Source of the DNA: Barthelona sp. PCE
Taxonomy: Eukaryota
Assembly (NCBI GenBank): GCA_040285745.1
Contig: JAUFOR010000002.1
Span: 1,736,001-1,800,000, forward strand
Direction: 5' to 3'
Length of the DNA: 64,000 nucleotides
Below the pieces are notes generated by a model, which was given only the letters and a program-made list of their open reading frames with translations, made no database searches and was not told the origin of the DNA. Below are positions 1 to 64,000 of the stretch, piece by piece (positions within the stretch are counted from its first letter, which is position 1; the number at the start of each line of letters is the position of its first letter). A program made the position numbers and the translations under genes.

Positions 1-130
1 GTTGTTTAACGTCTGTATACGTAACTGGGATACCAAGGCACCGCAGCGCCTCAGTTGCGTCCTTCAAATCAAGAAGATTGTCACGATTTGAATCGCAAAG
101 AACAAAGGCGTCATGTATTTCGTCATCCAT
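1..130 (-). CDS. EF-hand calmodulin/centrin-like protein, 5' part (continues off the left edge; not in ORF track)
   Basis: Manual translation from ATG at 130 gives MDDEIHDAFVLCDSNRDNLLDLKDATEALRCLGIPVTYTDVKQ, which follows the calmodulin-family first EF-hand pattern (EAFxxFD-x-D-x-D...LRxLG). Confidence 0.75.
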   Translation of the reverse strand, partial: MDDEIHDAFVLCDSNRDNLLDLKDATEALRCLGIPVTYTDVKQ

Positions 131-501
131 GGTTATGTGTGTGTTTGTTACAAGGTGGGTGCAGGAAGGGTGTGATATGAGCGCACTAGAATAAGGTGCG
201 AAGAATAAGGTGGTCAAAAAAGAATACAACATTTAGGGGATGCAGTTTTCAATGAAAAGGTTGGTTACAAAGTTTTATGTTCTCATAAAAATGCAAACAA
301 AAAAATTAAAATATGGTGGTGAGCTTAATTCAAAAGTTAGTTGATGAAGCATGATATTTGATAATTTGAATGTTTTTCAGACACTTTGATATTGTAAAAG
401 ATCAATCGTGGATTTGAAAAAGATCTAACTTGGTTTGATTTTGTTTTACAGTTTTTAACTTTTATCTTTGTTTACAGTTTTTAACAAGTCACCTCAAAAT
501 A

Positions 502-1791
502 ATGGGGGCTTTGGCGAATGTTTTGGGACTAATTGCGGTTGTTTCTCTTATTGTTATAGTTCTAGCATTTTTCCATACTAAAGGATGGTTTCATCTCATT
601 TCAGTTAAGGTGGGCAAGCGAAATCAGTTTGATGACTACAGCGAAGATATTAGTCATCTCACAGTTGTGATACCTGCGCGAAATGAAGAAGATAGGATTG
701 GTAGGACAATCAAAACATTGTTAGCACAAAACGTAGGCCGCATCATTGTAGTTAACGACCACTCTACTGACGATACATCATTAGCATCTCGCGATGCAGC
801 ATTTGAATCGAATCGACCGGATGCAGTGCATATTATCACACCACCGAGTCTACCAACAGGATGGAGGGGAAAGTGCTGGGCTATGCATTGTGGTCTCGAA
901 GAAGTTGATACTGAGCTCGTTTTATTCTGTGACGCTGATGTTGTACATAAACAAGGTTCTCTCTCCATGATTTTAAGTTTTTATCATCGTTATGATTTAG
1001 ATTTCGCTAGTTTTTTTACGAAATTTGATTGTAAGACAGTGTTTGGTAAGATGATCAGTTCTGCACTTATGTTTGCATTTGTTATGATATATCCCATGGT
1101 TGATATATTGAATACCAGCAAGAGCACAGCTAGTGCTGCAGGTATGGTTATGTTGGCAAAAACAACAACAGTTAGGAATATTGGAGGGTTTAAAAGTGTG
1201 AGTGATACTGTTGTAGAGGATGTTGCATTTTCTCGGGTTTTAAAGCGTAACGGTAGCCGTATTGGTATGGCATTAACAACATCAATAATGATGGAATGTG
1301 AAGATGAAGCAGGAACACCGCTTAATATGGTTAAAAGAGGTGCAGCACCTATTTTAGGAAAAATTTCTTTTCCTCTAGCTGCATCACTACTTATATGTGG
1401 TGCTATAACAGTCGGAGGCATATGTTTTTATGTTTCCATTGCATGTTTCAATGTTGTTTTTGGAGACGGAGACTTGTACACAGTGTTTTTACTGTTCCTA
1501 TTCATATGGTTTGGAATGGCTTTGGTATTTGCGCCAACTGTGCTTCAACAGGAGCATAATCTTGCATATGCGCTAACTCTACCATTTTCATTCTTTATAA
1601 TTATTTGCACAGCATTAAAGTCATTGTATCATGTACATAATGGAAGGTCAATAACGTGGAAGGGTAGGGAATACGAATCAATAGATGGTTTTTATAATCA
1701 CGATGAAATATCGGTCAAATTTTCACCTGTACGGCCTGAAAATAAGAAGCATGATTCAAGTAGTGCTTTATTATTGGATGTGGATCACTGA
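502..1791 (+). CDS. Membrane-bound glycosyltransferase family 2, similar to bacterial HpnB (hopanoid-associated) / CrtQ type
   Basis: VVIPARNEE, IIVVNDHSTDDT, LPTGWRGKCWAM, LFCDADV (DxD), VEDVAF, C-terminal TM helices and ITWKGREY; one N-terminal TM anchor. Confidence 0.85.
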   Translation: MGALANVLGLIAVVSLIVIVLAFFHTKGWFHLISVKVGKRNQFDDYSEDISHLTVVIPARNEEDRIGRTIKTLLAQNVGRIIVVNDHSTDDTSLASRDAAFESNRPDAVHIITPPSLPTGWRGKCWAMHCGLEEVDTELVLFCDADVVHKQGSLSMILSFYHRYDLDFASFFTKFDCKTVFGKMISSALMFAFVMIYPMVDILNTSKSTASAAGMVMLAKTTTVRNIGGFKSVSDTVVEDVAFSRVLKRNGSRIGMALTTSIMMECEDEAGTPLNMVKRGAAPILGKISFPLAASLLICGAITVGGICFYVSIACFNVVFGDGDLYTVFLLFLFIWFGMALVFAPTVLQQEHNLAYALTLPFSFFIIICTALKSLYHVHNGRSITWKGREYESIDGFYNHDEISVKFSPVRPENKKHDSSSALLLDVDH

Positions 1792-3638
1792 TCCTGCAGA
1801 TACTGTGTAATGAATGTCTCACCAACACCGTGTAAAAGAGAAAATAAAATTAATTCTTCGTTCTTGCTATTATCTTCAGCCCATTCAAGCTTTGTTACGG
1901 CTTCCTCCAGACTGGCTCGCAACTTTGCTGTTTCTTGTCTTTTTAGATGTTCTGATAACGTACTGTTTCTCTGCATATTGTGTTGTTGACATTCATTAAA
2001 TGTTTTCTCAAGCTGTTCATTCTTCTTCTGTACTATATCCTTTAGCTTGCGTGTCTCTTTTTTCAACTTGTGGTACTCTTTCTCAATGTTTCGACCTTCC
2101 TTAACAGCAAGGTTTAATCTCATCTTATAATCTTCAGCCTTTTTAGTTGTTGATTCCAACTTTGCCTCAAGCTCAAGCTCTTTTGTAGTATCATTCTTGG
2201 TCTGTAACATAAAACGTGAGTTACGTAAACTCTCTTTTGCAGTCTGTAATTCACTGTGCATCTGACTGTTTTGGTGCTTTAACGTTTTAGACAATTCAGC
2301 CTCCTTCATTAATTGCTCCATGTTCTGTTGCAAGTTCCTCAGTTGCATTTCTGCAAGCTCTTTAGCATTGCGAGCCATGCCTATATCTCTGTTTAGAACA
2401 TTAACTTGCTGTTCCAACTCATCATATTGTTTCTTATATACTTGCAGATCAGTGTTTTTTAGTTTAGCATCATTCAGCTGTGAGTTCAACACCTTAATCT
2501 CCAACTGAGCATTCTTCAACTGAATTGCCACATCATTACTAACATGATCCACTTCAAGCTGCTGTGCCTCATAACCTTTTTTGATGTCAAGCAATCGCTG
2601 AATACTTTCTTCTTGTTGCAATGCTTTAGTCTCCAACATAGAATTATTCTGTCTCTGCTCTCTCAAATCCTGCTCGAGCAACGCAATACGATGTTCCATT
2701 TGCTCGTTGTTAATTCTACATTGCTTTACCGTACCGTTCAGTGCAATACGTTCCTTCTCGTACTTTTCAAGTCTGGCAATCTGCAACCGTTCATCTTGAT
2801 TCATCTGTGTTCTTTGCACAGTTTGGACACTCTTTGCATCATCAACAACGCTCTGTAAGCGGTTAACCTTCTCCAATGCAGAATTGAGATCATTAAGTGT
2901 GTTGATCCGTTCCGCCTCAGCCTTGTCTCGAGATTCTTCCATCTTCTTCAATTGGTCACGGACATACGTTAGTTCAGCAGTCATATTATTCATTTTAAGC
3001 TCATTCAGCCCATTTTCAGCAAATTTGTTATCCTGTTTGCTCATAGTAGAACCCAATCGACGGTTTAACTCTTCATTTTCAAACCTCAACTGTTGCATCT
3101 GTGCTGTGAGGAGAGCTATATCAGAATCAACATTCGAACCTCTCTTTTTCACTGTTGGACTCAATGATATAGAATGATTCGAAGTTTCAGGAATAGGTGG
3201 TTTAAGTTGCTCTTTAGGTGAGTCAGTGGGGCCTAACACTACAACAGAATCTTTTAAAGCATTGGCTATTAATACAAATGATTCTTGTTCATCTGTTGTT
3301 AAATCTTCTAATTGCAATAATTGTACACCGTCATACAGTAAACCCAGCCAGATATCAATATAACTGTCACTTAATTGATTCTTTAACTCTGGTTTGAATG
3401 GTGCGGTACATTTCGAATTAAAGAGGCGCGCGAATTTACGTCTGACCATAACTCCCGTACGTGTGCCGTCGACGTTTCCCCACTCAAGAACGTGTGTTAC
3501 ATAGTTGCACATTGTCTCAAAACCTGGTAGTACATCAAATTCAAGGTCTTGATTATTGAGAGCACAATGGGGTGCTTTCTGACGAAAAGTGTAGCCCACT
3601 GCGACGTTTACGGCCCTTTGAAACTCTTCGATATTCAT
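1785..3638 (-). CDS. Long coiled-coil protein of unknown function
   Basis: Globular N-terminus followed by ~430 aa of E/K/Q/L heptad-rich sequence. Start placed at the second ATG (MNIEEFQ, 3638); the upstream ATG at 3677 only adds a poly-T-encoded hydrophobic stretch. Confidence 0.7.
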   Translation of the reverse strand: MNIEEFQRAVNVAVGYTFRQKAPHCALNNQDLEFDVLPGFETMCNYVTHVLEWGNVDGTRTGVMVRRKFARLFNSKCTAPFKPELKNQLSDSYIDIWLGLLYDGVQLLQLEDLTTDEQESFVLIANALKDSVVVLGPTDSPKEQLKPPIPETSNHSISLSPTVKKRGSNVDSDIALLTAQMQQLRFENEELNRRLGSTMSKQDNKFAENGLNELKMNNMTAELTYVRDQLKKMEESRDKAEAERINTLNDLNSALEKVNRLQSVVDDAKSVQTVQRTQMNQDERLQIARLEKYEKERIALNGTVKQCRINNEQMEHRIALLEQDLREQRQNNSMLETKALQQEESIQRLLDIKKGYEAQQLEVDHVSNDVAIQLKNAQLEIKVLNSQLNDAKLKNTDLQVYKKQYDELEQQVNVLNRDIGMARNAKELAEMQLRNLQQNMEQLMKEAELSKTLKHQNSQMHSELQTAKESLRNSRFMLQTKNDTTKELELEAKLESTTKKAEDYKMRLNLAVKEGRNIEKEYHKLKKETRKLKDIVQKKNEQLEKTFNECQQHNMQRNSTLSEHLKRQETAKLRASLEEAVTKLEWAEDNSKNEELILFSLLHGVGETFITQYLQDQ

Positions 3639-4091
3639 TTTAGCCAGAAAAAGGAGAGAAAATAAAAAACAGTACATTCAAGGTGTTAAAGTAGTTAGAT
3701 ACGCTGTATACTGAAGAAGAAAACAGTATACTAGAACAATGCACCTGGAGAAATATTCATTAAAACCCTTTTTCTCCAGAAAAATTTTAGTTCTTTCTAT
3801 TTGCATTGTTTTGAATATGCTTTAAGGTTATGTTGATCAAATGTCAAGTTTGAGCTTCTAAATTCCAGTTAGACTTACTAATTCCAGTTAGCAACAAAAC
3901 CTGTTTTAATAGTCACAATAACTGAGCTTTTTGCTCTTCATACGCATTTGTCAGCATGTACTACTGTATGCATGTCATCTGTGATGTTGCAAAAATACAA
4001 AATCTCAAAAATTCCTTGTTTCAAAAACATTACCCATTTCGTACTATTCATATTTTACTTATGTAACATGTATTAACACATACCACACACC

Positions 4092-6308
4092 ATGGATAAC
4101 CAACATTTTTTGAAGATACTTGTACTTTTGTTATTTTCCCAATTCGTTTTGGTCCAAACAAATTCCAATGACGTATCTCCAGTCTTCAAGGTGCTCATGC
4201 AGCTTCCAAACGAGGCGGGGCTGAGGTTATATGACTCAGTTTTCAGTAGTCGTTGGGGATCACAGGCAACTAACCTACCATCGGAATATTTACCTGCATA
4301 CACATCACAGCTTTCACAGCAACGATATGTGTTCCCAGCACTGTTGTGGATATTATCCAGTATCATTTTTTTTATCGTATGCATTTTTCTTTGCTGTAGG
4401 TACAAGAATCCCCATAAACAAACAAAAAAGCTTAACCAAAAAATCAGGGAGGTGCAACAATCGAATGGTAAGCCATTTAAAAAGCATTGTTTGAATTGTT
4501 CTTACTATTGCTTTATATTTTTTGGAATTTATTTTTTTATTCTATGTTCATCATACTTATTTTCGGGGTTTACGCTTATCGAGGACCCAGAGTTTTATAA
4601 TTACGTTAATGAAATCGAAGATCGTGTCAATACTTTTGGAGATTCGATTTTGAGTAATATTACAACCGTTCTAGACAATCACCAAAGTGATAGAAGCGTT
4701 ATAGATGATTTATTACAAGCAAGTAACACGGTATGTAGTATTTCGGGAGAAAACAAACTGGTTGACATTATCACAGATATGGAAGTAACAATGGAACAAT
4801 TGAATAATACAGTTGCCACCATAGTGGAGCATTTAACTGAAGTAGAAGAGTTCGTTTCAAATTTGGATATTGTTAATACAACAATTTCCTTAAATCAATT
4901 CCCAGACCATAATTTTTCATATTTTATCAACGGATCAGTTGGTAGCAGTGTTGCTATGATACATAACATTGTCCACAATAGTTCTATCAGTGATTTCTTC
5001 AAGTTTTCACAAGCAACGTATCTTGCATTGAACAAATCAAAATCGTTTTCCAATGATCTGAGTTCAACAAATACAATACAGCTGACCAGTGAAAGTTCTA
5101 AGCTTACTGTAGATATATTATTTTTGTTGGTTGTCATAATTTTCATTTTTTTTATTGGTACAATGACTACTTCGAGAAGATCAATTAAAAAATATAATAT
5201 GGACATCACAACAACTTCAATAACAATACTAAAGTCATCATTATGTGTTTATAGCGTTATTATTATTATGATATTTGCATTTTATTTGGGTTATAATGAT
5301 TGGTCAAGAGGGCCAGTGATTTTCAAAGATTTGCCTCAAAATGCAACAAACTTTAATGATTTCTACAAGTTTAAAGACTCGTTGTTGTTAAATCAGGGTA
5401 ATATCAGTGATGATTGGATATTTGATGATATTCACGCTGTTCCAACAGTAACACCACCCGACACATACCCAGATTTACAGTTTACATCTGAAAGGTCAAT
5501 TAATGCAACAGATCTACGTAATTTATTATTCGCAACCAGTGATTTACCTTCACAAATAGAAGTTTTATATCAAACAAAAGTTGTTGAAGAGAGATTTGCG
5601 CTTAACGCTCATTCATTCAGTTTTGATGAAGATTGTTTTAGCTCTGAAGAAAGATCCAACACTTTGCACGTCATTCAAAATGCTCCAATCCCTTTTGCAG
5701 ATAAGGATGACGCACTGTCTCGATTTTATGTTGGTGTTAGGCACAATGATGCATTGGATGTTTATTTAGACAGCAAAAATATTCTTTTGGGAAGAATTGC
5801 ACGCGCTACACACGCTTTCGGTGAATTTTACTCATATTTACAAGCTTCAAATAAGTTGGATGAATACATAACAAGTAATATCACTAATATGCAAGTTTTG
5901 GTTGATGAAATATCGTCAGCAAATTATGATTCACTTTCAGACTCTTTAGAGCAAGTGCGAACGTTTTATACAGACAGTATTAGTGGTAGGCAACTACCTT
6001 TTATTGATTACAGAGAATTTAGCAAGCTTAACTCCATTATTTTAAGTACAGGTTTTGCAAATTCATTTTTTGTTTTGTTTCTTTTCATGTTAATCAGTTT
6101 AATCGTCTTTTATATTAACTTCTTCAAATTTGCTCAATATAAATTCATCAAATTCCGTATGCATGCAATGAGTCAGGGTACAATTAGTAATACACTTTCT
6201 AGTATGTCAGTTGTCCCAATATCTAATAGGATAAGACGAATTGATACAATGGGATCATCAAATTTTGTATCTCAGAGAAGTCAACAACAGCGTGTGTTTC
6301 TATTTTAG
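4092..6308 (+). CDS. Signal peptide + 5-TM glycoprotein with prominin/tweety-like topology
   Basis: Signal peptide; TM1 followed by a Cys/basic loop (CCRYK...CLNC); TM2; large N-glycosylation-rich loop; TM3-TM4; second large loop; TM5; short tail. Confidence 0.55.
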   Translation: MDNQHFLKILVLLLFSQFVLVQTNSNDVSPVFKVLMQLPNEAGLRLYDSVFSSRWGSQATNLPSEYLPAYTSQLSQQRYVFPALLWILSSIIFFIVCIFLCCRYKNPHKQTKKLNQKIREVQQSNGKPFKKHCLNCSYYCFIFFGIYFFILCSSYLFSGFTLIEDPEFYNYVNEIEDRVNTFGDSILSNITTVLDNHQSDRSVIDDLLQASNTVCSISGENKLVDIITDMEVTMEQLNNTVATIVEHLTEVEEFVSNLDIVNTTISLNQFPDHNFSYFINGSVGSSVAMIHNIVHNSSISDFFKFSQATYLALNKSKSFSNDLSSTNTIQLTSESSKLTVDILFLLVVIIFIFFIGTMTTSRRSIKKYNMDITTTSITILKSSLCVYSVIIIMIFAFYLGYNDWSRGPVIFKDLPQNATNFNDFYKFKDSLLLNQGNISDDWIFDDIHAVPTVTPPDTYPDLQFTSERSINATDLRNLLFATSDLPSQIEVLYQTKVVEERFALNAHSFSFDEDCFSSEERSNTLHVIQNAPIPFADKDDALSRFYVGVRHNDALDVYLDSKNILLGRIARATHAFGEFYSYLQASNKLDEYITSNITNMQVLVDEISSANYDSLSDSLEQVRTFYTDSISGRQLPFIDYREFSKLNSIILSTGFANSFFVLFLFMLISLIVFYINFFKFAQYKFIKFRMHAMSQGTISNTLSSMSVVPISNRIRRIDTMGSSNFVSQRSQQQRVFLF

Positions 6309-6320
6309 TTATTAATAAAT

Positions 6321-6347
6321 TTACTCAAATTACTCAAATTACTCAAA
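6321..6347. repeat. Perfect 9-bp tandem repeat (ttactcaaa x3) that includes the stop codon of the 2346-aa gene
   Basis: Read directly; on the minus strand it is TTTGAGTAA (Phe-Glu-stop) three times. Confidence 0.9.
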
Positions 6348-9300
6348 TTGAAGCTTATCTTCGATTGCTACAACTTTTTCGTTACGCAAACGACTGATAA
6401 TGTCAAAGAATTGACTGTGACGTGTAGGTGTAGCAGTAGACATACGTGTACCAGGAGTACGGTGGGAGCGAGCAACAGGAGTCTTTAACGGTCTGATTCT
6501 CTGATGTGAGTTAATCGAAGAGATGTTCTTGGTGAGGGAACCAATATCTCTTTTTGTCGTATCCAACTCTTGCTGCAAGACATTAACCTGATCCTTTAGA
6601 TTCATGATGACGCTCTTTGACCGTAAGTTCTCTTGACGAATAGTACCGAGGTTAGCCTGCTCTTTTGTATTGACAATAAGTTGATTGTTCAATTGCTGGT
6701 TCTTGTTCTGAAGATCAGAGATGAGGGATTCTTTAACTCGAAGTTCACGGACAAGCTCACCAATTGCAAAAGAGCTCTCCTGAGACTTCTTAGGTGATGT
6801 TAACATCTTTAGCTCATGTAAAGCACTTTGTAATTGGCCTGACACATCGACAAGCTCACGCTGTTGATTGGAAGTCTTATGTGCGACGTTAGGATCTTTT
6901 AACAGTGAAAGACGATCCTGAATATCCTTGAGTTCATTGTGAACACCAGCCTTATCAATCGCAACCATAACAGTTTCAACAAGGTTCTGCTGCTGACGGT
7001 TCTGACTACGGAGCATTTTAATTTGATCGTTAGCCTTTGCTAATACACTGCGCAATTTTTTGACTTCTTCAGTTAGTGTTTCATTTTCAGCAGTAATAGT
7101 TTGGATCTGTTCATCAAGTTGAAGCCATTCATCTTCATTAATATTACGTTCATTACGGAATGAATCCATTTCTAATGTGATATCAGTGATAATATTGGTC
7201 TTTTCACTGATAAGAGCTTCCTTATTGGATAAATCTTTTTGTAAATCAACAATAATCTCTTCCAATGATGATATTTGTTGATGATCAACAACCTTCCTTA
7301 CAACGGGAACTTCAACAATTTTTTCAACAGGAACTTCAATGTGACGTTCAACAATACGGTCAATTGGTACTTCAACGATTTTCTCTACTGGAATCTCCAC
7401 AATTTTCTCAACTTCAACCTCAACAGGAATTTCAATGATCTTCTCAACGATTTTCTCAACTGGAATCTCTATAATTTTCTCAACTTCTACTTCAACAGGA
7501 ATTTCAATGATCTTCTCAACGATTTTCTCTACAGGAACCTCAACAATTTTCTCAACTTCAACAGTGGTGTTAGCAGAATGAGATATTCCTTCAATCTGAG
7601 CTTCCAAAGCGACAATGGTTGCCTTTAGAGTTCTTATTTCAACCTGTTGTTTGTTGACAATTGTCAGCATATCATCAGAACTATCATCTCTATTGAGACT
7701 GTTGAGATATTCCAAAGCATTACGCCTCAACTTATCCTCTGCTTCAGTCTTTTCAATGATTAGTCTGCGATTCATCTCATTTGTCTTGTCCATCAACTTG
7801 TTACGGCGATCCATAGCCTTCTCAAGCAAAACTATATCTTCAGCAAGGAATTCCTTCTCATGAATTAGCTGATTAAGCTGTGCATTAACTCTCTTCAAAC
7901 GTGAACGTAACAATGAAACTTGACTAGCCAGGGCAATAGACTCGTCTTCATCTACTGTTGTTGTATCCGGAGACGGTTCGCGAATAGATTTCTCTAAGTC
8001 AGCAATAGTAGCTTGCAACTCCTCAACGCGAACTGAATGTGCCTCATTGGTTCGTTGTTTCTCCGCTAAATGTTTAAGAGTCTTCTGGTGTTCGAGTGAT
8101 AGCTTTTCGTGGCGAAGCTTTAGAGCATCGAGCTCAGTGTTATGTACATCAGCAATATCAGCGTTCTGCTTGACAGCTTCATATAATTGCGTGGTTTCAG
8201 ACAATTGGCGCTCAAGATCTTCACAATGTATCTTAACAGCGTTGAGCTGAACTGTCTGTTCTTCAAACATCCTCGCTGTTGAACGTTCGACGATTTGATA
8301 ATCTTCTTCTGTATCCTTCAGCTGTTGTTTGAGATCAGAGACTTCCAAGCGCAGTTCAGAGTTGTCAGCAACAAGCTTGGTGATACGCTGATCGGTGTAT
8401 ACCTGCTCTGCATCATTCTTCTTCTCTGATAACTCTTCACATTTCTCAACAAGTGCATCTCGTTCATTTCTAATGTTAATTAACTCATCATTGGCAATAT
8501 CGTGCTTCTTTTGAATAGTGTCGAGTTTCAAAATGATAGAATCGCGTTCCTTCTCAAGAGAGGAAAGTTCTTCCATTGTAGACTTGAGCTTATCATTTAG
8601 ACTTGCGTTATTTTTGTAAAGATTTTGATTCTCCTTGGAAAGATCCTGTTTTTCCTTGGAAAGATTCGTGTACTTTTCATCAAGAATTATGTAATTACGT
8701 TGTTGTTTCTGATAATCATCAACAGTACTATCACGTTCTAATAATGCAGCATCAATCTGCTCAGTTGCTTCTCTTAGCTTACATTCAAGGTTATTAATCT
8801 TTAGAACGTTTGCATTGACATCAGTAAGTGCTGAATCACGTTCTTTAACAGCAGTATCGCGTTTGACAACAACCTCTTCGTACTTCTGAGGGAACTCGGC
8901 CAACTGTAACACACGCTCGTTAAGACGTGCAGCCTGTTCATCAGATTCTTGTGCTTGCTTTCTGAGATTTTCTGATTGGGTGAGCAATTGTTTTTGATCG
9001 TTCAGAAGTCTTTCTTTTGTTTCATGTAATGAACCAATAGTCATGTTAAGATCATCAATTAGCTCATTCTGTTCATTCTGTTCATTTTGCAACGTGTCAA
9101 GTTTCTGTTTAACAGTCTCCAGCTCTTTTTCAACTTTTTCCTTATGATCTTTTTCAAGATTAAGCTCTTCAAATAAAGTTACTCTTTCTAACTTGAAAGT
9201 TGAAATGGTGCTATTGAGATCATCAATATCACTCCTTGTTTGACGGTATTTATCATTCAACATATTGTACTTAGCAAGCATGTTATCATATTTGTTCTCA

Positions 9301-12300
9301 AAAGTATCATCGCGTTGTGTACTTTCAACAAGAGCATCAAGTTCATCATATCTCTTTTTTAAACGTTCATGATCTGACTTTTCCTTCTCATACGTCTCAG
9401 TAAGAATCTTATGCTTTGTTTGAAGGGTTGCCAAACCACTTTGCTCTCGCCTCCATTCCTCTTCTTTTTCATTTAAGACACTAATATCAGTTTCCAGCAA
9501 CCTAATACGACGCTCCTTTTCAGTAATAGTTTCTTCCAAGTGTTGGATGCGGTCAATTGAGACACTGATTTCAGCACTCTGTTGCCTGAGCTTGTGTACA
9601 TGTTCATGATTATCCAACTCGAGTGCTTCGCAGTTATCTCTTAGACTTGAAATTTTCGCCTTAAGATCAACCTCTGTTGCAGAACAATCAGAAATCAACC
9701 TGTCAGTCTCGTCTTCGTGATCCTTCTTCAATTTTTCAATGGTGTCAGTTAATTTCTGCAAATCTTGTTGGGATTTAACAAGACTAGAATGCATACTACC
9801 ACTCGTGATAATATCGTTACGCATATCACACATCTCGTCTTGCAGATCTGCGTTCTTTTCAAGCTCTTCATCAAGACTTCTCTGACTAACAGATAAACGT
9901 TCAGAAATTTTTTCATTCTCAGTTTGAAGTTTATCAACTTCAGCTGTTAACTCCAAGTTTTTGCTATTGACATCATTAATATCTGCTTTCAACGTAATGT
10001 TGATTTCCTTAAGATTGTTATAATCTTCTTTGTACACCATTGCTTCCTCAAGCATCGATTTTGCGTCTTCAACATATTTGTTAACTGTTTCTGATTGTTC
10101 AGTCATTGCCCGCTGATATTCATCGCGCTCAGCCTTCACCTTCAATAACTCATCTCTCATGCGATCAACTTCAGTTTGCAGTTGTTCAGAACGATCATCA
10201 TCAACATTTGCTTGAAGCCTTTTGATCTCAAGATTTGCTTCACTGTTCAGCAATGCATACTCATCAATTTTTGCTTGCATTTCCTTTTTTTCGCTGCTCA
10301 GCTCAGTTTCCAACAAATCAGAAGAGCGTTGTAGATGACGATAATCCTGCTCTAATTTGCTGTACTTCTCTGCATGATCATTAATATCATTCTGTGAAGC
10401 CTTCTGGTTTTGATTAATTGTTGCTTTTAGTGTGACAATTGTTTCATTTAGCTCTTCAACCTCTTCATCACGATCAATCTTTGCCTGTTTGATCTCATCT
10501 TCAAGTCTATCACGTTCATCTTGAAGAGTGTTGTGTTTTTCTCGTTCAATAACAAGTAATCCTTGCAGTTCAGTGATCTTTTCTGCTTTCATAGTTAACT
10601 GAGAGTGTAAATTTGAGACAGAGTTAGACATCTTAATAATTTCATCAGATACAGCTGGTTTTTCTTGTTCAAGGGTTTCGATCATGGATTTTGCATTCGA
10701 AAGTGCTGCGTTACCATTCTGTAACTCGCTCTGAGTTCTTGTTAGCTCATCTTGCAATGTCTTGAGCTGCTGTTCCTTATCTTTGGTAACTGCAAACTGC
10801 TCGTTCAACTTACCTGTTGTATCTTTCAGACTTTGTTCAAGCTTTGCAATCTTATCATCATACTCATCAATGGAATTCTCAAATTCATCCTGCGTGTTCT
10901 CTAACGTATGGATTAATTTTGCCAAACTTTCTGTTTCAGCAACAAGCTCAACGTTCCTATCTCTTGAGCGTTTTAAATCATTGCGTTGTTGAGTATAATC
11001 ACTTTCCAAATCCCTGTGTTTAACATTCAAACTGTTATACTTGGAACTCAATTCATCCAACTCAATTTGTTTTTGCTTTAGTTCTTCTTCTCGATCATGA
11101 ATAGATCTTTCAAAATCTGTGGCATTAGCAATTTCGACACCTTTTGCTCTTTCAAGAACTGCACGCTCTTCGTTAAGCTGAGCGTTTTGCTTTACCACGT
11201 CAGAAAACTTCTTGGTGAGTTCATCAAGCTCGGTTGTAATGCTGTCAAGATCTCTACGTGTGTTATGAAGATCATTTTCTAAAGAATCTCGTTGTTCGGT
11301 GATTCTATCAATCTCAGCACGTTTTGTTCCATCAAAAGCCTTCAGTTGAGCAGATAAATGTGTCTTTTCAGCCTCTAGATTATGGATTCGCTCAGCACAA
11401 GAGTTATGATCAGCATAAATTTTCTGGTATCTACCATTCATCTGATCAAGTTCGCGTTGCAACTCAATAGAAGAATCATAACATGTGTCGAACTCGCCAC
11501 GTAACTCAAGATAACGGTTACGCTCATCCTCAAGAGCTCCTTGTAAACCACTATTTTGCATAAAATCCTTCTCCAATTTAAAAATTTTATCCTGTAAACG
11601 GGTCTTGTCATCACGTAGGTCGTGTAATTCAGTGAGTAACTGTGAGTTTCTCTCCTTTTCAGCAACTTTTCTGGATAGATCTATAGATTTCTCAATGAAA
11701 AGTTGAAGATAGTCTCCAAAAGTATCAAAAGATTGAAATTCAAATACATCAAGCTCTGGGATATCTACACTATTCAGTTGGGTGATGATTCTCTCGTAAT
11801 CACTCTCTAAGTCAACATCATATGAACTGTTACAGAAAATTTCGTCAAGTTTAAAGATAAACTGCTTAACTGGATCAATAAACGTTGTGTAAGTCTTCAT
11901 ATCTTTCCTTACGGATTCCAGAAGTGTTCCTGTCAACTCCATTAGTTCTTGAATCGTTGATCTATCAAAATCACAATTTTCATCTTCATTTTGAATAGGG
12001 GTGGCATCAACAGTCGGAAGCTTACCTCGGACCATAGGTGTTCTATTAGCAAGGTGTGGAGTTGCGCTGATTCGCTGGATAGTTGATGTCTGTTCATTCA
12101 TGAGTCTTTCTTTACGTAACACCAATTCATCCAACTTCATGTTGATATTAATTTGATCATCCACGTCTGCAAGAATCAGTTGTGTCTGCAAATTGTCAAA
12201 TTCTTGCTCAATTTCTCTAATTTGGTCAAGACTACTACCTAAACTGGTGAGATCTTGTGATACAAGGTTTCCAAACACTGGAGTCTCATTTAGACTCTTT

Positions 12301-13379
12301 TCACCTTGAAGCATTTCGACGGTTTTGTTGTGCATTTTTTCAACATTCTTTTTGACAGTCATGAAAAGACGATCAAGTACATCAAAGCATTTGCTTAAAT
12401 GTCCGAAAAGAACAAGAACACTGTTAAGCGCACCAACTACATCTGAAAATCTTACACCATCGGCTCCCTCAAGTCGCTGTGTTATCATATTGGTTGTCCT
12501 ACCTTGAAGTTCACTGAACTTCTTGATGAGTCGTGAGTATGACTCTGATTTTTGTGTAAGCAAGTTTTTTGTGTCATCTAACTCTTTCATGAGTTCTTTA
12601 TGAGCCCTGTTTAGCTCATTGTTATTTTGCTGCTCAGTTGTATACTTAACTTTCAACAAATTACTCTTCTTAATCAACTCATCATAACGCTGTTGCATGA
12701 TTTGACTGCTTGTAGTCACCGATTGGATGCGGTTCTTCAGGCCCATTACTTCTTCAGCATTCCATCTCTCATCGGCATCATGACGTTCCTGCATAGTAAT
12801 ATCTTGGCCGTCTAACGTACTCAAACTATTAATATGATATATGACAAACGAACGATAATCGGCTAGAAGCGTCATGGGTGAACCAGAAAATGATAATCGT
12901 AAAACACCCGTATCATACAATGAAGTGAGCGTGTTATGATATGTTTGAATGTTTGTATTTGAAAGGTCCAGTTGCTTGACTTCGTGTGAAATTTTGAGGC
13001 CGTTGAGAGATTCTATAGGATTACCACTGAAATCAAGAGTGCGTAAGTGCGCCAGAGAGGAAAGATCACAATCAAATACAGTGAGCTTGTTATTAGCCAT
13101 ATTCAGCTCCTTTATGTTCATAAGATTATCAACATGCTTGAGAGAGCTTATTTGATGGTTAGAAACATCAAGATGAGAAAGTTGTCTCAATTGCTTAAAG
13201 AATGCAGAGTCAAATTCAAGGAAACATCGGTCGCTGTCTGCAAGGGCGTTCCTATTCATTGAAATTCTTTTGATATGGCCGAGCTCACGAAAATTTTGCG
13301 GACTGGCGTAACTTCGAATAGAGTTCGTCGACCAAAACATCTTGCCCAGCATCGTGTCAATAATCACATCGGGATCCAT
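6339..13379 (-). CDS. Centriolin/CEP110-like LRR + giant coiled-coil protein (2346 aa)
   Basis: N-terminal LRRs (LDVSNHQI, LNMANNKL, LDFSGNPI) with an LRR cap PMTLLADYRSFVIYHINSLSTLDGQDITMQER resembling centriolin, then ~2000 aa of coiled coil. Confidence 0.7.
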   Translation of the reverse strand: MDPDVIIDTMLGKMFWSTNSIRSYASPQNFRELGHIKRISMNRNALADSDRCFLEFDSAFFKQLRQLSHLDVSNHQISSLKHVDNLMNIKELNMANNKLTVFDCDLSSLAHLRTLDFSGNPIESLNGLKISHEVKQLDLSNTNIQTYHNTLTSLYDTGVLRLSFSGSPMTLLADYRSFVIYHINSLSTLDGQDITMQERHDADERWNAEEVMGLKNRIQSVTTSSQIMQQRYDELIKKSNLLKVKYTTEQQNNNELNRAHKELMKELDDTKNLLTQKSESYSRLIKKFSELQGRTTNMITQRLEGADGVRFSDVVGALNSVLVLFGHLSKCFDVLDRLFMTVKKNVEKMHNKTVEMLQGEKSLNETPVFGNLVSQDLTSLGSSLDQIREIEQEFDNLQTQLILADVDDQININMKLDELVLRKERLMNEQTSTIQRISATPHLANRTPMVRGKLPTVDATPIQNEDENCDFDRSTIQELMELTGTLLESVRKDMKTYTTFIDPVKQFIFKLDEIFCNSSYDVDLESDYERIITQLNSVDIPELDVFEFQSFDTFGDYLQLFIEKSIDLSRKVAEKERNSQLLTELHDLRDDKTRLQDKIFKLEKDFMQNSGLQGALEDERNRYLELRGEFDTCYDSSIELQRELDQMNGRYQKIYADHNSCAERIHNLEAEKTHLSAQLKAFDGTKRAEIDRITEQRDSLENDLHNTRRDLDSITTELDELTKKFSDVVKQNAQLNEERAVLERAKGVEIANATDFERSIHDREEELKQKQIELDELSSKYNSLNVKHRDLESDYTQQRNDLKRSRDRNVELVAETESLAKLIHTLENTQDEFENSIDEYDDKIAKLEQSLKDTTGKLNEQFAVTKDKEQQLKTLQDELTRTQSELQNGNAALSNAKSMIETLEQEKPAVSDEIIKMSNSVSNLHSQLTMKAEKITELQGLLVIEREKHNTLQDERDRLEDEIKQAKIDRDEEVEELNETIVTLKATINQNQKASQNDINDHAEKYSKLEQDYRHLQRSSDLLETELSSEKKEMQAKIDEYALLNSEANLEIKRLQANVDDDRSEQLQTEVDRMRDELLKVKAERDEYQRAMTEQSETVNKYVEDAKSMLEEAMVYKEDYNNLKEINITLKADINDVNSKNLELTAEVDKLQTENEKISERLSVSQRSLDEELEKNADLQDEMCDMRNDIITSGSMHSSLVKSQQDLQKLTDTIEKLKKDHEDETDRLISDCSATEVDLKAKISSLRDNCEALELDNHEHVHKLRQQSAEISVSIDRIQHLEETITEKERRIRLLETDISVLNEKEEEWRREQSGLATLQTKHKILTETYEKEKSDHERLKKRYDELDALVESTQRDDTFENKYDNMLAKYNMLNDKYRQTRSDIDDLNSTISTFKLERVTLFEELNLEKDHKEKVEKELETVKQKLDTLQNEQNEQNELIDDLNMTIGSLHETKERLLNDQKQLLTQSENLRKQAQESDEQAARLNERVLQLAEFPQKYEEVVVKRDTAVKERDSALTDVNANVLKINNLECKLREATEQIDAALLERDSTVDDYQKQQRNYIILDEKYTNLSKEKQDLSKENQNLYKNNASLNDKLKSTMEELSSLEKERDSIILKLDTIQKKHDIANDELINIRNERDALVEKCEELSEKKNDAEQVYTDQRITKLVADNSELRLEVSDLKQQLKDTEEDYQIVERSTARMFEEQTVQLNAVKIHCEDLERQLSETTQLYEAVKQNADIADVHNTELDALKLRHEKLSLEHQKTLKHLAEKQRTNEAHSVRVEELQATIADLEKSIREPSPDTTTVDEDESIALASQVSLLRSRLKRVNAQLNQLIHEKEFLAEDIVLLEKAMDRRNKLMDKTNEMNRRLIIEKTEAEDKLRRNALEYLNSLNRDDSSDDMLTIVNKQQVEIRTLKATIVALEAQIEGISHSANTTVEVEKIVEVPVEKIVEKIIEIPVEVEVEKIIEIPVEKIVEKIIEIPVEVEVEKIVEIPVEKIVEVPIDRIVERHIEVPVEKIVEVPVVRKVVDHQQISSLEEIIVDLQKDLSNKEALISEKTNIITDITLEMDSFRNERNINEDEWLQLDEQIQTITAENETLTEEVKKLRSVLAKANDQIKMLRSQNRQQQNLVETVMVAIDKAGVHNELKDIQDRLSLLKDPNVAHKTSNQQRELVDVSGQLQSALHELKMLTSPKKSQESSFAIGELVRELRVKESLISDLQNKNQQLNNQLIVNTKEQANLGTIRQENLRSKSVIMNLKDQVNVLQQELDTTKRDIGSLTKNISSINSHQRIRPLKTPVARSHRTPGTRMSTATPTRHSQFFDIISRLRNEKVVAIEDKLQFE
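7287..7562 (-). repeat. Coding EKIVEVPV-type (alveolin/epiplastin-like) repeat block inside the centriolin-like gene
   Basis: VEKIVEVPVEKIVEKIIEIPVEVEVEKIIEIPV...; a 37-nt segment is identical at 7421 and 7493 (72-bp, 24-aa period). Confidence 0.85.
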
Positions 13380-13465
13380 ATTATAAGATTGCTATTCCGA
13401 TACGAAATGAAAGGGGAATTAAAAAAAACAACATCATAAAAATGATAAAAACTTTATTCATTGAG

Positions 13466-14410
13466 TCAAAGAGTGACTGGTTTTAGTTGAAGGTACTCAA
13501 AATCATCGAATTTTAGAGTTCTCTTTTCATTTGCAATTTCACCAGAATTTTCTTTGAATACTTCATATTCAATTTCATCAGCATCATCCTGCACATCACC
13601 GGGAAAAATGCAAAAACAACCATCTCCACCAAGTAGAACAGGTGTTCTGTAACTAATGCCAAAGTAAATTTTCGAAATCAGTTCTGGACCGTTCATTGAT
13701 AGTTTATATACACAGTTGCCCAACAAAAAAAGATCTTCTGCAACGAAATACCATTTGCTTTCACTTTCATAATCAGTTAAAGTCCATTGAGTTGCTTCTT
13801 TGGTATTAGGATCAATAAAATTAATAATAAATACATCTGTGAGAATGTAAAAACTCCATGATGGATCGAACATATTGACACAAATAACCTCACTATCATC
13901 ATCAGAAACATTCAAGGAATAAATCTCTTTGCATTTATCAAGAACATCAAAGACCTTGTAATAATGCCCAGTCATGACGTGGGCCCACATTCGACTGCCA
14001 TCATGTGAAGGTGCCAAACAGGCTCCACTGTAACAATCATTATAACGTTCATTACAAATAACCTCCTTACCGTTAATATGAACAGTGAATCCCCCATTTG
14101 ACATGGATGTAGAAAGAATATGTCCCTTTTTATAGTCCATAATTTGTATGTTATCATGCACCATAGATTGAATGCTTTCAACGTTGCCCTCCTCATTAAA
14201 ACTAATTAGTTGGGTGATATTGTCTTTGTTTTTGACAGAGCACACTAGGTCATCCATCCAAAATTCATGAAACATACCTAAACCAGTTGCAATTTCAACA
14301 GCATTATCGCTTCTTAAATCAAAATAACGCTTACCAACTATTAACCATCCATTTCTTTCAAATATCATTTGTGTCATATCTTGAAAAGGTAAATAATTAT
14401 TCAACAGCAT
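13466..14410 (-). CDS. Hypothetical protein, possibly beta-propeller-like; start uncertain (alternative ATG at 14377)
   Basis: 314-aa ORF rich in short beta-strand-like segments, no recognised motif; first ATG lies 5 nt after the RPT5 stop. Confidence 0.55.
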   Translation of the reverse strand: MLLNNYLPFQDMTQMIFERNGWLIVGKRYFDLRSDNAVEIATGLGMFHEFWMDDLVCSVKNKDNITQLISFNEEGNVESIQSMVHDNIQIMDYKKGHILSTSMSNGGFTVHINGKEVICNERYNDCYSGACLAPSHDGSRMWAHVMTGHYYKVFDVLDKCKEIYSLNVSDDDSEVICVNMFDPSWSFYILTDVFIINFIDPNTKEATQWTLTDYESESKWYFVAEDLFLLGNCVYKLSMNGPELISKIYFGISYRTPVLLGGDGCFCIFPGDVQDDADEIEYEVFKENSGEIANEKRTLKFDDFEYLQLKPVTL

Positions 14411-14415
14411 ATTTA

Positions 14416-15702
14416 TTAAGAAAAGTAGCTTAAATACTTCTTCTTCTTACCCAAAACGGCAGAAATTCCCTCAACAAAGTCATCATGGAATACCTTTTTA
14501 GCGTTTCTACGTAAAGCAATCATACCAGCTTCAACACAAACGGCCTTTAGCTGCGCACCATTAAATTGATCAGTTGCAGCGGCGATTTCCAGTAAATTCA
14601 CTTCCTTGTCCTTGTGCAAATTCTTCGCATGGATCTGCAGAATTTGTAATCTTGCTTCTTCATTTGGTATAGGTAATTTAATCTTTCTGTCAAGACGTCC
14701 TGAACGCATTAAAGCAGGATCAAGGATGTCAACACGGTTTGTCGCAGCAATGACTTTAACACCATCTGTACGATCAAAACCATCCAATTGATTTAACAAC
14801 TCAAGCATAGTACGTTCAACACCACGACTTCCCTCTCCAGATCTCTTCATACCGATAGCATCAAGCTCATCGATGAAGATGATTGTTGGTTGCTTCTCCT
14901 TCGCAAGTCTAAAAGCGTCTCTCACCAACATAGCTCCTTCACCAACATGTGATTGAACAAGCATTGGTCCTGCAAGTTTCAAAAAGGTTGCGTTAACGTT
15001 AGCCGCACATGCACGTGCCATAAGTGTCTTTCCTGTGCCAGGAGGACCATAAAAAAGAACACCTTTGGGAGCCTCACAACCGACTTTTTCAAAAAGTTCA
15101 GGGTGAGTCATTGGTAACTCAATAGCTTCTTTAATCATCTCAATCTCCTTATCTAAACCACCAATATTGTCCCAGCTCTCCTGAGGTCGCTCATCGAGCT
15201 CCATAGCTTGCACACGAGCATCAAATTCTGTGGGAAGTTTCTCAACAAGCAAGTACGAGTCTCTCTTACATGCAATAAGGTCACCAGTCTTCAGTCCGGA
15301 GTTACGCAGCAAACCTAACACAGGTAGGAACATAGTTCGTGAATCAGAAGCTTTAACAATACATCCTAAACGGCTTTTCGAACCCACATCTACAGTTGAT
15401 GTATCCTCGTCTTCCTCGCCATCAACGTTCTCAGGAGGTAGCTCAATGAGCTCTGATACTGTTGCAACAATATAAGGTAGTGATAAAGAGTGCTTAATCT
15501 TCTTTCTGTTTCGATTCGCTTCCTCCTGCTTCGTCTGCACCTCAACATTGATCTGTTGGATCAGTTGGTTGTAGTAATCGTTTTCGTATGTATATGCAGC
15601 AGCTCTATCTGACATCTCTTGTGTTGTGAGTTCTTCAAGAGCAGAAGCACCTCCTAGGTACTCTATAACCGGATCTGGTTCAGCAAAAATTTCTCCAGAC
15701 AT
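14416..15702 (-). CDS. RPT5: 26S proteasome AAA-ATPase subunit 6A (Rpt5/PSMC3)
   Basis: LPYIVATVSELI OB region, DARVQAMELDERP, GVLFYGPPGTGKTLMARACAA, FLKLAGPMLVQ, IIFIDELDAIG, RSGRLDRKI. Confidence 0.95.
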   Translation of the reverse strand: MSGEIFAEPDPVIEYLGGASALEELTTQEMSDRAAAYTYENDYYNQLIQQINVEVQTKQEEANRNRKKIKHSLSLPYIVATVSELIELPPENVDGEEDEDTSTVDVGSKSRLGCIVKASDSRTMFLPVLGLLRNSGLKTGDLIACKRDSYLLVEKLPTEFDARVQAMELDERPQESWDNIGGLDKEIEMIKEAIELPMTHPELFEKVGCEAPKGVLFYGPPGTGKTLMARACAANVNATFLKLAGPMLVQSHVGEGAMLVRDAFRLAKEKQPTIIFIDELDAIGMKRSGEGSRGVERTMLELLNQLDGFDRTDGVKVIAATNRVDILDPALMRSGRLDRKIKLPIPNEEARLQILQIHAKNLHKDKEVNLLEIAAATDQFNGAQLKAVCVEAGMIALRRNAKKVFHDDFVEGISAVLGKKKKYLSYFS

Positions 15703-15776
15703 GTGATATTGGATGAAAATTTTATTACACTGTTTTTGTGTTCATTACACTTTTCTTCTGTTACACTTGACGTTAA

Positions 15777-16160
15777 ATGAAGAACTATTACGATAGTCTT
15801 CGCAAACCATTCTTTGCACTTTCAACACATATTTGGAAAAGTATATGGATAGGAAATTTCGTATTGCTGACTGTTTTCACTCTGTTTCATTTATTCAACA
15901 AAACCAAAAATTCGAAAAATGATCCTTTAGCGTTCATAATTCTTTTTGATGCATCTCTCTGTCTTTTTCCATTTTTTTTTACTTTTCATATGCTTTTGGG
16001 CTGTTGTTTCAGCATCATTTTTGAGATGTACATTTTGTATCACGTATTTAAACAGTTGGATAGAGAAAAAAATTTTATATCATTAATATATACTGTTGCA
16101 ACTTTTTTTTGGCTGTTCTACTGTTTAATTGTAACCTTTTCCATATTCATCATAAATTAA
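15777..16160 (+). CDS. TspO/MBR (TSPO)-like membrane protein, short form
   Basis: N-terminal YYDSLRKP...IWKSIW resembles the TspO WYxxLxKPxxxPxxxxFxxVW signature; four hydrophobic segments follow. Confidence 0.55.
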   Translation: MKNYYDSLRKPFFALSTHIWKSIWIGNFVLLTVFTLFHLFNKTKNSKNDPLAFIILFDASLCLFPFFFTFHMLLGCCFSIIFEMYILYHVFKQLDREKNFISLIYTVATFFWLFYCLIVTFSIFIIN

Positions 16161-16169
16161 CAACTTATA

Positions 16170-16964
16170 TCATTGCTCAATGGATACCATTCCTTCTTCT
16201 TGTTCAAGTTCTTGTTCTAAACGCAGTTTTTCTTCATAATGACTGGTCAAAACAATAAACTTTTGACGTGTTTGAGGGTTAGTAATCTCTTTAATATCTC
16301 CTACTTCAAGCATATCACCCACAACACTGTTAAACTGTGCTCTACTTGGCATATGTGGTAAAATTGTTCCACAAAAAATATCAATAGATTTAAACAGATG
16401 GTCAATGCTCAACATCACACCCTCATTCCGACGATATACTTCCAGTACACTTTCTTCCAATCTTTGAACTTCAACAGTGGCACCTGTTTCACGTCGTTTT
16501 GCTCGATGAGTTTGCATATCAGGGTCTATAATTGAATAAATACGTTCATCCTCTCGCACTACCGATTCGGTACTACCTAGTTTAAGCCGCTCGCTATGCT
16601 GTAATTGATTAATTTGATTAAGAATATGTGATACATCTTCATGATTCTTTGCATGTAGTGTTTGTATAGGAATAGACACTGTTTTGGATGCCGATGCTCC
16701 GTCTACTATCTCAAGCTTCCCAGATCTTGCATTTTCAGCAACAACAAGTGAACAGTGAGGTGAAGACTTGAGTGTGGGAAATACTAAGGATGGAATAATG
16801 TCTGTGTGAGGCTTAAACGTCGCCTCCTTGAACTTTGACGGATCGGCATCGAATGTACCAATGGCTTGCCCTTCAATTTGTGGTGCGGACTTAAGAAAAA
16901 AGTCAAAGCAAGACTTCAGGGAGTCGTTGAGCGTATACACCCCAAGAACTTCAACTGAACTCAT
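16170..16964 (-). CDS. Hypothetical protein, possible divergent TFIIF beta subunit (RAP30/Tfg2)
   Basis: First in-frame ATG at 16964 (MSSVEV). SLVVAENARSGKLEIVDG resembles the RAP30 dimerisation strands, and a C-terminal winged-helix-like segment ends KFIVLTSHY (cf. WELKPEY). Confidence 0.4.
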   Translation of the reverse strand: MSSVEVLGVYTLNDSLKSCFDFFLKSAPQIEGQAIGTFDADPSKFKEATFKPHTDIIPSLVFPTLKSSPHCSLVVAENARSGKLEIVDGASASKTVSIPIQTLHAKNHEDVSHILNQINQLQHSERLKLGSTESVVREDERIYSIIDPDMQTHRAKRRETGATVEVQRLEESVLEVYRRNEGVMLSIDHLFKSIDIFCGTILPHMPSRAQFNSVVGDMLEVGDIKEITNPQTRQKFIVLTSHYEEKLRLEQELEQEEGMVSIEQ

Positions 16965-17061
16965 CGTTAATGTACAAACTGAATAACTAAACTCTAAAAG
17001 AAAAGGTAAACTTGAAAACACGATTTGAGTTATCTATCTATTTCTTACAAAATACTTCGTA

Positions 17062-19632
17062 ATGATAGAAGTGTTAATGGTGGCAGAGAAGCCATCCGTG
17101 GCTCAATCTATCGCGGCTGCGCTTGCACCGAATGGAAATTACGAATGTACCGGGCATTCCCTTCGCACATACACGTATGAGGGCAAGTTTTTGAATAAAC
17201 GCGCCATGTTCCGCGTCACTGCTGTCACTGGACACATTTTTGGCTGCGATTTCCCTGGTCAATTTAATAATCGTAAAACTGTTGAACCTTTTGAACTTTT
17301 TGATGCTCCCACAACCCGTATCCTACAGGATAACAGTGGAAATGTCATTCGTAATTTGCAAAATAATGCTAAACATTGTAGTTATCTTGTTTTATTCCTT
17401 GATTGTGATCGCGAAGGTGAGAATATCAACTTTGAAGTTATGGATGTGTGTCTCCCGAAGATGCGTAGGATGCCTAATGAGCAGCAGGTATATCGTGCAC
17501 GTTTCTTCTCACTTGTTCCTGGTGAGATTCGTAAAGCAATGAATAATTTAGTAGAACCGAACAGAAATGAAGCTCTTGCTGTAGATGCACGTCAAATCCT
17601 TGATTTAAAACTCGGCTGTGCGATGACGCGATTCCTGACACGATATCTTCAGATGCGGTATGCAAATTTACCACGAACAATATCATATGGCCCTTGTCAA
17701 ATCCCTTGTCTAGGGTTTGTTGTACAGAGGAACAACATCATAAGCAAATTTAAACCTGAAAAATACTGGAAGATGAAGAGCAGCATCAATGTATTAGGAA
17801 GTTCTTTGGCTATTCAGTGGCAACGTGGACGTATTTTTAACCAACACGTCATCACTATGTTCACAAATCTGCTAAAGGAGCGACCTCTAACGGTTACTAG
17901 TGTCAATTCAAACATTGTGAGCCGTTCTCGTCCGCTTCCATTGAACACTGTTGCATTACTGATGAACGCTTCAAACGCAATTGGACTAGGACCCCAGGAC
18001 ACAATGAACATTGCTAACAGGCTCTACCTTAGCGGGTACACCTCATATCCCAGAACCGAGTCTACTGCTTTTTCGAGCGCTTTTCCACACAAACAACATG
18101 TGCGTTCATTAACGGAAGGTTTTATTGCTGACAAGGCACGTACTGTTTTGCGTGATCTGAGAGACCCGCCAAAAGGTTTAAACTGTGGTGATCACCCACC
18201 AATTCATCCTGTACACGCTCCCCGTGCTGGTGAGCTTTCTGGTATTGAAATGCGCGTCTATGATCTCATTGCATCATATTACCTTGCATCCTTATACAAA
18301 CCCATGAAGACACGCCGCGTCACCATCAGTCTTGAATGTGAATTAGAGAATGGTCAGGTTGAGAAGTTCAAAACCGTTGCTACTTCCGTTGTGGACGGCG
18401 GATGGCACTCCATTGTGTATGGTTCCCGTGGTATTGAATGGGATAAGGAGGATGAAGACGGTTATGAAGAGGAGGAAGAAGAAACTGTTGATATTGATGC
18501 CATTGAAAGTATTCAAAAGGGAAATCGCTACTCTTTTGAGGATATTGGTATTGAAATGGCAGAAACAAAGCCACCTGGTAACATCACAGAAGCTCAACTC
18601 ATCCGCCTAATGGAGAAAAACGGAATAGGAACTGATGCTAGTATTGCAACACATATCCAGGCCATTCAAAACAGAAACTATGTCCATCTAGGCTCGGGAA
18701 GAACGCTTGTACCAACTAGACTTGGTCTCTGTTTGATACATGCCTTTCTCAAGATCGATCCGGAGCTGTGTCTACCCAAGGTACGTAGCAGTATCGAAGG
18801 AAGTGTTACTGAGATTGCTAACGGTAATGCATCATTTGAAGATGTTGTGACAGTTTGTATCGAACAATTTAAGCGAAAATACAACTATTTTGTAGAGAAA
18901 ATTGACCTTTTACAAACACTGTTTGGTGATGTTTTTGATAGTATCACGACAGCAACAACAAGCAAGGCAATCGCAAGATGTCCAACTTGCATGCGCTCTC
19001 TTATGCTTGTTCGTACCAGACCTATGCGCATCATGTGTAGTACGTGTCAGACAGAGTTCGATGTACCCGAAGGAGTCGCCAAGATCAGTGAGGGTATCAG
19101 GGATTGTCCTATATGTGAATATCCAATTCTAACACTAACGTTCAATAACAAATCAAAGCGTTCCTACTGCTGCCATTGTTATACGCATCCTCCACCAGCT
19201 GAGATGTTCGAGAACCAGGATGTAGAAGACTTTGAGGATGGTAAGAACATGCACTGTAGTGAATGTCCGCATCCTATTTGTCCACATGCTTCTGCCTCAT
19301 TGGCACCTTGTCCTATGGTTGAATGTGAAGGAGAGATGATTGTAGATCCCGTATTGCCTCGAATTATTTGTTCCTATTGTGGTTTCGGTTTTAAGATTAA
19401 CAAATATAAGAAGATTCTCGGAAATCATAAGGAATGTGAGAAGTGTGAGTGTGGACTTGTCAATGCCAAACGACAGGATGATACGATTGAACGTGACATA
19501 TGCCCCATTTGTGATCTTTCAAGTGAATTAGAAGAGGAAAACCTTGGCATGTACAAGAGGAAGAAATATAAGAGAAAACCATACGACCCCACAAAACCAA
19601 GAAAGAGAAGAGGACGCAAACGTAGACGTTAA
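17062..19632 (+). CDS. TOP3B: DNA topoisomerase III beta (type IA)
   Basis: TOPRIM VLMVAEKPS, LDCDREGENI, SYGPCQ (beta type), catalytic GYTSYPRTES, GIGTDAS, C-terminal CxxC zinc ribbons and basic tail. Confidence 0.92.
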   Translation: MIEVLMVAEKPSVAQSIAAALAPNGNYECTGHSLRTYTYEGKFLNKRAMFRVTAVTGHIFGCDFPGQFNNRKTVEPFELFDAPTTRILQDNSGNVIRNLQNNAKHCSYLVLFLDCDREGENINFEVMDVCLPKMRRMPNEQQVYRARFFSLVPGEIRKAMNNLVEPNRNEALAVDARQILDLKLGCAMTRFLTRYLQMRYANLPRTISYGPCQIPCLGFVVQRNNIISKFKPEKYWKMKSSINVLGSSLAIQWQRGRIFNQHVITMFTNLLKERPLTVTSVNSNIVSRSRPLPLNTVALLMNASNAIGLGPQDTMNIANRLYLSGYTSYPRTESTAFSSAFPHKQHVRSLTEGFIADKARTVLRDLRDPPKGLNCGDHPPIHPVHAPRAGELSGIEMRVYDLIASYYLASLYKPMKTRRVTISLECELENGQVEKFKTVATSVVDGGWHSIVYGSRGIEWDKEDEDGYEEEEEETVDIDAIESIQKGNRYSFEDIGIEMAETKPPGNITEAQLIRLMEKNGIGTDASIATHIQAIQNRNYVHLGSGRTLVPTRLGLCLIHAFLKIDPELCLPKVRSSIEGSVTEIANGNASFEDVVTVCIEQFKRKYNYFVEKIDLLQTLFGDVFDSITTATTSKAIARCPTCMRSLMLVRTRPMRIMCSTCQTEFDVPEGVAKISEGIRDCPICEYPILTLTFNNKSKRSYCCHCYTHPPPAEMFENQDVEDFEDGKNMHCSECPHPICPHASASLAPCPMVECEGEMIVDPVLPRIICSYCGFGFKINKYKKILGNHKECEKCECGLVNAKRQDDTIERDICPICDLSSELEEENLGMYKRKKYKRKPYDPTKPRKRRGRKRRR

Positions 19633-20027
19633 TCAATCGCTGTCATTTCCGCATCTGTATCATCTTCAACATTGAATTCAATAGGTATATCTCTTATTCC
19701 TTGATTTTCATGTACATTTGACACCATCATGTGCATATCGTGTTTATGATCAATTGGTATATCCCTATAATAAACAAAATCATTTTCTGGTTTTTCCTGT
19801 CCATTTTCCCTGTTCAAAACAATATCGTTGTGGTTAATTAGGAAGATAAGATTACGTTCGATGCGATCCATGTAATGCAAAGCTTCAAAAGAACGTCCCA
19901 AATGCTCACATTCCAACGCAGCCCTAAACAAATACTCATTCTCTGTCAATAAGTATTCAGCAAAGTCACGATTAACCACACCTTTGCCATCGTCCAATCG
20001 ATCTAATGCCAACAGAAGAGTTTCCAT
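19629..20027 (-). CDS. SSXT/SS18-domain (SS18/GIF-like) small protein
   Basis: YLLTENEYLFRAALECEHLGRSFEALHYMDRIERNLIFL follows the SSXT pattern LxENxxLIxxIxxxQxxGxxxExxxYQxxLxxNLxYL. Confidence 0.55.
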   Translation of the reverse strand: METLLLALDRLDDGKGVVNRDFAEYLLTENEYLFRAALECEHLGRSFEALHYMDRIERNLIFLINHNDIVLNRENGQEKPENDFVYYRDIPIDHKHDMHMMVSNVHENQGIRDIPIEFNVEDDTDAEMTAID

Positions 20028-20109
20028 TAGAAATGGGTGTTTTTCGGATTAACAAGCTTATCGTTCCATTTGCATTTATTACACATCTTACATTGTATTT
20101 TGTGCGTGA

Positions 20110-22125
20110 ATGAGAGCTTTTTTTACATATTTGATAGTGTTATCATCACTTTATGCGTTGGCATCTGCAGTAGAAGATAGTACAGATGATATATCAGTAC
20201 TCTGGCATCACGATGTCCAGTCACTCACTTATACAGATCCTTTTATTGAGAAATTAAGGGTGGGAAGTGAACTTAAAACTTTTGTGTCTGTTGTTACACA
20301 TCATGGTGGTTTTAAGAGACTGAGGGGCACTACCGGTCATGAATACCATGCACTTTCCTTCTCAGCGATGAAATCCATATTTTCAACCCCTCTAGATTAT
20401 GATGTTGATAACGATGGAAAAGATGAAGTTATGATTATGACTTCCAGTGGTGATTTACTTTTTATCGAAGAGAGTGGCCTCTCTCTTCCCGATTTAACAA
20501 TTCGTGTACCACCGTTAGGCGTTAAACGTAACTGGTATAAAATTCTACAAGATAAAGATGATGATTCTCCCATATACCTTGATCCAAAAGGTATTGGTCA
20601 TTACTTTATTGACGACAGTGAGGACGATAAGAAGCATACAGATACTAAAAAGCATAAGACTCCAGAATCCCCTTCCGGTCCAGAGGAAAAAACAGAATTT
20701 GTTCCAGAGGCATTAGAAACTTTTTTTGAACTCTTTTCATCACATATAAAGTCTGATGTTGAGAGCCCTCCTCGATTTAGAAGCCAATTTAACGAGTCTT
20801 CTTTCCAGCACACAAACGAAACAGTGTTCATCCCCCCTCATGTCTTAACTGATGTGACACGTGTTTCGAACTGGGTTATCGTCCCAGTGAGCTATTATTG
20901 GGAGCATGACGAGGCAGCAGATGGTGTTGAAGTTGATAAGTATGTTGCAGGTGCTGTTGTTGGTATTAATTTGAACAATATGAACAAACCCATTCGTTGG
21001 GTTCAACATATGGATCTCACCACAGTTGAGGCCGAACATACACCCTTCTTGTTACATTCTATGAGCGTTCTAACAGTGGGCCGATCTGAACGTGTATATA
21101 TTGGTAACGATCTTGGTGTTCTTTTCTGTTTCCACATGAGATCAGGTAGAGAGTGCCCTCACTTCCCTGTTGAAGTCGGCAGCGGAGTCTCTTCTAAAGT
21201 TGAAGTATTGGTTTCTCATGACCCACATCCACTTTTAATCTTCACCACATCAAAGCCTCAGATCGTTGCAGTAACGCTGGAAGGTGAGATAAAATGGACT
21301 GTCAACCTAACTTCTGTTCCTCTCAGTGCTCCTCTGCCTATTCCGGGCAAGGAGCACGTTGGTCAATTCGCAATCACCCTCATCAGCGGACAGGTTGCAA
21401 TTTATGATCATAATGGTGTTTCCGTACAAAACATCACTGTTGATCAGACTCTTGTCAGCCGCAAAGATGTTTTATTGTTGGATGATAAGCCATATCTTGT
21501 TTCATCTTCAAGTGAGGGTAATTTGGTTATGATTGGACTGGATAATGATGAATCTCGCAATTTAATAGGTGATTTTGGTGATTTGAGCATCTCAAAACCC
21601 ATATTTGATGATATTGATGAAGATGGTTTCCTTGAAGCTGTTATAACAAGTAATGATGGTGGCGTTTACGCGTTTGAGACCGATTTCAAAGAATCAAAGC
21701 GTGCTTTTGATATGAGAATTGTTCATCCAGAACCGCACGCTTTCCTTGCACCAACTGGTCTGCAAGAAGTACATTTCTTTATTCACGATGATGCAATGAA
21801 GGCGCCTTATCGTGCAACATTCGCTTGGAATCATGCATTTATGCAGATCAGACCGGGTGTATTTGAGGCATTTATCAGAGAACCTGGTTTGTACAGAATC
21901 TTAGTACCCGTACCTCCCTCAAGGAATAATCATGACTGCTTCCGTCTTGATATCAGGGTAGTTGACTCCGCTGGCCGTATTAAGGAGTCCAGTTTGGATA
22001 GTCTTTGTTACACTGATGATGAAGGTACTCGTATGTACACAGTTGTTATTGCCCTAATGGTAATTTTATTATGTGCTACATTCCTTATCCAACCTGCCAA
22101 GCGCTTTATGCCACTGCCCATTTAG
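20110..22125 (+). CDS. DEX1-like (defective in exine formation 1) FG-GAP/beta-propeller type I membrane protein
   Basis: Signal peptide; STPLDYDVDNDGKDEV and DDIDEDGFLEAVI Ca-binding repeats; VPVSYY...KYVAGAVVGINL...WVQHMDLTT resembles DEX1; C-terminal TM. Confidence 0.75.
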   Translation: MRAFFTYLIVLSSLYALASAVEDSTDDISVLWHHDVQSLTYTDPFIEKLRVGSELKTFVSVVTHHGGFKRLRGTTGHEYHALSFSAMKSIFSTPLDYDVDNDGKDEVMIMTSSGDLLFIEESGLSLPDLTIRVPPLGVKRNWYKILQDKDDDSPIYLDPKGIGHYFIDDSEDDKKHTDTKKHKTPESPSGPEEKTEFVPEALETFFELFSSHIKSDVESPPRFRSQFNESSFQHTNETVFIPPHVLTDVTRVSNWVIVPVSYYWEHDEAADGVEVDKYVAGAVVGINLNNMNKPIRWVQHMDLTTVEAEHTPFLLHSMSVLTVGRSERVYIGNDLGVLFCFHMRSGRECPHFPVEVGSGVSSKVEVLVSHDPHPLLIFTTSKPQIVAVTLEGEIKWTVNLTSVPLSAPLPIPGKEHVGQFAITLISGQVAIYDHNGVSVQNITVDQTLVSRKDVLLLDDKPYLVSSSSEGNLVMIGLDNDESRNLIGDFGDLSISKPIFDDIDEDGFLEAVITSNDGGVYAFETDFKESKRAFDMRIVHPEPHAFLAPTGLQEVHFFIHDDAMKAPYRATFAWNHAFMQIRPGVFEAFIREPGLYRILVPVPPSRNNHDCFRLDIRVVDSAGRIKESSLDSLCYTDDEGTRMYTVVIALMVILLCATFLIQPAKRFMPLPI

Positions 22126-22135
22126 TATTGTGTTA

Positions 22136-23188
22136 TTAGTGATGGTATGTTCCAACTATGGACATTTCTGAAGCTTGAGATTTTCTAGGCGGCTCTGTTG
22201 TTCGTCTTCGACCCAGTGGTGTAAAAGTGTCCAATTGCCGTGTTGTTTGTCGTTGTTGACTCTGTAGAGAAGCAGCTGTTGCTGATACAGACACCATACC
22301 GCTTTCCATTTGCATTAACTGACGATTATCACCTTCTGACATATAAAATGCAACATCAAATTCGTCTTTTTGACCTATGCCAAAAAGACGCGGTGCAATC
22401 TCAGTCACACCTCTTCCGCATTTAAAGCAAAAGCCTTCACACATGTCCACCATGGAGAAGTATATTGTTCGGATCTCACTATAGTTTAACCAGAAGCACA
22501 AACCCTCAGCCCCTGTCAAGGTGCACTCGGAAATATCAGGAGAGTTGAAAAGGATGGATGTTCTCAACGTCAGCGGTAGCGCTGTATCTTCTGCTGTTGT
22601 TTCAACGTTTCCGCTGACAGGTGCACGACAATAAAACTCAATGGAATTATTCTTGAATGTGAGCGTAATACTGGCGATGAGGTTACGACCTGAACTCAAT
22701 ACAGGAGAAAAAGTCTCAATAATTTGACCAAAAACTGCATTCGTCAAAAAAAATTCATGTGAAAAATCATTAAACACTGGAGGTAAAGCTACATCAAAAG
22801 TGGTTTGTGGCACTATAATGGATCTGACGATTCCGTTCATCTCACCACCATACTGTAGTTCCAAAGTCAAATCCTCATCATTCACATTCAACTGAAGCTC
22901 TTCTATCGATTGTTGATGTACTAGAGCACTTCTAAATAAGTCTGGCGTAACTGAGATGATACGTTCATTACCAGTATTCTCAAAATAGTCAAAAAAAACA
23001 GCAGGAAATGCAATCTTTGCTGTTAACTTACATTGCTGAAAGTTTGGAAAATAAAAAAAGAATAATAGGCCGCTATCTGTTACATTGATGTAGAATACGT
23101 CACTTTGAAAGCGATATGAACGTCTTAAAAAATCTACAAAACGTTCTAACGAACTAAAAGCACCACTTTTGGCAACAGTTAGCTTCAT
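22136..23188 (-). CDS. RAD9-like 9-1-1 checkpoint clamp subunit (PCNA fold)
   Basis: N-terminus MKLTV...FYINVTDSGL...IAFPAVFFDYF parallels Rad9 (LYLEPLEDGL...FLFAPLFFQQY); ~290-aa clamp-sized domain plus disordered S/T/Q tail. Confidence 0.6.
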   Translation of the reverse strand: MKLTVAKSGAFSSLERFVDFLRRSYRFQSDVFYINVTDSGLLFFFYFPNFQQCKLTAKIAFPAVFFDYFENTGNERIISVTPDLFRSALVHQQSIEELQLNVNDEDLTLELQYGGEMNGIVRSIIVPQTTFDVALPPVFNDFSHEFFLTNAVFGQIIETFSPVLSSGRNLIASITLTFKNNSIEFYCRAPVSGNVETTAEDTALPLTLRTSILFNSPDISECTLTGAEGLCFWLNYSEIRTIYFSMVDMCEGFCFKCGRGVTEIAPRLFGIGQKDEFDVAFYMSEGDNRQLMQMESGMVSVSATAASLQSQQRQTTRQLDTFTPLGRRRTTEPPRKSQASEMSIVGTYHH

Positions 23189-23295
23189 TTATGCTTGTTG
23201 GGAAGTGTAGCCCGCTTAACCCTTCTAAATAGGGTAAGATGAAAAGAGAAAGAAAACGAAATGCATGTCCAAAAGATACTCTTCTTGATTTATTT

Positions 23296-23844
23296 CTAGA
23301 AACTGATATGCATACTAAGTACGATTGATGTGATCAATGCGAAAATGCTAATAACACTGCAAAAAATCTCAGAAACAAGAACAAGCATAAAATGATCCTT
23401 ATTTTGAGCATCAGCAATAGCCAAACCTGAACCACAGAGGCCAATTGAAATACCAGCAATGAGATTTGAGATACCCAATATGAGTCCAGCAGCTAGCATT
23501 GCATAACCTGACGTATATATATTTGAACAAACAGTTTCAGTTATTTTCTTTGGTATTTCAATTTTAACAATAAAAAGCAGCGCTAAAATGACGCCAAAAA
23601 GTCCGCATGCTTCACAAAATACAATACTTACGAAACTTCTGGTTCTAATGTGCATGTTTTTAACAGCACCACCTAGAATACTTACACCACAATAGTAAAT
23701 ACCCAATGCGGCACCAAGAATAGAGGCACCGGCGCATATGGCTATACCCAAATACATTAAAGTGTAAGGAGAAATGTTCTCCATGAATAAAAGCCCATTG
23801 CTTGTGAAATTATTGCATTCGTTTACGATCCAATGTACTGCCAT
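23296..23844 (-). CDS. VMA16: V-type ATPase 21-kDa proteolipid subunit c''
   Basis: ISPYTLMYLGIAIC...GAALGIY...SILGGAVK...IRTRSFVSIVFCEACGLFG; GSGLAIADAQ; LVSEIF. Confidence 0.9.
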   Translation of the reverse strand: MAVHWIVNECNNFTSNGLLFMENISPYTLMYLGIAICAGASILGAALGIYYCGVSILGGAVKNMHIRTRSFVSIVFCEACGLFGVILALLFIVKIEIPKKITETVCSNIYTSGYAMLAAGLILGISNLIAGISIGLCGSGLAIADAQNKDHFMLVLVSEIFCSVISIFALITSIVLSMHISF

Positions 23845-24138
23845 TTATCAATTGTGGAGATTACTATGCGAATGTAATCACAATTAAAGAAAAGGTTGAG
23901 AGAGCTGAATACAAGTTTATAATCCCATCCTGCTGCTTATTTCAAAGAAAAGGGGGTTCTTATATAGTTCTGGGGGGATATTTTGGATTTTATTTGGTTT
24001 GTTTTATTGGAATGAGTTGTTGTTTTTTTTTTTGTATGTTGCTCTTTTACATTATACATATATTTAAACTGTGAGGCATATTTACTTCGTGCAAATGCAT
24101 GGCTGTTGTGCTGAAATGTTGAATGTTCACAATCAATT

Positions 24139-25755
24139 CTACTGAGTTTGCATACTTTTTATAAGAGCAACATGCGAACGGTTAGAAATTCGATACAGTG
24201 TGGGTTCGGTTGATAGGAAGCTGTTAGTTGCCAACATAATATCTGTGTCAAAGCACTCACATAACTCGCTAATAAATTTTTGAACGGCTTTATCAACACG
24301 AACTAAATACTTGTTCTTTTCTTTAATGATTGCTTTTAAATCCTTATACTTAATAAACCCAAAATAATGTATCTTCTTTCCATTTTTATCCGTAAAAGCA
24401 GAGCGATGTGGCGGTATAATCCAATTTAGATATATTGAATTGAGCACAGATTTGTGAAGATCTGTAAATTGATACAAAAGAGGCATAGATTCGGTCTTGT
24501 TTGACAATTGCTGCACTCTCTCCTCCTTCTGCGTAATACTGTTACGAATATTGGGATCCAGAAAGTCAAACAAAGATGCTCTTGGTTCCTTAGAATCCAC
24601 TTCCACGGTAACCTCATCTTTTGCTTCATTTCCTTTAACTACCACACCGTTATATAACTGATCGATGGGTTTGACAGTTTTTTTAATATCTATATCCTTA
24701 AAGTTCATTAAGAAATCAATTGGCATGTTACGACCACTGAAATGATTATCCTTTTTCCAATCACGGAAAGCACGCTCTGTACGCAACACTAGGAAGTTCT
24801 TTATCTTTGCGTAACGACGTTTTCTCTCCTTCTTAAAATGTTTTGCACGTGCTGCTTTACGTTCTTCTACTGTCCATTCAACTCTTGGTACAAAAAAACT
24901 CATCGTTGTATTAATTAACGTACCCATCTTTGCATCATCGACTGTCTTTACGAAGTATTCTCCATCGTTAAACCCGCATATCTTTAATATCAGTTTACGA
25001 GGGTGACTTACCAAGGGAAGTTTAGAGGCAATGCTAGATATTAATGAATCAAATGAGACTGGCTCTTCACGCACCACGAAAATGTCCTCCATAACAGAAA
25101 ACACCCGTAAAACATCATGAAAAATAAGTGGTAAAACATTTTCTTCATACTCAAATGGTGTTTTAGGTCTTGGTGTATCAACTGCTGATCCATGTGATTC
25201 AAACACGTGGTCTGCGGCACTTAAACGGTTGAGGATGTCATTGTAATTGCTGTTGCTTGGACTCTTTGATGAATCAGCATATTTTCGAGCTAATCTCATA
25301 GTTAGGTTATCTTCCACATCTTTAGGGAGTGCCGAACTCGGCCTAGTTCTTATACTCTTATCCGAAACGGGTGAAGCAAACGGAGTAAATCCAAAAGTAT
25401 TGTCAGGAAACATTGACAAACGATCACTGCTATTTGACTGTGGAGTAACGTCTTGTAAGTGTGAAATGTGACCCACAGCAGCTGAAGGAGTAGTTGGTGT
25501 CTTGGATCCTGCAAGAGAACCATCACCTATGGGGGCAAAATACTGATTTTTAAAAGGTGGAGAATTTGTTGTTTTAGCCATTGTTGATTCTCTGTCTGAG
25601 GGACCACTCCGTGTGGAATGCGATCTTTTAGAGTCTATTGGTGTTTTTAACATCATTAACGGAGAATAAGTTTGGACTGCCGACCTTGCCCTGTATTTAT
25701 GCCTCGTCGTTTGTGAAAAAATGTTTGGTGGCGATATATTTGATCCTGGAGTCAT
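24139..25755 (-). CDS. Divergent Cdt1-like DNA replication licensing factor (candidate)
   Basis: S/T-P-rich disordered N-terminus; VLPLIFHDVLRVFSVMEDI...VSFDSL...LKICGF..EY resembles the Cdt1 middle winged helix; LDPNIRNSITQKE resembles VSQDLLERIRAKE; C-terminal winged-helix-sized domain. First ATG at 25755. Confidence 0.5.
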   Translation of the reverse strand: MTPGSNISPPNIFSQTTRHKYRARSAVQTYSPLMMLKTPIDSKRSHSTRSGPSDRESTMAKTTNSPPFKNQYFAPIGDGSLAGSKTPTTPSAAVGHISHLQDVTPQSNSSDRLSMFPDNTFGFTPFASPVSDKSIRTRPSSALPKDVEDNLTMRLARKYADSSKSPSNSNYNDILNRLSAADHVFESHGSAVDTPRPKTPFEYEENVLPLIFHDVLRVFSVMEDIFVVREEPVSFDSLISSIASKLPLVSHPRKLILKICGFNDGEYFVKTVDDAKMGTLINTTMSFFVPRVEWTVEERKAARAKHFKKERKRRYAKIKNFLVLRTERAFRDWKKDNHFSGRNMPIDFLMNFKDIDIKKTVKPIDQLYNGVVVKGNEAKDEVTVEVDSKEPRASLFDFLDPNIRNSITQKEERVQQLSNKTESMPLLYQFTDLHKSVLNSIYLNWIIPPHRSAFTDKNGKKIHYFGFIKYKDLKAIIKEKNKYLVRVDKAVQKFISELCECFDTDIMLATNSFLSTEPTLYRISNRSHVALIKSMQTQ

Positions 25756-25809
25756 TTGCAAAATGAATATCCTTTAAAATGGTAAGATAATCACAACGAT
25801 TCATTTCAA

Positions 25810-25838
25810 AATAGAACACAATAGAACACAATAGAACA
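25810..25838. repeat. 10-bp tandem repeat (aatagaacac x~3) upstream of the Cdt1-like gene
   Basis: Read directly: aatagaacac aatagaacac aatagaaca. Confidence 0.85.
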
Positions 25839-25943
25839 GTAATATATCTTCTTTTTACTTGGGGTGAAAGTCAATTTATGTGTATATATTGACATATCGT
25901 TTCAATAAACTATGCAGGTACATTTTTAACACCTCTAGTATTA

Positions 25944-26216
25944 TTACAATTTACCTTCATTCTTCATACGCATGACCTTAAAACCGCCCCACATCGCAAA
26001 AAAGAATAGAATAACATTGACAAAAAATAAAAAAATCATCTTCTTAATTCCAGAAGGTAAATCCTTCCATCTGCGAATTTGGGGTACTTCGTCTTTCTTC
26101 TCAATATCTTCAGTTGATTCTTGCTCTTCTTGAGCAGATTCAGAGTCAACTACCTCTTGAAGTTGTTCAATAGGCTCCTCGACTGTCTCAGTTGGGGTGT
26201 TTTCGTTGTCTAACAT
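25944..26216 (-). CDS. Small acidic tail-anchored membrane protein (90 aa)
   Basis: ATG at 26216 (MLDNENT); acidic N-terminus, one TM (MIFLFFVNVILFFFAMWGG), short basic tail. Confidence 0.6.
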   Translation of the reverse strand: MLDNENTPTETVEEPIEQLQEVVDSESAQEEQESTEDIEKKDEVPQIRRWKDLPSGIKKMIFLFFVNVILFFFAMWGGFKVMRMKNEGKL

Positions 26217-26414
26217 CTTTTTAAATATGATAAAACTATTTGAAAAGGGTATAAAAAACCTGACAATTAAAGTTGATGAAATAATGATTCTATCTTGATT
26301 AATCACTTTTATAATACCTCATCTCGCATTGACAATATAAATATGAGCTTTACAAAGTAGTGTCAGAGTTTATTAACTCATATATTCAAAATTCTTTCCA
26401 CTTTATTAACAAAA

Positions 26415-28880
26415 TTATTCCAAATCTTCATCAAATAACATAACTGAACTCAGCCTGTGTAACTTTGGTTCTTTTAAACTGGAACCTTTAATAATGTTAT
26501 CAAATACATCATTAAGAGAAGTTTCACTGACTCCCCAATTTTGAATGTTGAGTACATCTGCGCTTTTCAGGAATAAATCAAGGACTTCAGCTGAATCAAT
26601 GTCAGCTGAAGGTACAATAAAGGTATCAACAGTGGAAATTGTATTTTGATAATTACGAGTGGGTATTGTTTCATCTAAGAAACGATTGATATCTTCAGAT
26701 TTTGTACTAGCACGATCAATGAAAATATTGTATCCGTTACCATAACGTGCTTGAAGTTCTGGTTCAGAACCAATAGCCTCGATACGACCTTCATTCATAA
26801 CAACAATCTTTGTAGCTAGAGCACTTGCCTCTGACATAGATGATGTGGCAAAAATAACAACCTTTTCAGTTAAGGAACTGAGAATACCATGCAATTCATT
26901 GACTGATTGCGGATCGAGACCAGTACTGGGACTGTCAACAATGATAATCTGGTTTTGTTCACGAGTCAGAATACCGATAGCAACACCAACGACACAACGA
27001 CGCTTCATACCACCAGAGAAACGACCAACAAGACGATCCTTAAACTCCCAAAGAGATACTCTCTTAAGAATCATTTCAGCATTACGCTTCAACTCTTCAC
27101 CAACAAGACCTTTGAGACGACCAATGTATAACATATGTTCATAAGCAGATAACTTATCCCAATATGTTGACATCTGAGGGGCATAACCAACCATAGCAGC
27201 GATTTTATCCTTATTTTTTGAAAGCAACATGTTGCCAACGTTAACCTCGCCAGCGGTTGTGTCGTAACGACCTGCAAGAAGATTTAGAAGAACTGATTTG
27301 CCGGCTTCAGCCATTCCCAATAAACCGATACTATCACCCTTATTCATTGTGAATGAAGCATTTGCAACGACATTTCCACCACCAAAGTTCTTGGTGACAC
27401 CAATAACCTTAATAAAATCATTATTATTTGCATCAACAGCACGTTTACCATCCACTAAAACACCTACATCATCAAGGGAAGAAGAAGTAATAATATTTTC
27501 AGGGACAAAATGCTTCTTACCACCACGAATGAAGAATAACCAATTCTTATAGTAAGAAGAACGGGGAGTTAAAACCAGTTCAAGATATTGACCAACAAAC
27601 CAAAATATAACACCAGTAACTAACCAACTAATTAAAATATAAGGCAAAGGTGAGAAAGAAGTATCAAATACATCCTTAAAAAAGATCGTTCGATACTCTG
27701 GCAAACTGTAATAATTAAACATTGATACAAAATGTGCAAGACCGAAGAACGGGAATACATACATGTAGAAAGGGAACTCACTGACAGGAGTGAGTGGACT
27801 AATTTTGGCAGCACTTAGAATAAGATTTGAAAATGAACCAAATATGTATGCAATAATGAATCCTGTTAATGCAGCATAACGAGCAGTTTTAAGTAAAGGA
27901 GCAACCATATGTGATTGTGCTATGAGTGAAATAGACCAACATAGCATTATAGTCCATGTAGCACCAGCTGAATTTTGTTTAAAGAAGGGGAAATCAAGGA
28001 ATGTTGCTGCAAAAACAAAAATAGCCATCATAATCATAAAGATACACAGTTCAAACAGATATGTACCAATCATTTTGGGGAATTTACGCATACCATTAGA
28101 AGTTGCCAACATATCAAGTCCCTTTTCTTTTTCATAAGCAGCAAGTGATAAGAAAACTGGAATGGGAAGATACATTAGCATACCAAAGAACTGAACAAGA
28201 ACAAACGAAGAGATATCCATTCCAGACCGTACTTCTTCGGTGGGTAAATCACGAATAGAACGAGTTGAATTGTCAAAACCACCAACAGAATCAAGAATTG
28301 CTGAAGAAATCTGTGACAAACCTGCATTATCATAAATTGGTTTTAAAAAGCGTCTTGCTGATCCATTAGTCATAACAACAACATCCATATCATATACTTG
28401 ACCACTAATACTAACGTTATCGAATCCAAAGGCCCATGTAGCTTCGAGAGATGAATCTCCCCATGCAGTGCCGTAAATATAACTCTTCAAATCTAATGAT
28501 GATGCATGTGACTCAAAAGTTGGCAAAGATGCAGGTCCAACGACCCAATGATAATATTTAGCAAGAACACCTGATGAGGTAGCGATAAGAGGACCAAGTG
28601 AACCCAGAAGGTTGGACTCATCTGCATAGTAAACCTTATTAAAAGGAATATAATTGGCAGAAAAAATTTCCGGTGTCGGAATAGCGGCAATTGTTGATGT
28701 CATGTTCGGGAGACCATCAACTAGCATCTGCAACAAAACCATTAGTAACAATAAAATGACACTAGTAGAAACTAAACAAATATTGAGACCAATTGACCTT
28801 TTCTGGTAATGAAAGTTCTTTAAGAACTCTGCTTTAAACTGGGACAATCCAGATATCTTCTTTCCCTTCTTTTTATCCAT
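26415..28880 (-). CDS. ABCA-subfamily half transporter (TMD-NBD) with degenerate Walker A/B and H-switch
   Basis: TM1, extracellular domain, YEKEKG, further TMs; NBD with GMAEAGKS, YAPQ, FSGGMKRR, IIVDSPSTGLDP, FATSSMSEA, LQARYGNGY, ETSLNDVF. Confidence 0.9.
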   Translation of the reverse strand: MDKKKGKKISGLSQFKAEFLKNFHYQKRSIGLNICLVSTSVILLLLMVLLQMLVDGLPNMTSTIAAIPTPEIFSANYIPFNKVYYADESNLLGSLGPLIATSSGVLAKYYHWVVGPASLPTFESHASSLDLKSYIYGTAWGDSSLEATWAFGFDNVSISGQVYDMDVVVMTNGSARRFLKPIYDNAGLSQISSAILDSVGGFDNSTRSIRDLPTEEVRSGMDISSFVLVQFFGMLMYLPIPVFLSLAAYEKEKGLDMLATSNGMRKFPKMIGTYLFELCIFMIMMAIFVFAATFLDFPFFKQNSAGATWTIMLCWSISLIAQSHMVAPLLKTARYAALTGFIIAYIFGSFSNLILSAAKISPLTPVSEFPFYMYVFPFFGLAHFVSMFNYYSLPEYRTIFFKDVFDTSFSPLPYILISWLVTGVIFWFVGQYLELVLTPRSSYYKNWLFFIRGGKKHFVPENIITSSSLDDVGVLVDGKRAVDANNNDFIKVIGVTKNFGGGNVVANASFTMNKGDSIGLLGMAEAGKSVLLNLLAGRYDTTAGEVNVGNMLLSKNKDKIAAMVGYAPQMSTYWDKLSAYEHMLYIGRLKGLVGEELKRNAEMILKRVSLWEFKDRLVGRFSGGMKRRCVVGVAIGILTREQNQIIIVDSPSTGLDPQSVNELHGILSSLTEKVVIFATSSMSEASALATKIVVMNEGRIEAIGSEPELQARYGNGYNIFIDRASTKSEDINRFLDETIPTRNYQNTISTVDTFIVPSADIDSAEVLDLFLKSADVLNIQNWGVSETSLNDVFDNIIKGSSLKEPKLHRLSSVMLFDEDLE

Positions 28881-29147
28881 AGTAAAAAAGTAAAAAAGCT
28901 AAAATCAACTCTTGAAGCTGAAACCGATAAAATCACCGAATAAAATCACTCAATGAAGAATAATCGTGCTATTCAGCACAAATAAATTTGAATTTGCAAG
29001 GGTCCAAATTCAATCTCAGGTCCTAAACTGTCAAACACTAGATTTTTCCGGACTATAAGGTAATCTGTTCAATTATAAGACCGATTGTGGTAAAAAATTC
29101 TCTAAAAAACATACAAAAGCAGTGCTTTCCATTTTCTTACTTCTAAA
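28881..29147. promoter_or_regulatory. Probable bidirectional promoter between the two ABCA genes, with a central inverted repeat (ttgaatttg-N8-caaattcaa, 28988-29013)
   Basis: 267-bp gap between two divergent ATGs; perfect 9-bp arms near the midpoint; also ataaaatcac x2 (28927, 28940). Confidence 0.5.
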
Positions 29148-31670
29148 ATGTTTTTCAAACACTTTATAGGTCTGCAGAAGAAAGGCTTCAGGCTTTTGCG
29201 CCGCAATGTCGCAATGCTTGCAGTCCAAATTCTTATTCCAATTGGTTTCATTGCTCTTATGATTCTGCTCGATTCTATCGTTATGTCTTCAGATAATTCT
29301 GGTAGATTCAAAGAATTACCGAACCCTATTGCAGAGCCAGTCAACAACATTCCTCTTTGTTACACACATCATGGTGCATGTTATACACTCGCTTATGTTC
29401 CTAATTCAACTTTTGTCAAGTCCATCATTGATGAACTCCGTGTGCTAAACGACCCTGAAATCCCAGCGAACCAAACAATTGGTTTTGCCACCATAACTGA
29501 TTATGATGATTATGTAAGTGCAAACAAAAACACCACACAAGGTGGTTATATTTTTGATTTCGATGAAACAGTAACTGACATAGGTACTCTTACTAACTTT
29601 TCATACACCGTATCACGTAATGCTTCAGCATTCTCATGCGCATTAGGTGATCAATATTGTCAAGTTGATGATGATAGAGATCTGATCAGACCAATGTTCA
29701 TGATGATGGACAAGGCTGCCGCAAAGGTAGCCGGTGGTGATATGGATAATGTAGCATTAAGTATGAGTGATATGCCCCGTCCTCGTGTTTTGAAAGCAGA
29801 TATGATATCCCTCTTTGGTTCGACGTTCATCGGTGCAACACTGTTCCTCACTTCTTTCTTAACATCTATGGTTACTGTCATCAATGATAAACCGCTTAAG
29901 GAAGCTCTTGAACTCAATGGTGCTAATTCTGCTGCTTTATGGATGCAGTACATGTTCCCACAGTGGGTTGGGTCGCTGATCTCTAACACCGTTTTCTGGT
30001 TGGTTGGACGTTATATTGCAAAATTCCCCTTCTTCACCAATGACAGTCAAGGTTCTGTCACTTATGTAACTTTCTTCTTGGCTTCTATCTCTTTAAATGC
30101 CTTTGCGCTATTCCTTTCTTTATTACTATCAAGTCCACGTTCAGCTTCTCTGTTTTCCTTTGGCCTGTTCGTTATGTTCTATTTGTTGGATGCAGTCATT
30201 AACATGGTTGTCTTTCCTAGTGCTCATGTTGACAGTGATTACGCCTTTTATGCAACATTATTCACGTTCCTTCCGCAATCAGTTGTTGATTTAGCGCTCG
30301 ATCAGCTTGCTGACACTGCTACATTTGTTGAAGGACGCGGAATCACATGGGATACACTCAACACTTATCTGGGTGCTAAACCTTATCAAGTTGGTGACTG
30401 TTTACTTCTCATGATCCGTAACACATTTATTTATCTGGCGCTTTTGTGGTATTTCTCACAAATCATTGGTACTGGTATCAAGAAGAAGTGGCATTTCCCC
30501 TTCACATTCTGGATGAGACCTTCTGTCACTACAGTTGATAATATTCGTCTGCAAAGCAATGTTGATGATGATGTGCGTGAAGTGGGTGAGAAAATTTTTG
30601 CATCAACGATCAAAGATCTTGTTGTGGATAATGCAATTGTAACTAAGAATTTAACAAAACGCTTTGGTAACTTTACCGCTGTTGACAATGTTTCAATTCT
30701 CGCAAAGAAGGACACTTGCTTTGGTTTACTTGGTGTCAATGGTGCTGGAAAAACAACTTGTATCAACTGTCTAATCGGCTCTTTGAAAACTTCTGATGGT
30801 GTTTCTTATGTTAACGGTTACAACGTTGCAAAAGATCCTATGAAACTTCGTCGTTCAATAGGAATCTGCCCACAATACGAAATCTTATGGGATCTATTGA
30901 CAGTTGAAGAACATATTGAACTTTTCTGTTATATTCGCGGTATGGATAAGACTAAATTCAATGATGAAGTTGATCGTATCCTTGATTCCGTGTCTCTCCC
31001 TGGTATGGGTAAGAAGCAGGTTGCACTATTAAGCGCCAGTAATCGACGTAAGGTTGCTATTGGTCTCAGTCTTGTCAACTCTCCCAGTATGATTTTCCTT
31101 GATGAACCTACAACAGGTTTAAGTAATTTATCTGCTATATGGAACGTCATCCTTCGTATTAAGGAACAGAAGAATACAACAATCCTTCTTACTTCACATA
31201 ATATGGAAGAAGTTACTTTCCTTGCTGATGAAGTAGCTATTATGGCAAAAGGACAAGTTAGTGCCTTCGGATCTGTACTTCGTCTTCGTACCAAATTTGG
31301 TGGTGGCTATAGTCTGTCTATTACTCTAACTTCTGCTGCTGTTGAAGAACAATTAAAAGCTTATTTAGCGGAATATGTTGAATTTTCTGTTGCAAAATCT
31401 AGCTCAAATACATTACTACTTCAAATCGATAACAAATTTGCAAACAAGCTCCCTGATGCCATTCGTGCTCTTGAAAGTGACCATGCAAAGGAAATGGGTG
31501 TAACAAATGTTTCTTTCAGCCTTTCAACATTGGAAGATGCCTTCTTAAACCTTGCACAGATGTATAACCTGGATATATCAGAAGAAAATGATGAAAAAGA
31601 GGAAAATCAATTAACAGTTCAAGACACACAGAAAAATCTTGAAATTCAATTAGAAGACCCAACCAGCTAA
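29148..31670 (+). CDS. ABCA-subfamily half transporter (TMD-NBD) with canonical Walker motifs and degenerate signature
   Basis: FTAVDNVS, FGLLGVNGAGKTT, IGICPQ, LSASNRRK, IFLDEPTTGLS, LTSHNMEE, LRTKFGGGY, STLEDAFL. Confidence 0.92.
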   Translation: MFFKHFIGLQKKGFRLLRRNVAMLAVQILIPIGFIALMILLDSIVMSSDNSGRFKELPNPIAEPVNNIPLCYTHHGACYTLAYVPNSTFVKSIIDELRVLNDPEIPANQTIGFATITDYDDYVSANKNTTQGGYIFDFDETVTDIGTLTNFSYTVSRNASAFSCALGDQYCQVDDDRDLIRPMFMMMDKAAAKVAGGDMDNVALSMSDMPRPRVLKADMISLFGSTFIGATLFLTSFLTSMVTVINDKPLKEALELNGANSAALWMQYMFPQWVGSLISNTVFWLVGRYIAKFPFFTNDSQGSVTYVTFFLASISLNAFALFLSLLLSSPRSASLFSFGLFVMFYLLDAVINMVVFPSAHVDSDYAFYATLFTFLPQSVVDLALDQLADTATFVEGRGITWDTLNTYLGAKPYQVGDCLLLMIRNTFIYLALLWYFSQIIGTGIKKKWHFPFTFWMRPSVTTVDNIRLQSNVDDDVREVGEKIFASTIKDLVVDNAIVTKNLTKRFGNFTAVDNVSILAKKDTCFGLLGVNGAGKTTCINCLIGSLKTSDGVSYVNGYNVAKDPMKLRRSIGICPQYEILWDLLTVEEHIELFCYIRGMDKTKFNDEVDRILDSVSLPGMGKKQVALLSASNRRKVAIGLSLVNSPSMIFLDEPTTGLSNLSAIWNVILRIKEQKNTTILLTSHNMEEVTFLADEVAIMAKGQVSAFGSVLRLRTKFGGGYSLSITLTSAAVEEQLKAYLAEYVEFSVAKSSSNTLLLQIDNKFANKLPDAIRALESDHAKEMGVTNVSFSLSTLEDAFLNLAQMYNLDISEENDEKEENQLTVQDTQKNLEIQLEDPTS

Positions 31671-31726
31671 CAATTCTTGTGAATAAAATGATAAAATCTA
31701 GTTTATTGATCATATTCGATCCTAAA

Positions 31727-32956
31727 TTAATAAAAATCAAAAGATTGATCACGTTTTGAAGCAACCTTTTTGTATGCCTCTTCAAAATCTTTACGCAACA
31801 CAATATATCTGTTATTTCGAACTGCTAACATACCAGCTTCCTGACAAATACTATGAATATCCGCACCTGTTAACTTTTCAGGACGTTTAACATATGAATC
31901 AAGATCGATATCTGCTGATAAATTCATTTTTTGTGAACAAACCTGGAAAATAAGACGCTTCTGTCTACGATCAGGGAGAGGGAATTCTATCTTTCTATCA
32001 AGTCTTCCAGGACGTAAAATTGCAGGATCAAGTATTTCAGGACGATTAGTGGCCATGATAACCTTAACATCAGTATTCTTCACGAAACCATCCATTTGAT
32101 TTAAAAGCTCAATAAGGATACGTTGCACCTCACGGTCGGCACCAGCACTGGAGTCGAAACGTTTGGAAGCAATAGCATCGCATTCGTCAATAAAGACAAT
32201 ACAAGGCTGATTCTCTCGTGCAAGCTTAAAAACATCACGGACCATACGTGCACCCTCACCTAAATATTTCTTCACAAACTCTGAGCCAACAACACGAATA
32301 AATGAAGCCTCAGTGTGATGTGCTACAGCCTGGGCCAACATTGTCTTGCCACAACCAGGAGGACCAAACAGTAGAACACCACGTGGAGGATCAATGCCAA
32401 TCTGTTCATACAGGCCGCTGTGCGTCAGAGGCAGCTCCACAGATTCTCTGACTTCCTGCTTCTGCGTATCAAGCCCACCAATGTCTGCGTATGAAATCTT
32501 GGGACGATCCTGCAGTAATCTAACCTGTGTACCAGTCTCGTTGGGCAACACACGAACAATTGAGTGTGCAACCTTGTGCATAGCGACCGAACAAGTTGGT
32601 GTGAGCTTCTCGCGATCTAGAGTTGACAAAACACGGACCATTTCGTGACCGTCACCTGATCCACCGTGCGAAATAATCGCGTGCTGGTCATCAACCATCT
32701 CGAAATATTGTCCAATAGACAGAGGTACAGCCTTAATTCTGTCAACCTCTTGTGTTGCTCGGAACAACTCTCTTCTCAGTGCTAACTCCTCGTTTTTAAC
32801 GTAGTTGATCTGAATCTTATAGAAATCAAGCTCTCTCTCCAGCTTTTTGACTCTTAAGAAAAGATCTTTCTCAATAACTTCTTCAATATGGATTTCCTCT
32901 TCCTTAGTGGCTTCCTCTTCCTCTTTGGGCCTGAAATCAATTCCAATAGCCTCCAT
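31727..32956 (-). CDS. RPT3: 26S proteasome AAA-ATPase subunit 6B (Rpt3/PSMC4)
   Basis: ATG at 32956 gives MEAIGI (cf. MEEIGI); [86 protein letters not shown]. Confidence 0.96.
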
Positions 32957-33224
32957 AAATACTTCTGTAGACAAAAAAGGTAATGATAATGTATAACACT
33001 GTAATGAATAACATCATATGGTGCAATGGGGGGCACTATGCAGCTTATCCATACCAAACGAACTGAAAACTCAAAATCCCTCTGATAAATACATTTACTA
33101 GAAAGTATGGATTACAAATTGTTATTTTAATTGATGATATGGGTTGCTGAATGCGCTGCATTAAATAATTTGCTTGAGAGGTACATACAAATGAAAATTT
33201 TTCGTTTTTGTAAACTTTACTTTT

Positions 33225-33968
33225 ATGCCACCTAATAAAGGCAGAAAACCTAATCGTGAGTTAACAGGGCTCTTTCAGGTGCTGAAACATCAGTCCTATG
33301 AAGGAAATAGTGTTTTGGAAGGCGTTCCAATGCATACCACCAGCATGAAGGTTGCAGACTATTTTAACATGAAACCATGCACATACTTCTCTGCCCCGAT
33401 AGATAAAGCCCAGGAATTAGCAACACAAGTTTATCAACAATCTGAAGGCAGGGCACTAGCTGTGAAAAACTCATTTTCAAATGATTTTTTACTTTCTAAG
33501 ACATCTAAGCCTCAAAATGAGGGTAAGAAGGAAGCTTTTTTGAACAGTTCAATGTTTCAGCAATTTATGGAAGACCAAAATGCAGAACTTGAACCACTTA
33601 CGACAGAAGAGCTCCAACATATGGTTAAAAGAGAGCAAGAGAGGGCTGCTTTATCAGACGTACTGCCTGGAATGATAAAGGGAATATTAGAATCTATTGA
33701 TGCAAAAGAAGAATCTAAACGCTTGAAGAATAAGCGCAAAAGACAAAGAAGAAAGAAACGGAAGCGCGAGAAGGCAAAGGCTGAACAAGAGAAAAAGGGA
33801 GGTAAGAAAGGTAACAAAAGTAACAAGAATAGTAGTAAGGCAGGTAAAGGTAGTAATGATGTTGCTATTGGAGCTCCTGTTGTTGGAACTAGTGAGAAGA
33901 AGCCGAAGAAACGCCGCAATCGTAACAGAAGAAATAAGAAAAAGAAGCAGAACTCAAACAATACTTAA
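33225..33968 (+). CDS. Hypothetical protein with K/R-rich C-terminus (probably nuclear/nucleolar)
   Basis: 247-aa ORF with two long basic clusters (KRKRQRRKKRKREK, KKRRNRNRRNKKKK); no recognised domain. Confidence 0.6.
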   Translation: MPPNKGRKPNRELTGLFQVLKHQSYEGNSVLEGVPMHTTSMKVADYFNMKPCTYFSAPIDKAQELATQVYQQSEGRALAVKNSFSNDFLLSKTSKPQNEGKKEAFLNSSMFQQFMEDQNAELEPLTTEELQHMVKREQERAALSDVLPGMIKGILESIDAKEESKRLKNKRKRQRRKKRKREKAKAEQEKKGGKKGNKSNKNSSKAGKGSNDVAIGAPVVGTSEKKPKKRRNRNRRNKKKKQNSNNT

Positions 33969-34065
33969 ATTTCCTGTCTTTTTTACCTCAACATACCTTG
34001 ATTTGCATTTACGATTAGATAGCACAACATACACCTGTTATATTTACTCAGAACCATGACCGAAT

Positions 34066-35919
34066 CTATATCTTCAATAAATCCTCATCAAGCAAGTCTT
34101 CATCAAGCAAATCCTCGTCCAAGTCGCTTGAAGAACTTATGTCATCATCACTTTTGATTGCCGTGTCAACCAAGTACTCTTCCTCCTCCTCTTCGCTTGA
34201 AGCAGACATGTAATCAAAATCTTTCTCTTCTTTAAACATATTAATTTCCGAAGGATCAACCTGCTGCTTTAAATTAGAAGTGCTGTTGGTTTTCGAGAGG
34301 AAAGAGGTCCTAGACAGTGAAGAACGTAATTTCTTCTCTCCTTTAGGATGATTCTTACGGTAATTGATCCAGTACTTTTCAATTACTTTAATTGCCTTTG
34401 ACATCTTTTCTTTCTCACGCTTCTCCTTCTTCTGTTTCCGCTCCAACTCAAATTGACGCTGGAATTCTAGCTCTTTCTCCTTCTCATTGGACTCATTTAT
34501 GAAAGAAAGTCCGCCACTACCATTTGCACTTGGCAAAGTAGATGATGAAGTAGGCAAACGTGACGTCACAGCCAGAGATTGACGTCTTCCACTCATAACC
34601 TTCTCCGATTGCTGACTCCTTGCACTACCCAATGCAGATGACGTTGCATTCTGGGTCTTGAGATTATACACTTCCATTCTCAAGTTCTGGTTCTCCTTTT
34701 TCAGCTCTTGGACAACCTCTTTGATAACTTTCTTTTCTGTTTTTACCTTTTCAAGGTTATTCTTCGCATGACGAAGAGCATTATCACTCTCTTGAACAGA
34801 TTGCAAAAGGGTTGCACGATCATTCTCCAACTGAACGACCTCATTCTTCATAGCCTTATTCCTAGTCTCAAATGTATCCTTCTCCAACTGAGTCCTATTG
34901 AGCTCTTTTCTCATCTCTGAAATTTCACTTTCCATTCGTTGAATAGACTTCTTCTGTCCCTTGATAACGTTACGATGGCTCGTTACTTGTCCGGAAAGAT
35001 CTTCAACCTCCTTCTGGCTCTTATAAAACCGTTCCATGGACATACGCCGTTGTTTCTGATCATTAAAAACTTGAATCTGCTGCTCCTGAACACTGCATCT
35101 CTTCTCCAAAATGTCAAGCTTCCCTTTCAACGTGGCAATATTATCCCTCAACGAATTGCTCTCGTGTCTTTCCTTCCTCAGCAATCCTTTAATCTTGTTC
35201 AATTTCTCATCACTGTTCACAGTTGGGATTTCCAGAGTATCTGGGTTGATACCCTTGGATCTCAGCCTATCTTTAAGCTCGTGCATGTGTAGTTCCACAC
35301 CATCTCTCTCAACACGAACCGCATCGAGTTGATGTTCAAGCGTGGTTATAATAGACTGCTGATCACTGTTACCCAACATCAGCACCTTCTCATCGCTCTT
35401 CTTCAGCTTCTCTCGCAAATCATATACCTGATCTTTAAGGTTACCAATCAAAGAACGCTCTGAACGCATTTGATGAAAATGTGGAGATGAAGAACCTGCA
35501 GAGTTCAACAACTGATCAATTTGCCTGTTTCTGCGTGCCACATCGCTCTCTAAGCGATGTATTTTAGTTTTAGAAAGCTTTAATTCCGTTTCAAGCTGTG
35601 ATTTTCCTTTCTTAAGCTGTTGTACTTTAAAATACAAATCTTCTGCATCATGATGCATATTTTTTGGCACCCGTCGCTTTTTCTTACGCTTAGAACTTGA
35701 TCCTAGTATTGAATTCACTAGTTCTGGATCTAAAACATGTAAATCTGGTGGAAGGTTCGAATACCCGTGTGATTTCCTGGCTCTGTGTGTTGACCGAGCA
35801 GATGTTCTGTGCGAGCTCATTGGTCTATGAGAGTATGATGACGATGGGCGAGAACTAAGCTCTGAATAGTCATTGTAGCTGCTGTTGTACCTAGGCGTGC
35901 TATCAACGGCAATGCTCAT
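34066..35919 (-). CDS. IQCE-like coiled-coil protein with IQ-like motif (ciliary base)
   Basis: AEDLYFKVQQLKK...KTKIHRLESDVARRNRQIDQLL parallels IQCE (EDMYDEIIELKK...RTKLRRLEEENSRKDRQIEQLL); AIKVIEKYWINYRK IQ-like motif; acidic tail. Confidence 0.65.
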   Translation of the reverse strand: MSIAVDSTPRYNSSYNDYSELSSRPSSSYSHRPMSSHRTSARSTHRARKSHGYSNLPPDLHVLDPELVNSILGSSSKRKKKRRVPKNMHHDAEDLYFKVQQLKKGKSQLETELKLSKTKIHRLESDVARRNRQIDQLLNSAGSSSPHFHQMRSERSLIGNLKDQVYDLREKLKKSDEKVLMLGNSDQQSIITTLEHQLDAVRVERDGVELHMHELKDRLRSKGINPDTLEIPTVNSDEKLNKIKGLLRKERHESNSLRDNIATLKGKLDILEKRCSVQEQQIQVFNDQKQRRMSMERFYKSQKEVEDLSGQVTSHRNVIKGQKKSIQRMESEISEMRKELNRTQLEKDTFETRNKAMKNEVVQLENDRATLLQSVQESDNALRHAKNNLEKVKTEKKVIKEVVQELKKENQNLRMEVYNLKTQNATSSALGSARSQQSEKVMSGRRQSLAVTSRLPTSSSTLPSANGSGGLSFINESNEKEKELEFQRQFELERKQKKEKREKEKMSKAIKVIEKYWINYRKNHPKGEKKLRSSLSRTSFLSKTNSTSNLKQQVDPSEINMFKEEKDFDYMSASSEEEEEEYLVDTAIKSDDDISSSSDLDEDLLDEDLLDEDLLKI

Positions 35920-36360
35920 GTCCCCGAATTAATGCAAACAAAAACACACTGTAAGAAAAGGAGAAATTTGTTTAAACATTGTATAGCTCTTTAAATCATA
36001 GATCTGTGGTGTATTTGCTATTTTAGTCATTTTTAGAGCCCATTTAAAAGCTTAAAACTAACAGAACCATCACCTTGTTCAAAAGAGAAAAATGTCTTTT
36101 GCTTCAGCTTTCGCAGTTTTTAGTGGAGCTCATGTGAAAGAATCAAAGTTAAAGACTGTTTTGCTTTAAACTAGATCTGTTCCACCAAACAAATGAACGA
36201 TTTCAAATTCCTCGCTTTTGCACCAACTATTGAAGTTTTTACATGCGTGATATGGATAAATATTTATAGACTATCGTGTTTATGTCTTCAAATAGTTGAA
36301 CAATTTTTTGAATTTAAACGTTATAGTTTTTATCCACCCTATCTGAAAGTAGCAACACAA

Positions 36361-37764
36361 ATGCCCTGTAGTTGTTCTCAGAACTGCACGTGCTCGTGCC
36401 ATCAAGCACCAGCTGTAGCTCCCCAACCTAAGCCACAAGTTCCTTTTAACTCTACAACTTCTGCTCATGACAACTTCCCAGCATATCCCTCCGATATATA
36501 CAAGGCTGCTCTGAGCCCTCATAGAACTCGTCAACCTCGTTCTCATACAAACGACGATAGATCTTTCGAAACAAGTTCACGAACAGCTTATCGTCCAAGT
36601 CCCGTTTCAAAGAGACAAACTGTACAACCTGTTGCTGTTGAAACACGTAAATCTCTTCCATTCACGGCACACACCTCAAAACAGGATGACTTTCCTGTAT
36701 ACGATTCATCTGCTTATAAAGCTGCACTTTCACCATCACGTGAACGTGTTCCTAGGAAGGCAAGAGAGGATAACAGATCTTTTGGATCAACAACACGTGA
36801 TACCTACAAGCAGCACAAGGTTCAACAAAATCAAATCAAGCCCGTTCAACCAAGATCTGCTAAAAGTATTCCATTCACAGCACACACAAGTAAGCAGGAT
36901 GAATTCCCAATGTATTCTACTGATACATACAAGCAAGCTCTTTCTTCACCCAGACAGAATAAGAAACCCAGAACAATTAATGATGATCGTGCTTTTGAAA
37001 CAACAACTCGCGCATCACATAAGAAGCATGATGTTCAGCCTCAAAACAATCGCGCTAAGCCAGTTCCAGTCAACGTTAGACGAAGCATTCCTTTCAATGC
37101 TACAACTAGCAAACAAGATGAGTATAAACAGTATGATACTGAAACATATAAACAGGCACTGAGTCCGCCTAGACAACGCACAGAACGTCGTAGACCGGAT
37201 GATACTAGAGATTTCCACTCAACAAACAGAGACAATTATCAACCTATCTCTGCTGATAAATTCACAAAACGATCCAAGGTCGTTGCACCTAATGTCAAGA
37301 AATCAGTTCCTTTCAAGGCAACAACAAGCAAACAAGATGAATATCAAAAGTATGGAAGCGATATCTATAAACAAGCTCTCAGTCCACCCAGACAACGTAC
37401 AGATCGTCGTAGAACAGAGGATAACAGAGATTTCCATTCCACAAATAGAGATAATTATAAGCCAGTCTCCCCAGATAATTTTACAAAACGCGCCAAGGTG
37501 GTTGCACCAGTTGCCAAAAATTCAGTACCCTTCAAAGCCACTACCAGCAAGCATGATGATTTCCCTACATATTCAGAGAGCGTTTACAAGGATGCACTCA
37601 CACCTGTCCGTACACGTAAGCCCAGAGAAAGGAAGCCTGACAATCGTTCATTTGATACTGATAACAGAGCAGAGTACCATTCGTACGAAAAGTGTTACTG
37701 TTGTTCATGTGGCTACGGTAAGTGTCCTCATGTTAAAATGGTTCCCAGCCCACGTCGTTACTAA
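36361..37764 (+). CDS. SAXO/STOP-like microtubule-stabilising repeat protein
   Basis: Start MPCSCSQNCTCSCH at 36361; six 71-73-aa units, each with two Mn-like motifs (PFxxTTSKQDxF/Y and FxTTxRxxY); Cys clusters at both ends. Confidence 0.7.
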   Translation: MPCSCSQNCTCSCHQAPAVAPQPKPQVPFNSTTSAHDNFPAYPSDIYKAALSPHRTRQPRSHTNDDRSFETSSRTAYRPSPVSKRQTVQPVAVETRKSLPFTAHTSKQDDFPVYDSSAYKAALSPSRERVPRKAREDNRSFGSTTRDTYKQHKVQQNQIKPVQPRSAKSIPFTAHTSKQDEFPMYSTDTYKQALSSPRQNKKPRTINDDRAFETTTRASHKKHDVQPQNNRAKPVPVNVRRSIPFNATTSKQDEYKQYDTETYKQALSPPRQRTERRRPDDTRDFHSTNRDNYQPISADKFTKRSKVVAPNVKKSVPFKATTSKQDEYQKYGSDIYKQALSPPRQRTDRRRTEDNRDFHSTNRDNYKPVSPDNFTKRAKVVAPVAKNSVPFKATTSKHDDFPTYSESVYKDALTPVRTRKPRERKPDNRSFDTDNRAEYHSYEKCYCCSCGYGKCPHVKMVPSPRRY

Positions 37765-37852
37765 ACATTAGCACAATTACTGATGCTTTAGACATCATGT
37801 AAATTCTATTTATATCCTTATTTGTTTACTTATATTTATGAATACAATAAGA

Positions 37853-40800
37853 CTAAACCCCAATATTAGCATGAGAAACTCTCAATAACTTGGCAAGATC
37901 ACGGGCAGATTGTACAGCGTTCCTGTTGAAATTTGGTAAATTTTCCACAAGATAGTTTCGAACACAAAAGGGACGAATAGCATAGACCAAATCATCTGCA
38001 CATAATACACAATTATCAGTTGGATTTGTATAAACATACCCCATTAGACCGCTCGACTTACGTTGCCTGAATAGTCCCATACAAATGATACCTCTATTCA
38101 ATATCATCCACTCAAACATTTCCTTAAAAGTCTTGTCATGGAAATTCTTTGGGGTTTTAAACTGCGTTAATTGTCGTGGGATTTCGTCTCCATAAAACCC
38201 CAGCAGAGTTTCAAAAACTGCAATGATCGGGCTTACAAAGTATCTGCTAGCCAACATAATATCTGCTGACGTGAAAGCTGAAATGGATCCAGCTGAAAAA
38301 ACCTCGCTAAGGAAGAAATCGCCCTCATGACACGGTGGAATAATGTTACAGTTTGAGGCGACAACAACTTGCATCACAATACGGTCAGTTATGTTACCGT
38401 TACATGCCTGTGTAGCTGAAAGAAATCTACTTATTGCACGAGAGTCTTGCAAGAGGTACTCTTCAACCTGTGTAGAAAACCCAATTTGTGTATCACTTAC
38501 CAAAGCACTTCGCCTCATATTAGCCACTCGTTTCTGCGCACTCTTATCGGAAAGAATCAAAACTCGGCGTGCAGTATCGATATCAATGGATTTATAAGTG
38601 TGCTGACCAATGAACGTGCAGTGACGAAAATGTACCTTACCAATTTCCTCCATCAACACAGATTCATGGAAGTGTTCTGGGTCAATATCTGTCGTCAATA
38701 CAACGATTGACAACCGTTTGTAGACAGATCTGATTCGCTTAATGAGCAAAACAACCTCGTCCAATGAATCACCAACTATAATAATGTGATTGTGAAATGT
38801 TGTCCTCCTTCGCTCTGGTTCAGGAGATGTTGGTGATTTGAATAGGTCAAATACGTTCTCAGCCGTGCTAGTGATACCTATACTCCTTATCTCCTCAGTT
38901 GAAGCAATGCTATCCACAATGGGCTTTGTGATGATACGTTCAAATACCTCACCGTTAACTGATGATGGCGACTGTATATTTGCGATTGATTCATATGTCG
39001 GCTCAAACGCCAACTCACAATTCTCAATGTCAAGATTCAAAAAAAGATTGAAAACATTAACTGATTGATGTGCCACAACAATGAGTGCATCTTTTGGCCT
39101 CATTCTGTACAGCAGTGGGTTGATCAAAACTTTCTCGGTTGATACAACCTGTACTCCAAACACAATTATGTTCAGTTTCCGTCTAATATTCGCCGTAAGT
39201 GTTGCAAACGCGTGACCAATGAAACTAGGTGGAATCGGAACACTGATTACGTTGCAGTTGAGGCCATATGTGTACTCAATATCTCGCTTCAACGGAGGTT
39301 CAGAGACACCAGCTCCAACAGCCAGTACATCAATATCTAGACGAGGGACTTGTGCACGATCACTATCCACGTTCTTTAGAGCTGGTGGCATAACGTATGC
39401 TCTAAAAAGGTTGGTGATAAATGCTGGTAAGCCAATCATTCTGGAACACATTGCCATCAAATTAAGCGACAGTGGTTGCAGTGGTAGCACCTCGCTTACG
39501 CCGGCAAACCTCAATATATGAACCGTTCTCTGTAGATGGCACTCTGCGATGACAGGTACATCTTTGTTCAGCCTTCGAATAGCCAGTGCCCTCAGTACAA
39601 CACGTGCATCCTCATCAATGGCCGAAATGGGCTGCTTCTCAGCCAACACAAAGACTGCCTTAACCTCTTTGATACGAGCTCTTCTCAGATCATTCGGGGA
39701 AACCGCTGATCCCCTGAGGATTTCCACTTTCTCTCGGTACATCCTTGAAGTTAGGAAATCTGTGAGCTGTGTATCCGGTTTATATGTGCTTAATACAATG
39801 ATTTTTGGTCTGCTAAAGTCATGAAGCTGCTTTTTCTGCGCATAAAACTGTGAAACGAACTCCATGACACTGTACGATGTTACTGCTCCAGTCAGCAATA
39901 CCAGTTCTTCAGAGTGAGCAAGTTTTGCTTCACCCAAAAACTCTCTTCGTTGCTGTGCAATCTTCCCGAATCGCCTAATAACGATGGGAATAAGAGATAC
40001 ACCTGAAATAATCGTGAAAATCACAACAGCACGACCACCCGAAGTTTCAGGACTGATATCACCGAAACCCACTGTAGAAACCATTACGCTCAGGAAATAT
40101 AGCCCAGAGAAAAAGTTCAAATGATCATTCATGACTGTATCAATGGTTTTGATTTCAAATATGAGATACAACCCTACTGAAAGAATAGCAAAAGTCACAA
40201 CCATCAACAAAGGTAATATCAATGGAGTATATACACCAACCCTCATTAGATGCAAACGATAATGACCTGTCAGTCGGAGAATTCTTCCTATTCTAAAAAA
40301 GAAAAAGCATGTAATATTTTCAGGTGATCCAAAAAATCTAAAAAAAGTTGGTACAATGGATGCTATATCAATTAAGTTGGATGGATTGGTGAAAAAATCA
40401 ATGAATCCATTTGCTATAATCATTTCAAAAACTAGTTCTAAACAGAAAAAAATTGCAAATGCCAATTCAAGTGCCAAAACCCATCTAGGAAGATCAATAT
40501 AGAATGTAGAACATATATAATACACTATTCCAAATAGATTTATACTTATCAAAACCAAATCAAGCTTGAAATTAGTTCGAACCCGATACCATTCATATAA
40601 ACGTTCCCTCATCGAGCTTGCATCAGTTCTTTTAAACACTGATCCTGTATCCTCCACATCATATTCACCCTCTCTCAGCTCAAGGAATGGATTTGCAAAG
40701 TTCTGATTTGGATGAATGGTTCTAATAGCATCAATTTCGATAGATGTACGATTAAGTTCCAGCTGCCGAAGCATTTGTGGTGTCATGGAACGCCCTTCTT

Positions 40801-40927
40801 CAACATTATTCGTTGTAAATTCTTCGTATGACTGTGTGCTGGCTACTCGAAAGCTTTGATCCATAAATTGAACCTCTACTTCCTCTGAAATGTAACCTCC
40901 CTCGTCGAACGGGGTTGATTCGCTCAT
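37853..40927 (-). CDS. Slo/BK-family potassium channel alpha subunit with two RCK domains
   Basis: S1-S6 helices, S4 FRIGRILRL, pore STVGFGDISP, RCK1 (LRGSAVSPNDLRRARI...AVFVLAEK...EDARVVLRALAIR), RCK2, GYVYTNP; first ATG at 40927. Confidence 0.9.
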   Translation of the reverse strand: MSESTPFDEGGYISEEVEVQFMDQSFRVASTQSYEEFTTNNVEEGRSMTPQMLRQLELNRTSIEIDAIRTIHPNQNFANPFLELREGEYDVEDTGSVFKRTDASSMRERLYEWYRVRTNFKLDLVLISINLFGIVYYICSTFYIDLPRWVLALELAFAIFFCLELVFEMIIANGFIDFFTNPSNLIDIASIVPTFFRFFGSPENITCFFFFRIGRILRLTGHYRLHLMRVGVYTPLILPLLMVVTFAILSVGLYLIFEIKTIDTVMNDHLNFFSGLYFLSVMVSTVGFGDISPETSGGRAVVIFTIISGVSLIPIVIRRFGKIAQQRREFLGEAKLAHSEELVLLTGAVTSYSVMEFVSQFYAQKKQLHDFSRPKIIVLSTYKPDTQLTDFLTSRMYREKVEILRGSAVSPNDLRRARIKEVKAVFVLAEKQPISAIDEDARVVLRALAIRRLNKDVPVIAECHLQRTVHILRFAGVSEVLPLQPLSLNLMAMCSRMIGLPAFITNLFRAYVMPPALKNVDSDRAQVPRLDIDVLAVGAGVSEPPLKRDIEYTYGLNCNVISVPIPPSFIGHAFATLTANIRRKLNIIVFGVQVVSTEKVLINPLLYRMRPKDALIVVAHQSVNVFNLFLNLDIENCELAFEPTYESIANIQSPSSVNGEVFERIITKPIVDSIASTEEIRSIGITSTAENVFDLFKSPTSPEPERRRTTFHNHIIIVGDSLDEVVLLIKRIRSVYKRLSIVVLTTDIDPEHFHESVLMEEIGKVHFRHCTFIGQHTYKSIDIDTARRVLILSDKSAQKRVANMRRSALVSDTQIGFSTQVEEYLLQDSRAISRFLSATQACNGNITDRIVMQVVVASNCNIIPPCHEGDFFLSEVFSAGSISAFTSADIMLASRYFVSPIIAVFETLLGFYGDEIPRQLTQFKTPKNFHDKTFKEMFEWMILNRGIICMGLFRQRKSSGLMGYVYTNPTDNCVLCADDLVYAIRPFCVRNYLVENLPNFNRNAVQSARDLAKLLRVSHANIGV

Positions 40928-41214
40928 CAACTAAAACCCAATCAAAAGAATGAGATAAATATTTGAAAACAGCATTGAATTTCTTTCTGGTATTTTGATA
41001 TCTTAGACGTGAAAAAACACTCTATATAATACACAACATCTTTATTTAAACATGTGTAAGTTTAACTCAATGTGCCGGGCTTTTTGTCGAGCTTTAAACA
41101 AATTTTTTCTTCTGAATTATACAATAAAGACAGCTATTGTTTCACCAAAAACAATATTTATAAGTCATTTAAAAAATAGAAACGTGTAATATTTTTCCTA
41201 AACCTATCGTCGCA

Positions 41215-41955
41215 ATGTATTCAATTTCATCGGAAGATGAACCACTGATGGCCGAGTTCCAGGCCGCAATCGCTGAACTTAACACAGAATCACTTCCTCC
41301 ATCCCATAGAGATTTGTTCCAGCAGTTTAATTATATATTAGCAGCTAAGCGCAACATTTCCAAGGCTGTAGATCGTTTAAAGAACAGTATCGAGTTTTTC
41401 AACACCACAAACGTGTTTGGAACTCAAGAAGATGAAGTTGGGGATAGTTTAATGTCTGGTAAGGTAGTTATCCATGGTAAGGACCGTGAAAATAGACCTT
41501 GTGTTGTTATGCGCCTCTGTCGTCATGACAATAGCGTATCAAGTGAAGAAAATTTAAGATTTTTGTGCTATATGGTGACAACCCTTTTTGTTAAACTTAC
41601 AGAGGCTCAATGCTTTGATGCACATCTGATAATAGATGCAAAGGACTTTACACGTCATAACCTTGACTTGGACTTTGTTAAGACTGCACTTGGTATTCTT
41701 CAAGATCATTTTCCTGGTCGAATTTTCCGTTTGCATATAGTTAATGCTAATTTTCTGATCCGTACTGTTTTCAGAGGCCTCAAAATGTTCCTCAACATCC
41801 TGTTAAAGGAAAGAATTGAATTAAGTAAGAGTGCAACAGGAGAATTAGCTCAGTTTTTTGATCCAAGTGAATTATTGGTTAACTTTGAGGGTACAGTCGA
41901 ATTATTTAATGAAACAGGTCATCCAACAGGTTTTGAATTTCGTCACATTGAATAA
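41215..41955 (+). CDS. CRAL-TRIO (Sec14-like) lipid-binding protein
   Basis: HGKDRENRPCVV, LIIDAKDF, LQDHFPGRIFRLHIVNA, ELLVNFEG. Confidence 0.88.
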   Translation: MYSISSEDEPLMAEFQAAIAELNTESLPPSHRDLFQQFNYILAAKRNISKAVDRLKNSIEFFNTTNVFGTQEDEVGDSLMSGKVVIHGKDRENRPCVVMRLCRHDNSVSSEENLRFLCYMVTTLFVKLTEAQCFDAHLIIDAKDFTRHNLDLDFVKTALGILQDHFPGRIFRLHIVNANFLIRTVFRGLKMFLNILLKERIELSKSATGELAQFFDPSELLVNFEGTVELFNETGHPTGFEFRHIE

Positions 41956-41980
41956 AAGTGTTTATTTATCAACATATTAA

Positions 41981-43483
41981 CTATCCCAAAATGTTACATG
42001 TTGCAAACTTAGAATTACTAGTGTTTCTAAAGAGCATATGAAGGACACCGTTAGGGGGACCAAGGAAAGCAATAGCTGCATCAATTAAAAGATAAAACGC
42101 CAGAGATTTGTTCATGACAGTGTGGTTTTTACGTGGAATGTACATCTGGTTCATGATCTTATATCGGTCAATCTTAAACTCAACCCAATTGATGAAGAAT
42201 GCAAACAAAGAAAGAGCAGGAGCAAAGATAATAGCAGAGTATACAATGAACTGTCTGTATATAACCTCTAAAAATTCATCAGCGAGATCAAGTGGTTTGC
42301 CGTCAGATCCCTCCTTACATTTTGCAAGAACAGGTGCCAACAATTCAAGACCATTAAATACTACTAGATCGGTAATCATAAGCGTAGCAATCTGTTTAGC
42401 AATATCGTTGTAATAACAATCACCATTGTAAACAGCATATTTAGCGATATACATTGCTACAACTGTTGATACTTTGTAAGCAAATAATTTAAAAGTATTA
42501 TGAACTTGAAGACCAGTGTATGTCTTATGCTTCTCGAAAAGGGTTAACTTCCTGGTAAATTTCTTACCAAGGAAGTTAACAGTTGAAATGATACCTGAAA
42601 GAACAAAAGAACCAACTGTTGAACCCTGGAAGTAATCTGTTAATTTAAATGACACAATACCGACCAAGAAAATGAGACATGATAATGTGATATAAGCAAC
42701 GATAATTCTGAAGAAACGCTGAATAAAACCAACAGAACGATTTTCTTTGATTTCATCATAAATAGTTCCTTCCAGACTTTCAGATTTCATATCCTTTAAC
42801 TTGACTTTCATTGATCTAAAATAAAGGAAGGGGAATGAAAACCACATAATTGCATTAATAAGAGTAGTTAAACGCCAAATTCCAGCAACACTGGATCCAT
42901 AATGTCCAATTGAGAAGTGACTGACGACACCGTCAACTTCAGCACTAGAATAACCGGGGATGATGTTGATCAACGCTAAAATAAATGAGAGAATATTGGT
43001 AACAGCAATGAAGCGTTCAAATTCAAGCAAAAGTCTGATACCTGTTCCAGCCCATTCACCAATATCCTTAAGAGAAGCATCTTTGTTGAGTTTTGTGTGC
43101 ATAGGACTGTCCTGAGGTAAGCTACCATCAGTGCTGGTATAGTATGGAACACCGCTTTCAGAATATTTGATTTGCATGTTTTGAGGAAGAGTAAACTGAA
43201 CCTGTTGAATGGTTGGTGCCCAAAAATTGAAATGGTGAACCGGTTGACCGTAGGGAACTCCGTTAGCAGCAGGAACGGGGACAGCCATTGGCTGAGGTTG
43301 AACTTGCGCAGGCGGGAATTGCTGCATAGGTTGAGGTTGAGGTTGACCGCCGTAGTTAACACCTTGGTTTGGATTGTATCCCATTGCATAAGGATTATAG
43401 CCAGCATTGTTTGGGACGTTTGGGTTATAGCCACCATTGTTGTGGGGATTGTAACCACCGCCACCGTTTGGTTGCGAGTACAT
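41981..43483 (-). CDS. Transmembrane channel-like (TMC/OSCA-TMEM16 superfamily) protein
   Basis: IGEWAGTGIRLLLEFERFIAVTNILSF (cf. TMC FGSSVxSYFxFLRW), LTLFEKHKT, DLADEFLEVIYRQFIVYSAIIFAP; N-terminal YNP/PQ low-complexity tail. Confidence 0.7.
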   Translation of the reverse strand: MYSQPNGGGGYNPHNNGGYNPNVPNNAGYNPYAMGYNPNQGVNYGGQPQPQPMQQFPPAQVQPQPMAVPVPAANGVPYGQPVHHFNFWAPTIQQVQFTLPQNMQIKYSESGVPYYTSTDGSLPQDSPMHTKLNKDASLKDIGEWAGTGIRLLLEFERFIAVTNILSFILALINIIPGYSSAEVDGVVSHFSIGHYGSSVAGIWRLTTLINAIMWFSFPFLYFRSMKVKLKDMKSESLEGTIYDEIKENRSVGFIQRFFRIIVAYITLSCLIFLVGIVSFKLTDYFQGSTVGSFVLSGIISTVNFLGKKFTRKLTLFEKHKTYTGLQVHNTFKLFAYKVSTVVAMYIAKYAVYNGDCYYNDIAKQIATLMITDLVVFNGLELLAPVLAKCKEGSDGKPLDLADEFLEVIYRQFIVYSAIIFAPALSLFAFFINWVEFKIDRYKIMNQMYIPRKNHTVMNKSLAFYLLIDAAIAFLGPPNGVLHMLFRNTSNSKFATCNILG

Positions 43484-43749
43484 GTTTAAAAGGAATGAAA
43501 AGGAAGGTAAAAGTAATTCGAAATCGGTTTCAGTTCAGTTAAATTTTTTAGGGATTTTAATTCCAAAAAGGTGCTTAATACTGATTTATAAAGAAGTTTT
43601 AAACCTTTTAAACTACCATGCAACGGTACAAAGTTGATTCTCATATTTCTGATCTTTCGTTTTTGAGTGTAAATACTTCTTAAACGTACTCCTCATGTAC
43701 ATTGATGCATTTCCGAAAACAGAATAAGGATCCAAAACCTTGAATTTCA

Positions 43750-43948
43750 TCGTAGGAGGTTGTAAATTTACTTCGGAGTTAGACACTTGTACGGGAGTTG
43801 CGAGCTCCCTCGAGTGCTGTGCTTGCACTGAGAATTGTTCTAGAGCCCTTTTTTTTAAAATAAAAGGGGAGAAAGAAATGATGTAAGTACTCACAGAGTA
43901 CAAGAGGGAAGACCGCGTGTCTACTCCTCAGTAGATTTACTCCTACGA
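43750..43948 (+). ncRNA. Candidate structured ncRNA or fold-back element of unknown class
   Basis: About 30 bp of long-range pairing (43750-43786 with 43917-43948) enclosing several hairpins; G-U pairs favour the + strand. Confidence 0.45.
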
Positions 43949-44635
43949 AATAGCGTGTTATTCACAAGCGTGCCTAATATTGAAACAAAATTCTCATTTT
44001 GCTATAAAAAGCTAAATTGAATAGATTTTGATCAAATTGCTCCTGTAGTCGCCTTTAATATGTATCACAAACATAGATATGAACATGCACTGAAAAATTC
44101 TATGTCTTTAAATCATTTCGAAAAAATATAATGACTTCAGTGAGGCTTCAACATGATTCTTTAAAACTATTGTGTGACTTAAAATTGGTAAATATCACAC
44201 AAAAAGTTTTGAAAAAAAAAAAACTGCCTATCCATTCAGAACCAAATCCATACTTACACGATACCGAATTCAGCCACAGCTCCGCACTGGCTCACAAAAA
44301 ACTTGATCATAGCTCCAGGATAGAACCTGCGGATATCCATATTTCATTTCAGTATTTCAGATAATCCAAAACACGTGAGACACTTTGGTTTAAACATATT
44401 TTCCGCAGTTTATACCGTATATTCTGCTTTGACGTGGAAAATCATGCACTTATGTTGGTTGATGTTATCACATGAGTAAAATTTGGTTGTAACAGCTCTC
44501 CAAAAGGAGTATGAGCCTCTGTGACCACTAGATAAATGGTAGTCATGACTCGTCATCTTGGTTTACCTTTCTTAACTCTTACCTTACTTCACTGTTGACT
44601 ATTTCAGCTTTTTATAAAGTTCTCTCATCGTCAAA

Positions 44636-45862
44636 ATGTCCCACCAAACAACAGACTACAGCAACGAAGCAGTTATTAAGTTTTTTCAAGATTCTGGCAT
44701 CACATGGATCAGTTACGTGTGCATCACATTAGAGGGAAACCTCCATCAGATGAGCGAGACCATTGAATCTCTCCCAGGAATCCTCAACGGAGGCCTCGGA
44801 GTTGATGGTTCATCCCTCGGATTCACCCCTACTCACGAATCTGATGTTTTACTTAAGCCCATCAACGAATCGCGTTGTATTGTAAGCTATGGACCTGAGC
44901 TTGAAACTGGTTTCATTCTTTGTAAGGTTGTCAAGTGCAACGGCGAACCTTGTGGAACTGATCCCCTTACCATTCTTGATGAGCAGGTCAAACGTTGTCG
45001 CCAGCTTGGCTATGAGTCAACTATGTTCTCAGAGCTGGAGTTTTTCCTCCTCGATCCCGAGACCGGACGTCCTGTCGATAACTCTGGTTACATGGACATT
45101 CCTCCTGCTGACACAACCATGCTTTACCGTCGCCGCCTTGCCAAGCGCTGCATTGATGCCAACATCAACGTAAAGCGTCTTCACGCTGAAGTCGCTGAGG
45201 CTCAAGCTGAATGCGAGTTCAACCTCATGCCTTCCCTTAAGAATGCCAACGATACATCTCTTGCTATGCTTCTTTCCAGAATCCTCGCCAAGGAAATGGG
45301 TTACATTATTGACTACGATCCCAAGCCACTCAACGACGTAAACGGCTCTGGTCTCCACATGCACGTGCAATTGCGCGATCTCACTACGAACGAGAACGCC
45401 ATGAGCGATGAGGACTCTAAGTACAACCTCGGAGAAGTAGGTCGTTATTTTATGGGCGGTCTTTGCAAGTATGCTCGCGAGATCTGCGCTGTCTTTGGTC
45501 GTTCTGATTCCACTTTCAAGCGTCTTGAGCCTGGTTATGAGGCCCCCACCGATATTTCCTGGGGTGCTATGAACCGTACTTGTCTTATCCGCCTTCCCCT
45601 AACCTCCCCCGACAAGGTACGTGTTGAGTTCCGTGGAGGTGATGCTTCTGGCTCACCCCACCTTCTTGCTTGTGCTATTCTTGCTGCTGGTCTCAGTGGT
45701 GTAGAGAACAAGATCGCCCCTCCCAAGGAGGCAGAGGCAGTTGGTTCACTCCCCGTCAGCGTTGCTGAGTGCAAGACGATTCTTGAGACTAGTGACTGGC
45801 TCGAAGATATTTTCGGTCGTGAGGCTCTTGATTGGCTCGCTAACCCCCCTAAACAACATTAA
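44636..45862 (+). CDS. glnA: Glutamine synthetase, prokaryotic GSI-type
   Basis: VDGSS, ESDVLLKP, ELEFFL, HAEVAEAQAE, PKPLNDVNGSGLHMH, KRLEPGYEAP, NRTCLIRLP, RVEFRGGD. Confidence 0.9.
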   Translation: MSHQTTDYSNEAVIKFFQDSGITWISYVCITLEGNLHQMSETIESLPGILNGGLGVDGSSLGFTPTHESDVLLKPINESRCIVSYGPELETGFILCKVVKCNGEPCGTDPLTILDEQVKRCRQLGYESTMFSELEFFLLDPETGRPVDNSGYMDIPPADTTMLYRRRLAKRCIDANINVKRLHAEVAEAQAECEFNLMPSLKNANDTSLAMLLSRILAKEMGYIIDYDPKPLNDVNGSGLHMHVQLRDLTTNENAMSDEDSKYNLGEVGRYFMGGLCKYAREICAVFGRSDSTFKRLEPGYEAPTDISWGAMNRTCLIRLPLTSPDKVRVEFRGGDASGSPHLLACAILAAGLSGVENKIAPPKEAEAVGSLPVSVAECKTILETSDWLEDIFGREALDWLANPPKQH

Positions 45863-45913
45863 AAATCCCCACATGTTCTAATTTTCTACAAATAAATTAA
45901 TAGTTTTATTTAA

Positions 45914-48900
45914 TTATTCAGTATTTTCCTCACTTTCTTCACTGCAAGGCTTTTGATTAATATCAATGTCACTCTCAATGATGATGTCATGGACATCATT
46001 ACAAACTTCCAACTCTTCTTCTTCAACGCTGTCTTCAAATCTAAGATCACATACGTTCTGAAATTTAACCTTTAAATATCGCTTTCTGCGTTTCCTACTG
46101 CCTGTACGACGCGTTATCGGTGTACTGGGTCGCGGCTGTGCAACGAATGGAAGCATTGAAAATGATTGTACTGATGAATAAATGCGATTTAATCCTCCTC
46201 TCTTTTTTTTCTTCCTGCAAAAAATAACCACAAGAGCAAAGAAAAATATTAACAAGAATAGCATAAAGAAACTGAAAAGAGAGAGAGATGTGCATTGCGT
46301 TCCACTTCGCCACACACTACATAAACATGTGCCACCACGAGTACATTCGCCATTACAAGAAAGACATGATTGTAGAACACAAAACGATGACATAGCTCCA
46401 TTTGAGCACATGCACTGGGTTTCCCCAACACATTCGCCATCGCCACACCCTTCGACACAGCGACTCGTACCACAGTGGGTGCCGTTGTATCCTCCTGCAC
46501 ATTCACAAATGTATGATGGGTTGCAAAATCCCTTACCGTAACATGCATAGGGGCATGTGGTGTTCACTGTTACGTCAACAGCAACACCGAATGAAGAAGG
46601 GGTACTTATGGTAATGACATGGGTCCCACTGATGTTGTTAACAGTGTAAGCTATGCCCCCTTCATAATTAGTTATGTTAAAAAGACTGGAGTCGACATTC
46701 ATCAAACGATGATGTTCGTTACTGGACTCCAACAACAACGTCACATGACGTGGTTCGGGGAGAACCAGAGTCAGCTCAAATGCCGTCGATTCCAAGCCGT
46801 CAATAGATGCGTGTGCAGGAAGAGGTTGATTGAGAAGCAGGTGAAATTGGGTTGACTCAGTGATTGCTACACGGTTACAAACTTGACCTTCGAAGCCAGG
46901 ATCGCAATTACACACCCCATCACTGCTACGAACTCCAACGCCAGAACAGGACGACTCTGATGATCCACACGCAGGATCGTAGAAGCCTTCTTGGCAAACA
47001 CACTCCTGATTTGAACATGTTCCGTGGATGCAGTCAGGCTTGCACGTTTCGGTCTCACATGCATCACCGATGTAGGGCGCATCACAATGACAAACTCCGT
47101 TCCAGCACGAACCTCTTGAATTACATGAACCTGGGCACATCTTCTTCGAGCAGTCATCCTTGGTGTAGTCGGGGAAGCATACGCACGTACCGTTGTGACA
47201 TCCCCCAAACACGCAAGAGTCACAGGTCATGTTCATGCAGTCGGATGCAGTCCAACCAACGTCACAAACACACTCTGCAAATGAAAGATCATCTGAGTGA
47301 GTACAAGTGCCATGTAGATCGCATCCGTCCTCACAGCGCATAACAGAACAGTTGCTAACAACCTCAAACAAGCGGTCACAGATACAAGTTCCATTATTAC
47401 AGGTTCCATGACCAGAACAATCCTGAGGGCACTTTTTCGAATCACAAAGAACTCCTTCCCAACCTTCTGAACACTCACACTGACCACTACCACCTAAGCC
47501 CGCATCACATATACCGTGCAGGCAGTCACTACATACATACTCGCAGTCAGGACCGTAGTATCCTGGTGAGCATAGATTGCAATCCGGAAGCGCATAGTTA
47601 CCAGTACAATGTTCGCAGTGCCCATTACCATCAACTCCAAAGCTGGGGACTCCATTGGTCATGTTGCAAGTGACAGTTTGTGTGCAATCACTCCCGAAAC
47701 GCGTCGGGATGCAGTCTTCGCAGTATGGGACCGCGAACCCTGACCGACACATACATCTACCGTTACCTCCTAGCCCATCCAGGCACACGCCGTTGTTGCA
47801 ATCTGGACATTCTGCACAAGATGTACCATAAAAGTTATGGTCGCATATCACACAGTCGCCAGTCTGCGAGGTTGCCCATCCGCTGTCGCAGTGTTGACAG
47901 TCGTCTCCGTGTCTATTGATATCACAAACATCGCAAAGCGTTCCATTCCAGTTAGTGTCACATGTGCAACTACCATCCCCTGAAAGGGTCTCGCTGCATG
48001 TTCCATGCTCGCAAACAGGACACATGTTACATGATTGTCCGAAATAACCGGTCTTGCACTTGTCACATAACAATCCGTCCCATCCTTCGCTACAGGAAAC
48101 GCATTGCCCATTACCACTGGGCCCTGTGCTCGGCACTCCGTTAACACACGTCGAGGTACGGTCACAAAGGGGACCGAAGAATAATCCATTGCAAGAAAGG
48201 CACTCTCCTGTTCCCAAAACATCGTGACTGGGGGTACCGTTCTCACAAAGCACGGGCTGGTTACAGTTTGCTCCGTAGTACGAGTCAGAAGTGCAGAATA
48301 GGCACGAACCGTCACTTGTTTCATTTTTATCCGGTACACCGTTCACACACGTCACAGTTTTATCGCATGAATCTCCGAAATGATCATCATCGCAGTGGCA
48401 TACAGAGCGAATACACTCGCCATTCCCATTGCAATCGTCCTCGCACAGATCAAAAAATGTGATTGCCGCATCCAGTGTGTTGCTCAACAGACTGCCATGC
48501 GCCACACTAATAGAAGCTCTTCCCGGCGGAACATTGACGATGGTCACTCTCAAATTGCTGGAAGAAACGCAGGTTGCAGAGTATGGATAGAACGTCCCAT
48601 TCAGCGACACCCTTGCAAGTTCAATGCCACACAGATATGAACCATAGACGTCCAGGACAACACCACTAGTGAAAGCATCAGTGGGTGAAACGCTGGTTAT
48701 ATTAGGTAGATTTGTTCGAACAACTGTTCTAATGGTAGTATTTTGAAAAAACGCAACTTCATGAAGTTTACCATTATCGATAATCAAATCTCCCACAGCA
48801 TCACATGTTCTATCATGGGAGATAATACCCGTACTATATGGTGAAAAAACGTTGTCGAAAAACGGCAATAACACCAATGATCCATTTATGTCGAGTCCTT

Positions 48901-51900
48901 GACCGTATTTGTGACCATATACCCATGCAAGACTGCACCACTCATCTATAACGGTGCAGTCATCACCAACATGAACTGCTGGAAGGAGAGTGCTATTGTC
49001 TGTGAACAACACAAGTCCGTCTCTAACTGAACTGAAGCCAGTAATGTTACTCAGAGAATAGCTTGTGAAAATACAGTTCTCGGGGATAACAAGCACAGTG
49101 TCATTAGAAATAATAAAAGTATGAGTTGAATTCCCAGCTACACCCAGTACATCCTGCATTGATGACAAAACAAGAGCGCAGTATCTGTGTCTGATCGTAC
49201 CGTTTGAATAAACAATCGCAAAGCGATCGGCATCGAAATATAGCACTTCTTCTGCAACCTGTAAGACAATACCGCTGGTGTCAACCAAAATATATTCATT
49301 CTTGTTGCAGTCAAAAAGCACTGCACTATCACGAAGAACACGATGAGGAACGAGAAACCGACCTGGCACGACAACACGAGATCCATTTATGTATTCAACA
49401 ACAATACTACCCGTTTCGATACCTTCACCAAAGTAAACATCGAATTGACTTGTGGATAAAATGGTGTCGTTCAGTAACGTGACAGATACCCCATTTCTCT
49501 GATAATACACAAAGCGGTGCGGTACTGTGGTGGTTGCACGAGAAGAAGCGTTGAAGACTGTGTCTATGTGATCAAAAGATAGCATTATGTGATTCACACA
49601 ATGAAGACGAGTACAGACACGCAGCTTCATATTATATCCATAAGCCGGGCCCATGCTGCACTTTACCGTTGTTTCGTTGAATGATACAACTGTGCATGGC
49701 CAATGACCAACATCAACGCTAACATTAGGACTGACACTCGGTGGAGGGAATTTTTCAGCTTGAATCACCAATATGTTTGTTTGTACACTACTTAAGGTCA
49801 ACGGATGAATCGCTCCCAGAGTGAAATCCAGAGTTCTTATCTCACCCAGGAAATGTTCCTGACCACATACATATAGAACCGCCTGATACACGCCATACAC
49901 TGACGGAACGCGAAACACCACATGCGTTACATTGATAAAAACAATTTCACAATCCACACTTCCGTTCAAAACTACAGTTGGCTCGAAGTACTGCGGCATG
50001 TTCTGCACTTCAACAGTAACAATTTCACCCCATGGTGATATAACTGTGGGCTCCATCCTAACAACAGATATGTTGTCATAGCGATGGTGATGCTCGATCG
50101 AATACTCCGGCCATTCAACACGAAGTACTGCATGTGCACAACCCTCTTTGGAGTTCACACTTATCTCAGTGCCAGACACGCTTTCTGCTGCAATAGGGAT
50201 GCCGTTCCAACGAATGAGAGGCTGGTCGTCATTATTGAGCGCAAAATTATGGCCTTCCATCAATATGTTGCAATTTCCATCAACTGAATTGCACTCTTCA
50301 GTTACACTCGTGATAATGGGTTCTGGCCATCCTGCCAGGAGCAGTGAATGTGCTGAACCCACGCCAGCCAAAACAAATGGTACATTCTTTACGATTTGGG
50401 TAGGGGACTCGATCAACGAGTCTGCCTTGGAGAAGCCAAGGCCGCATGAACCGCTATCGTCACGGCCCCAACAATACGCTGCACCGTTAATCGATACCGC
50501 AATTGCGTGGTCCTTAAATACACTTACTGAAGTTATAGCAGCGTCAAAGTTTAACCACACGGGACAGGAAGACGTAGATTCAAGCAAGTCTGTGTTGTCT
50601 CCAAATGCTTGAACTGTACCGTTTTTATATACGAAGAACCCAATATCCTCACCGGTTGAAATCGCTGACACGTTTGTGGCGACCTTGATAGCAGATAGTT
50701 GATCTGTGTTGGAGCAATCTCCCAGTAGACCACCCTCTCCTTTTGCATAAACGTCTCCATTATCAAGAAGAACAAGCATAAAACTACCCAACATTTTGAG
50801 AGATACAATCACATTAGAGTCTGATGAGTAAACAAGAACTGGTGTGTCAAAAGTTGAATACGAACCGAAGATACCGTGATTGGAAGCCCCTGTTCCGTAC
50901 ACGTGAGTTTCATTTGCAATCAGTGTGGCTTCTGCGCTTGCAGCTGCCATAGTTGCATTTATGACTGAAACTAATGACAACTCCTCCGGGTTGCACAAAT
51001 CACTCGTGTGGGGGGCAAGCTTCATATCATCGAACGCGCCAGATCCGTATGCGCCAGTTGCATTGATAAAAACACCGTGCTTCTGCCCCAGTGATACTGA
51101 ATCGTATGAGACACTGTAGGCAACGGGTGAAAGTATATACTTATCACAGTTCTGCCCAATGTTTCCGTAGTAGTTGCGTCCCCATGCATAAACGCTGTCT
51201 GAGCACACAGCAACACATTCACTCGATCCGACTTCAATATCAAGAACACGCTTGTCATATATCGAACTGATGGGCTGTGGTGTTGTTTGAGATGCAACAC
51301 CGTCAAGTCCAAGTTGCCCGTATATTCCATTTCCGAATGAGTAGATGCGGGTATCATAATAACGTAGTCCAGCAGTATGAGTTACTATTTGTCCATGAAC
51401 TGTTACAGTAATATCGCACGAACCCACGTTTTGAGGAAGACTCGTGATCTCCGTACTGTTGTGCAATACGGTCTGGAGAGGAACGTTTGATCCGCAAATC
51501 TCAACAGACACAACGGTTATGTTCGTGCCAAAGTTGGATCCAAACACAATTACTGGTGTTGTTCCGAACTGAGGTGCAATATTGGGGCGTAGCATGTTAA
51601 TCACTGGCTTATTGGCACCAATAAGATCAGAACCTGTTGTTTGCAACTCGCAAACCGAAAGCATGATGGTAACGTTTGTCGGGTTACCTATCATTTGGTT
51701 AAAATCACACAAAAGAGATGTATGACTATCACTTTGACACGATGCGTTGCCTTTGACGCCAAGATTGGTCTCAAACGTTAACGAAACATTGTTTGTAGCG
51801 CCTAAATTGGAACCAGTGAATACGACATGACCACCCTCTGTCGAAATCAAACGAGGAGTCGCCCCTGACAGTGTTGGATGCAAGTATTCAACTAAAAATG

Positions 51901-54900
51901 AAGTTTGGTAATACTCACAGGAAATTATACACAGAGAAACAATCTTTGAGTGACATCCTTCAGCCATTTCAAAAAAAACAGACTTATGAGTGTGATTGAC
52001 CAGCTGTAATACAACTCCGTCCGCAATCACGCTGACGTTCGCTGAGGCTGGACCAATATTCGACCCAAAGGCACCAATAACAAAACCGGCCGTACTCGAC
52101 CTATTAGAGGTTGTAATTTCGGCATCAGCATATCGAAGAGTACCACATGTGAATGATACATGCCCACGTATCGCCCTGCACTCCCATTCACCGACACCCT
52201 CAGGTACATCCAGCGAAAATTGAGCGTGATTGAAAACAGTAACATTCTGACACGTCACGTTCTCGATGCATACTAATATTTCTGTTCCTGTGGGACCGAA
52301 GTTGTGCCCAAAGTAAGTCACTGTCTCACCGGATGTAGCTGGTGAGTGTGACACTGTGAAAAACTGGGGGGATGCTCTTCCAATCACAAAGACTGAAGAG
52401 GTACGACCGCATACCGTCAGAACAACCGAAACATTGTCGATACCCTCTGGCACCTCAATCTTAACCGATGTCTGATCAATATAATAAACAGGAAAGACCG
52501 CTTCATCAGTTGAAGCCACTAATTCACACAAGCCTGATCCAAACGAGCTACCAACCACTGTTACATTAGTAACACGTGTGTTTGACTCAGAGTGATCTGT
52601 AATGATTGGTCCGCTTCGATCAACTGAGAAAGTGCTGCACGTGTAGACGCATACAGTCACGTTATCCATGGTATCACCCTCGGAAACATCAATTTCAATC
52701 ACAGTGCCATTAATACTGTTCACAGTTGATACTACACCGTCGATGTAAACTTCAGTAATGGAAGCAATAGGGCTTCCGAAGTTATCTCCCCAAACAATGA
52801 GCGTACCACCACTTGTTGAAACACTACGTACTCTGGAGATGGTGGGGCCACTGTATGGTATGGATGAATTGACACATAGAGAACCAACACACACCTTCAA
52901 GTCTGTATACGTTGCGTTGTTACATATCTGCAACTCTAGCTCCGACTCATCCCTGTGCAGAGTTCCAGCCAATGGAAAACACCCTGCAAAGTTACATAAG
53001 TGTGTTGTGATGACTGTGCCATCGATACCAAAGTTGGAAATGTTCACAATTGCTGTTGAGCAACTCGAAAGAGAGACGTTCCCGTTCCATTCTATCTCAG
53101 GAGATTCGTATTCCTGAGTAACTGAACCATTTGTGCTGCCTGAAAAAGGTGAAATGGTATACGTTGAGTCGCCAGGTGGAATAAACGCAGTTACAGCATC
53201 TTGACATGCCAAAGCGCTGCTAAAAACATAACAGTGCGTTGCATTACACCTCATTGGTGAATCACTGTGAACGAAACTGTGTAACGCATTGACTTCTTCA
53301 CTGTCTACTGAGGCGATAGGTAAAAGATTAGTTCTATCTCTGATGATATAGGGATAAAAACACTGCTCAATGCTCTTTGTTGTCAGTTTAACGTCGCCAA
53401 TGAAGAGTGACTGATTAAATATTCCAAGACCAGTTACCGAAACGTTTGCGCCAGAAGTGGGTGACATTTCAACTGCAATTATGTGAGGAACGCTATCAAG
53501 CATTGTACAAAACTCGCCCTTCCTACCGTATGCGCATTCACAAGTGCCATTATGACACATGCCACCATTGCAATCATACAAACATGTCAGCAAACTGCAA
53601 CTGCCACCGTGATAACCATCAAAACACTCACATGTGCCATTGTTGCATGTACCGTGCCTTGAACAATCGTTTTCACATGTCAAAAGCTCACATGCTGTAC
53701 CGTTGAAACCATCATTACACTGACATGCGCTGTCCAGGCAAACACCACGGTTAGAGCAGTTGTTCGGACAAGGGACATCGAAATCTAAGGTGAACCCTGT
53801 GTCGAACATAATACCACCACGAATCAACGCCAATGTAGCATTGAAAGAGACTGTGAAATTGTTGAGCAGCATATCGGTGATCTGAACATGGACAACATTA
53901 GCACTTAAGGCGTAACCGTTAATAATTACACCATCCAAAGACAAGGTAATATTTGATCCCGTTGCGGCCAAATCTTTTCCTTTGAGTTCGATCACCTGTG
54001 AATAACCTGGTATAAGCTCAATTTCGGTCTGATTAATCGAATCAAACTGCGGGTTCCGCCTTTTAACGGAAACAGTTTGGGATTGACCATCAAAACTTAC
54101 AGTAAATGACGAATTATGGTTGCTCGGTGGAAGAGAGACGGTAAAAATGTGGGAAGACCAGTCATCACCGTGTATACTCGCTTCACTGATAATAGATGTG
54201 TTGTGCACCATCGAAGGAACACATCTCTCCTCTAACAAACACAGTTCACCAGTTCGAACACCTATCGATGTTGTGCAATTACGCCAATACTCGGTGTAAC
54301 CAATCTCATATCGTGTAGCGTAGCTGTCCATTGACAGTCCACCACCGGAATACATCTCTGTGAATATCTCGCTTTGAGTATCAATTAATGTACCGTTCTC
54401 AAACACCTGACAGACTGTTGTATTATCAACCAAGACGTGTATTGCACAGACAGTTTCGTTGAAACAATGCTCACCAACATGCTCTATCGCGGTGATCGTA
54501 TGAGTGGAGTTTGTTGTACTACCGCCGGAAAACCCGTACAACTGGGACATCACGTCTGATGACATGATTACGTGTGTGTTTGCGTATTCGGTACCACACT
54601 CCGTCACTATCTCATATAGATATGTGGTGACGTTCACCATAGAAGGATGTGCTGTTTGGAATGAGAGCTCTGTGTCTTTGTCAATCGTCAAATTGGATAT
54701 CTGTGGCATGTTCCACCCTTCAACAGTGGTGTTTCCGCCATCTACGCCAACAGTAACCGAATCTACAATAAAAAGCGGCGGAGCTGGGACGCTTACATTT
54801 TTGTGCGCCACATTGTGCCCCTCACTTGTTACGATGGATACTATACCACCAGCATACAACATGAATGATATTAATTCTGACTCAGTGCACGCACTCTCCA

Positions 54901-56914
54901 ATGGAATACTAACATTAATCGACACTGAAGGAATAACCACTCCGTCAAAATAAACAGAATAAGTCCAGTCACCTGTGTTTGAAACATTGGCCGTACAGTT
55001 GCTGCCATGAACGTCTCCATTCCACCACATATCCTCGATGTACGGTAAGGTGGTAATGTTGCAAAATGTACCGCTGAACTCAGAGCTACATTCACATATG
55101 CCTGTTGTTGTATTACACTGGCCGTTCCCACTACACATCAGCCCGCCATCTGACGGACATGTGAGCAGCTCGCATGCATCACCAAACCTGTCATCATTAC
55201 ACACACAAGTGCCGTTGACAAGACAATCACCACCATCGTTACAATCATCAATACATTCCTTGTTTTGGCAATTGATACCATAATACATATCAGGGCACTC
55301 ACATATACCAACAGTCGAGTTACATATAGCACCGTTCTCACACACTGGGCACTGACATGATCCATCAGTGCACAACGCTGTACAGTTCTCGTGACAGCTC
55401 CTATTAAAGTAAACTGACATCTCGCTAACCGAAAGGAACTCACCTGTTGTGGAATACGAAACTTTGGGACGAAGAGTTGTACCCTCAAGATCGACTGTGC
55501 TATTAATGAGAACAACCATCTGTGTGTCTGAAACCACGTCAACAAAGATGTTATCAATGATCAGTGTCTCGTTCTCATTATAAAGAGAGAAAACAAAATT
55601 AAAGTGGTCAAGTTTTGAACCTGTTCCTAATGGAGCAAATGAAGTTCCATTGAAAACAAGGTTGCATTCCGAGGAAGGCAAGCATTGCAAATCATCACCG
55701 CTAAAAAGAGACGCGGGCGCTACCATCGTCTGGTTATACATCTGTACAACACGACTTGCGCGGAAATTTCCTGTGTGAAAATAGTTGGGGATAAATGGTG
55801 CCCTCAAAACTGTGAGAGTATCATCCCATGTTGTGCCATCTCCCCACGATGCTTGTCTATTCTGACCCCAGAAATAAAGCGTTCCATCATCCATCACATA
55901 GCAGCCGGCCAACGACAAACCCATACATGGACGGTGGATAACTCTTGGCGACCACACTTTTGTTGGGGTGGGTCCACATGTAGACCACGAATATACGCCT
56001 ATTATCTTGAAACCAACACCAGAAACGTATAACTCATTTGATGTGGAAAAAAATCCAATTATCTGTGAAGTCAGCGACATATCTTTGATCAGAGATCCGT
56101 CGGATACGCCGTACGGTCTGAACTCGTCGATGTAGGAAGAGCGACCAATGAGATCATCCGTATACGATCCGAGGGAGTCTCCTCCACATGAGTAAGCTAA
56201 TCCGTTACGGTCAACAGCGTATGATGTCCATACATTGGCATACACCCGCTCGAAGAACACGCCATCGATTGATGGGTAGTCTAACATTGTTGGAGTGAAA
56301 CACTCGGTTGTGTTTGGCTGACCAAGTTTCAGGTCGTCTGATTTTCCCCATGACCAGAGACGCCCATCGACGTCAACCACGAACGCTGCTCGCCCGCTGG
56401 TGCTCATGTCGGTTACCCTAACAGTTGAATTTGGATGAGAGAAAGAAACTAGTGTTGGGATGAAGACTGCGTTCACAGTCGTCTCGTTCATCCATATATA
56501 GTCACCGGTGGCGTAAAGCAGCCCATCTTCGGTAAGGAAGAAGGTGCTATGGTATCCTGCAACGATCTTCTTCAAAGGAACACCGCGGAAAAAATGTAAC
56601 TCTTCTGGATACCCTGTGTAATTTGTGTGGTTTAGTCCTAATTGTCCAACTGTGTTGTACCCTGCGACGTAAACAGAGTTGTTCGTTAACTGGACAACAA
56701 AATGACCTCCACCGACAGCAAATGTTGCGATTGGAAGGTTTTCAAAAAACGGGTGTTTTTCAGGGAATGCATAGTGTGTGACGTTCGAATCCAGGCCCAA
56801 CTGGCCAATATCGTTATTTCCAAACACATAAAACCCTAAACCTCCAGGAATAAAAAAATATAGAACAAAAATGACCCATATACATTTTTGGTGCAATAAA
56901 CCCTTACTTTTCAT
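45914..56914 (-). CDS. Giant (3666 aa) type I surface protein: two RCC1/BLIP-II-like propeller blocks, IPT/TIG repeats, tenascin- and laminin-type EGF arrays, TM, short tail
   Basis: Signal peptide; FGNNDIGQLGL and FGNGIYGQLGL RCC1-type repeats; many GxNFG IPT motifs; CxxxCxxxGxCxxGxCxC EGF repeats; TM FSFFMLFLLIFFFALVVIFC followed by RKKKKR. Confidence 0.85.
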   Translation of the reverse strand: MKSKGLLHQKCIWVIFVLYFFIPGGLGFYVFGNNDIGQLGLDSNVTHYAFPEKHPFFENLPIATFAVGGGHFVVQLTNNSVYVAGYNTVGQLGLNHTNYTGYPEELHFFRGVPLKKIVAGYHSTFFLTEDGLLYATGDYIWMNETTVNAVFIPTLVSFSHPNSTVRVTDMSTSGRAAFVVDVDGRLWSWGKSDDLKLGQPNTTECFTPTMLDYPSIDGVFFERVYANVWTSYAVDRNGLAYSCGGDSLGSYTDDLIGRSSYIDEFRPYGVSDGSLIKDMSLTSQIIGFFSTSNELYVSGVGFKIIGVYSWSTCGPTPTKVWSPRVIHRPCMGLSLAGCYVMDDGTLYFWGQNRQASWGDGTTWDDTLTVLRAPFIPNYFHTGNFRASRVVQMYNQTMVAPASLFSGDDLQCLPSSECNLVFNGTSFAPLGTGSKLDHFNFVFSLYNENETLIIDNIFVDVVSDTQMVVLINSTVDLEGTTLRPKVSYSTTGEFLSVSEMSVYFNRSCHENCTALCTDGSCQCPVCENGAICNSTVGICECPDMYYGINCQNKECIDDCNDGGDCLVNGTCVCNDDRFGDACELLTCPSDGGLMCSGNGQCNTTTGICECSSEFSGTFCNITTLPYIEDMWWNGDVHGSNCTANVSNTGDWTYSVYFDGVVIPSVSINVSIPLESACTESELISFMLYAGGIVSIVTSEGHNVAHKNVSVPAPPLFIVDSVTVGVDGGNTTVEGWNMPQISNLTIDKDTELSFQTAHPSMVNVTTYLYEIVTECGTEYANTHVIMSSDVMSQLYGFSGGSTTNSTHTITAIEHVGEHCFNETVCAIHVLVDNTTVCQVFENGTLIDTQSEIFTEMYSGGGLSMDSYATRYEIGYTEYWRNCTTSIGVRTGELCLLEERCVPSMVHNTSIISEASIHGDDWSSHIFTVSLPPSNHNSSFTVSFDGQSQTVSVKRRNPQFDSINQTEIELIPGYSQVIELKGKDLAATGSNITLSLDGVIINGYALSANVVHVQITDMLLNNFTVSFNATLALIRGGIMFDTGFTLDFDVPCPNNCSNRGVCLDSACQCNDGFNGTACELLTCENDCSRHGTCNNGTCECFDGYHGGSCSLLTCLYDCNGGMCHNGTCECAYGRKGEFCTMLDSVPHIIAVEMSPTSGANVSVTGLGIFNQSLFIGDVKLTTKSIEQCFYPYIIRDRTNLLPIASVDSEEVNALHSFVHSDSPMRCNATHCYVFSSALACQDAVTAFIPPGDSTYTISPFSGSTNGSVTQEYESPEIEWNGNVSLSSCSTAIVNISNFGIDGTVITTHLCNFAGCFPLAGTLHRDESELELQICNNATYTDLKVCVGSLCVNSSIPYSGPTISRVRSVSTSGGTLIVWGDNFGSPIASITEVYIDGVVSTVNSINGTVIEIDVSEGDTMDNVTVCVYTCSTFSVDRSGPIITDHSESNTRVTNVTVVGSSFGSGLCELVASTDEAVFPVYYIDQTSVKIEVPEGIDNVSVVLTVCGRTSSVFVIGRASPQFFTVSHSPATSGETVTYFGHNFGPTGTEILVCIENVTCQNVTVFNHAQFSLDVPEGVGEWECRAIRGHVSFTCGTLRYADAEITTSNRSSTAGFVIGAFGSNIGPASANVSVIADGVVLQLVNHTHKSVFFEMAEGCHSKIVSLCIISCEYYQTSFLVEYLHPTLSGATPRLISTEGGHVVFTGSNLGATNNVSLTFETNLGVKGNASCQSDSHTSLLCDFNQMIGNPTNVTIMLSVCELQTTGSDLIGANKPVINMLRPNIAPQFGTTPVIVFGSNFGTNITVVSVEICGSNVPLQTVLHNSTEITSLPQNVGSCDITVTVHGQIVTHTAGLRYYDTRIYSFGNGIYGQLGLDGVASQTTPQPISSIYDKRVLDIEVGSSECVAVCSDSVYAWGRNYYGNIGQNCDKYILSPVAYSVSYDSVSLGQKHGVFINATGAYGSGAFDDMKLAPHTSDLCNPEELSLVSVINATMAAASAEATLIANETHVYGTGASNHGIFGSYSTFDTPVLVYSSDSNVIVSLKMLGSFMLVLLDNGDVYAKGEGGLLGDCSNTDQLSAIKVATNVSAISTGEDIGFFVYKNGTVQAFGDNTDLLESTSSCPVWLNFDAAITSVSVFKDHAIAVSINGAAYCWGRDDSGSCGLGFSKADSLIESPTQIVKNVPFVLAGVGSAHSLLLAGWPEPIITSVTEECNSVDGNCNILMEGHNFALNNDDQPLIRWNGIPIAAESVSGTEISVNSKEGCAHAVLRVEWPEYSIEHHHRYDNISVVRMEPTVISPWGEIVTVEVQNMPQYFEPTVVLNGSVDCEIVFINVTHVVFRVPSVYGVYQAVLYVCGQEHFLGEIRTLDFTLGAIHPLTLSSVQTNILVIQAEKFPPPSVSPNVSVDVGHWPCTVVSFNETTVKCSMGPAYGYNMKLRVCTRLHCVNHIMLSFDHIDTVFNASSRATTTVPHRFVYYQRNGVSVTLLNDTILSTSQFDVYFGEGIETGSIVVEYINGSRVVVPGRFLVPHRVLRDSAVLFDCNKNEYILVDTSGIVLQVAEEVLYFDADRFAIVYSNGTIRHRYCALVLSSMQDVLGVAGNSTHTFIISNDTVLVIPENCIFTSYSLSNITGFSSVRDGLVLFTDNSTLLPAVHVGDDCTVIDEWCSLAWVYGHKYGQGLDINGSLVLLPFFDNVFSPYSTGIISHDRTCDAVGDLIIDNGKLHEVAFFQNTTIRTVVRTNLPNITSVSPTDAFTSGVVLDVYGSYLCGIELARVSLNGTFYPYSATCVSSSNLRVTIVNVPPGRASISVAHGSLLSNTLDAAITFFDLCEDDCNGNGECIRSVCHCDDDHFGDSCDKTVTCVNGVPDKNETSDGSCLFCTSDSYYGANCNQPVLCENGTPSHDVLGTGECLSCNGLFFGPLCDRTSTCVNGVPSTGPSGNGQCVSCSEGWDGLLCDKCKTGYFGQSCNMCPVCEHGTCSETLSGDGSCTCDTNWNGTLCDVCDINRHGDDCQHCDSGWATSQTGDCVICDHNFYGTSCAECPDCNNGVCLDGLGGNGRCMCRSGFAVPYCEDCIPTRFGSDCTQTVTCNMTNGVPSFGVDGNGHCEHCTGNYALPDCNLCSPGYYGPDCEYVCSDCLHGICDAGLGGSGQCECSEGWEGVLCDSKKCPQDCSGHGTCNNGTCICDRLFEVVSNCSVMRCEDGCDLHGTCTHSDDLSFAECVCDVGWTASDCMNMTCDSCVFGGCHNGTCVCFPDYTKDDCSKKMCPGSCNSRGSCWNGVCHCDAPYIGDACETETCKPDCIHGTCSNQECVCQEGFYDPACGSSESSCSGVGVRSSDGVCNCDPGFEGQVCNRVAITESTQFHLLLNQPLPAHASIDGLESTAFELTLVLPEPRHVTLLLESSNEHHRLMNVDSSLFNITNYEGGIAYTVNNISGTHVITISTPSSFGVAVDVTVNTTCPYACYGKGFCNPSYICECAGGYNGTHCGTSRCVEGCGDGECVGETQCMCSNGAMSSFCVLQSCLSCNGECTRGGTCLCSVWRSGTQCTSLSLFSFFMLFLLIFFFALVVIFCRKKKKRGGLNRIYSSVQSFSMLPFVAQPRPSTPITRRTGSRKRRKRYLKVKFQNVCDLRFEDSVEEEELEVCNDVHDIIIESDIDINQKPCSEESEENTE

Positions 56915-57015
56915 TAAATATATAACATTTTATGAGAAAAAATTCATTGTAAATAGGAAAGATAAGTTGTTACAACATAGAACTCCTCCTTCACAAACGT
57001 TGTTCGATTCAAATC

Positions 57016-57699
57016 ATGTCACAAGCGGGCTTCACGGAGAAGCACGTCCAACGCATCATGACATGTCAGTTTTACAGAGAGCATTGTTTTGGGCAGAGTT
57101 TAGCAGATATACCAAGGATTTGCAATGAATTGGAATATGTGGGTGTATATGATAACGTCCACGAACTCCCAAGTCCGTTTTTTTGTTGTTTTTATCGTTT
57201 GTATGTATTACGTCCAACAATTGTAACCGTCAAGATTTTTGTAGACTCTTCTATACCATATCTTCGGTTCCTTGCCCTGCTTTACATTCGTGTGTTTGGA
57301 ATAAGCAATCTGTTCGAGACCATTGTCAACAATCTTTCCGTCTTCTTACCACTTTGCTACCGTTCAAAAGAGGGTGTTCGAAAAGACACAACAATAGATG
57401 AATTATCAAATATTCTTTGCACAAAGACAACTCTATATGATGACTACCCACTTCCAGCTGTTCCTAACGAGTTGACCATCTTGTATGTCAACCGTACATC
57501 GCCTCTTTCTGTTTTCCCTCAATACGAAGCATTGCTGGAAAGGTTCGTGGAGAAAGAAAGGAATATTAGAGCCCGAAACAGCGCTTCACTGCATGCACAG
57601 CTTACAGAAGAATTGGAGGAATATGAGCGCAAACGCGAAGAATTTTTAACTGATTTGAAGGATAATTTGGAAATAAGAAAACAAATGCACGAAAGGTGA
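57016..57699 (+). CDS. PRP38: Pre-mRNA splicing factor Prp38
   Basis: RIMTCQFYREHCFG, LEYVG...PSPFFCCFYRL..LRP, YLRFLALLYIR, TTIDE; C-terminal charged helix. Confidence 0.8.
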   Translation: MSQAGFTEKHVQRIMTCQFYREHCFGQSLADIPRICNELEYVGVYDNVHELPSPFFCCFYRLYVLRPTIVTVKIFVDSSIPYLRFLALLYIRVFGISNLFETIVNNLSVFLPLCYRSKEGVRKDTTIDELSNILCTKTTLYDDYPLPAVPNELTILYVNRTSPLSVFPQYEALLERFVEKERNIRARNSASLHAQLTEELEEYERKREEFLTDLKDNLEIRKQMHER

Positions 57700-57705
57700 T
57701 AGCTA

Positions 57706-59967
57706 TTACTTTACAATCTGTAGGACAATGTCATCTGTTGAATCACGTGCAGTTGAGCCACAAAGATAATTCAAAAACTTTGTATACTGATCAGAATTAC
57801 ACGACGGCAGTTGCTGATAATTCATAACAAATAAGGGTTCAGTGTCATCGTTTGTAAGACAGTAATTGAAGTCACTACTGGCTTTCTCATATTCTCCCTT
57901 TGATCTAAGCAAGAATCCTCTTCTAAACCTACTCATAAGATCCATAGGGAATATCGTCACGATTTGGTCGAGGTCTTCAAGTGCAAGGTCGTATTCGCCG
58001 CTTAAAATGTATGATTTTGATCGTTCAACCAAATAAACCTGACTGATTTCCATATTGATTGATCTGAGGTTGCGAATTGCGGTTGCGAAATACTTATTCG
58101 CATCAAGTGGTTCATTTAATCGAATGTAACACAGTCCGATCAGATAACAGCACTCTGCTGAGTACTTCAGAGATACACTGAATGATAGCGCCCATAAGAA
58201 GTCTGCAACCGCATGTTGGTAATCATTCAAGCGGTAGTATGACATTCCACGCCAGTAAAGAACCTGGGAGACCGGTAAGTTCGTCTCGTTTATCTTCAAC
58301 TTAACATCATTCTCAGTCTGAGGCTTTGCACGCCCACGAGTATTCGCGTTTGTTCCCTCTGTAATTACCAAATGAGTGAAACCATACCTCAAAAGACAGT
58401 TGTTCAGATCATCAACAGCGTCCTTAAACTTTGAAAGATCATAGAAGCACCTTGCTCTTGCGAGGAAAATCTCTACGTCGTCCTTCTGCTGTGACTGATT
58501 GGTCAGAGTCAAGTTCTTGATAGCATCGTTGAACAAACCAAGCGATCGTTCAGTTGTGGCTAACGCAGCATACGCGCTTGATGTAGTGAAACCCAACTCT
58601 ATAGCGGACCTCAAATCGGTCAGTGAGTTCTCTAACTTATTAATGTGGTAGAAGCCAACGCCTCTTCTATAATGATACATTGCAATCTCACAGTCCAGAT
58701 CCGAACCCGATTGATTGATTGCGTTCTCAGCGATAGCAATCGCAAGAGAACCAGAGCGGTAGTGTTTATCGTTGTTATGATCCAATTCTCCTTTTTTCTC
58801 TTTGTGTGCAAGTTCTAGCGCGGTGGAAATAGCATTGATAATCTGCACATGATCACCCAACTCCTCGTATACATCAGCCAATGTGACATAAAGCTCTCGG
58901 TTGTTAGGACTGATCTCAAGACACCTGTTGAGCATCTTCAGAGCTGAACTAAAACTACTTAACTGGAGATTAACCTTACCGAGTTCGAATAGTGCCAATA
59001 CATGATTTTCATCCTCACTCAATATTGTCTCGAGATGCATTTTTGCATCATCCAGCATATCAAGACCGTGACACGTTAGGGCAAAACTATATCTGATCAT
59101 AGGATCCTTTGGAAGCAATTTGCAAGCATAATCAAGATCCTTAAACGATTCTTCAAGATTAGATGCCTCTCTCCAACAAGTACCGCGCATATAAAAGAAG
59201 TGCGGCTCCGGTTTCAATTCAATAGCTGTGTTTAGATCACTGATAGATGCCTGAAACTGTTCTAATTTCAGATAACTGATTGCTCTGTTGAGATAAAACG
59301 CAGGAACTTCTTTCTTCAACTCAATGGCTTGTGTTAAGTGTGCCAATGCTTGTGAGTTATGACCTATTGCGATTAACGCCAAGCCCAGATTAGACTGTGC
59401 TGCAGAGTCCATCCTGTTAATGGAAACAGACTCCGTCAGATCGTCCACTGCCGCTGACATATTGCCTAGGAAACGGTGACAACTGGCTCTTTGGAAATAT
59501 GCCTTTGAGAAGCGCGGATTGATCTTGATGGCCTCACTAAAGTCAGCAAGCGCCTCCTTGTACATGTCCATATCCATATAAACCAAACCTCTGTTCTGAT
59601 AATGAAAGTCATTCTTTTCCAACTGGATTGCTCGTGTAAGATCACTTAATGCAAGATCATATTTGAGCAGATGGCGAAAAGTGATGCCTCTGTACCCGTA
59701 ATATGCGCTGATTTCTGTATCAATCTTAATGGCTAATGTGTAATCGAAGATAGCTCTGGTAAAATCTTTCAGAAGACGGAAACAGTTTCCTCTCGCAAAG
59801 AAGTACTTTGAGAAATTCGACCGCAGCTCTATACAACGTGTGAAACATTGAATGGAGGATGTGAAATCTTTTTTTTTGTAAAGCTCAAGCCCTATCTTGT
59901 AATTTGAAATTGCTTCTCGTAAAACCCGACTTTCCTCTGATGCTGGAAGTCTGCGCCTTTGAGGCAT
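57706..59967 (-). CDS. Tetratricopeptide-repeat protein (many TPRs)
   Basis: Repeated YxxRGxxxxxLxxYxxAxxDxxxAI motifs across 753 aa. Confidence 0.88.
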   Translation of the reverse strand: MPQRRRLPASEESRVLREAISNYKIGLELYKKKDFTSSIQCFTRCIELRSNFSKYFFARGNCFRLLKDFTRAIFDYTLAIKIDTEISAYYGYRGITFRHLLKYDLALSDLTRAIQLEKNDFHYQNRGLVYMDMDMYKEALADFSEAIKINPRFSKAYFQRASCHRFLGNMSAAVDDLTESVSINRMDSAAQSNLGLALIAIGHNSQALAHLTQAIELKKEVPAFYLNRAISYLKLEQFQASISDLNTAIELKPEPHFFYMRGTCWREASNLEESFKDLDYACKLLPKDPMIRYSFALTCHGLDMLDDAKMHLETILSEDENHVLALFELGKVNLQLSSFSSALKMLNRCLEISPNNRELYVTLADVYEELGDHVQIINAISTALELAHKEKKGELDHNNDKHYRSGSLAIAIAENAINQSGSDLDCEIAMYHYRRGVGFYHINKLENSLTDLRSAIELGFTTSSAYAALATTERSLGLFNDAIKNLTLTNQSQQKDDVEIFLARARCFYDLSKFKDAVDDLNNCLLRYGFTHLVITEGTNANTRGRAKPQTENDVKLKINETNLPVSQVLYWRGMSYYRLNDYQHAVADFLWALSFSVSLKYSAECCYLIGLCYIRLNEPLDANKYFATAIRNLRSINMEISQVYLVERSKSYILSGEYDLALEDLDQIVTIFPMDLMSRFRRGFLLRSKGEYEKASSDFNYCLTNDDTEPLFVMNYQQLPSCNSDQYTKFLNYLCGSTARDSTDDIVLQIVK

Positions 59968-60239
59968 TGTTTACGAAGCGAAATGAGTAAAAAAAAGGAA
60001 TGTCACTAGATATGTCTGATGTAAATGCACTTCCTTCCTTTGATGCGGTTTTGAAGAGAATTTGGACCAGTTAATCCAGATTCAACGCCACGATGTAAGA
60101 AAAGAAACTTCTTCCCAAATTACTATGTGTCGCGGACAAGTTTTCAGATTGATTTCAAATTCTACAGGCAGCATTTACTATGTATCCATTATAACAAAGT
60201 TAAAACTATTGTAAATACGGTGTTATACCTTTTCACACC

Positions 60240-60845
60240 ATGTCTGGGAATATTGATAGCTACTTAGAGCGACTGACATCTGTTGCAGAGCTCTATATAA
60301 AGAATAAGGAAGAGTTTGAGCAAAGCATTGAACAGAAAGTTGAGCAAAGTAAGGATTTGAGCAACAATTTGCTTGAGTGTCTCCTATCCGAGATGAGTAC
60401 CATGCAAAGACTCTATGATCAGTACACAAGGCGCATTAAACACGATATTAGTCACATGCAAACACATATTGACAGTATGCGCAAAAAGGTTCTAGATGAA
60501 GAGAATACTGGTGCCCAAGATCTACGCATGCTTGCAGATGAGCTTAATGAGCTCACAAACACATTCAAAGCATATTCAAAGGAGCGTAAGGAGCTTCAGG
60601 ATAAAATTTATGATATGCGCAGTGAAGCAATCGACATGTGCCTCAATAACAGACAGTATAAGGGTGAAGAGGACATCAGGAACATGCTCGATCTCATTGA
60701 GAACCTCACCGGTCTCCATGTTAGCAGAACTTTAGGAAATATTGTTGAGGGTACAATAGGTGATTACACGTTCGAAGTAGATTTGACGGACCCCAAATCA
60801 AGGGACGAAATATGGAGCCTTCTGGTGAAAAGGAGCTTTCAGTAA
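60240..60845 (+). CDS. Coiled coil + C-terminal RWD-like domain; candidate kinetochore Spc24 (or Csm1-like)
   Basis: ~140 aa coiled coil, then LIENLTGLHV...VEGTI...FEVD...DEIWSLLV, resembling the Spc24 C-terminus (...DYLWSLV). Confidence 0.5.
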   Translation: MSGNIDSYLERLTSVAELYIKNKEEFEQSIEQKVEQSKDLSNNLLECLLSEMSTMQRLYDQYTRRIKHDISHMQTHIDSMRKKVLDEENTGAQDLRMLADELNELTNTFKAYSKERKELQDKIYDMRSEAIDMCLNNRQYKGEEDIRNMLDLIENLTGLHVSRTLGNIVEGTIGDYTFEVDLTDPKSRDEIWSLLVKRSFQ

Positions 60846-60848
60846 CGA

Positions 60849-62501
60849 CTATTTTTTTTTATTCCCCTTCATACGTGGCATATGACATAAACAATTGACA
60901 AGTCTTACATAGTTAGTGCCACTTACAGCGAGCGTCGTGCTGGATTCGTGCTCAGTACCCCATGCGATGACATGGTGCACCTTTTCAAGAGACTGCATCT
61001 GTGGTTCTATTTGCAAGTTTGCTTCATCAAGCATCCTATATCGGAATCTATCATTAAATGTGAACACGCACTCCCTCTGCTCGTTCTCGTTAAAGAGGGG
61101 AAACGTACCGGGAACAGTTGCGTAATGAACCGTGTATCCTTTGGTTCGGCATTTTCTCATTGAAGTCTTGATGAGATGAATGCTTTTAAAATCTCGTACT
61201 TGGAACCCGTCTGTTGCCGTAGCGTGCCATGTGTTCTCGTTGTAACAACAGTCAATGTACTCGCCATATGGGTTCTCTTTAAGAATACCTGTTTTTGAGC
61301 CCCGCTGTCTCTTTTCCTCCCACCATTTAATGCCCGTTTGCCCGTACTGCTGCTGGATGCCGCTGTCGGTCACGATGCCTATTCCAATGTTAGGCATGGG
61401 AGTATATGCTGTTGGTGCAAGACCACAAGGAATCACTTTGCTGTAACAGGTTTGTTTTCTGTTAAAGACCACTACCTCATTAAAAATGTCAATAAAATAC
61501 AACATCAATGATGCGCATGTGACTGTTATATATCCTTTCCACTCGAAATGTCTACTTATGACCACTTGGGTTATTGGTTCTGCTGCAACTTTATATGATC
61601 CACGTTTACGGAAAACAACAGCATCATCAAAGTTCATCTCGTACAGCAAGACTGATCCGCAGCGCGTACCTATGGCTAAACAATTCCCATACACATCCAC
61701 ACATTGAACATGGCGATTTTTTGGGAGCTCCATTGTGTGATGGACCAATTTTCCCGCAAAAATAATGAAAAACACAACGCAAACGCTAGACGCTGCAACA
61801 ACATACGGGTAACGTTCTTGCTTTGCATCGGAAAACACTGAAATCAACGAAAAAAAGCCATCACTTCCATCAATGCCACATTTGCTCAAATGAGATGCAG
61901 AACAAAACTGTCTAAGATTGTTCTCAACACATGAAAAGAGTTCTGGAAGGCCATTTATACCACCATAAGTTGCAGAACAAAAAAATATGAGCAGCTGGGA
62001 CTGTGTTAGGACAAATAACAAATCACCGTTCCAAGCCATAGATAATGCTTTCTCACCAATTGCTATCACGCACGATGATGGAAACTGGCCAATGGTCCGG
62101 ATAAAACTATCAGAAATTACTGCATGTGATTCTTCCGGTATCCATCTAGTCCTCAGTTCTACATCTGATACTTGATCCTTTGAAAGTGGAACCTCGCCTG
62201 ATTCGCCCACTCTCAGTTGTCTAATCCCTCCATTAGCTTCTGGATCAAAATACTTAAGATCAGGCAATGATACTGGATTGTGCAGCTCTGTTTCGCTAAA
62301 TTCCCCTGCCCCTTTCTCAATATTTGCAGGTTCCCACTCAGCGCAATGTGGTTTAAAAAACAAAAAAGGTGTTTGTGGATATGGAATTTCCTTTTTATCT
62401 TCAGACAGCAATTTAGCTGATCTGTGAAGTGGTATCATCTTGTACCACTTCTTTTCATCGTTGTCGGGAGCAAATTTTATCGATGGTTCATGTAAACTCA
62501 T
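60849..62501 (-). CDS. WD40-like beta-propeller protein (weak resemblance to TFIIIC subunit GTF3C2/Tfc6)
   Basis: ALSMAW, VQCVD...LAIGTRCGSVLLYEM, PITQVVIS and terminal LAVSGTNYVRL propeller-type strands. Confidence 0.5.
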   Translation of the reverse strand: MSLHEPSIKFAPDNDEKKWYKMIPLHRSAKLLSEDKKEIPYPQTPFLFFKPHCAEWEPANIEKGAGEFSETELHNPVSLPDLKYFDPEANGGIRQLRVGESGEVPLSKDQVSDVELRTRWIPEESHAVISDSFIRTIGQFPSSCVIAIGEKALSMAWNGDLLFVLTQSQLLIFFCSATYGGINGLPELFSCVENNLRQFCSASHLSKCGIDGSDGFFSLISVFSDAKQERYPYVVAASSVCVVFFIIFAGKLVHHTMELPKNRHVQCVDVYGNCLAIGTRCGSVLLYEMNFDDAVVFRKRGSYKVAAEPITQVVISRHFEWKGYITVTCASLMLYFIDIFNEVVVFNRKQTCYSKVIPCGLAPTAYTPMPNIGIGIVTDSGIQQQYGQTGIKWWEEKRQRGSKTGILKENPYGEYIDCCYNENTWHATATDGFQVRDFKSIHLIKTSMRKCRTKGYTVHYATVPGTFPLFNENEQRECVFTFNDRFRYRMLDEANLQIEPQMQSLEKVHHVIAWGTEHESSTTLAVSGTNYVRLVNCLCHMPRMKGNKKK

Positions 62502-62548
62502 TGAAAAGGATCAAAACTTAAAACAAACTTTTACTAAGTGCTGCATTA

Positions 62549-64000
62549 CTAAATCTCATCATAACCGTTAATGGATGATGTAGTTGCTGCTGCTGCACCT
62601 CTACCAGCCTCGGTAGCATCGCGCTTGAACCAGCCCTTAACAATACCGGGAACATCCTTCATATTATTGAAAGGGAGCTTCTTCTTATACCACATGAAAC
62701 CAATGGCGACAGCAATAGCAACAAAGAAAAGGAACCAGAGCCAACCGTTACCACCCTTATCCTTCTTAACGGGTTTGGGAGCGATCCAGACACTAAGATC
62801 TTCATTTGTCCAGGCATCGTATAGTTCAACGGCAACAAAGACTCTGTTAAGGGGATTAACATCGAGCTCGCACTGGAATGAATCGAAACAAAGGTGGCTA
62901 CGTTCACTGGTGGATGAGGGATGAGGGTCATACTGACTAATAGCAATAGCCTTAACTGCCTCACTAGTCTGGACCTTCATGTGAAGGTTCTTGATGTTCT
63001 CAACAGTGAAGTAGATGTGCTGGTTACCAAGACCCTTGATAGCAGTCTTCTTGGCATCATCGAAGAGAAGATTGGTCTCGAGCAAACGAATGGTGTATTC
63101 GTTGGCAGCACCCTCGCCGATAACGGAAGCGTAAACGGATGTCTTCTCACCGCCAGCGGGCTGGGGAACGTGAAGATAGGTGGGATGGACGGTTGAGTAA
63201 TGGGGAAGCTTGAAGGCAAAGTTATCCTCCGTAGGGACATCGCCGTACTGAACGTACAAGCTCATGGGTCCATTCTTCTCAGCCAAGGGAGTGAGTTCGA
63301 GGAACTGACGCTTGGTCTCAGCAGTATGGTACGAATAGATATCGAAGCCGTCACGTTGGGTCAAGACGGAGCGGAGATAGAGACCGTCAGTAAGAGGATC
63401 AATCTCGTCAAAGTAGAGGTTATAAGAGCTACGCTGGACAGCATTGAAACTGTCTGAGTTTGATGGTGGGTTCTCAATGGTGATGTAATAGTACTGACCC
63501 ACGTCTTGGAAGACCTCATTCTCATCATCAATGTAGATGGCACGAGCAGGGGAAGTGAACTTGTAGGCGTAGTTATCAGGAATGGCATCCTTGGCGGGGG
63601 GAGTCGTTGTGATATAACCGTTAAGAACATCCTTTGATTCGATATTAATGACAATAGGTGCGCCCTGCTCAATAACTGTATAACGGTAATAGTCAAAGCC
63701 AGCAACTGCCACGTTTCCACGTTGAACGCGATGAGCCTGCAGAATAGTAAGGTCATTACGGTGGAAATCCACAGTGAATTTAGACGTACCAATGCCAAAG
63801 ACACCGATATTTAAGAACTTCTTATCCTTAATATCATCCTTGCGGAAGACAATACGCTTATCTTCATTGGTAGTAAGGTGATAATCGTAGAATCCGCGGA
63901 TCTTGTTGGGAAGAGGGTATGTGGTCGAGACAACAACATCAACACCATATGAGAACTCGTCAACATCGAGTGAGAGGACATAGTCGCCTTCAACGTTAAT
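62549..64000 (-). CDS. Type I membrane protein with repeated lumenal beta-sandwich modules and a YxxPhi tail; N-terminus lies beyond the window
   Basis: Frame stays open from 64000 (INVEGDYVLSLDV...FTVDFHRND), so the GTG start in the ORF track is internal. TM WLWFLFFVAIAVAIGFMWY; ends GYDEI; C-ending codons are frequent. Confidence 0.8.
   Translation of the reverse strand: MNVEGDYVLSLDVDEFSYGVDVVVSTTYPLPNKIRGFYDYHLTTNEDKRIVFRKDDIKDKKFLNIGVFGIGTSKFTVDFHRNDLTILQAHRVQRGNVAVAGFDYYRYTVIEQGAPIVINIESKDVLNGYITTTPPAKDAIPDNYAYKFTSPARAIYIDDENEVFQDVGQYYYITIENPPSNSDSFNAVQRSSYNLYFDEIDPLTDGLYLRSVLTQRDGFDIYSYHTAETKRQFLELTPLAEKNGPMSLYVQYGDVPTEDNFAFKLPHYSTVHPTYLHVPQPAGGEKTSVYASVIGEGAANEYTIRLLETNLLFDDAKKTAIKGLGNQHIYFTVENIKNLHMKVQTSEAVKAIAISQYDPHPSSTSERSHLCFDSFQCELDVNPLNRVFVAVELYDAWTNEDLSVWIAPKPVKKDKGGNGWLWFLFFVAIAVAIGFMWYKKKLPFNNMKDVPGIVKGWFKRDATEAGRGAAAATTSSINGYDEI

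Follow-up and report, generated by a model that had tools for sequence, protein, structure and literature searches.

Complementary ATPase motif defects in two divergently transcribed ABCA-type half-transporter genes of Barthelona sp. PCE suggest an asymmetric heterodimer

ABCA transporters, among them ABCA1, ABCA3, ABCA4 and ABCA7, are medically important lipid pumps. Since their two halves lie in one very large chain, it is difficult to study how the ATP sites divide the work. In Trichomonas vaginalis, 20 of the 34 ABCA half-transporter genes are arranged as ten linked, inverted pairs, such as TVAG_064700/TVAG_064710, and the pair members fall into two groups, one canonical and one degenerate (Group I and Group II), that mimic N-terminal and C-terminal NBDs (PMC3378599). 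In the sections of that 2012 paper drawn on here, the word 'heterodimer' is not used for these pairs, and the text gives no analysis of the catalytic Glu, the H-switch or the D-loop. Linked inverted pairs of ABCA halves are thus already known, and a preliminary description of the locus studied here, which regarded its arrangement as undescribed for ABCA half-transporters, overstated the novelty. A search of the literature at the level of titles and abstract openings found no biochemically demonstrated ABCA half-transporter heterodimer, the T. vaginalis gene pairs being the closest case.

Asymmetric ATP sites are described in other subfamilies. Loss of the Walker B Glu accompanies H-loop deviations in ABCB2/B3 (TAP1/TAP2), signature and Walker A changes are combined in ABCG5/G8, and some of the human ABCAs contain a degenerate site (PMC7756269). 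We compared these systems with a pair of neighbouring genes in a 64-kb stretch of the Barthelona sp. PCE genome, hereafter the window.

The two genes are divergently transcribed. Gene A (26415..28880, minus strand) encodes an ABCA-type half-transporter of 821 aa, in the order TMD-NBD followed by a putative R domain, with a catalytically degenerate NBD. Gene B (29148..31670, plus strand) encodes an ABCA-type half-transporter of 840 aa, in which the NBD is catalytically canonical and the signature and D-loop are degenerate. Both assignments draw on an intact ORF, Pfam and PDB matches and an Atlas model, and each ORF was taken to start at the first ATG following a stop. The earlier identification of two head-to-head ABCA half-transporter ORFs therefore stands, as both frames are intact and ABCAs are the best PDB matches of each. 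The proteins share 22% identity over 764 aligned positions (BLASTP E 3e-30). Their start codons are separated by a common 5' intergenic region of 267 bp (28881..29147, no strand assigned), defined by the ORF coordinates. A scan of this region for repeats yielded only short ones of uncertain meaning, including a 9-nt perfect inverted repeat at 28988-29013 (TTGAATTTG N8 CAAATTCAA). The ABCG5 and ABCG8 genes are also head-to-head. There are nine minus/plus junctions among the ORFs of the window; divergent neighbours are common here, and the orientation of A and B by itself therefore tells little.

Both proteins are members of the ABCA subfamily. The best PDB matches of A were ABCA3, ABCA4, ABCA1 and ABCA7 (E 9e-67 to 6e-48), those of B were ABCA3, ABCA1, ABCA7 and ABCA4 (E 1e-110 to 1e-78), and for both the next family was far weaker. 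Among the best 150 of 148,889 matches of A, the 20 names checked were ABCA-named, uninformative or unnamed. The Atlas models of A and B matched plant ABCA half-transporters with TM values of 0.81 and 0.80, respectively, within a mostly streptophyte cluster of 852 members. By hydropathy, the loop between TM1 and TM2 is ~175 aa in both proteins, the next transmembrane segment beginning at residue 226 in A and 220 in B. ABCA loops at this position typically exceed 100 aa (PMC4649718); the loops of A and B are shorter than the >250 aa used in one ABCA screen (PMC3378599). The residues preceding TM1, EFLKNF in A and GLQKKG in B, are close to the ABCA motif xLxxKN (PMC3724490), with neither being an exact match.

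Close relatives were sought in several collections. No close orthologue of A was present among 1.84 billion cluster representatives, the best identity among the matches listed being 24-31%, and none of B among the 120 matches listed of 4,277 for its NBD, of which the best had 39% identity and most were truncated two-NBD ABCAs. Word-indexed protein searches returned A itself and a single bacterial NBD match for whole A, and 20 matches for whole B, of which one was a genuine ABCA half (P0004, 24% identity). A metagenome scan with A gave 168 pattern matches and one confirmed locus (L001), with 25% identity over the NBD only.

The domain order of A is that of an ABCA half, with all features on the minus strand. 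TM1 (residues 32-50, 28731..28787; Kyte-Doolittle scan) lies just after an N-terminal FLKN. It is followed by the hallmark ABCA extracellular loop (~residues 51-225, 28206..28730), with no hydrophobic segment between residues 50 and 226, and by the TM2-TM6 cluster (~residues 226-430, 27591..28205), with hydropathy peaks at 226, 275, 337 and 412 and alignment to the ABCA3 and ABCA1 TMDs. The NBD occupies residues 493-736 (26673..27404) by phmmer envelope and 506-652 by Pfam (PF00005, E 2e-18, 67.8 bits). A C-terminal R-like domain at residues 714-785 (26526..26741) is suggested by PF23321 (R1_ABCA1; E 0.0047, 17.4 bits against a cutoff of 27 bits), and the alignment to ABCA3 runs through the ABCA3 R region as far as A residue 795.

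We checked the motif register against 294 ABCA NBDs aligned with MAFFT and against ABCA3 in the PDB alignments, and on recomputation every previously given motif coordinate was reproduced. A retains the A-loop (KNF, residues 497-499), the Q-loop (YAPQ, residues 566-569), the signature (FSGGM, residues 621-625, 27006..27020) and an intact D-loop (STGLDP, residues 652-657, 26910..26927). Its signature is canonical for ABCA halves; nine other half-size ABCAs have F/YSGGM. The Walker A motif, GMAEAGKS (residues 522-529, 27294..27317), keeps the Lys and Ser and has Ala and Glu in place of the ABC-typical Asn3 and Gly4. It was earlier called atypical, which is correct with respect to the ABC form, but the motif still matches the general P-loop pattern GxxxxGK[ST]. 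In Walker B (IIIVDSP, residues 645-651, 26928..26948) Asp649 is kept and the catalytic Glu is replaced by Ser650, and in the H-switch region (ATSSM, residues 678-682, 26835..26849) the His is replaced by Ser680, as at the matching position of CFTR. The 294-NBD alignment thus confirmed that A lacks the catalytic Glu and the switch His and keeps its signature and D-loop.

B, on the plus strand, has TM1 at residues 23-41 (29214..29270), the extracellular loop at ~residues 42-219 (29271..29804) and a TM2-TM6 cluster at ~residues 220-433 (29805..30446), all placed by hydropathy, the last aligning with the first-half TMD of ABCA3. Its NBD covers residues 490-745 (30615..31382; Pfam and phmmer, PF00005 E 4e-21). 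The alignment to the ABCA3 R region reaches residue 807, although downstream of the NBD no Pfam R-domain match was found at E 0.01 or better. The A-loop (KRF, residues 504-506), Walker A (GVNGAGKT, residues 529-536, 30732..30755) and Q-loop (ICPQ, residues 573-576) are followed by a signature, LSASN (residues 628-632, 31029..31043), in which both SGG glycines are replaced. Walker B (MIFLDEP, residues 648-654, 31089..31109) contains the catalytic Glu653, the D-loop (TTGLSN, residues 655-660, 31110..31127) has Ser659 in place of Asp, and the H-switch (LTSHN, residues 681-685, 31188..31202) contains His684. B is therefore the mirror image of A, as had been proposed, with a canonical Walker A, DEP and TSH and a degenerate signature and D-loop.

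We counted the deviations in each composite site. The site made from the Walker A, Walker B and H-switch of A with the signature and D-loop of B collects all five, namely the Walker A, catalytic Glu and switch His of A, and the signature glycines and D-loop Asp of B. The reciprocal site, with the catalytic motifs of B and the signature and D-loop of A, has none. On these motifs either homodimer would carry two defective sites. The reciprocal logic originally put forward, in which neither homodimer has a complete site and the heterodimer has one consensus and one degenerate site, thus held with a count of five deviations against zero. Both proteins keep the residues of the invariant columns for the fold and nucleotide binding, which include G522, G527, K528, Q569, S622 and D649 (numbering of A).

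Such deviations are uncommon in the family. Among the 292 other ABCA NBDs, the Walker B Asp-Glu is kept in 289 (Glu lost in 3), the switch His in 282 (lost in 10), the signature SGG in 274 (lost in 18), the D-loop Asp in 291 (lost in 1) and the Q-loop Gln in all 292. GxxGxGK[ST] is kept in 284 of 292, and alignment gaps account for 3 of the 8 misses. Both signature glycines are lost in a single other NBD (P0055_NBD2), with P0055_NBD1 and P0136_x2 as near cases. The other half-size ABCAs in the set were canonical at all motifs (9/9). Full-length ABCAs were without any deviation in 92 of 110 cases. Fourteen had deviations confined to one site, which in 12 of the 14 was the site combining the catalytic motifs of NBD1 with the signature of NBD2. 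The largest number of deviations confined to one site was two, the cleanest asymmetric cases being P0085 and P0168, which are named ABCA8/9-like.

The complementarity of A and B could nevertheless be coincidental, both proteins having drifted under relaxed constraint and neither now working as a classical ATP-driven transporter. The long branches of both NBDs fit this reading, as does the outcome of the searches above, which gave no close orthologues keeping the odd residues. Yet both ORFs are intact over ~2.5 kb each, the catalytic side is perfect in B and the signature side perfect in A. If five deviations are placed at random in the ten motif slots of two NBDs, a combinatorial estimate that assumes equal slot probabilities, they fill exactly one composite site in 2 of 252 ways. 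We regard coincidence as very improbable.

Phylogenies of the two halves addressed their ancestry. In whole-half trees B fell together with all 24 of the N-terminal halves from full-length ABCAs (98 and 99, both starred), and A grouped with half-size and C-terminal-type ABCAs, in particular with P0112 and P0132 (99, starred). The half-size proteins in its group came from Anaeramoeba, Platysulcus, Rhodelphis, Ceratiomyxa and two skoliomonads; A adjoins the two skoliomonad proteins, KAL0221537 (locus tag RCL1_001391) and KAL0235765 (GEMRC1_002347), which have canonical motifs, and its nearest named relatives are metamonads. In the TMD-only analysis A again lay among the half-size and C-terminal-type ABCAs (96 and 95, both starred). 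In phmmer comparisons with 110 proteins, the TMD of B matched the first-half TMD better in 83 and the second-half TMD better in 13, and the TMD of A matched the second-half TMD better in 56 and the first-half TMD better in 28. A recent tandem duplication of A and B was rejected, since an A+B clade gave p-AU 0.0021 (delta lnL 57) in an AU test with 33 rows under LG+G4.

In the whole-half and TMD trees each protein is thus nearer to ABCAs of its own N- or C-like group than to its neighbour, whereas the NBD-only trees were unresolved or conflicting. A FastTree analysis of NBDs placed A inside a 111-row set with 108 NBD1 rows (99, starred, and flagged for a long branch), and B came closest to NBD2 rows. 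In an IQ-TREE analysis of NBD+R no placement was starred, and the end branches measured 3.1 for A and 2.26 for B against a median of 0.74. NBD-only phylogeny was therefore set aside as a basis for N or C type. Judged from the remaining trees, A and B are members of different ancient ABCA half lineages, B apparently of the N-half and A of the half-size/C-half type, so that the phylogenetic check proposed for the pair placed its halves in different ABCA lineages. The same combination occurs within one full-length ABCA chain, and the separate ancestry of the two halves adds independent support to the pairing of A with B. A point against the pairing is that the nearest relatives of A, P0112 and P0132, are fully canonical, so that the degeneracy is lineage-specific.

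The branch lengths also bear on whether B alone is the functional protein. B could form a working homodimer that tolerates its odd signature and D-loop, with A a decaying or non-catalytic relic, or a regulator or scaffold, that is next door by chance. The NBD of A is the fastest-evolving row, its PF00005 score is low and its closest relatives are canonical, so that A looks like a derived copy. Against this, A retains an intact frame of 821 codons, all the fold-defining invariant residues, and a canonical signature and D-loop, which are needed to complete the site of B. In a homodimer of B, moreover, both sites would contain LSASN and be without the D-loop Asp, and the loss of both signature glycines and that of the D-loop Asp each occur in 1 of 292 other NBDs. 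We consider this account unlikely.

Our best reading, which we hold to be reasonably probable, is that A and B form an asymmetric heterodimer. They would be two different halves of one ABCA-type transporter (type II/V exporter fold), the equivalent of a full-length ABCA split into two genes with a common 267-bp divergent 5' region. The analysis establishes the gene structure, the family, the motif states with their rarity, and the separate ancestry of the halves; that A and B pair, for which adjacency and a weak co-fold speak, that catalysis is confined to a single site, and that the heterodimer is obligate are inferences. The hydrolytic site would consist of Walker A, Glu653 and His684 of B with FSGGM and the D-loop Asp of A. 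The degenerate site, formed by GMAEAGKS, Asp649-Ser650 and Ser680 of A with LSASN and Ser659 of B, would be unable to hydrolyse ATP. It may still retain nucleotide as a latch, by analogy with other asymmetric ABC proteins, since the A-loop Phe, Walker A Lys and Ser, Q-loop Gln and Walker B Asp are all present in A. Family membership suggests that the substrate is probably a lipid or lipid-like molecule.

When the NBD+R parts of the two proteins were co-folded with two ATP and two Mg, the ipSAE was 0.36 (runs 0.36, 0.38 and 0.12; best control 0.00), a result that is rated weak and does not separate the A/B heterodimer from homodimers or indicate which family member binds. The runs had at least 61% contact agreement and a partner pLDDT of at least 75. 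For calibration, 51 of 78 solved complexes reached the mark, as did 2 of 108 mismatched pairs; 5 of those 78 and all 4 passing mismatches (of 180) did so at 0.60 or under. The co-fold was made without the alignments of this analysis, and because ABC NBD dimers have already been solved, the pass may reflect those known structures. Of the heterodimer prediction in the preliminary description, then, the motif logic stands and the weak co-fold is compatible with it; its novelty for ABCA halves does not survive.

That the co-fold fails to discriminate between family members is also what would be seen if A and B were asymmetric, non-exclusive halves, each pairing with other ABCA halves encoded elsewhere in a promiscuous, expanded family. 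ABCA families are expanded in other metamonads: T. vaginalis has 34 members and G. lamblia 15 (PMC3378599). Against such pairing, the defects are exactly reciprocal between the neighbours A and B, and the T. vaginalis groups are linked pair by pair (PMC3378599), which suggests that neighbours work together. We think promiscuous pairing improbable.

Provided that B is of the N type and A of the C type, the degenerate site of the A/B heterodimer lies opposite to the usual degenerate site of full-length ABCAs. The pair may then represent an independently evolved, extreme ABCA asymmetry, in which the dead site combines C-type catalytic motifs with an N-type signature, carries a CFTR-like Glu-to-Ser change and serves a split-gene ABCA as a latch that holds nucleotide without hydrolysing it. 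We offer this fuller interpretation as a tentative possibility that is more doubtful than the pairing itself. Were it true, the locus would provide a natural two-gene system to dissect each ABCA site, which is hard in single chains of 1,600-2,300 aa. If the dead site is real, the halves of ~820-840 aa would in any case be a convenient model, with chains that can be expressed and mutated separately.

Among known systems, TAP1/TAP2 and ABCG5/ABCG8 resemble A/B in that different halves combine to place the deviations in one composite site and leave the other consensus. TAP1/TAP2 has the ABCB type I fold and ABCG5/ABCG8 the reverse domain order, both unlike the ABCA pair A/B; their heterodimers and single-site catalysis are experimentally established, whereas A/B is known from sequence and models. 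Within ABCA, the ABCA8/9-like P0085 and P0168 combine a His-to-Gln change in NBD1 with a degenerate NBD2 signature, a one-site degeneracy as in A/B; that of A/B is larger, with five deviations compared with at most two in the clean full-length cases. In CFTR (ABCC7) the catalytic Glu is replaced by Ser, the same substitution as at Asp649-Ser650 of A (PMC7756269). The ABCA8/9-like proteins and CFTR are single polypeptides, whereas A and B are two genes. Half-size ABCAs of the plant ABCA2-12 type and of protists have the same architecture and fold as A and B; the nine half-size relatives are compatible with homodimers, being canonical at every motif, and A and B are not.

The closest likeness is to T. 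vaginalis, a metamonad like the nearest named relatives of A. Its pairs likewise consist of adjacent, inverted TMD-NBD ABCA halves with a TM1-TM2 extracellular loop, drawn from an N-like and a C-like group, one with a canonical and one with a degenerate signature (PMC3378599). The distribution of the defects differs. Degenerate motifs belong to the C-like Group II in T. vaginalis, whereas here the degenerate signature is in the N-type B, and the half-size/C-type A, unlike the T. vaginalis layout, keeps its signature and lacks Walker A features, the catalytic Glu and the switch His. Because the linked N-/C-type layout recurs, neighbouring ABCA halves should be annotated as probable partners and not as redundant paralogues. 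The linked arrangement of N-type and C-type ABCA half genes seen in Trichomonas is thus also present in another compact eukaryotic genome, where the partition of the motifs is sharper.

Genes A (26415-28880, minus strand, 821 aa) and B (29148-31670, plus strand, 840 aa) are intact, intron-free ORFs transcribed divergently from a 267-bp spacer. Each product has one ABC_tran domain, and the nearest solved relatives of both are ABCA3, ABCA1, ABCA4 and ABCA7 (E 9e-67 to 6e-48 for A; 1e-110 to 1e-78 for B), other ABC families being far weaker. An 852-member cluster of half-size ABCAs, mostly from plants, matches their Atlas models (TM 0.80-0.81), as do Parabasalia ABC clusters. Hydropathy shows TM1, a loop of ~175 aa and then a TM2-6 cluster, which is the ABCA topology according to the accessible text of PMC3724490 and PMC4649718. 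Between A and B, sequence identity is only 22%. Near the centre of the spacer lies a perfect 9-nt inverted repeat, TTGAATTTG N8 CAAATTCAA (28988-29013), which could be a regulatory site or a product of chance.

The window is very compact for eukaryotic DNA, with long unbroken ORFs on both strands and short spacers; neighbors of the pair include proteasomal AAA ATPases, topoisomerase III, a BK-type channel and PRP38. Proteasome-type AAA ATPases are encoded by two genes <17 kb apart (14416-15702 and 31727-32974, both minus), the second lying 56 bp past the B stop codon on the opposite strand. Downstream of A by 108 bp is a 120-aa ORF (25944-26306, minus) that is acidic in its middle part and has a hydrophobic segment at the C-terminus; no Pfam family was found for it. 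Some 6-12 kb from the pair is a membrane- and lipid-related cluster (37853-43483) composed of a BK/Slo-type K+ channel (37853-40930, minus), a CRAL/TRIO Sec14-like lipid-binding protein (41215-41955, plus) and an anoctamin/TMEM16-like protein (41981-43483, minus). Teneurin-type EGF repeats are numerous in a single 3,666-aa ORF (45914-56914, minus), which also has an RCC1-like propeller and TIG/IPT and coincides with an increase in G+C from ~0.36-0.41 to 0.44-0.47. Numerous ORFs of 200-630 aa had no Pfam match at E 1e-5 (for example 1785-3677, 4092-6308, 13466-14410, 22136-23188, 34066-35919, 36193-37764 and 60849-62501), consistent with a divergent lineage few of whose relatives have been sequenced.

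Motif columns were read from an alignment of 294 NBDs, drawn from A, B, the database protein P0004 and the best 149 other matches from an exhaustive HMMER search using A as query. The recomputed motif coordinates agree with the preliminary description. In A, the Walker A (GMAEAGKS), Walker B (IIIVDSP) and H-switch (ATSSM) are altered, while the Q-loop (YAPQ), signature (FSGGM) and D-loop (STGLDP) are kept; in B, the Walker A (GVNGAGKT), Q-loop (ICPQ), Walker B (MIFLDEP) and H-switch (LTSHN) are kept, while the signature (LSASN) and D-loop (TTGLSN) are altered. Such changes are rare among the 292 other NBDs, which retain the Walker B Asp-Glu in 289 cases, the switch His in 282, the signature SGG in 274, the D-loop Asp in 291, an ABC-type Walker A in 284 and the Q-loop Gln in all. 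The other half-size ABCAs in the set are canonical at every motif (9/9).

Scored as composite sites, each joining the Walker A/B and H-switch of one NBD to the signature and D-loop of the other, an A/B heterodimer concentrates its five deviations in one site, with the other free of any, bearing out the proposal of reciprocal defects that leave one consensus and one degenerate site. By the same count, 92 of 110 full-length ABCAs have no deviation; deviations are confined to the NBD1-catalytic/NBD2-signature site in 12 and to the NBD2-catalytic/NBD1-signature site in 2, and affect both in 4. The cleanest asymmetric examples, P0085 and P0168, have two deviations each and carry ABCA8/ABCA9-like names in their source records. 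Both sites deviate in the full-length ABCA-like proteins P0055 and P0102 (4+2 and 2+2); lack of catalytic activity or poor gene models may account for this.

We consider an A/B heterodimer with one working ATP site plausible and somewhat favored. Such a dimer would rebuild a full-length ABCA, with B as the N-type half and A as the half/C-type half, presumably acting on a lipid substrate. The hydrolytic site would combine the catalytic side of B with the signature and D-loop of A; the second, formed by the catalytic side of A and the signature side of B, would be dead or would hold nucleotide unhydrolysed. A retains the general P-loop pattern, the A-loop Phe, the Walker A Lys/Ser, the Q-loop Gln and the Walker B Asp, which makes nucleotide binding without hydrolysis possible on its side.

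The NBD+R parts of A and B were co-folded with 2 ATP and 2 Mg, alongside three controls, without supplying our own alignments. The pair gave an ipSAE of 0.36 (runs 0.36, 0.38 and 0.12) versus 0.00 for the controls; runs shared at least 61% of contacts, and partner pLDDT was at least 75. In calibration the mark was met by 51/78 solved complexes and 2/108 mismatches; at ipSAE ≤0.60 it was met by only 5 of the 78 solved complexes and, out of 180 mismatches, by all 4 that passed. The pass may be explained by solved ABC NBD dimers. The model weakly supports the pairing originally proposed, and would read alike for a heterodimer and a homodimer.

No close relative of A was found among 1.84 billion cluster representatives (best 24-31% identity, mostly full-length ABCAs), the B NBD region had no match above 39% identity, and metagenomes yielded one match to A, in the NBD only. 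A 59-row whole-half tree (IQ-TREE, mixture model, quick search) included A, B, 9 half-size proteins and both halves of 24 of the 110 full-length matches, every fourth among those of 1500-2400 aa. A grouped with two half-size proteins, from Eukaryota sp. TZLM3-RCL and GEM-RC1 (support 99, starred), within the half-size/C-terminal-half side; B fell in a set with 24/24 N-terminal halves and P0004 (98, starred). A 33-row LG+G4 tree with 11 of the 24 full-length proteins (three long-branch proteins removed, then every second taken) repeated both placements (99 each, starred). On it, an A+B clade, a grouping chosen after the 59-row tree had been seen, was rejected (p-AU 0.0021, delta lnL 57).

The TMD-only tree concurs, placing A with the same two proteins, both from skoliomonads (96, starred), within a half/C-type set (95, starred), and B with N-halves (94, unstarred). 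Phmmer scores over the 110 proteins point in that direction too: first-half TMDs score higher with B in 83 and second-half in 13, and second-half TMDs score higher with A in 56 and first-half in 28. The NBDs behaved differently. A FastTree NBD-only tree (231/294 rows; 63 from truncated or multi-NBD proteins excluded) disagrees with the TMD tree: in it A, flagged as a long branch, falls among NBD1 rows and B lies nearest NBD2 rows; a mixture-model NBD+R tree resolved neither (end branches 3.1 and 2.26 versus a median of 0.74). Because both skoliomonad relatives are canonical at all motifs, the degeneration of A is lineage-specific.

Half-size ABCAs were reported earlier to lie generally close to C-terminal halves, according to the available text of PMC4649718. 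Provided that the N/C assignment is correct, the site that is dead in A/B is the opposite of the one usually degenerate in full-length ABCAs (12 versus 2), which points to an independent origin of the asymmetry. As excerpted, PMC7756269 reports that H-loop deviations commonly accompany loss of the Walker B Glu, and describes in ABCC7 the identical Glu-to-Ser change seen in A. No biochemically shown ABCA half-transporter heterodimer appeared in the literature surveyed, mostly titles and abstract openings. The preliminary description knew of no report of this arrangement for ABCA half-transporters; its novelty claim fails, since inverted pairs of the same type are known from T. vaginalis, where, in the portion of PMC3378599 available, 20 of 34 ABCA half-transporters are so linked, the members of a pair dividing into Group I, canonical in signature and N-NBD-like, and Group II, degenerate in signature and C-NBD-like. 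Compared with those pairs as described there, the A/B partition is sharper and fully reciprocal, extending to the catalytic Glu, switch His and D-loop, and its degenerate signature is on the N-type member, B. The novelty of A/B is therefore modest: it is an unusually clean case of an arrangement already described.

Follow-up and report, generated by a model that had tools for sequence, protein, structure and literature searches.

A structured intergenic repeat of Barthelona sp. PCE, very probably the solo end of a tyrosine-recombinase retrotransposon

The 64-kb window analysed here (64,000 nucleotides of contig JAUFOR010000002.1 of Barthelona sp. PCE) is gene-dense and eukaryotic, and between two of its divergent host genes lies a strongly folding stretch whose identity is the question of this report. 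The gap that holds it (43484-44635, 1152 bp) is the longest in the window without open reading frames (ORFs) of at least 100 aa, the runner-up measuring 659 bp, in agreement with the initial annotation, which had singled the gap out as exceptional. In positions 43750-43948 that annotation saw a multi-branched RNA-like structure and considered a housekeeping RNA, a new non-coding RNA (ncRNA) or a decayed MITE. The structure is real, and it can be said with high confidence that the stretch is not an ncRNA gene but a solo end-repeat of a recombinase retrotransposon, made of two repeats, A and B, and named here family S1. The features of the locus are as follows.

41981..43483, minus strand: anoctamin/TMC-like host gene, flanking, diverging from the gap, outside the element
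43750..43974, minus strand: whole solo A+B unit of family S1, 225 bp; ends common to dispersed copies with unrelated flanks
43849..43974, minus strand: A repeat, 126 nt, with an A8 tract at its end; boundary placed from family E
43949..43974, minus strand: leader outside the rod, 26 nt, overlooked earlier; from the ends of S1 copies and the fold
43940..43948, minus strand: A site (positions 27-35) complementary to the last 9 nt of the element (43750-43758); from the fold
43887..43901, minus strand: local A hairpin that competes with the A-B rod; seen on folding A by itself
43849..43856, minus strand: A8 tract (T8 on the plus strand), A/B boundary and tip of the rod; from young-copy comparison
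43750..43848, minus strand: B repeat, 99 nt, GGG at start; stop-free in the frame of family E's recombinase C-terminal tail
44636..45862, plus strand: glutamine synthetase host gene, flanking, diverging from the gap, outside the element

The remainder of the gap (43970-44640) is single copy in the genome. No tRNA was found at the locus by ARAGORN, and a bacterial promoter and terminator scan, of a type ill-suited to a eukaryote, gave no matches. Elsewhere in the window, a 3671-aa ORF (45914-56929) carries RCC1, TIG and teneurin-like EGF repeats.

Extent, copies and insertion of the S1 unit

The extent of about 200 nt first given to the structure (43750-43948) was too short, as the unit runs 26 nt further, to 43974. 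The functional strand is probably the minus strand, not the plus strand as first read; on it, S1 starts with GG and ends with A. Nor is the sequence unique: S1 is a dispersed repeat with 48 matches in the genome (40 of 44 candidates were scored), among them more than 20 near-identical, sharp-ended copies. Twenty-two young full-length copies with distinct flanks were examined in detail, a set from which three repeats of one insertion in a tandem array were excluded, as were one split copy and all older ones. With the T/A tract disregarded, 15 of the 22 are identical (the window copy counted), four have one difference, and the remaining three differ from S1 at 3, 11 and 15 positions. The A8 tract is the only part that varies in length among young copies.

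Flank comparison revealed no target-site duplication at the 22 young copies, since the flanks overlap by 0 nt in 14 of them, by 1 nt in seven and by 4 nt in one. The genome comparison proposed earlier thus found dispersed copies and no duplications. Three copies nested in repeats of known intact form (L012, L014 and L018) have exact, blunt joins, and two other nested insertions are imprecise, with adjacent deletions (L022 and L027). The S1 stretch is thus a young, dispersed, blunt insertion devoid of target-site duplication, like those of the five sister families described below. Older S1 subfamilies are present at about 70-87% identity, and successive subfamilies decay by deletion. Exact S1 motifs had no matches in metagenome contigs.

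Two side observations concern the repeat landscape. A tandem repeat of about 7.6 kb, almost without long ORFs, occupies G000:C6:1-50000 (L041, L118, L120 and L121) and carries one S1 insertion in four of its copies, with variable decay. At L043:1075-2012, L147, L149 and L150, solo repeats of different families abut in chains with one-sided truncations.

Sister families with full-length parents and the kinship of S1

In families B, C, D, E and G, the short repeats are solo A+B ends of 6-kb tyrosine-recombinase retrotransposons. The parents share the layout A1-gag-RT/RNaseH-YR-B1-A2-B2, with the internal repeats downstream of the tyrosine recombinase (YR). Full elements were recognised at L078-L082 (E), L128 (B), L129 (D), L119/L125/L126 (C) and L123/L124 (G nested in C). 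Family E, reached via repeats adjoining S1 copies, comprises five loci in which the first 133-134 nt are followed by a 5.6-kb interior, the last 99 nt and then the whole unit; the interior codes for what is presumably gag, followed by an RT/RNase H/tyrosine-recombinase frame of great length. Apart from the poly-A tract, five E solos match the A2B2 of the E parents without a difference. Insertion is blunt in all sister families.

The reverse transcriptase (RT) of the sister-family ORFs was identified by Pfam RVT_1, and the RNase H-like D/E/D/D set from motifs rather than from a Pfam match. The recombinase region contains the invariant R, K, HxxR, W and Y, and its structure model has Cre recombinase as best fold match (E 7.7e-4). 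A PDB sequence search with the recombinase gave no matches, and its profile found one match in a large protein set, a fragment labelled as coming from the same organism. The start of B falls, in all five parents, within a Trp codon of the recombinase tail or directly behind it; the recombinase C-terminus is encoded in the B repeat (L128:2033-2445, L129:2911-3319 and L078:6763-7094); in families B and D, the frame continues through B1 into A2.

In a tree built without named Ngaro references, the RTs of the five families group together in a single clade (support 0.75), surrounded by non-gypsy RTs of which many come with a methyltransferase. The best match outside the genome is just 28% identical, and a related RT/RNase H is present in a transcriptome-derived protein of another barthelonid. 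Of 24 RT matches in the genome, 12 belong to the five families, one is telomerase and the other 11, close to contig ends, represent a different type. The second type lies in arrays (L122:4027-8562 and ten other matches), and the telomerase reverse transcriptase-like ORF, with RVT_1 and Telomerase_RBD, is at L135:7125-9866.

S1 resembles family E in several respects. Both, with S1 read on the minus strand, have a 5' GG, a 3' A, a poly-A/GGG boundary and a 99-nt B, and the A1 of E ends in a poly-A tract as the A of S1 does. Their local alignment across the A/B boundary has a z of 8.2 (0 of 200 shuffles), and the score of the A halves exceeds that of all 1000 shuffles made. The ungapped B repeats share 37 of 99 positions, a value matched by 133 of 20,000 shuffles; the homology is weak, neighbouring registers giving 32-35 identities and codon positions showing no bias. 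In the recombinase frame the B of S1 is stop-free and starts with ALEQF, as compared with VLGHF in E; an open frame of 32 codons is not rare, and subfamily S1b keeps the recombinase-tail frame without indels. Each of the two families was found inserted in the other, which indicates that S1 and E moved in the same period.

Taken together with this layout, the S1 stretch is very probably a solo A+B of a DIRS-order tyrosine-recombinase retrotransposon with split direct repeats, related to E. It would, in all likelihood, be the A2-B2 piece of an A1-ORFs-B1-A2-B2 element on the minus strand. Identity between solo and A2+B2 tail was demonstrated for family E; for S1 there are the weak homology and the same layout. 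The full element would have been inserted by recombinase action without duplication, and recombination between A1 and A2 would then have removed the 6-kb middle, leaving A+B; these two steps together are a reasonably likely history for each copy. Recombination between repeats has also been proposed as the origin of the solo AB repeats of Cafeteria (PMC8547959, in the part of the account consulted).

Queries with the A and B motifs, with subfamily DNA, with the RT family and with three proteins brought up no parent of S1 in the assembly. The exact matches to the A motif (32 sites) and to the B motif (26 sites) are all known solo or partial copies, and four weak motif hits were rejected as chance or decayed solos. 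There was neither an A-only S1 copy with a retroelement ORF behind it nor a B-A-B tandem, and S1 ends flanked none of the 24 RT matches in the regions examined. The recombinase profile recovered families B, C, D, E and G alone over the examined loci, and no S1 parent.

These results bear on the alternative that solo S1 is itself a mobile, non-autonomous, SIRE-like unit, moved in trans by the RT and recombinase of a sister family, with the rod joining its ends. No parent was found for S1 despite at least 22 young copies, whereas five exist for E, and the DIRS-1 RT works in trans (PMC7192593, consulted portions); for SIRE, remnant and mobile states have both been considered (PMC6681497, likewise). 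Orphan family F is also dispersed and has a 9-copy head-to-tail array with B/A junctions. However, no S1 tandem dimer was found that could offer a B/A junction template, and the B of S1 pairs with the A of S1, not with that of other families. Moreover, the regions examined hold a single parent apiece for B, D and G, so a lost or unassembled S1 parent is plausible. Movement in trans is accordingly considered rather unlikely, and the solo remnant of a related full element is the preferred reading. Family F itself is an A+B-like unit of about 240 bp with many unit-plus-partial tandems, its array lying at L046:7103-9765 and L145 (G000:C5:243102-245764); no parent of F was found.

The A-B rod and the pairing of the 3' end

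All nine pairings listed in the initial annotation are present at their coordinates, including both G-U pairs. The 199-nt stretch folds at -75.9 kcal/mol on the plus strand (z -6.05) and at -68.9 kcal/mol on the minus strand (z -6.40), values equalled by none of 200 shuffles on either strand, so the folding check suggested earlier came out far beyond shuffles. The multi-branched model survived in its outer part: its four outer helices have pairing probabilities of 0.85-1.0 on both strands, but the inner hairpins reach just 0.01-0.33, with the minus-strand T/A hairpin (0.92) as the one exception. A mostly unbranched rod folds best, at -75.9 as against -63.9 and -68.1 for the two conformations first envisaged. 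Both score worse than the rod, although two states would fit a half that occurs alone (A1) and adjacent to the other half (A2-B2). The local hairpin in A (43887..43901) shows one compensatory A-U to G-C change in three of 15 aligned copies.

The rod joins A to B, through 58 of its 68 pairs in S1 and 60 of 68 in family E, A being an imperfect inverted copy of B in both families. In sense orientation, the cognate A-B duplex has z values of -5.3 (S1), -3.4 (S1b), -3.5 (E), -2.1 (B), -1.7 (D), -1.4 (G) and -0.4 (C); the antisense duplex is weaker, save in S1 (-5.1) and G (-2.2). Non-cognate A-B pairs lie near zero, save S1/S1b and one antisense E-C pair. Three adjacent pairs are changed on both sides between S1 subfamilies. 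Covariation in S1 is modest: its score, inflated by relatedness, was reached by four of 500 shuffles and its two-sided changes by 89 of 500, and RNAalifold gave no consensus on 15 diverged copies. In family E, compensatory changes affect three of the 60 consensus pairs, including one A-B pair, and sense-strand G-U pairs are kept in seven of seven rows at two positions. The earlier suggestion that bulges and G-U pairs reflect selection on a single strand therefore receives moderate support, from a small number of compensatory changes and from the preference of related families for the sense strand. The fold was probably selected in the sense RNA of the parent rather than at this locus, and the window copy probably has no host function. 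The imperfect complementarity between A and B may have arisen for RNA folding alone.

The rod leaves the 26-nt leader outside and places the last bases of the element within A. In S1, seven pairs of the helix between 43940..43948 and 43750-43758 have a probability of at least 0.99, and the terminal one has 0.72. Among helices that contain the final base of the element, the best lies at A position 27 in S1, 25 in S1b, 30 in E, 28 in B, 27 in D and 24 in G. Thus, in four of the five parent-bearing families (E, B, D and G), the last bases pair 24-30 nt inside A, with a chance of 0.04-0.06 per family, for a window that was set after the data were seen, in families of which B and D are related and with helices of 4 bp only in D and G. 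The RNA-ensemble probability of the terminal helix is 0.11 or less in B and D. Family C has neither rod (z -0.4) nor terminal helix, and in orphan family F the second-best end-pairing site is position 26.

This end pairing is read as a replication signal, most likely for fold-back priming of reverse transcription. In sense RNA, B2 would fold onto A and leave a base-paired 3' end beside a single-stranded leader of 23-29 nt, a geometry that would be that of a primer on its template. Applied to S1, the tentative proposal is that pairing between B and A brings the RNA 3' end to a site 26 nt inside A, where it would serve as primer for copying the leader by reverse transcription. The primer of DIRS-1 has yet to be established, a 3' hairpin being one suggestion (PMC7192593, in the sections consulted).

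The main rival to priming would be a recombinase site at the B/A junction, as the DNA fold closes its helix there. The complementarity would then act in DNA, either as arms at the B/A circle junction or as folded single-stranded cDNA, and not as an RNA primer. The helix is closed exactly at the natural B1/A2 junctions of B and E in the DNA fold, insertion needs no target homology, and the antisense strand of S1 folds well as DNA (z -5.9). The DIRS-1 cDNA is also single-stranded (PMC7192593, same sections). On the other side, E, S1b and B fold better as sense-strand RNA, and the G-U pairs of E noted above are kept on that strand. The spacer of 23-29 nt, moreover, far exceeds that of classical recombinase sites, which is 6-8 bp. 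A role in DNA is therefore regarded as unlikely, and fold-back priming is retained as the tentatively preferred reading.

The readings that leave retrotransposon ends aside fare worse. The decayed MITE of the initial annotation was correct in pointing to mobile DNA, but the copies are young, target-site duplication is absent and, of the two arms of the inverted match, one lies 26 nt internal instead of at the end. A non-autonomous rolling-circle element of the Helitron2/Helentron type, whose inverted repeat is asymmetric and whose tail is short, would account for the 5' TC of the plus strand, for an inverted match that stops 26 nt short of the 3' end and for the lack of duplication. Such elements follow insertion rules, either a 3' CTRR with A/T insertion or T/T insertion. 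S1 has no CTRR end and no A/T or T/T target rule, the flank bases varying freely, and in all characterised sister families the same asymmetry belongs to recombinase-retrotransposon ends, which makes this explanation very improbable.

As for RNA genes, Rfam gave no matches in the window at gathering score and, with E up to 10, five weak matches that all stay clear of 43750-43948, one of them (E 1.7) reaching into the last 19 nt of the unit. This agrees with the earlier failure to recognise known RNA cores. SRP, RNase P/MRP, sn/snoRNA, tRNA and ribozymes were set aside for lack of a covariance-model match, and Box C/D, K-turn, SRP and RNase P/MRP motifs, judged by eye, were dropped. A stand-alone ncRNA gene, housekeeping or new, is not supported, in view of the lack of an Rfam match and of more than 20 dispersed, sharp-ended copies inserting into other repeats. 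Least probable of all is a multi-copy structured ncRNA gene or SINE-like retrocopies, for which the strong fold and the location of all 22 copies outside ORFs of at least 150 aa (0 of 22 overlap one) could speak, and against which stand the missing Rfam family, ends without poly-A tail or duplication, and subfamilies that decay by deletion.

Relation to known systems and significance

Solo AB repeats are already known, from the Ngaro elements of Cafeteria and from SIRE of VIPER. As in Cafeteria burkhardae (PMC8547959), isolated A+B repeats occur here beside A1-[ORFs]-B1A2B2 elements of about 6 kb with gag, RT/RH and YR. The consulted part of that account describes no A-B complementarity or end pairing; its parents are present, unlike that of S1, and RT/RH and YR form one frame in four of the five families here (B, D, G and some copies of E), unlike there. 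SIRE, the A2+B2 of VIPER in Trypanosoma cruzi, is short, dispersed and free of target-site duplication like S1, and about twice as long (PMC6681497 and PMC12278014, in part). In VIPER, YR precedes RT/RH (PMC12278014, in part), whereas it lies downstream in all five families here, and VIPER/TATE membership was rejected on this ground.

DIRS1-like elements share the joining of ends by complementarity, a single-stranded intermediate and a 3' hairpin suggested as primer (PMC7192593 and PMC3266345, consulted parts). They differ in that the repeats here are exact and direct and the inverted match imperfect, with no 3-nt target-matching junction motif and no clear methyltransferase (MT) domain. Since self-comparisons give direct repeats and the flanks hold no common trinucleotide, DIRS1-like membership was discarded. 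PAT-like elements have split direct repeats as here (PMC4157794, in part), and no significant MT domain was seen here. The 200-230 aa linker between RNase H and recombinase (L082:4962-5600 and equivalents) may be a decayed adenine methyltransferase. The sister-family ORFs gave no match to a Dam domain; an MT-like segment is present in 66 of 150 outside proteins retrieved, profile alignment to these 66 segments has a P of 0.36, and a low-confidence linker model places Dam at rank 7 (E 1.1). For a PAT-like kinship, an MT domain after RNase H would be at most a decayed remnant.

In the sister families, A1-ORFs-B1-A2-B2 and the order of RT, RNase H and tyrosine recombinase are Ngaro-like, and the superfamily that fits their layout is Ngaro, whose elements carry no MT domain; the assignment is tentative in view of the possible MT remnant, and is made for these families alone and with an RT tree that holds no named references. 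Intermediates between split direct and inverted repeats have been described as not observed (PMC4157794, section 26, in the part consulted). On sequence grounds, E and S1 are candidates for such intermediates. It is doubtful that all three parts of a joint proposal hold together, namely that the halves, being also inverted copies, are the missing intermediate, that the pairing at 24-30 nt is a self-primer and that solo AB rods move in trans.

What appears new, judged from sequence comparison, is the inverted complementarity between A and B together with the rule of end pairing 24-30 nt into A. No account of either was found in the literature covered, chiefly main texts with subscription journals thinly represented, and no report of recombinase retrotransposons of such type in metamonads, supplements aside. 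The main text of the barthelonid genome paper (PMC11316075) does not mention retrotransposons, DIRS or recombinase. Further related sources, consulted in part, are PMC3783388, PMC9210276 and bioRxiv 10.64898/2026.05.21.726589.

As a candidate ncRNA gene, the S1 stretch is explained away. Its interest lies in the priming and end rebuilding of split-direct-repeat retrotransposons, an unsolved question that the end pairing would address. Pairing of the 3' end with the leader at an equal distance, in families without alignable repeats, lends itself to a specific test with short RNAs. Finally, the five sister families, without close outside relatives, place a diverse and recently active clade of recombinase retrotransposons in a 10-Mb metamonad genome.
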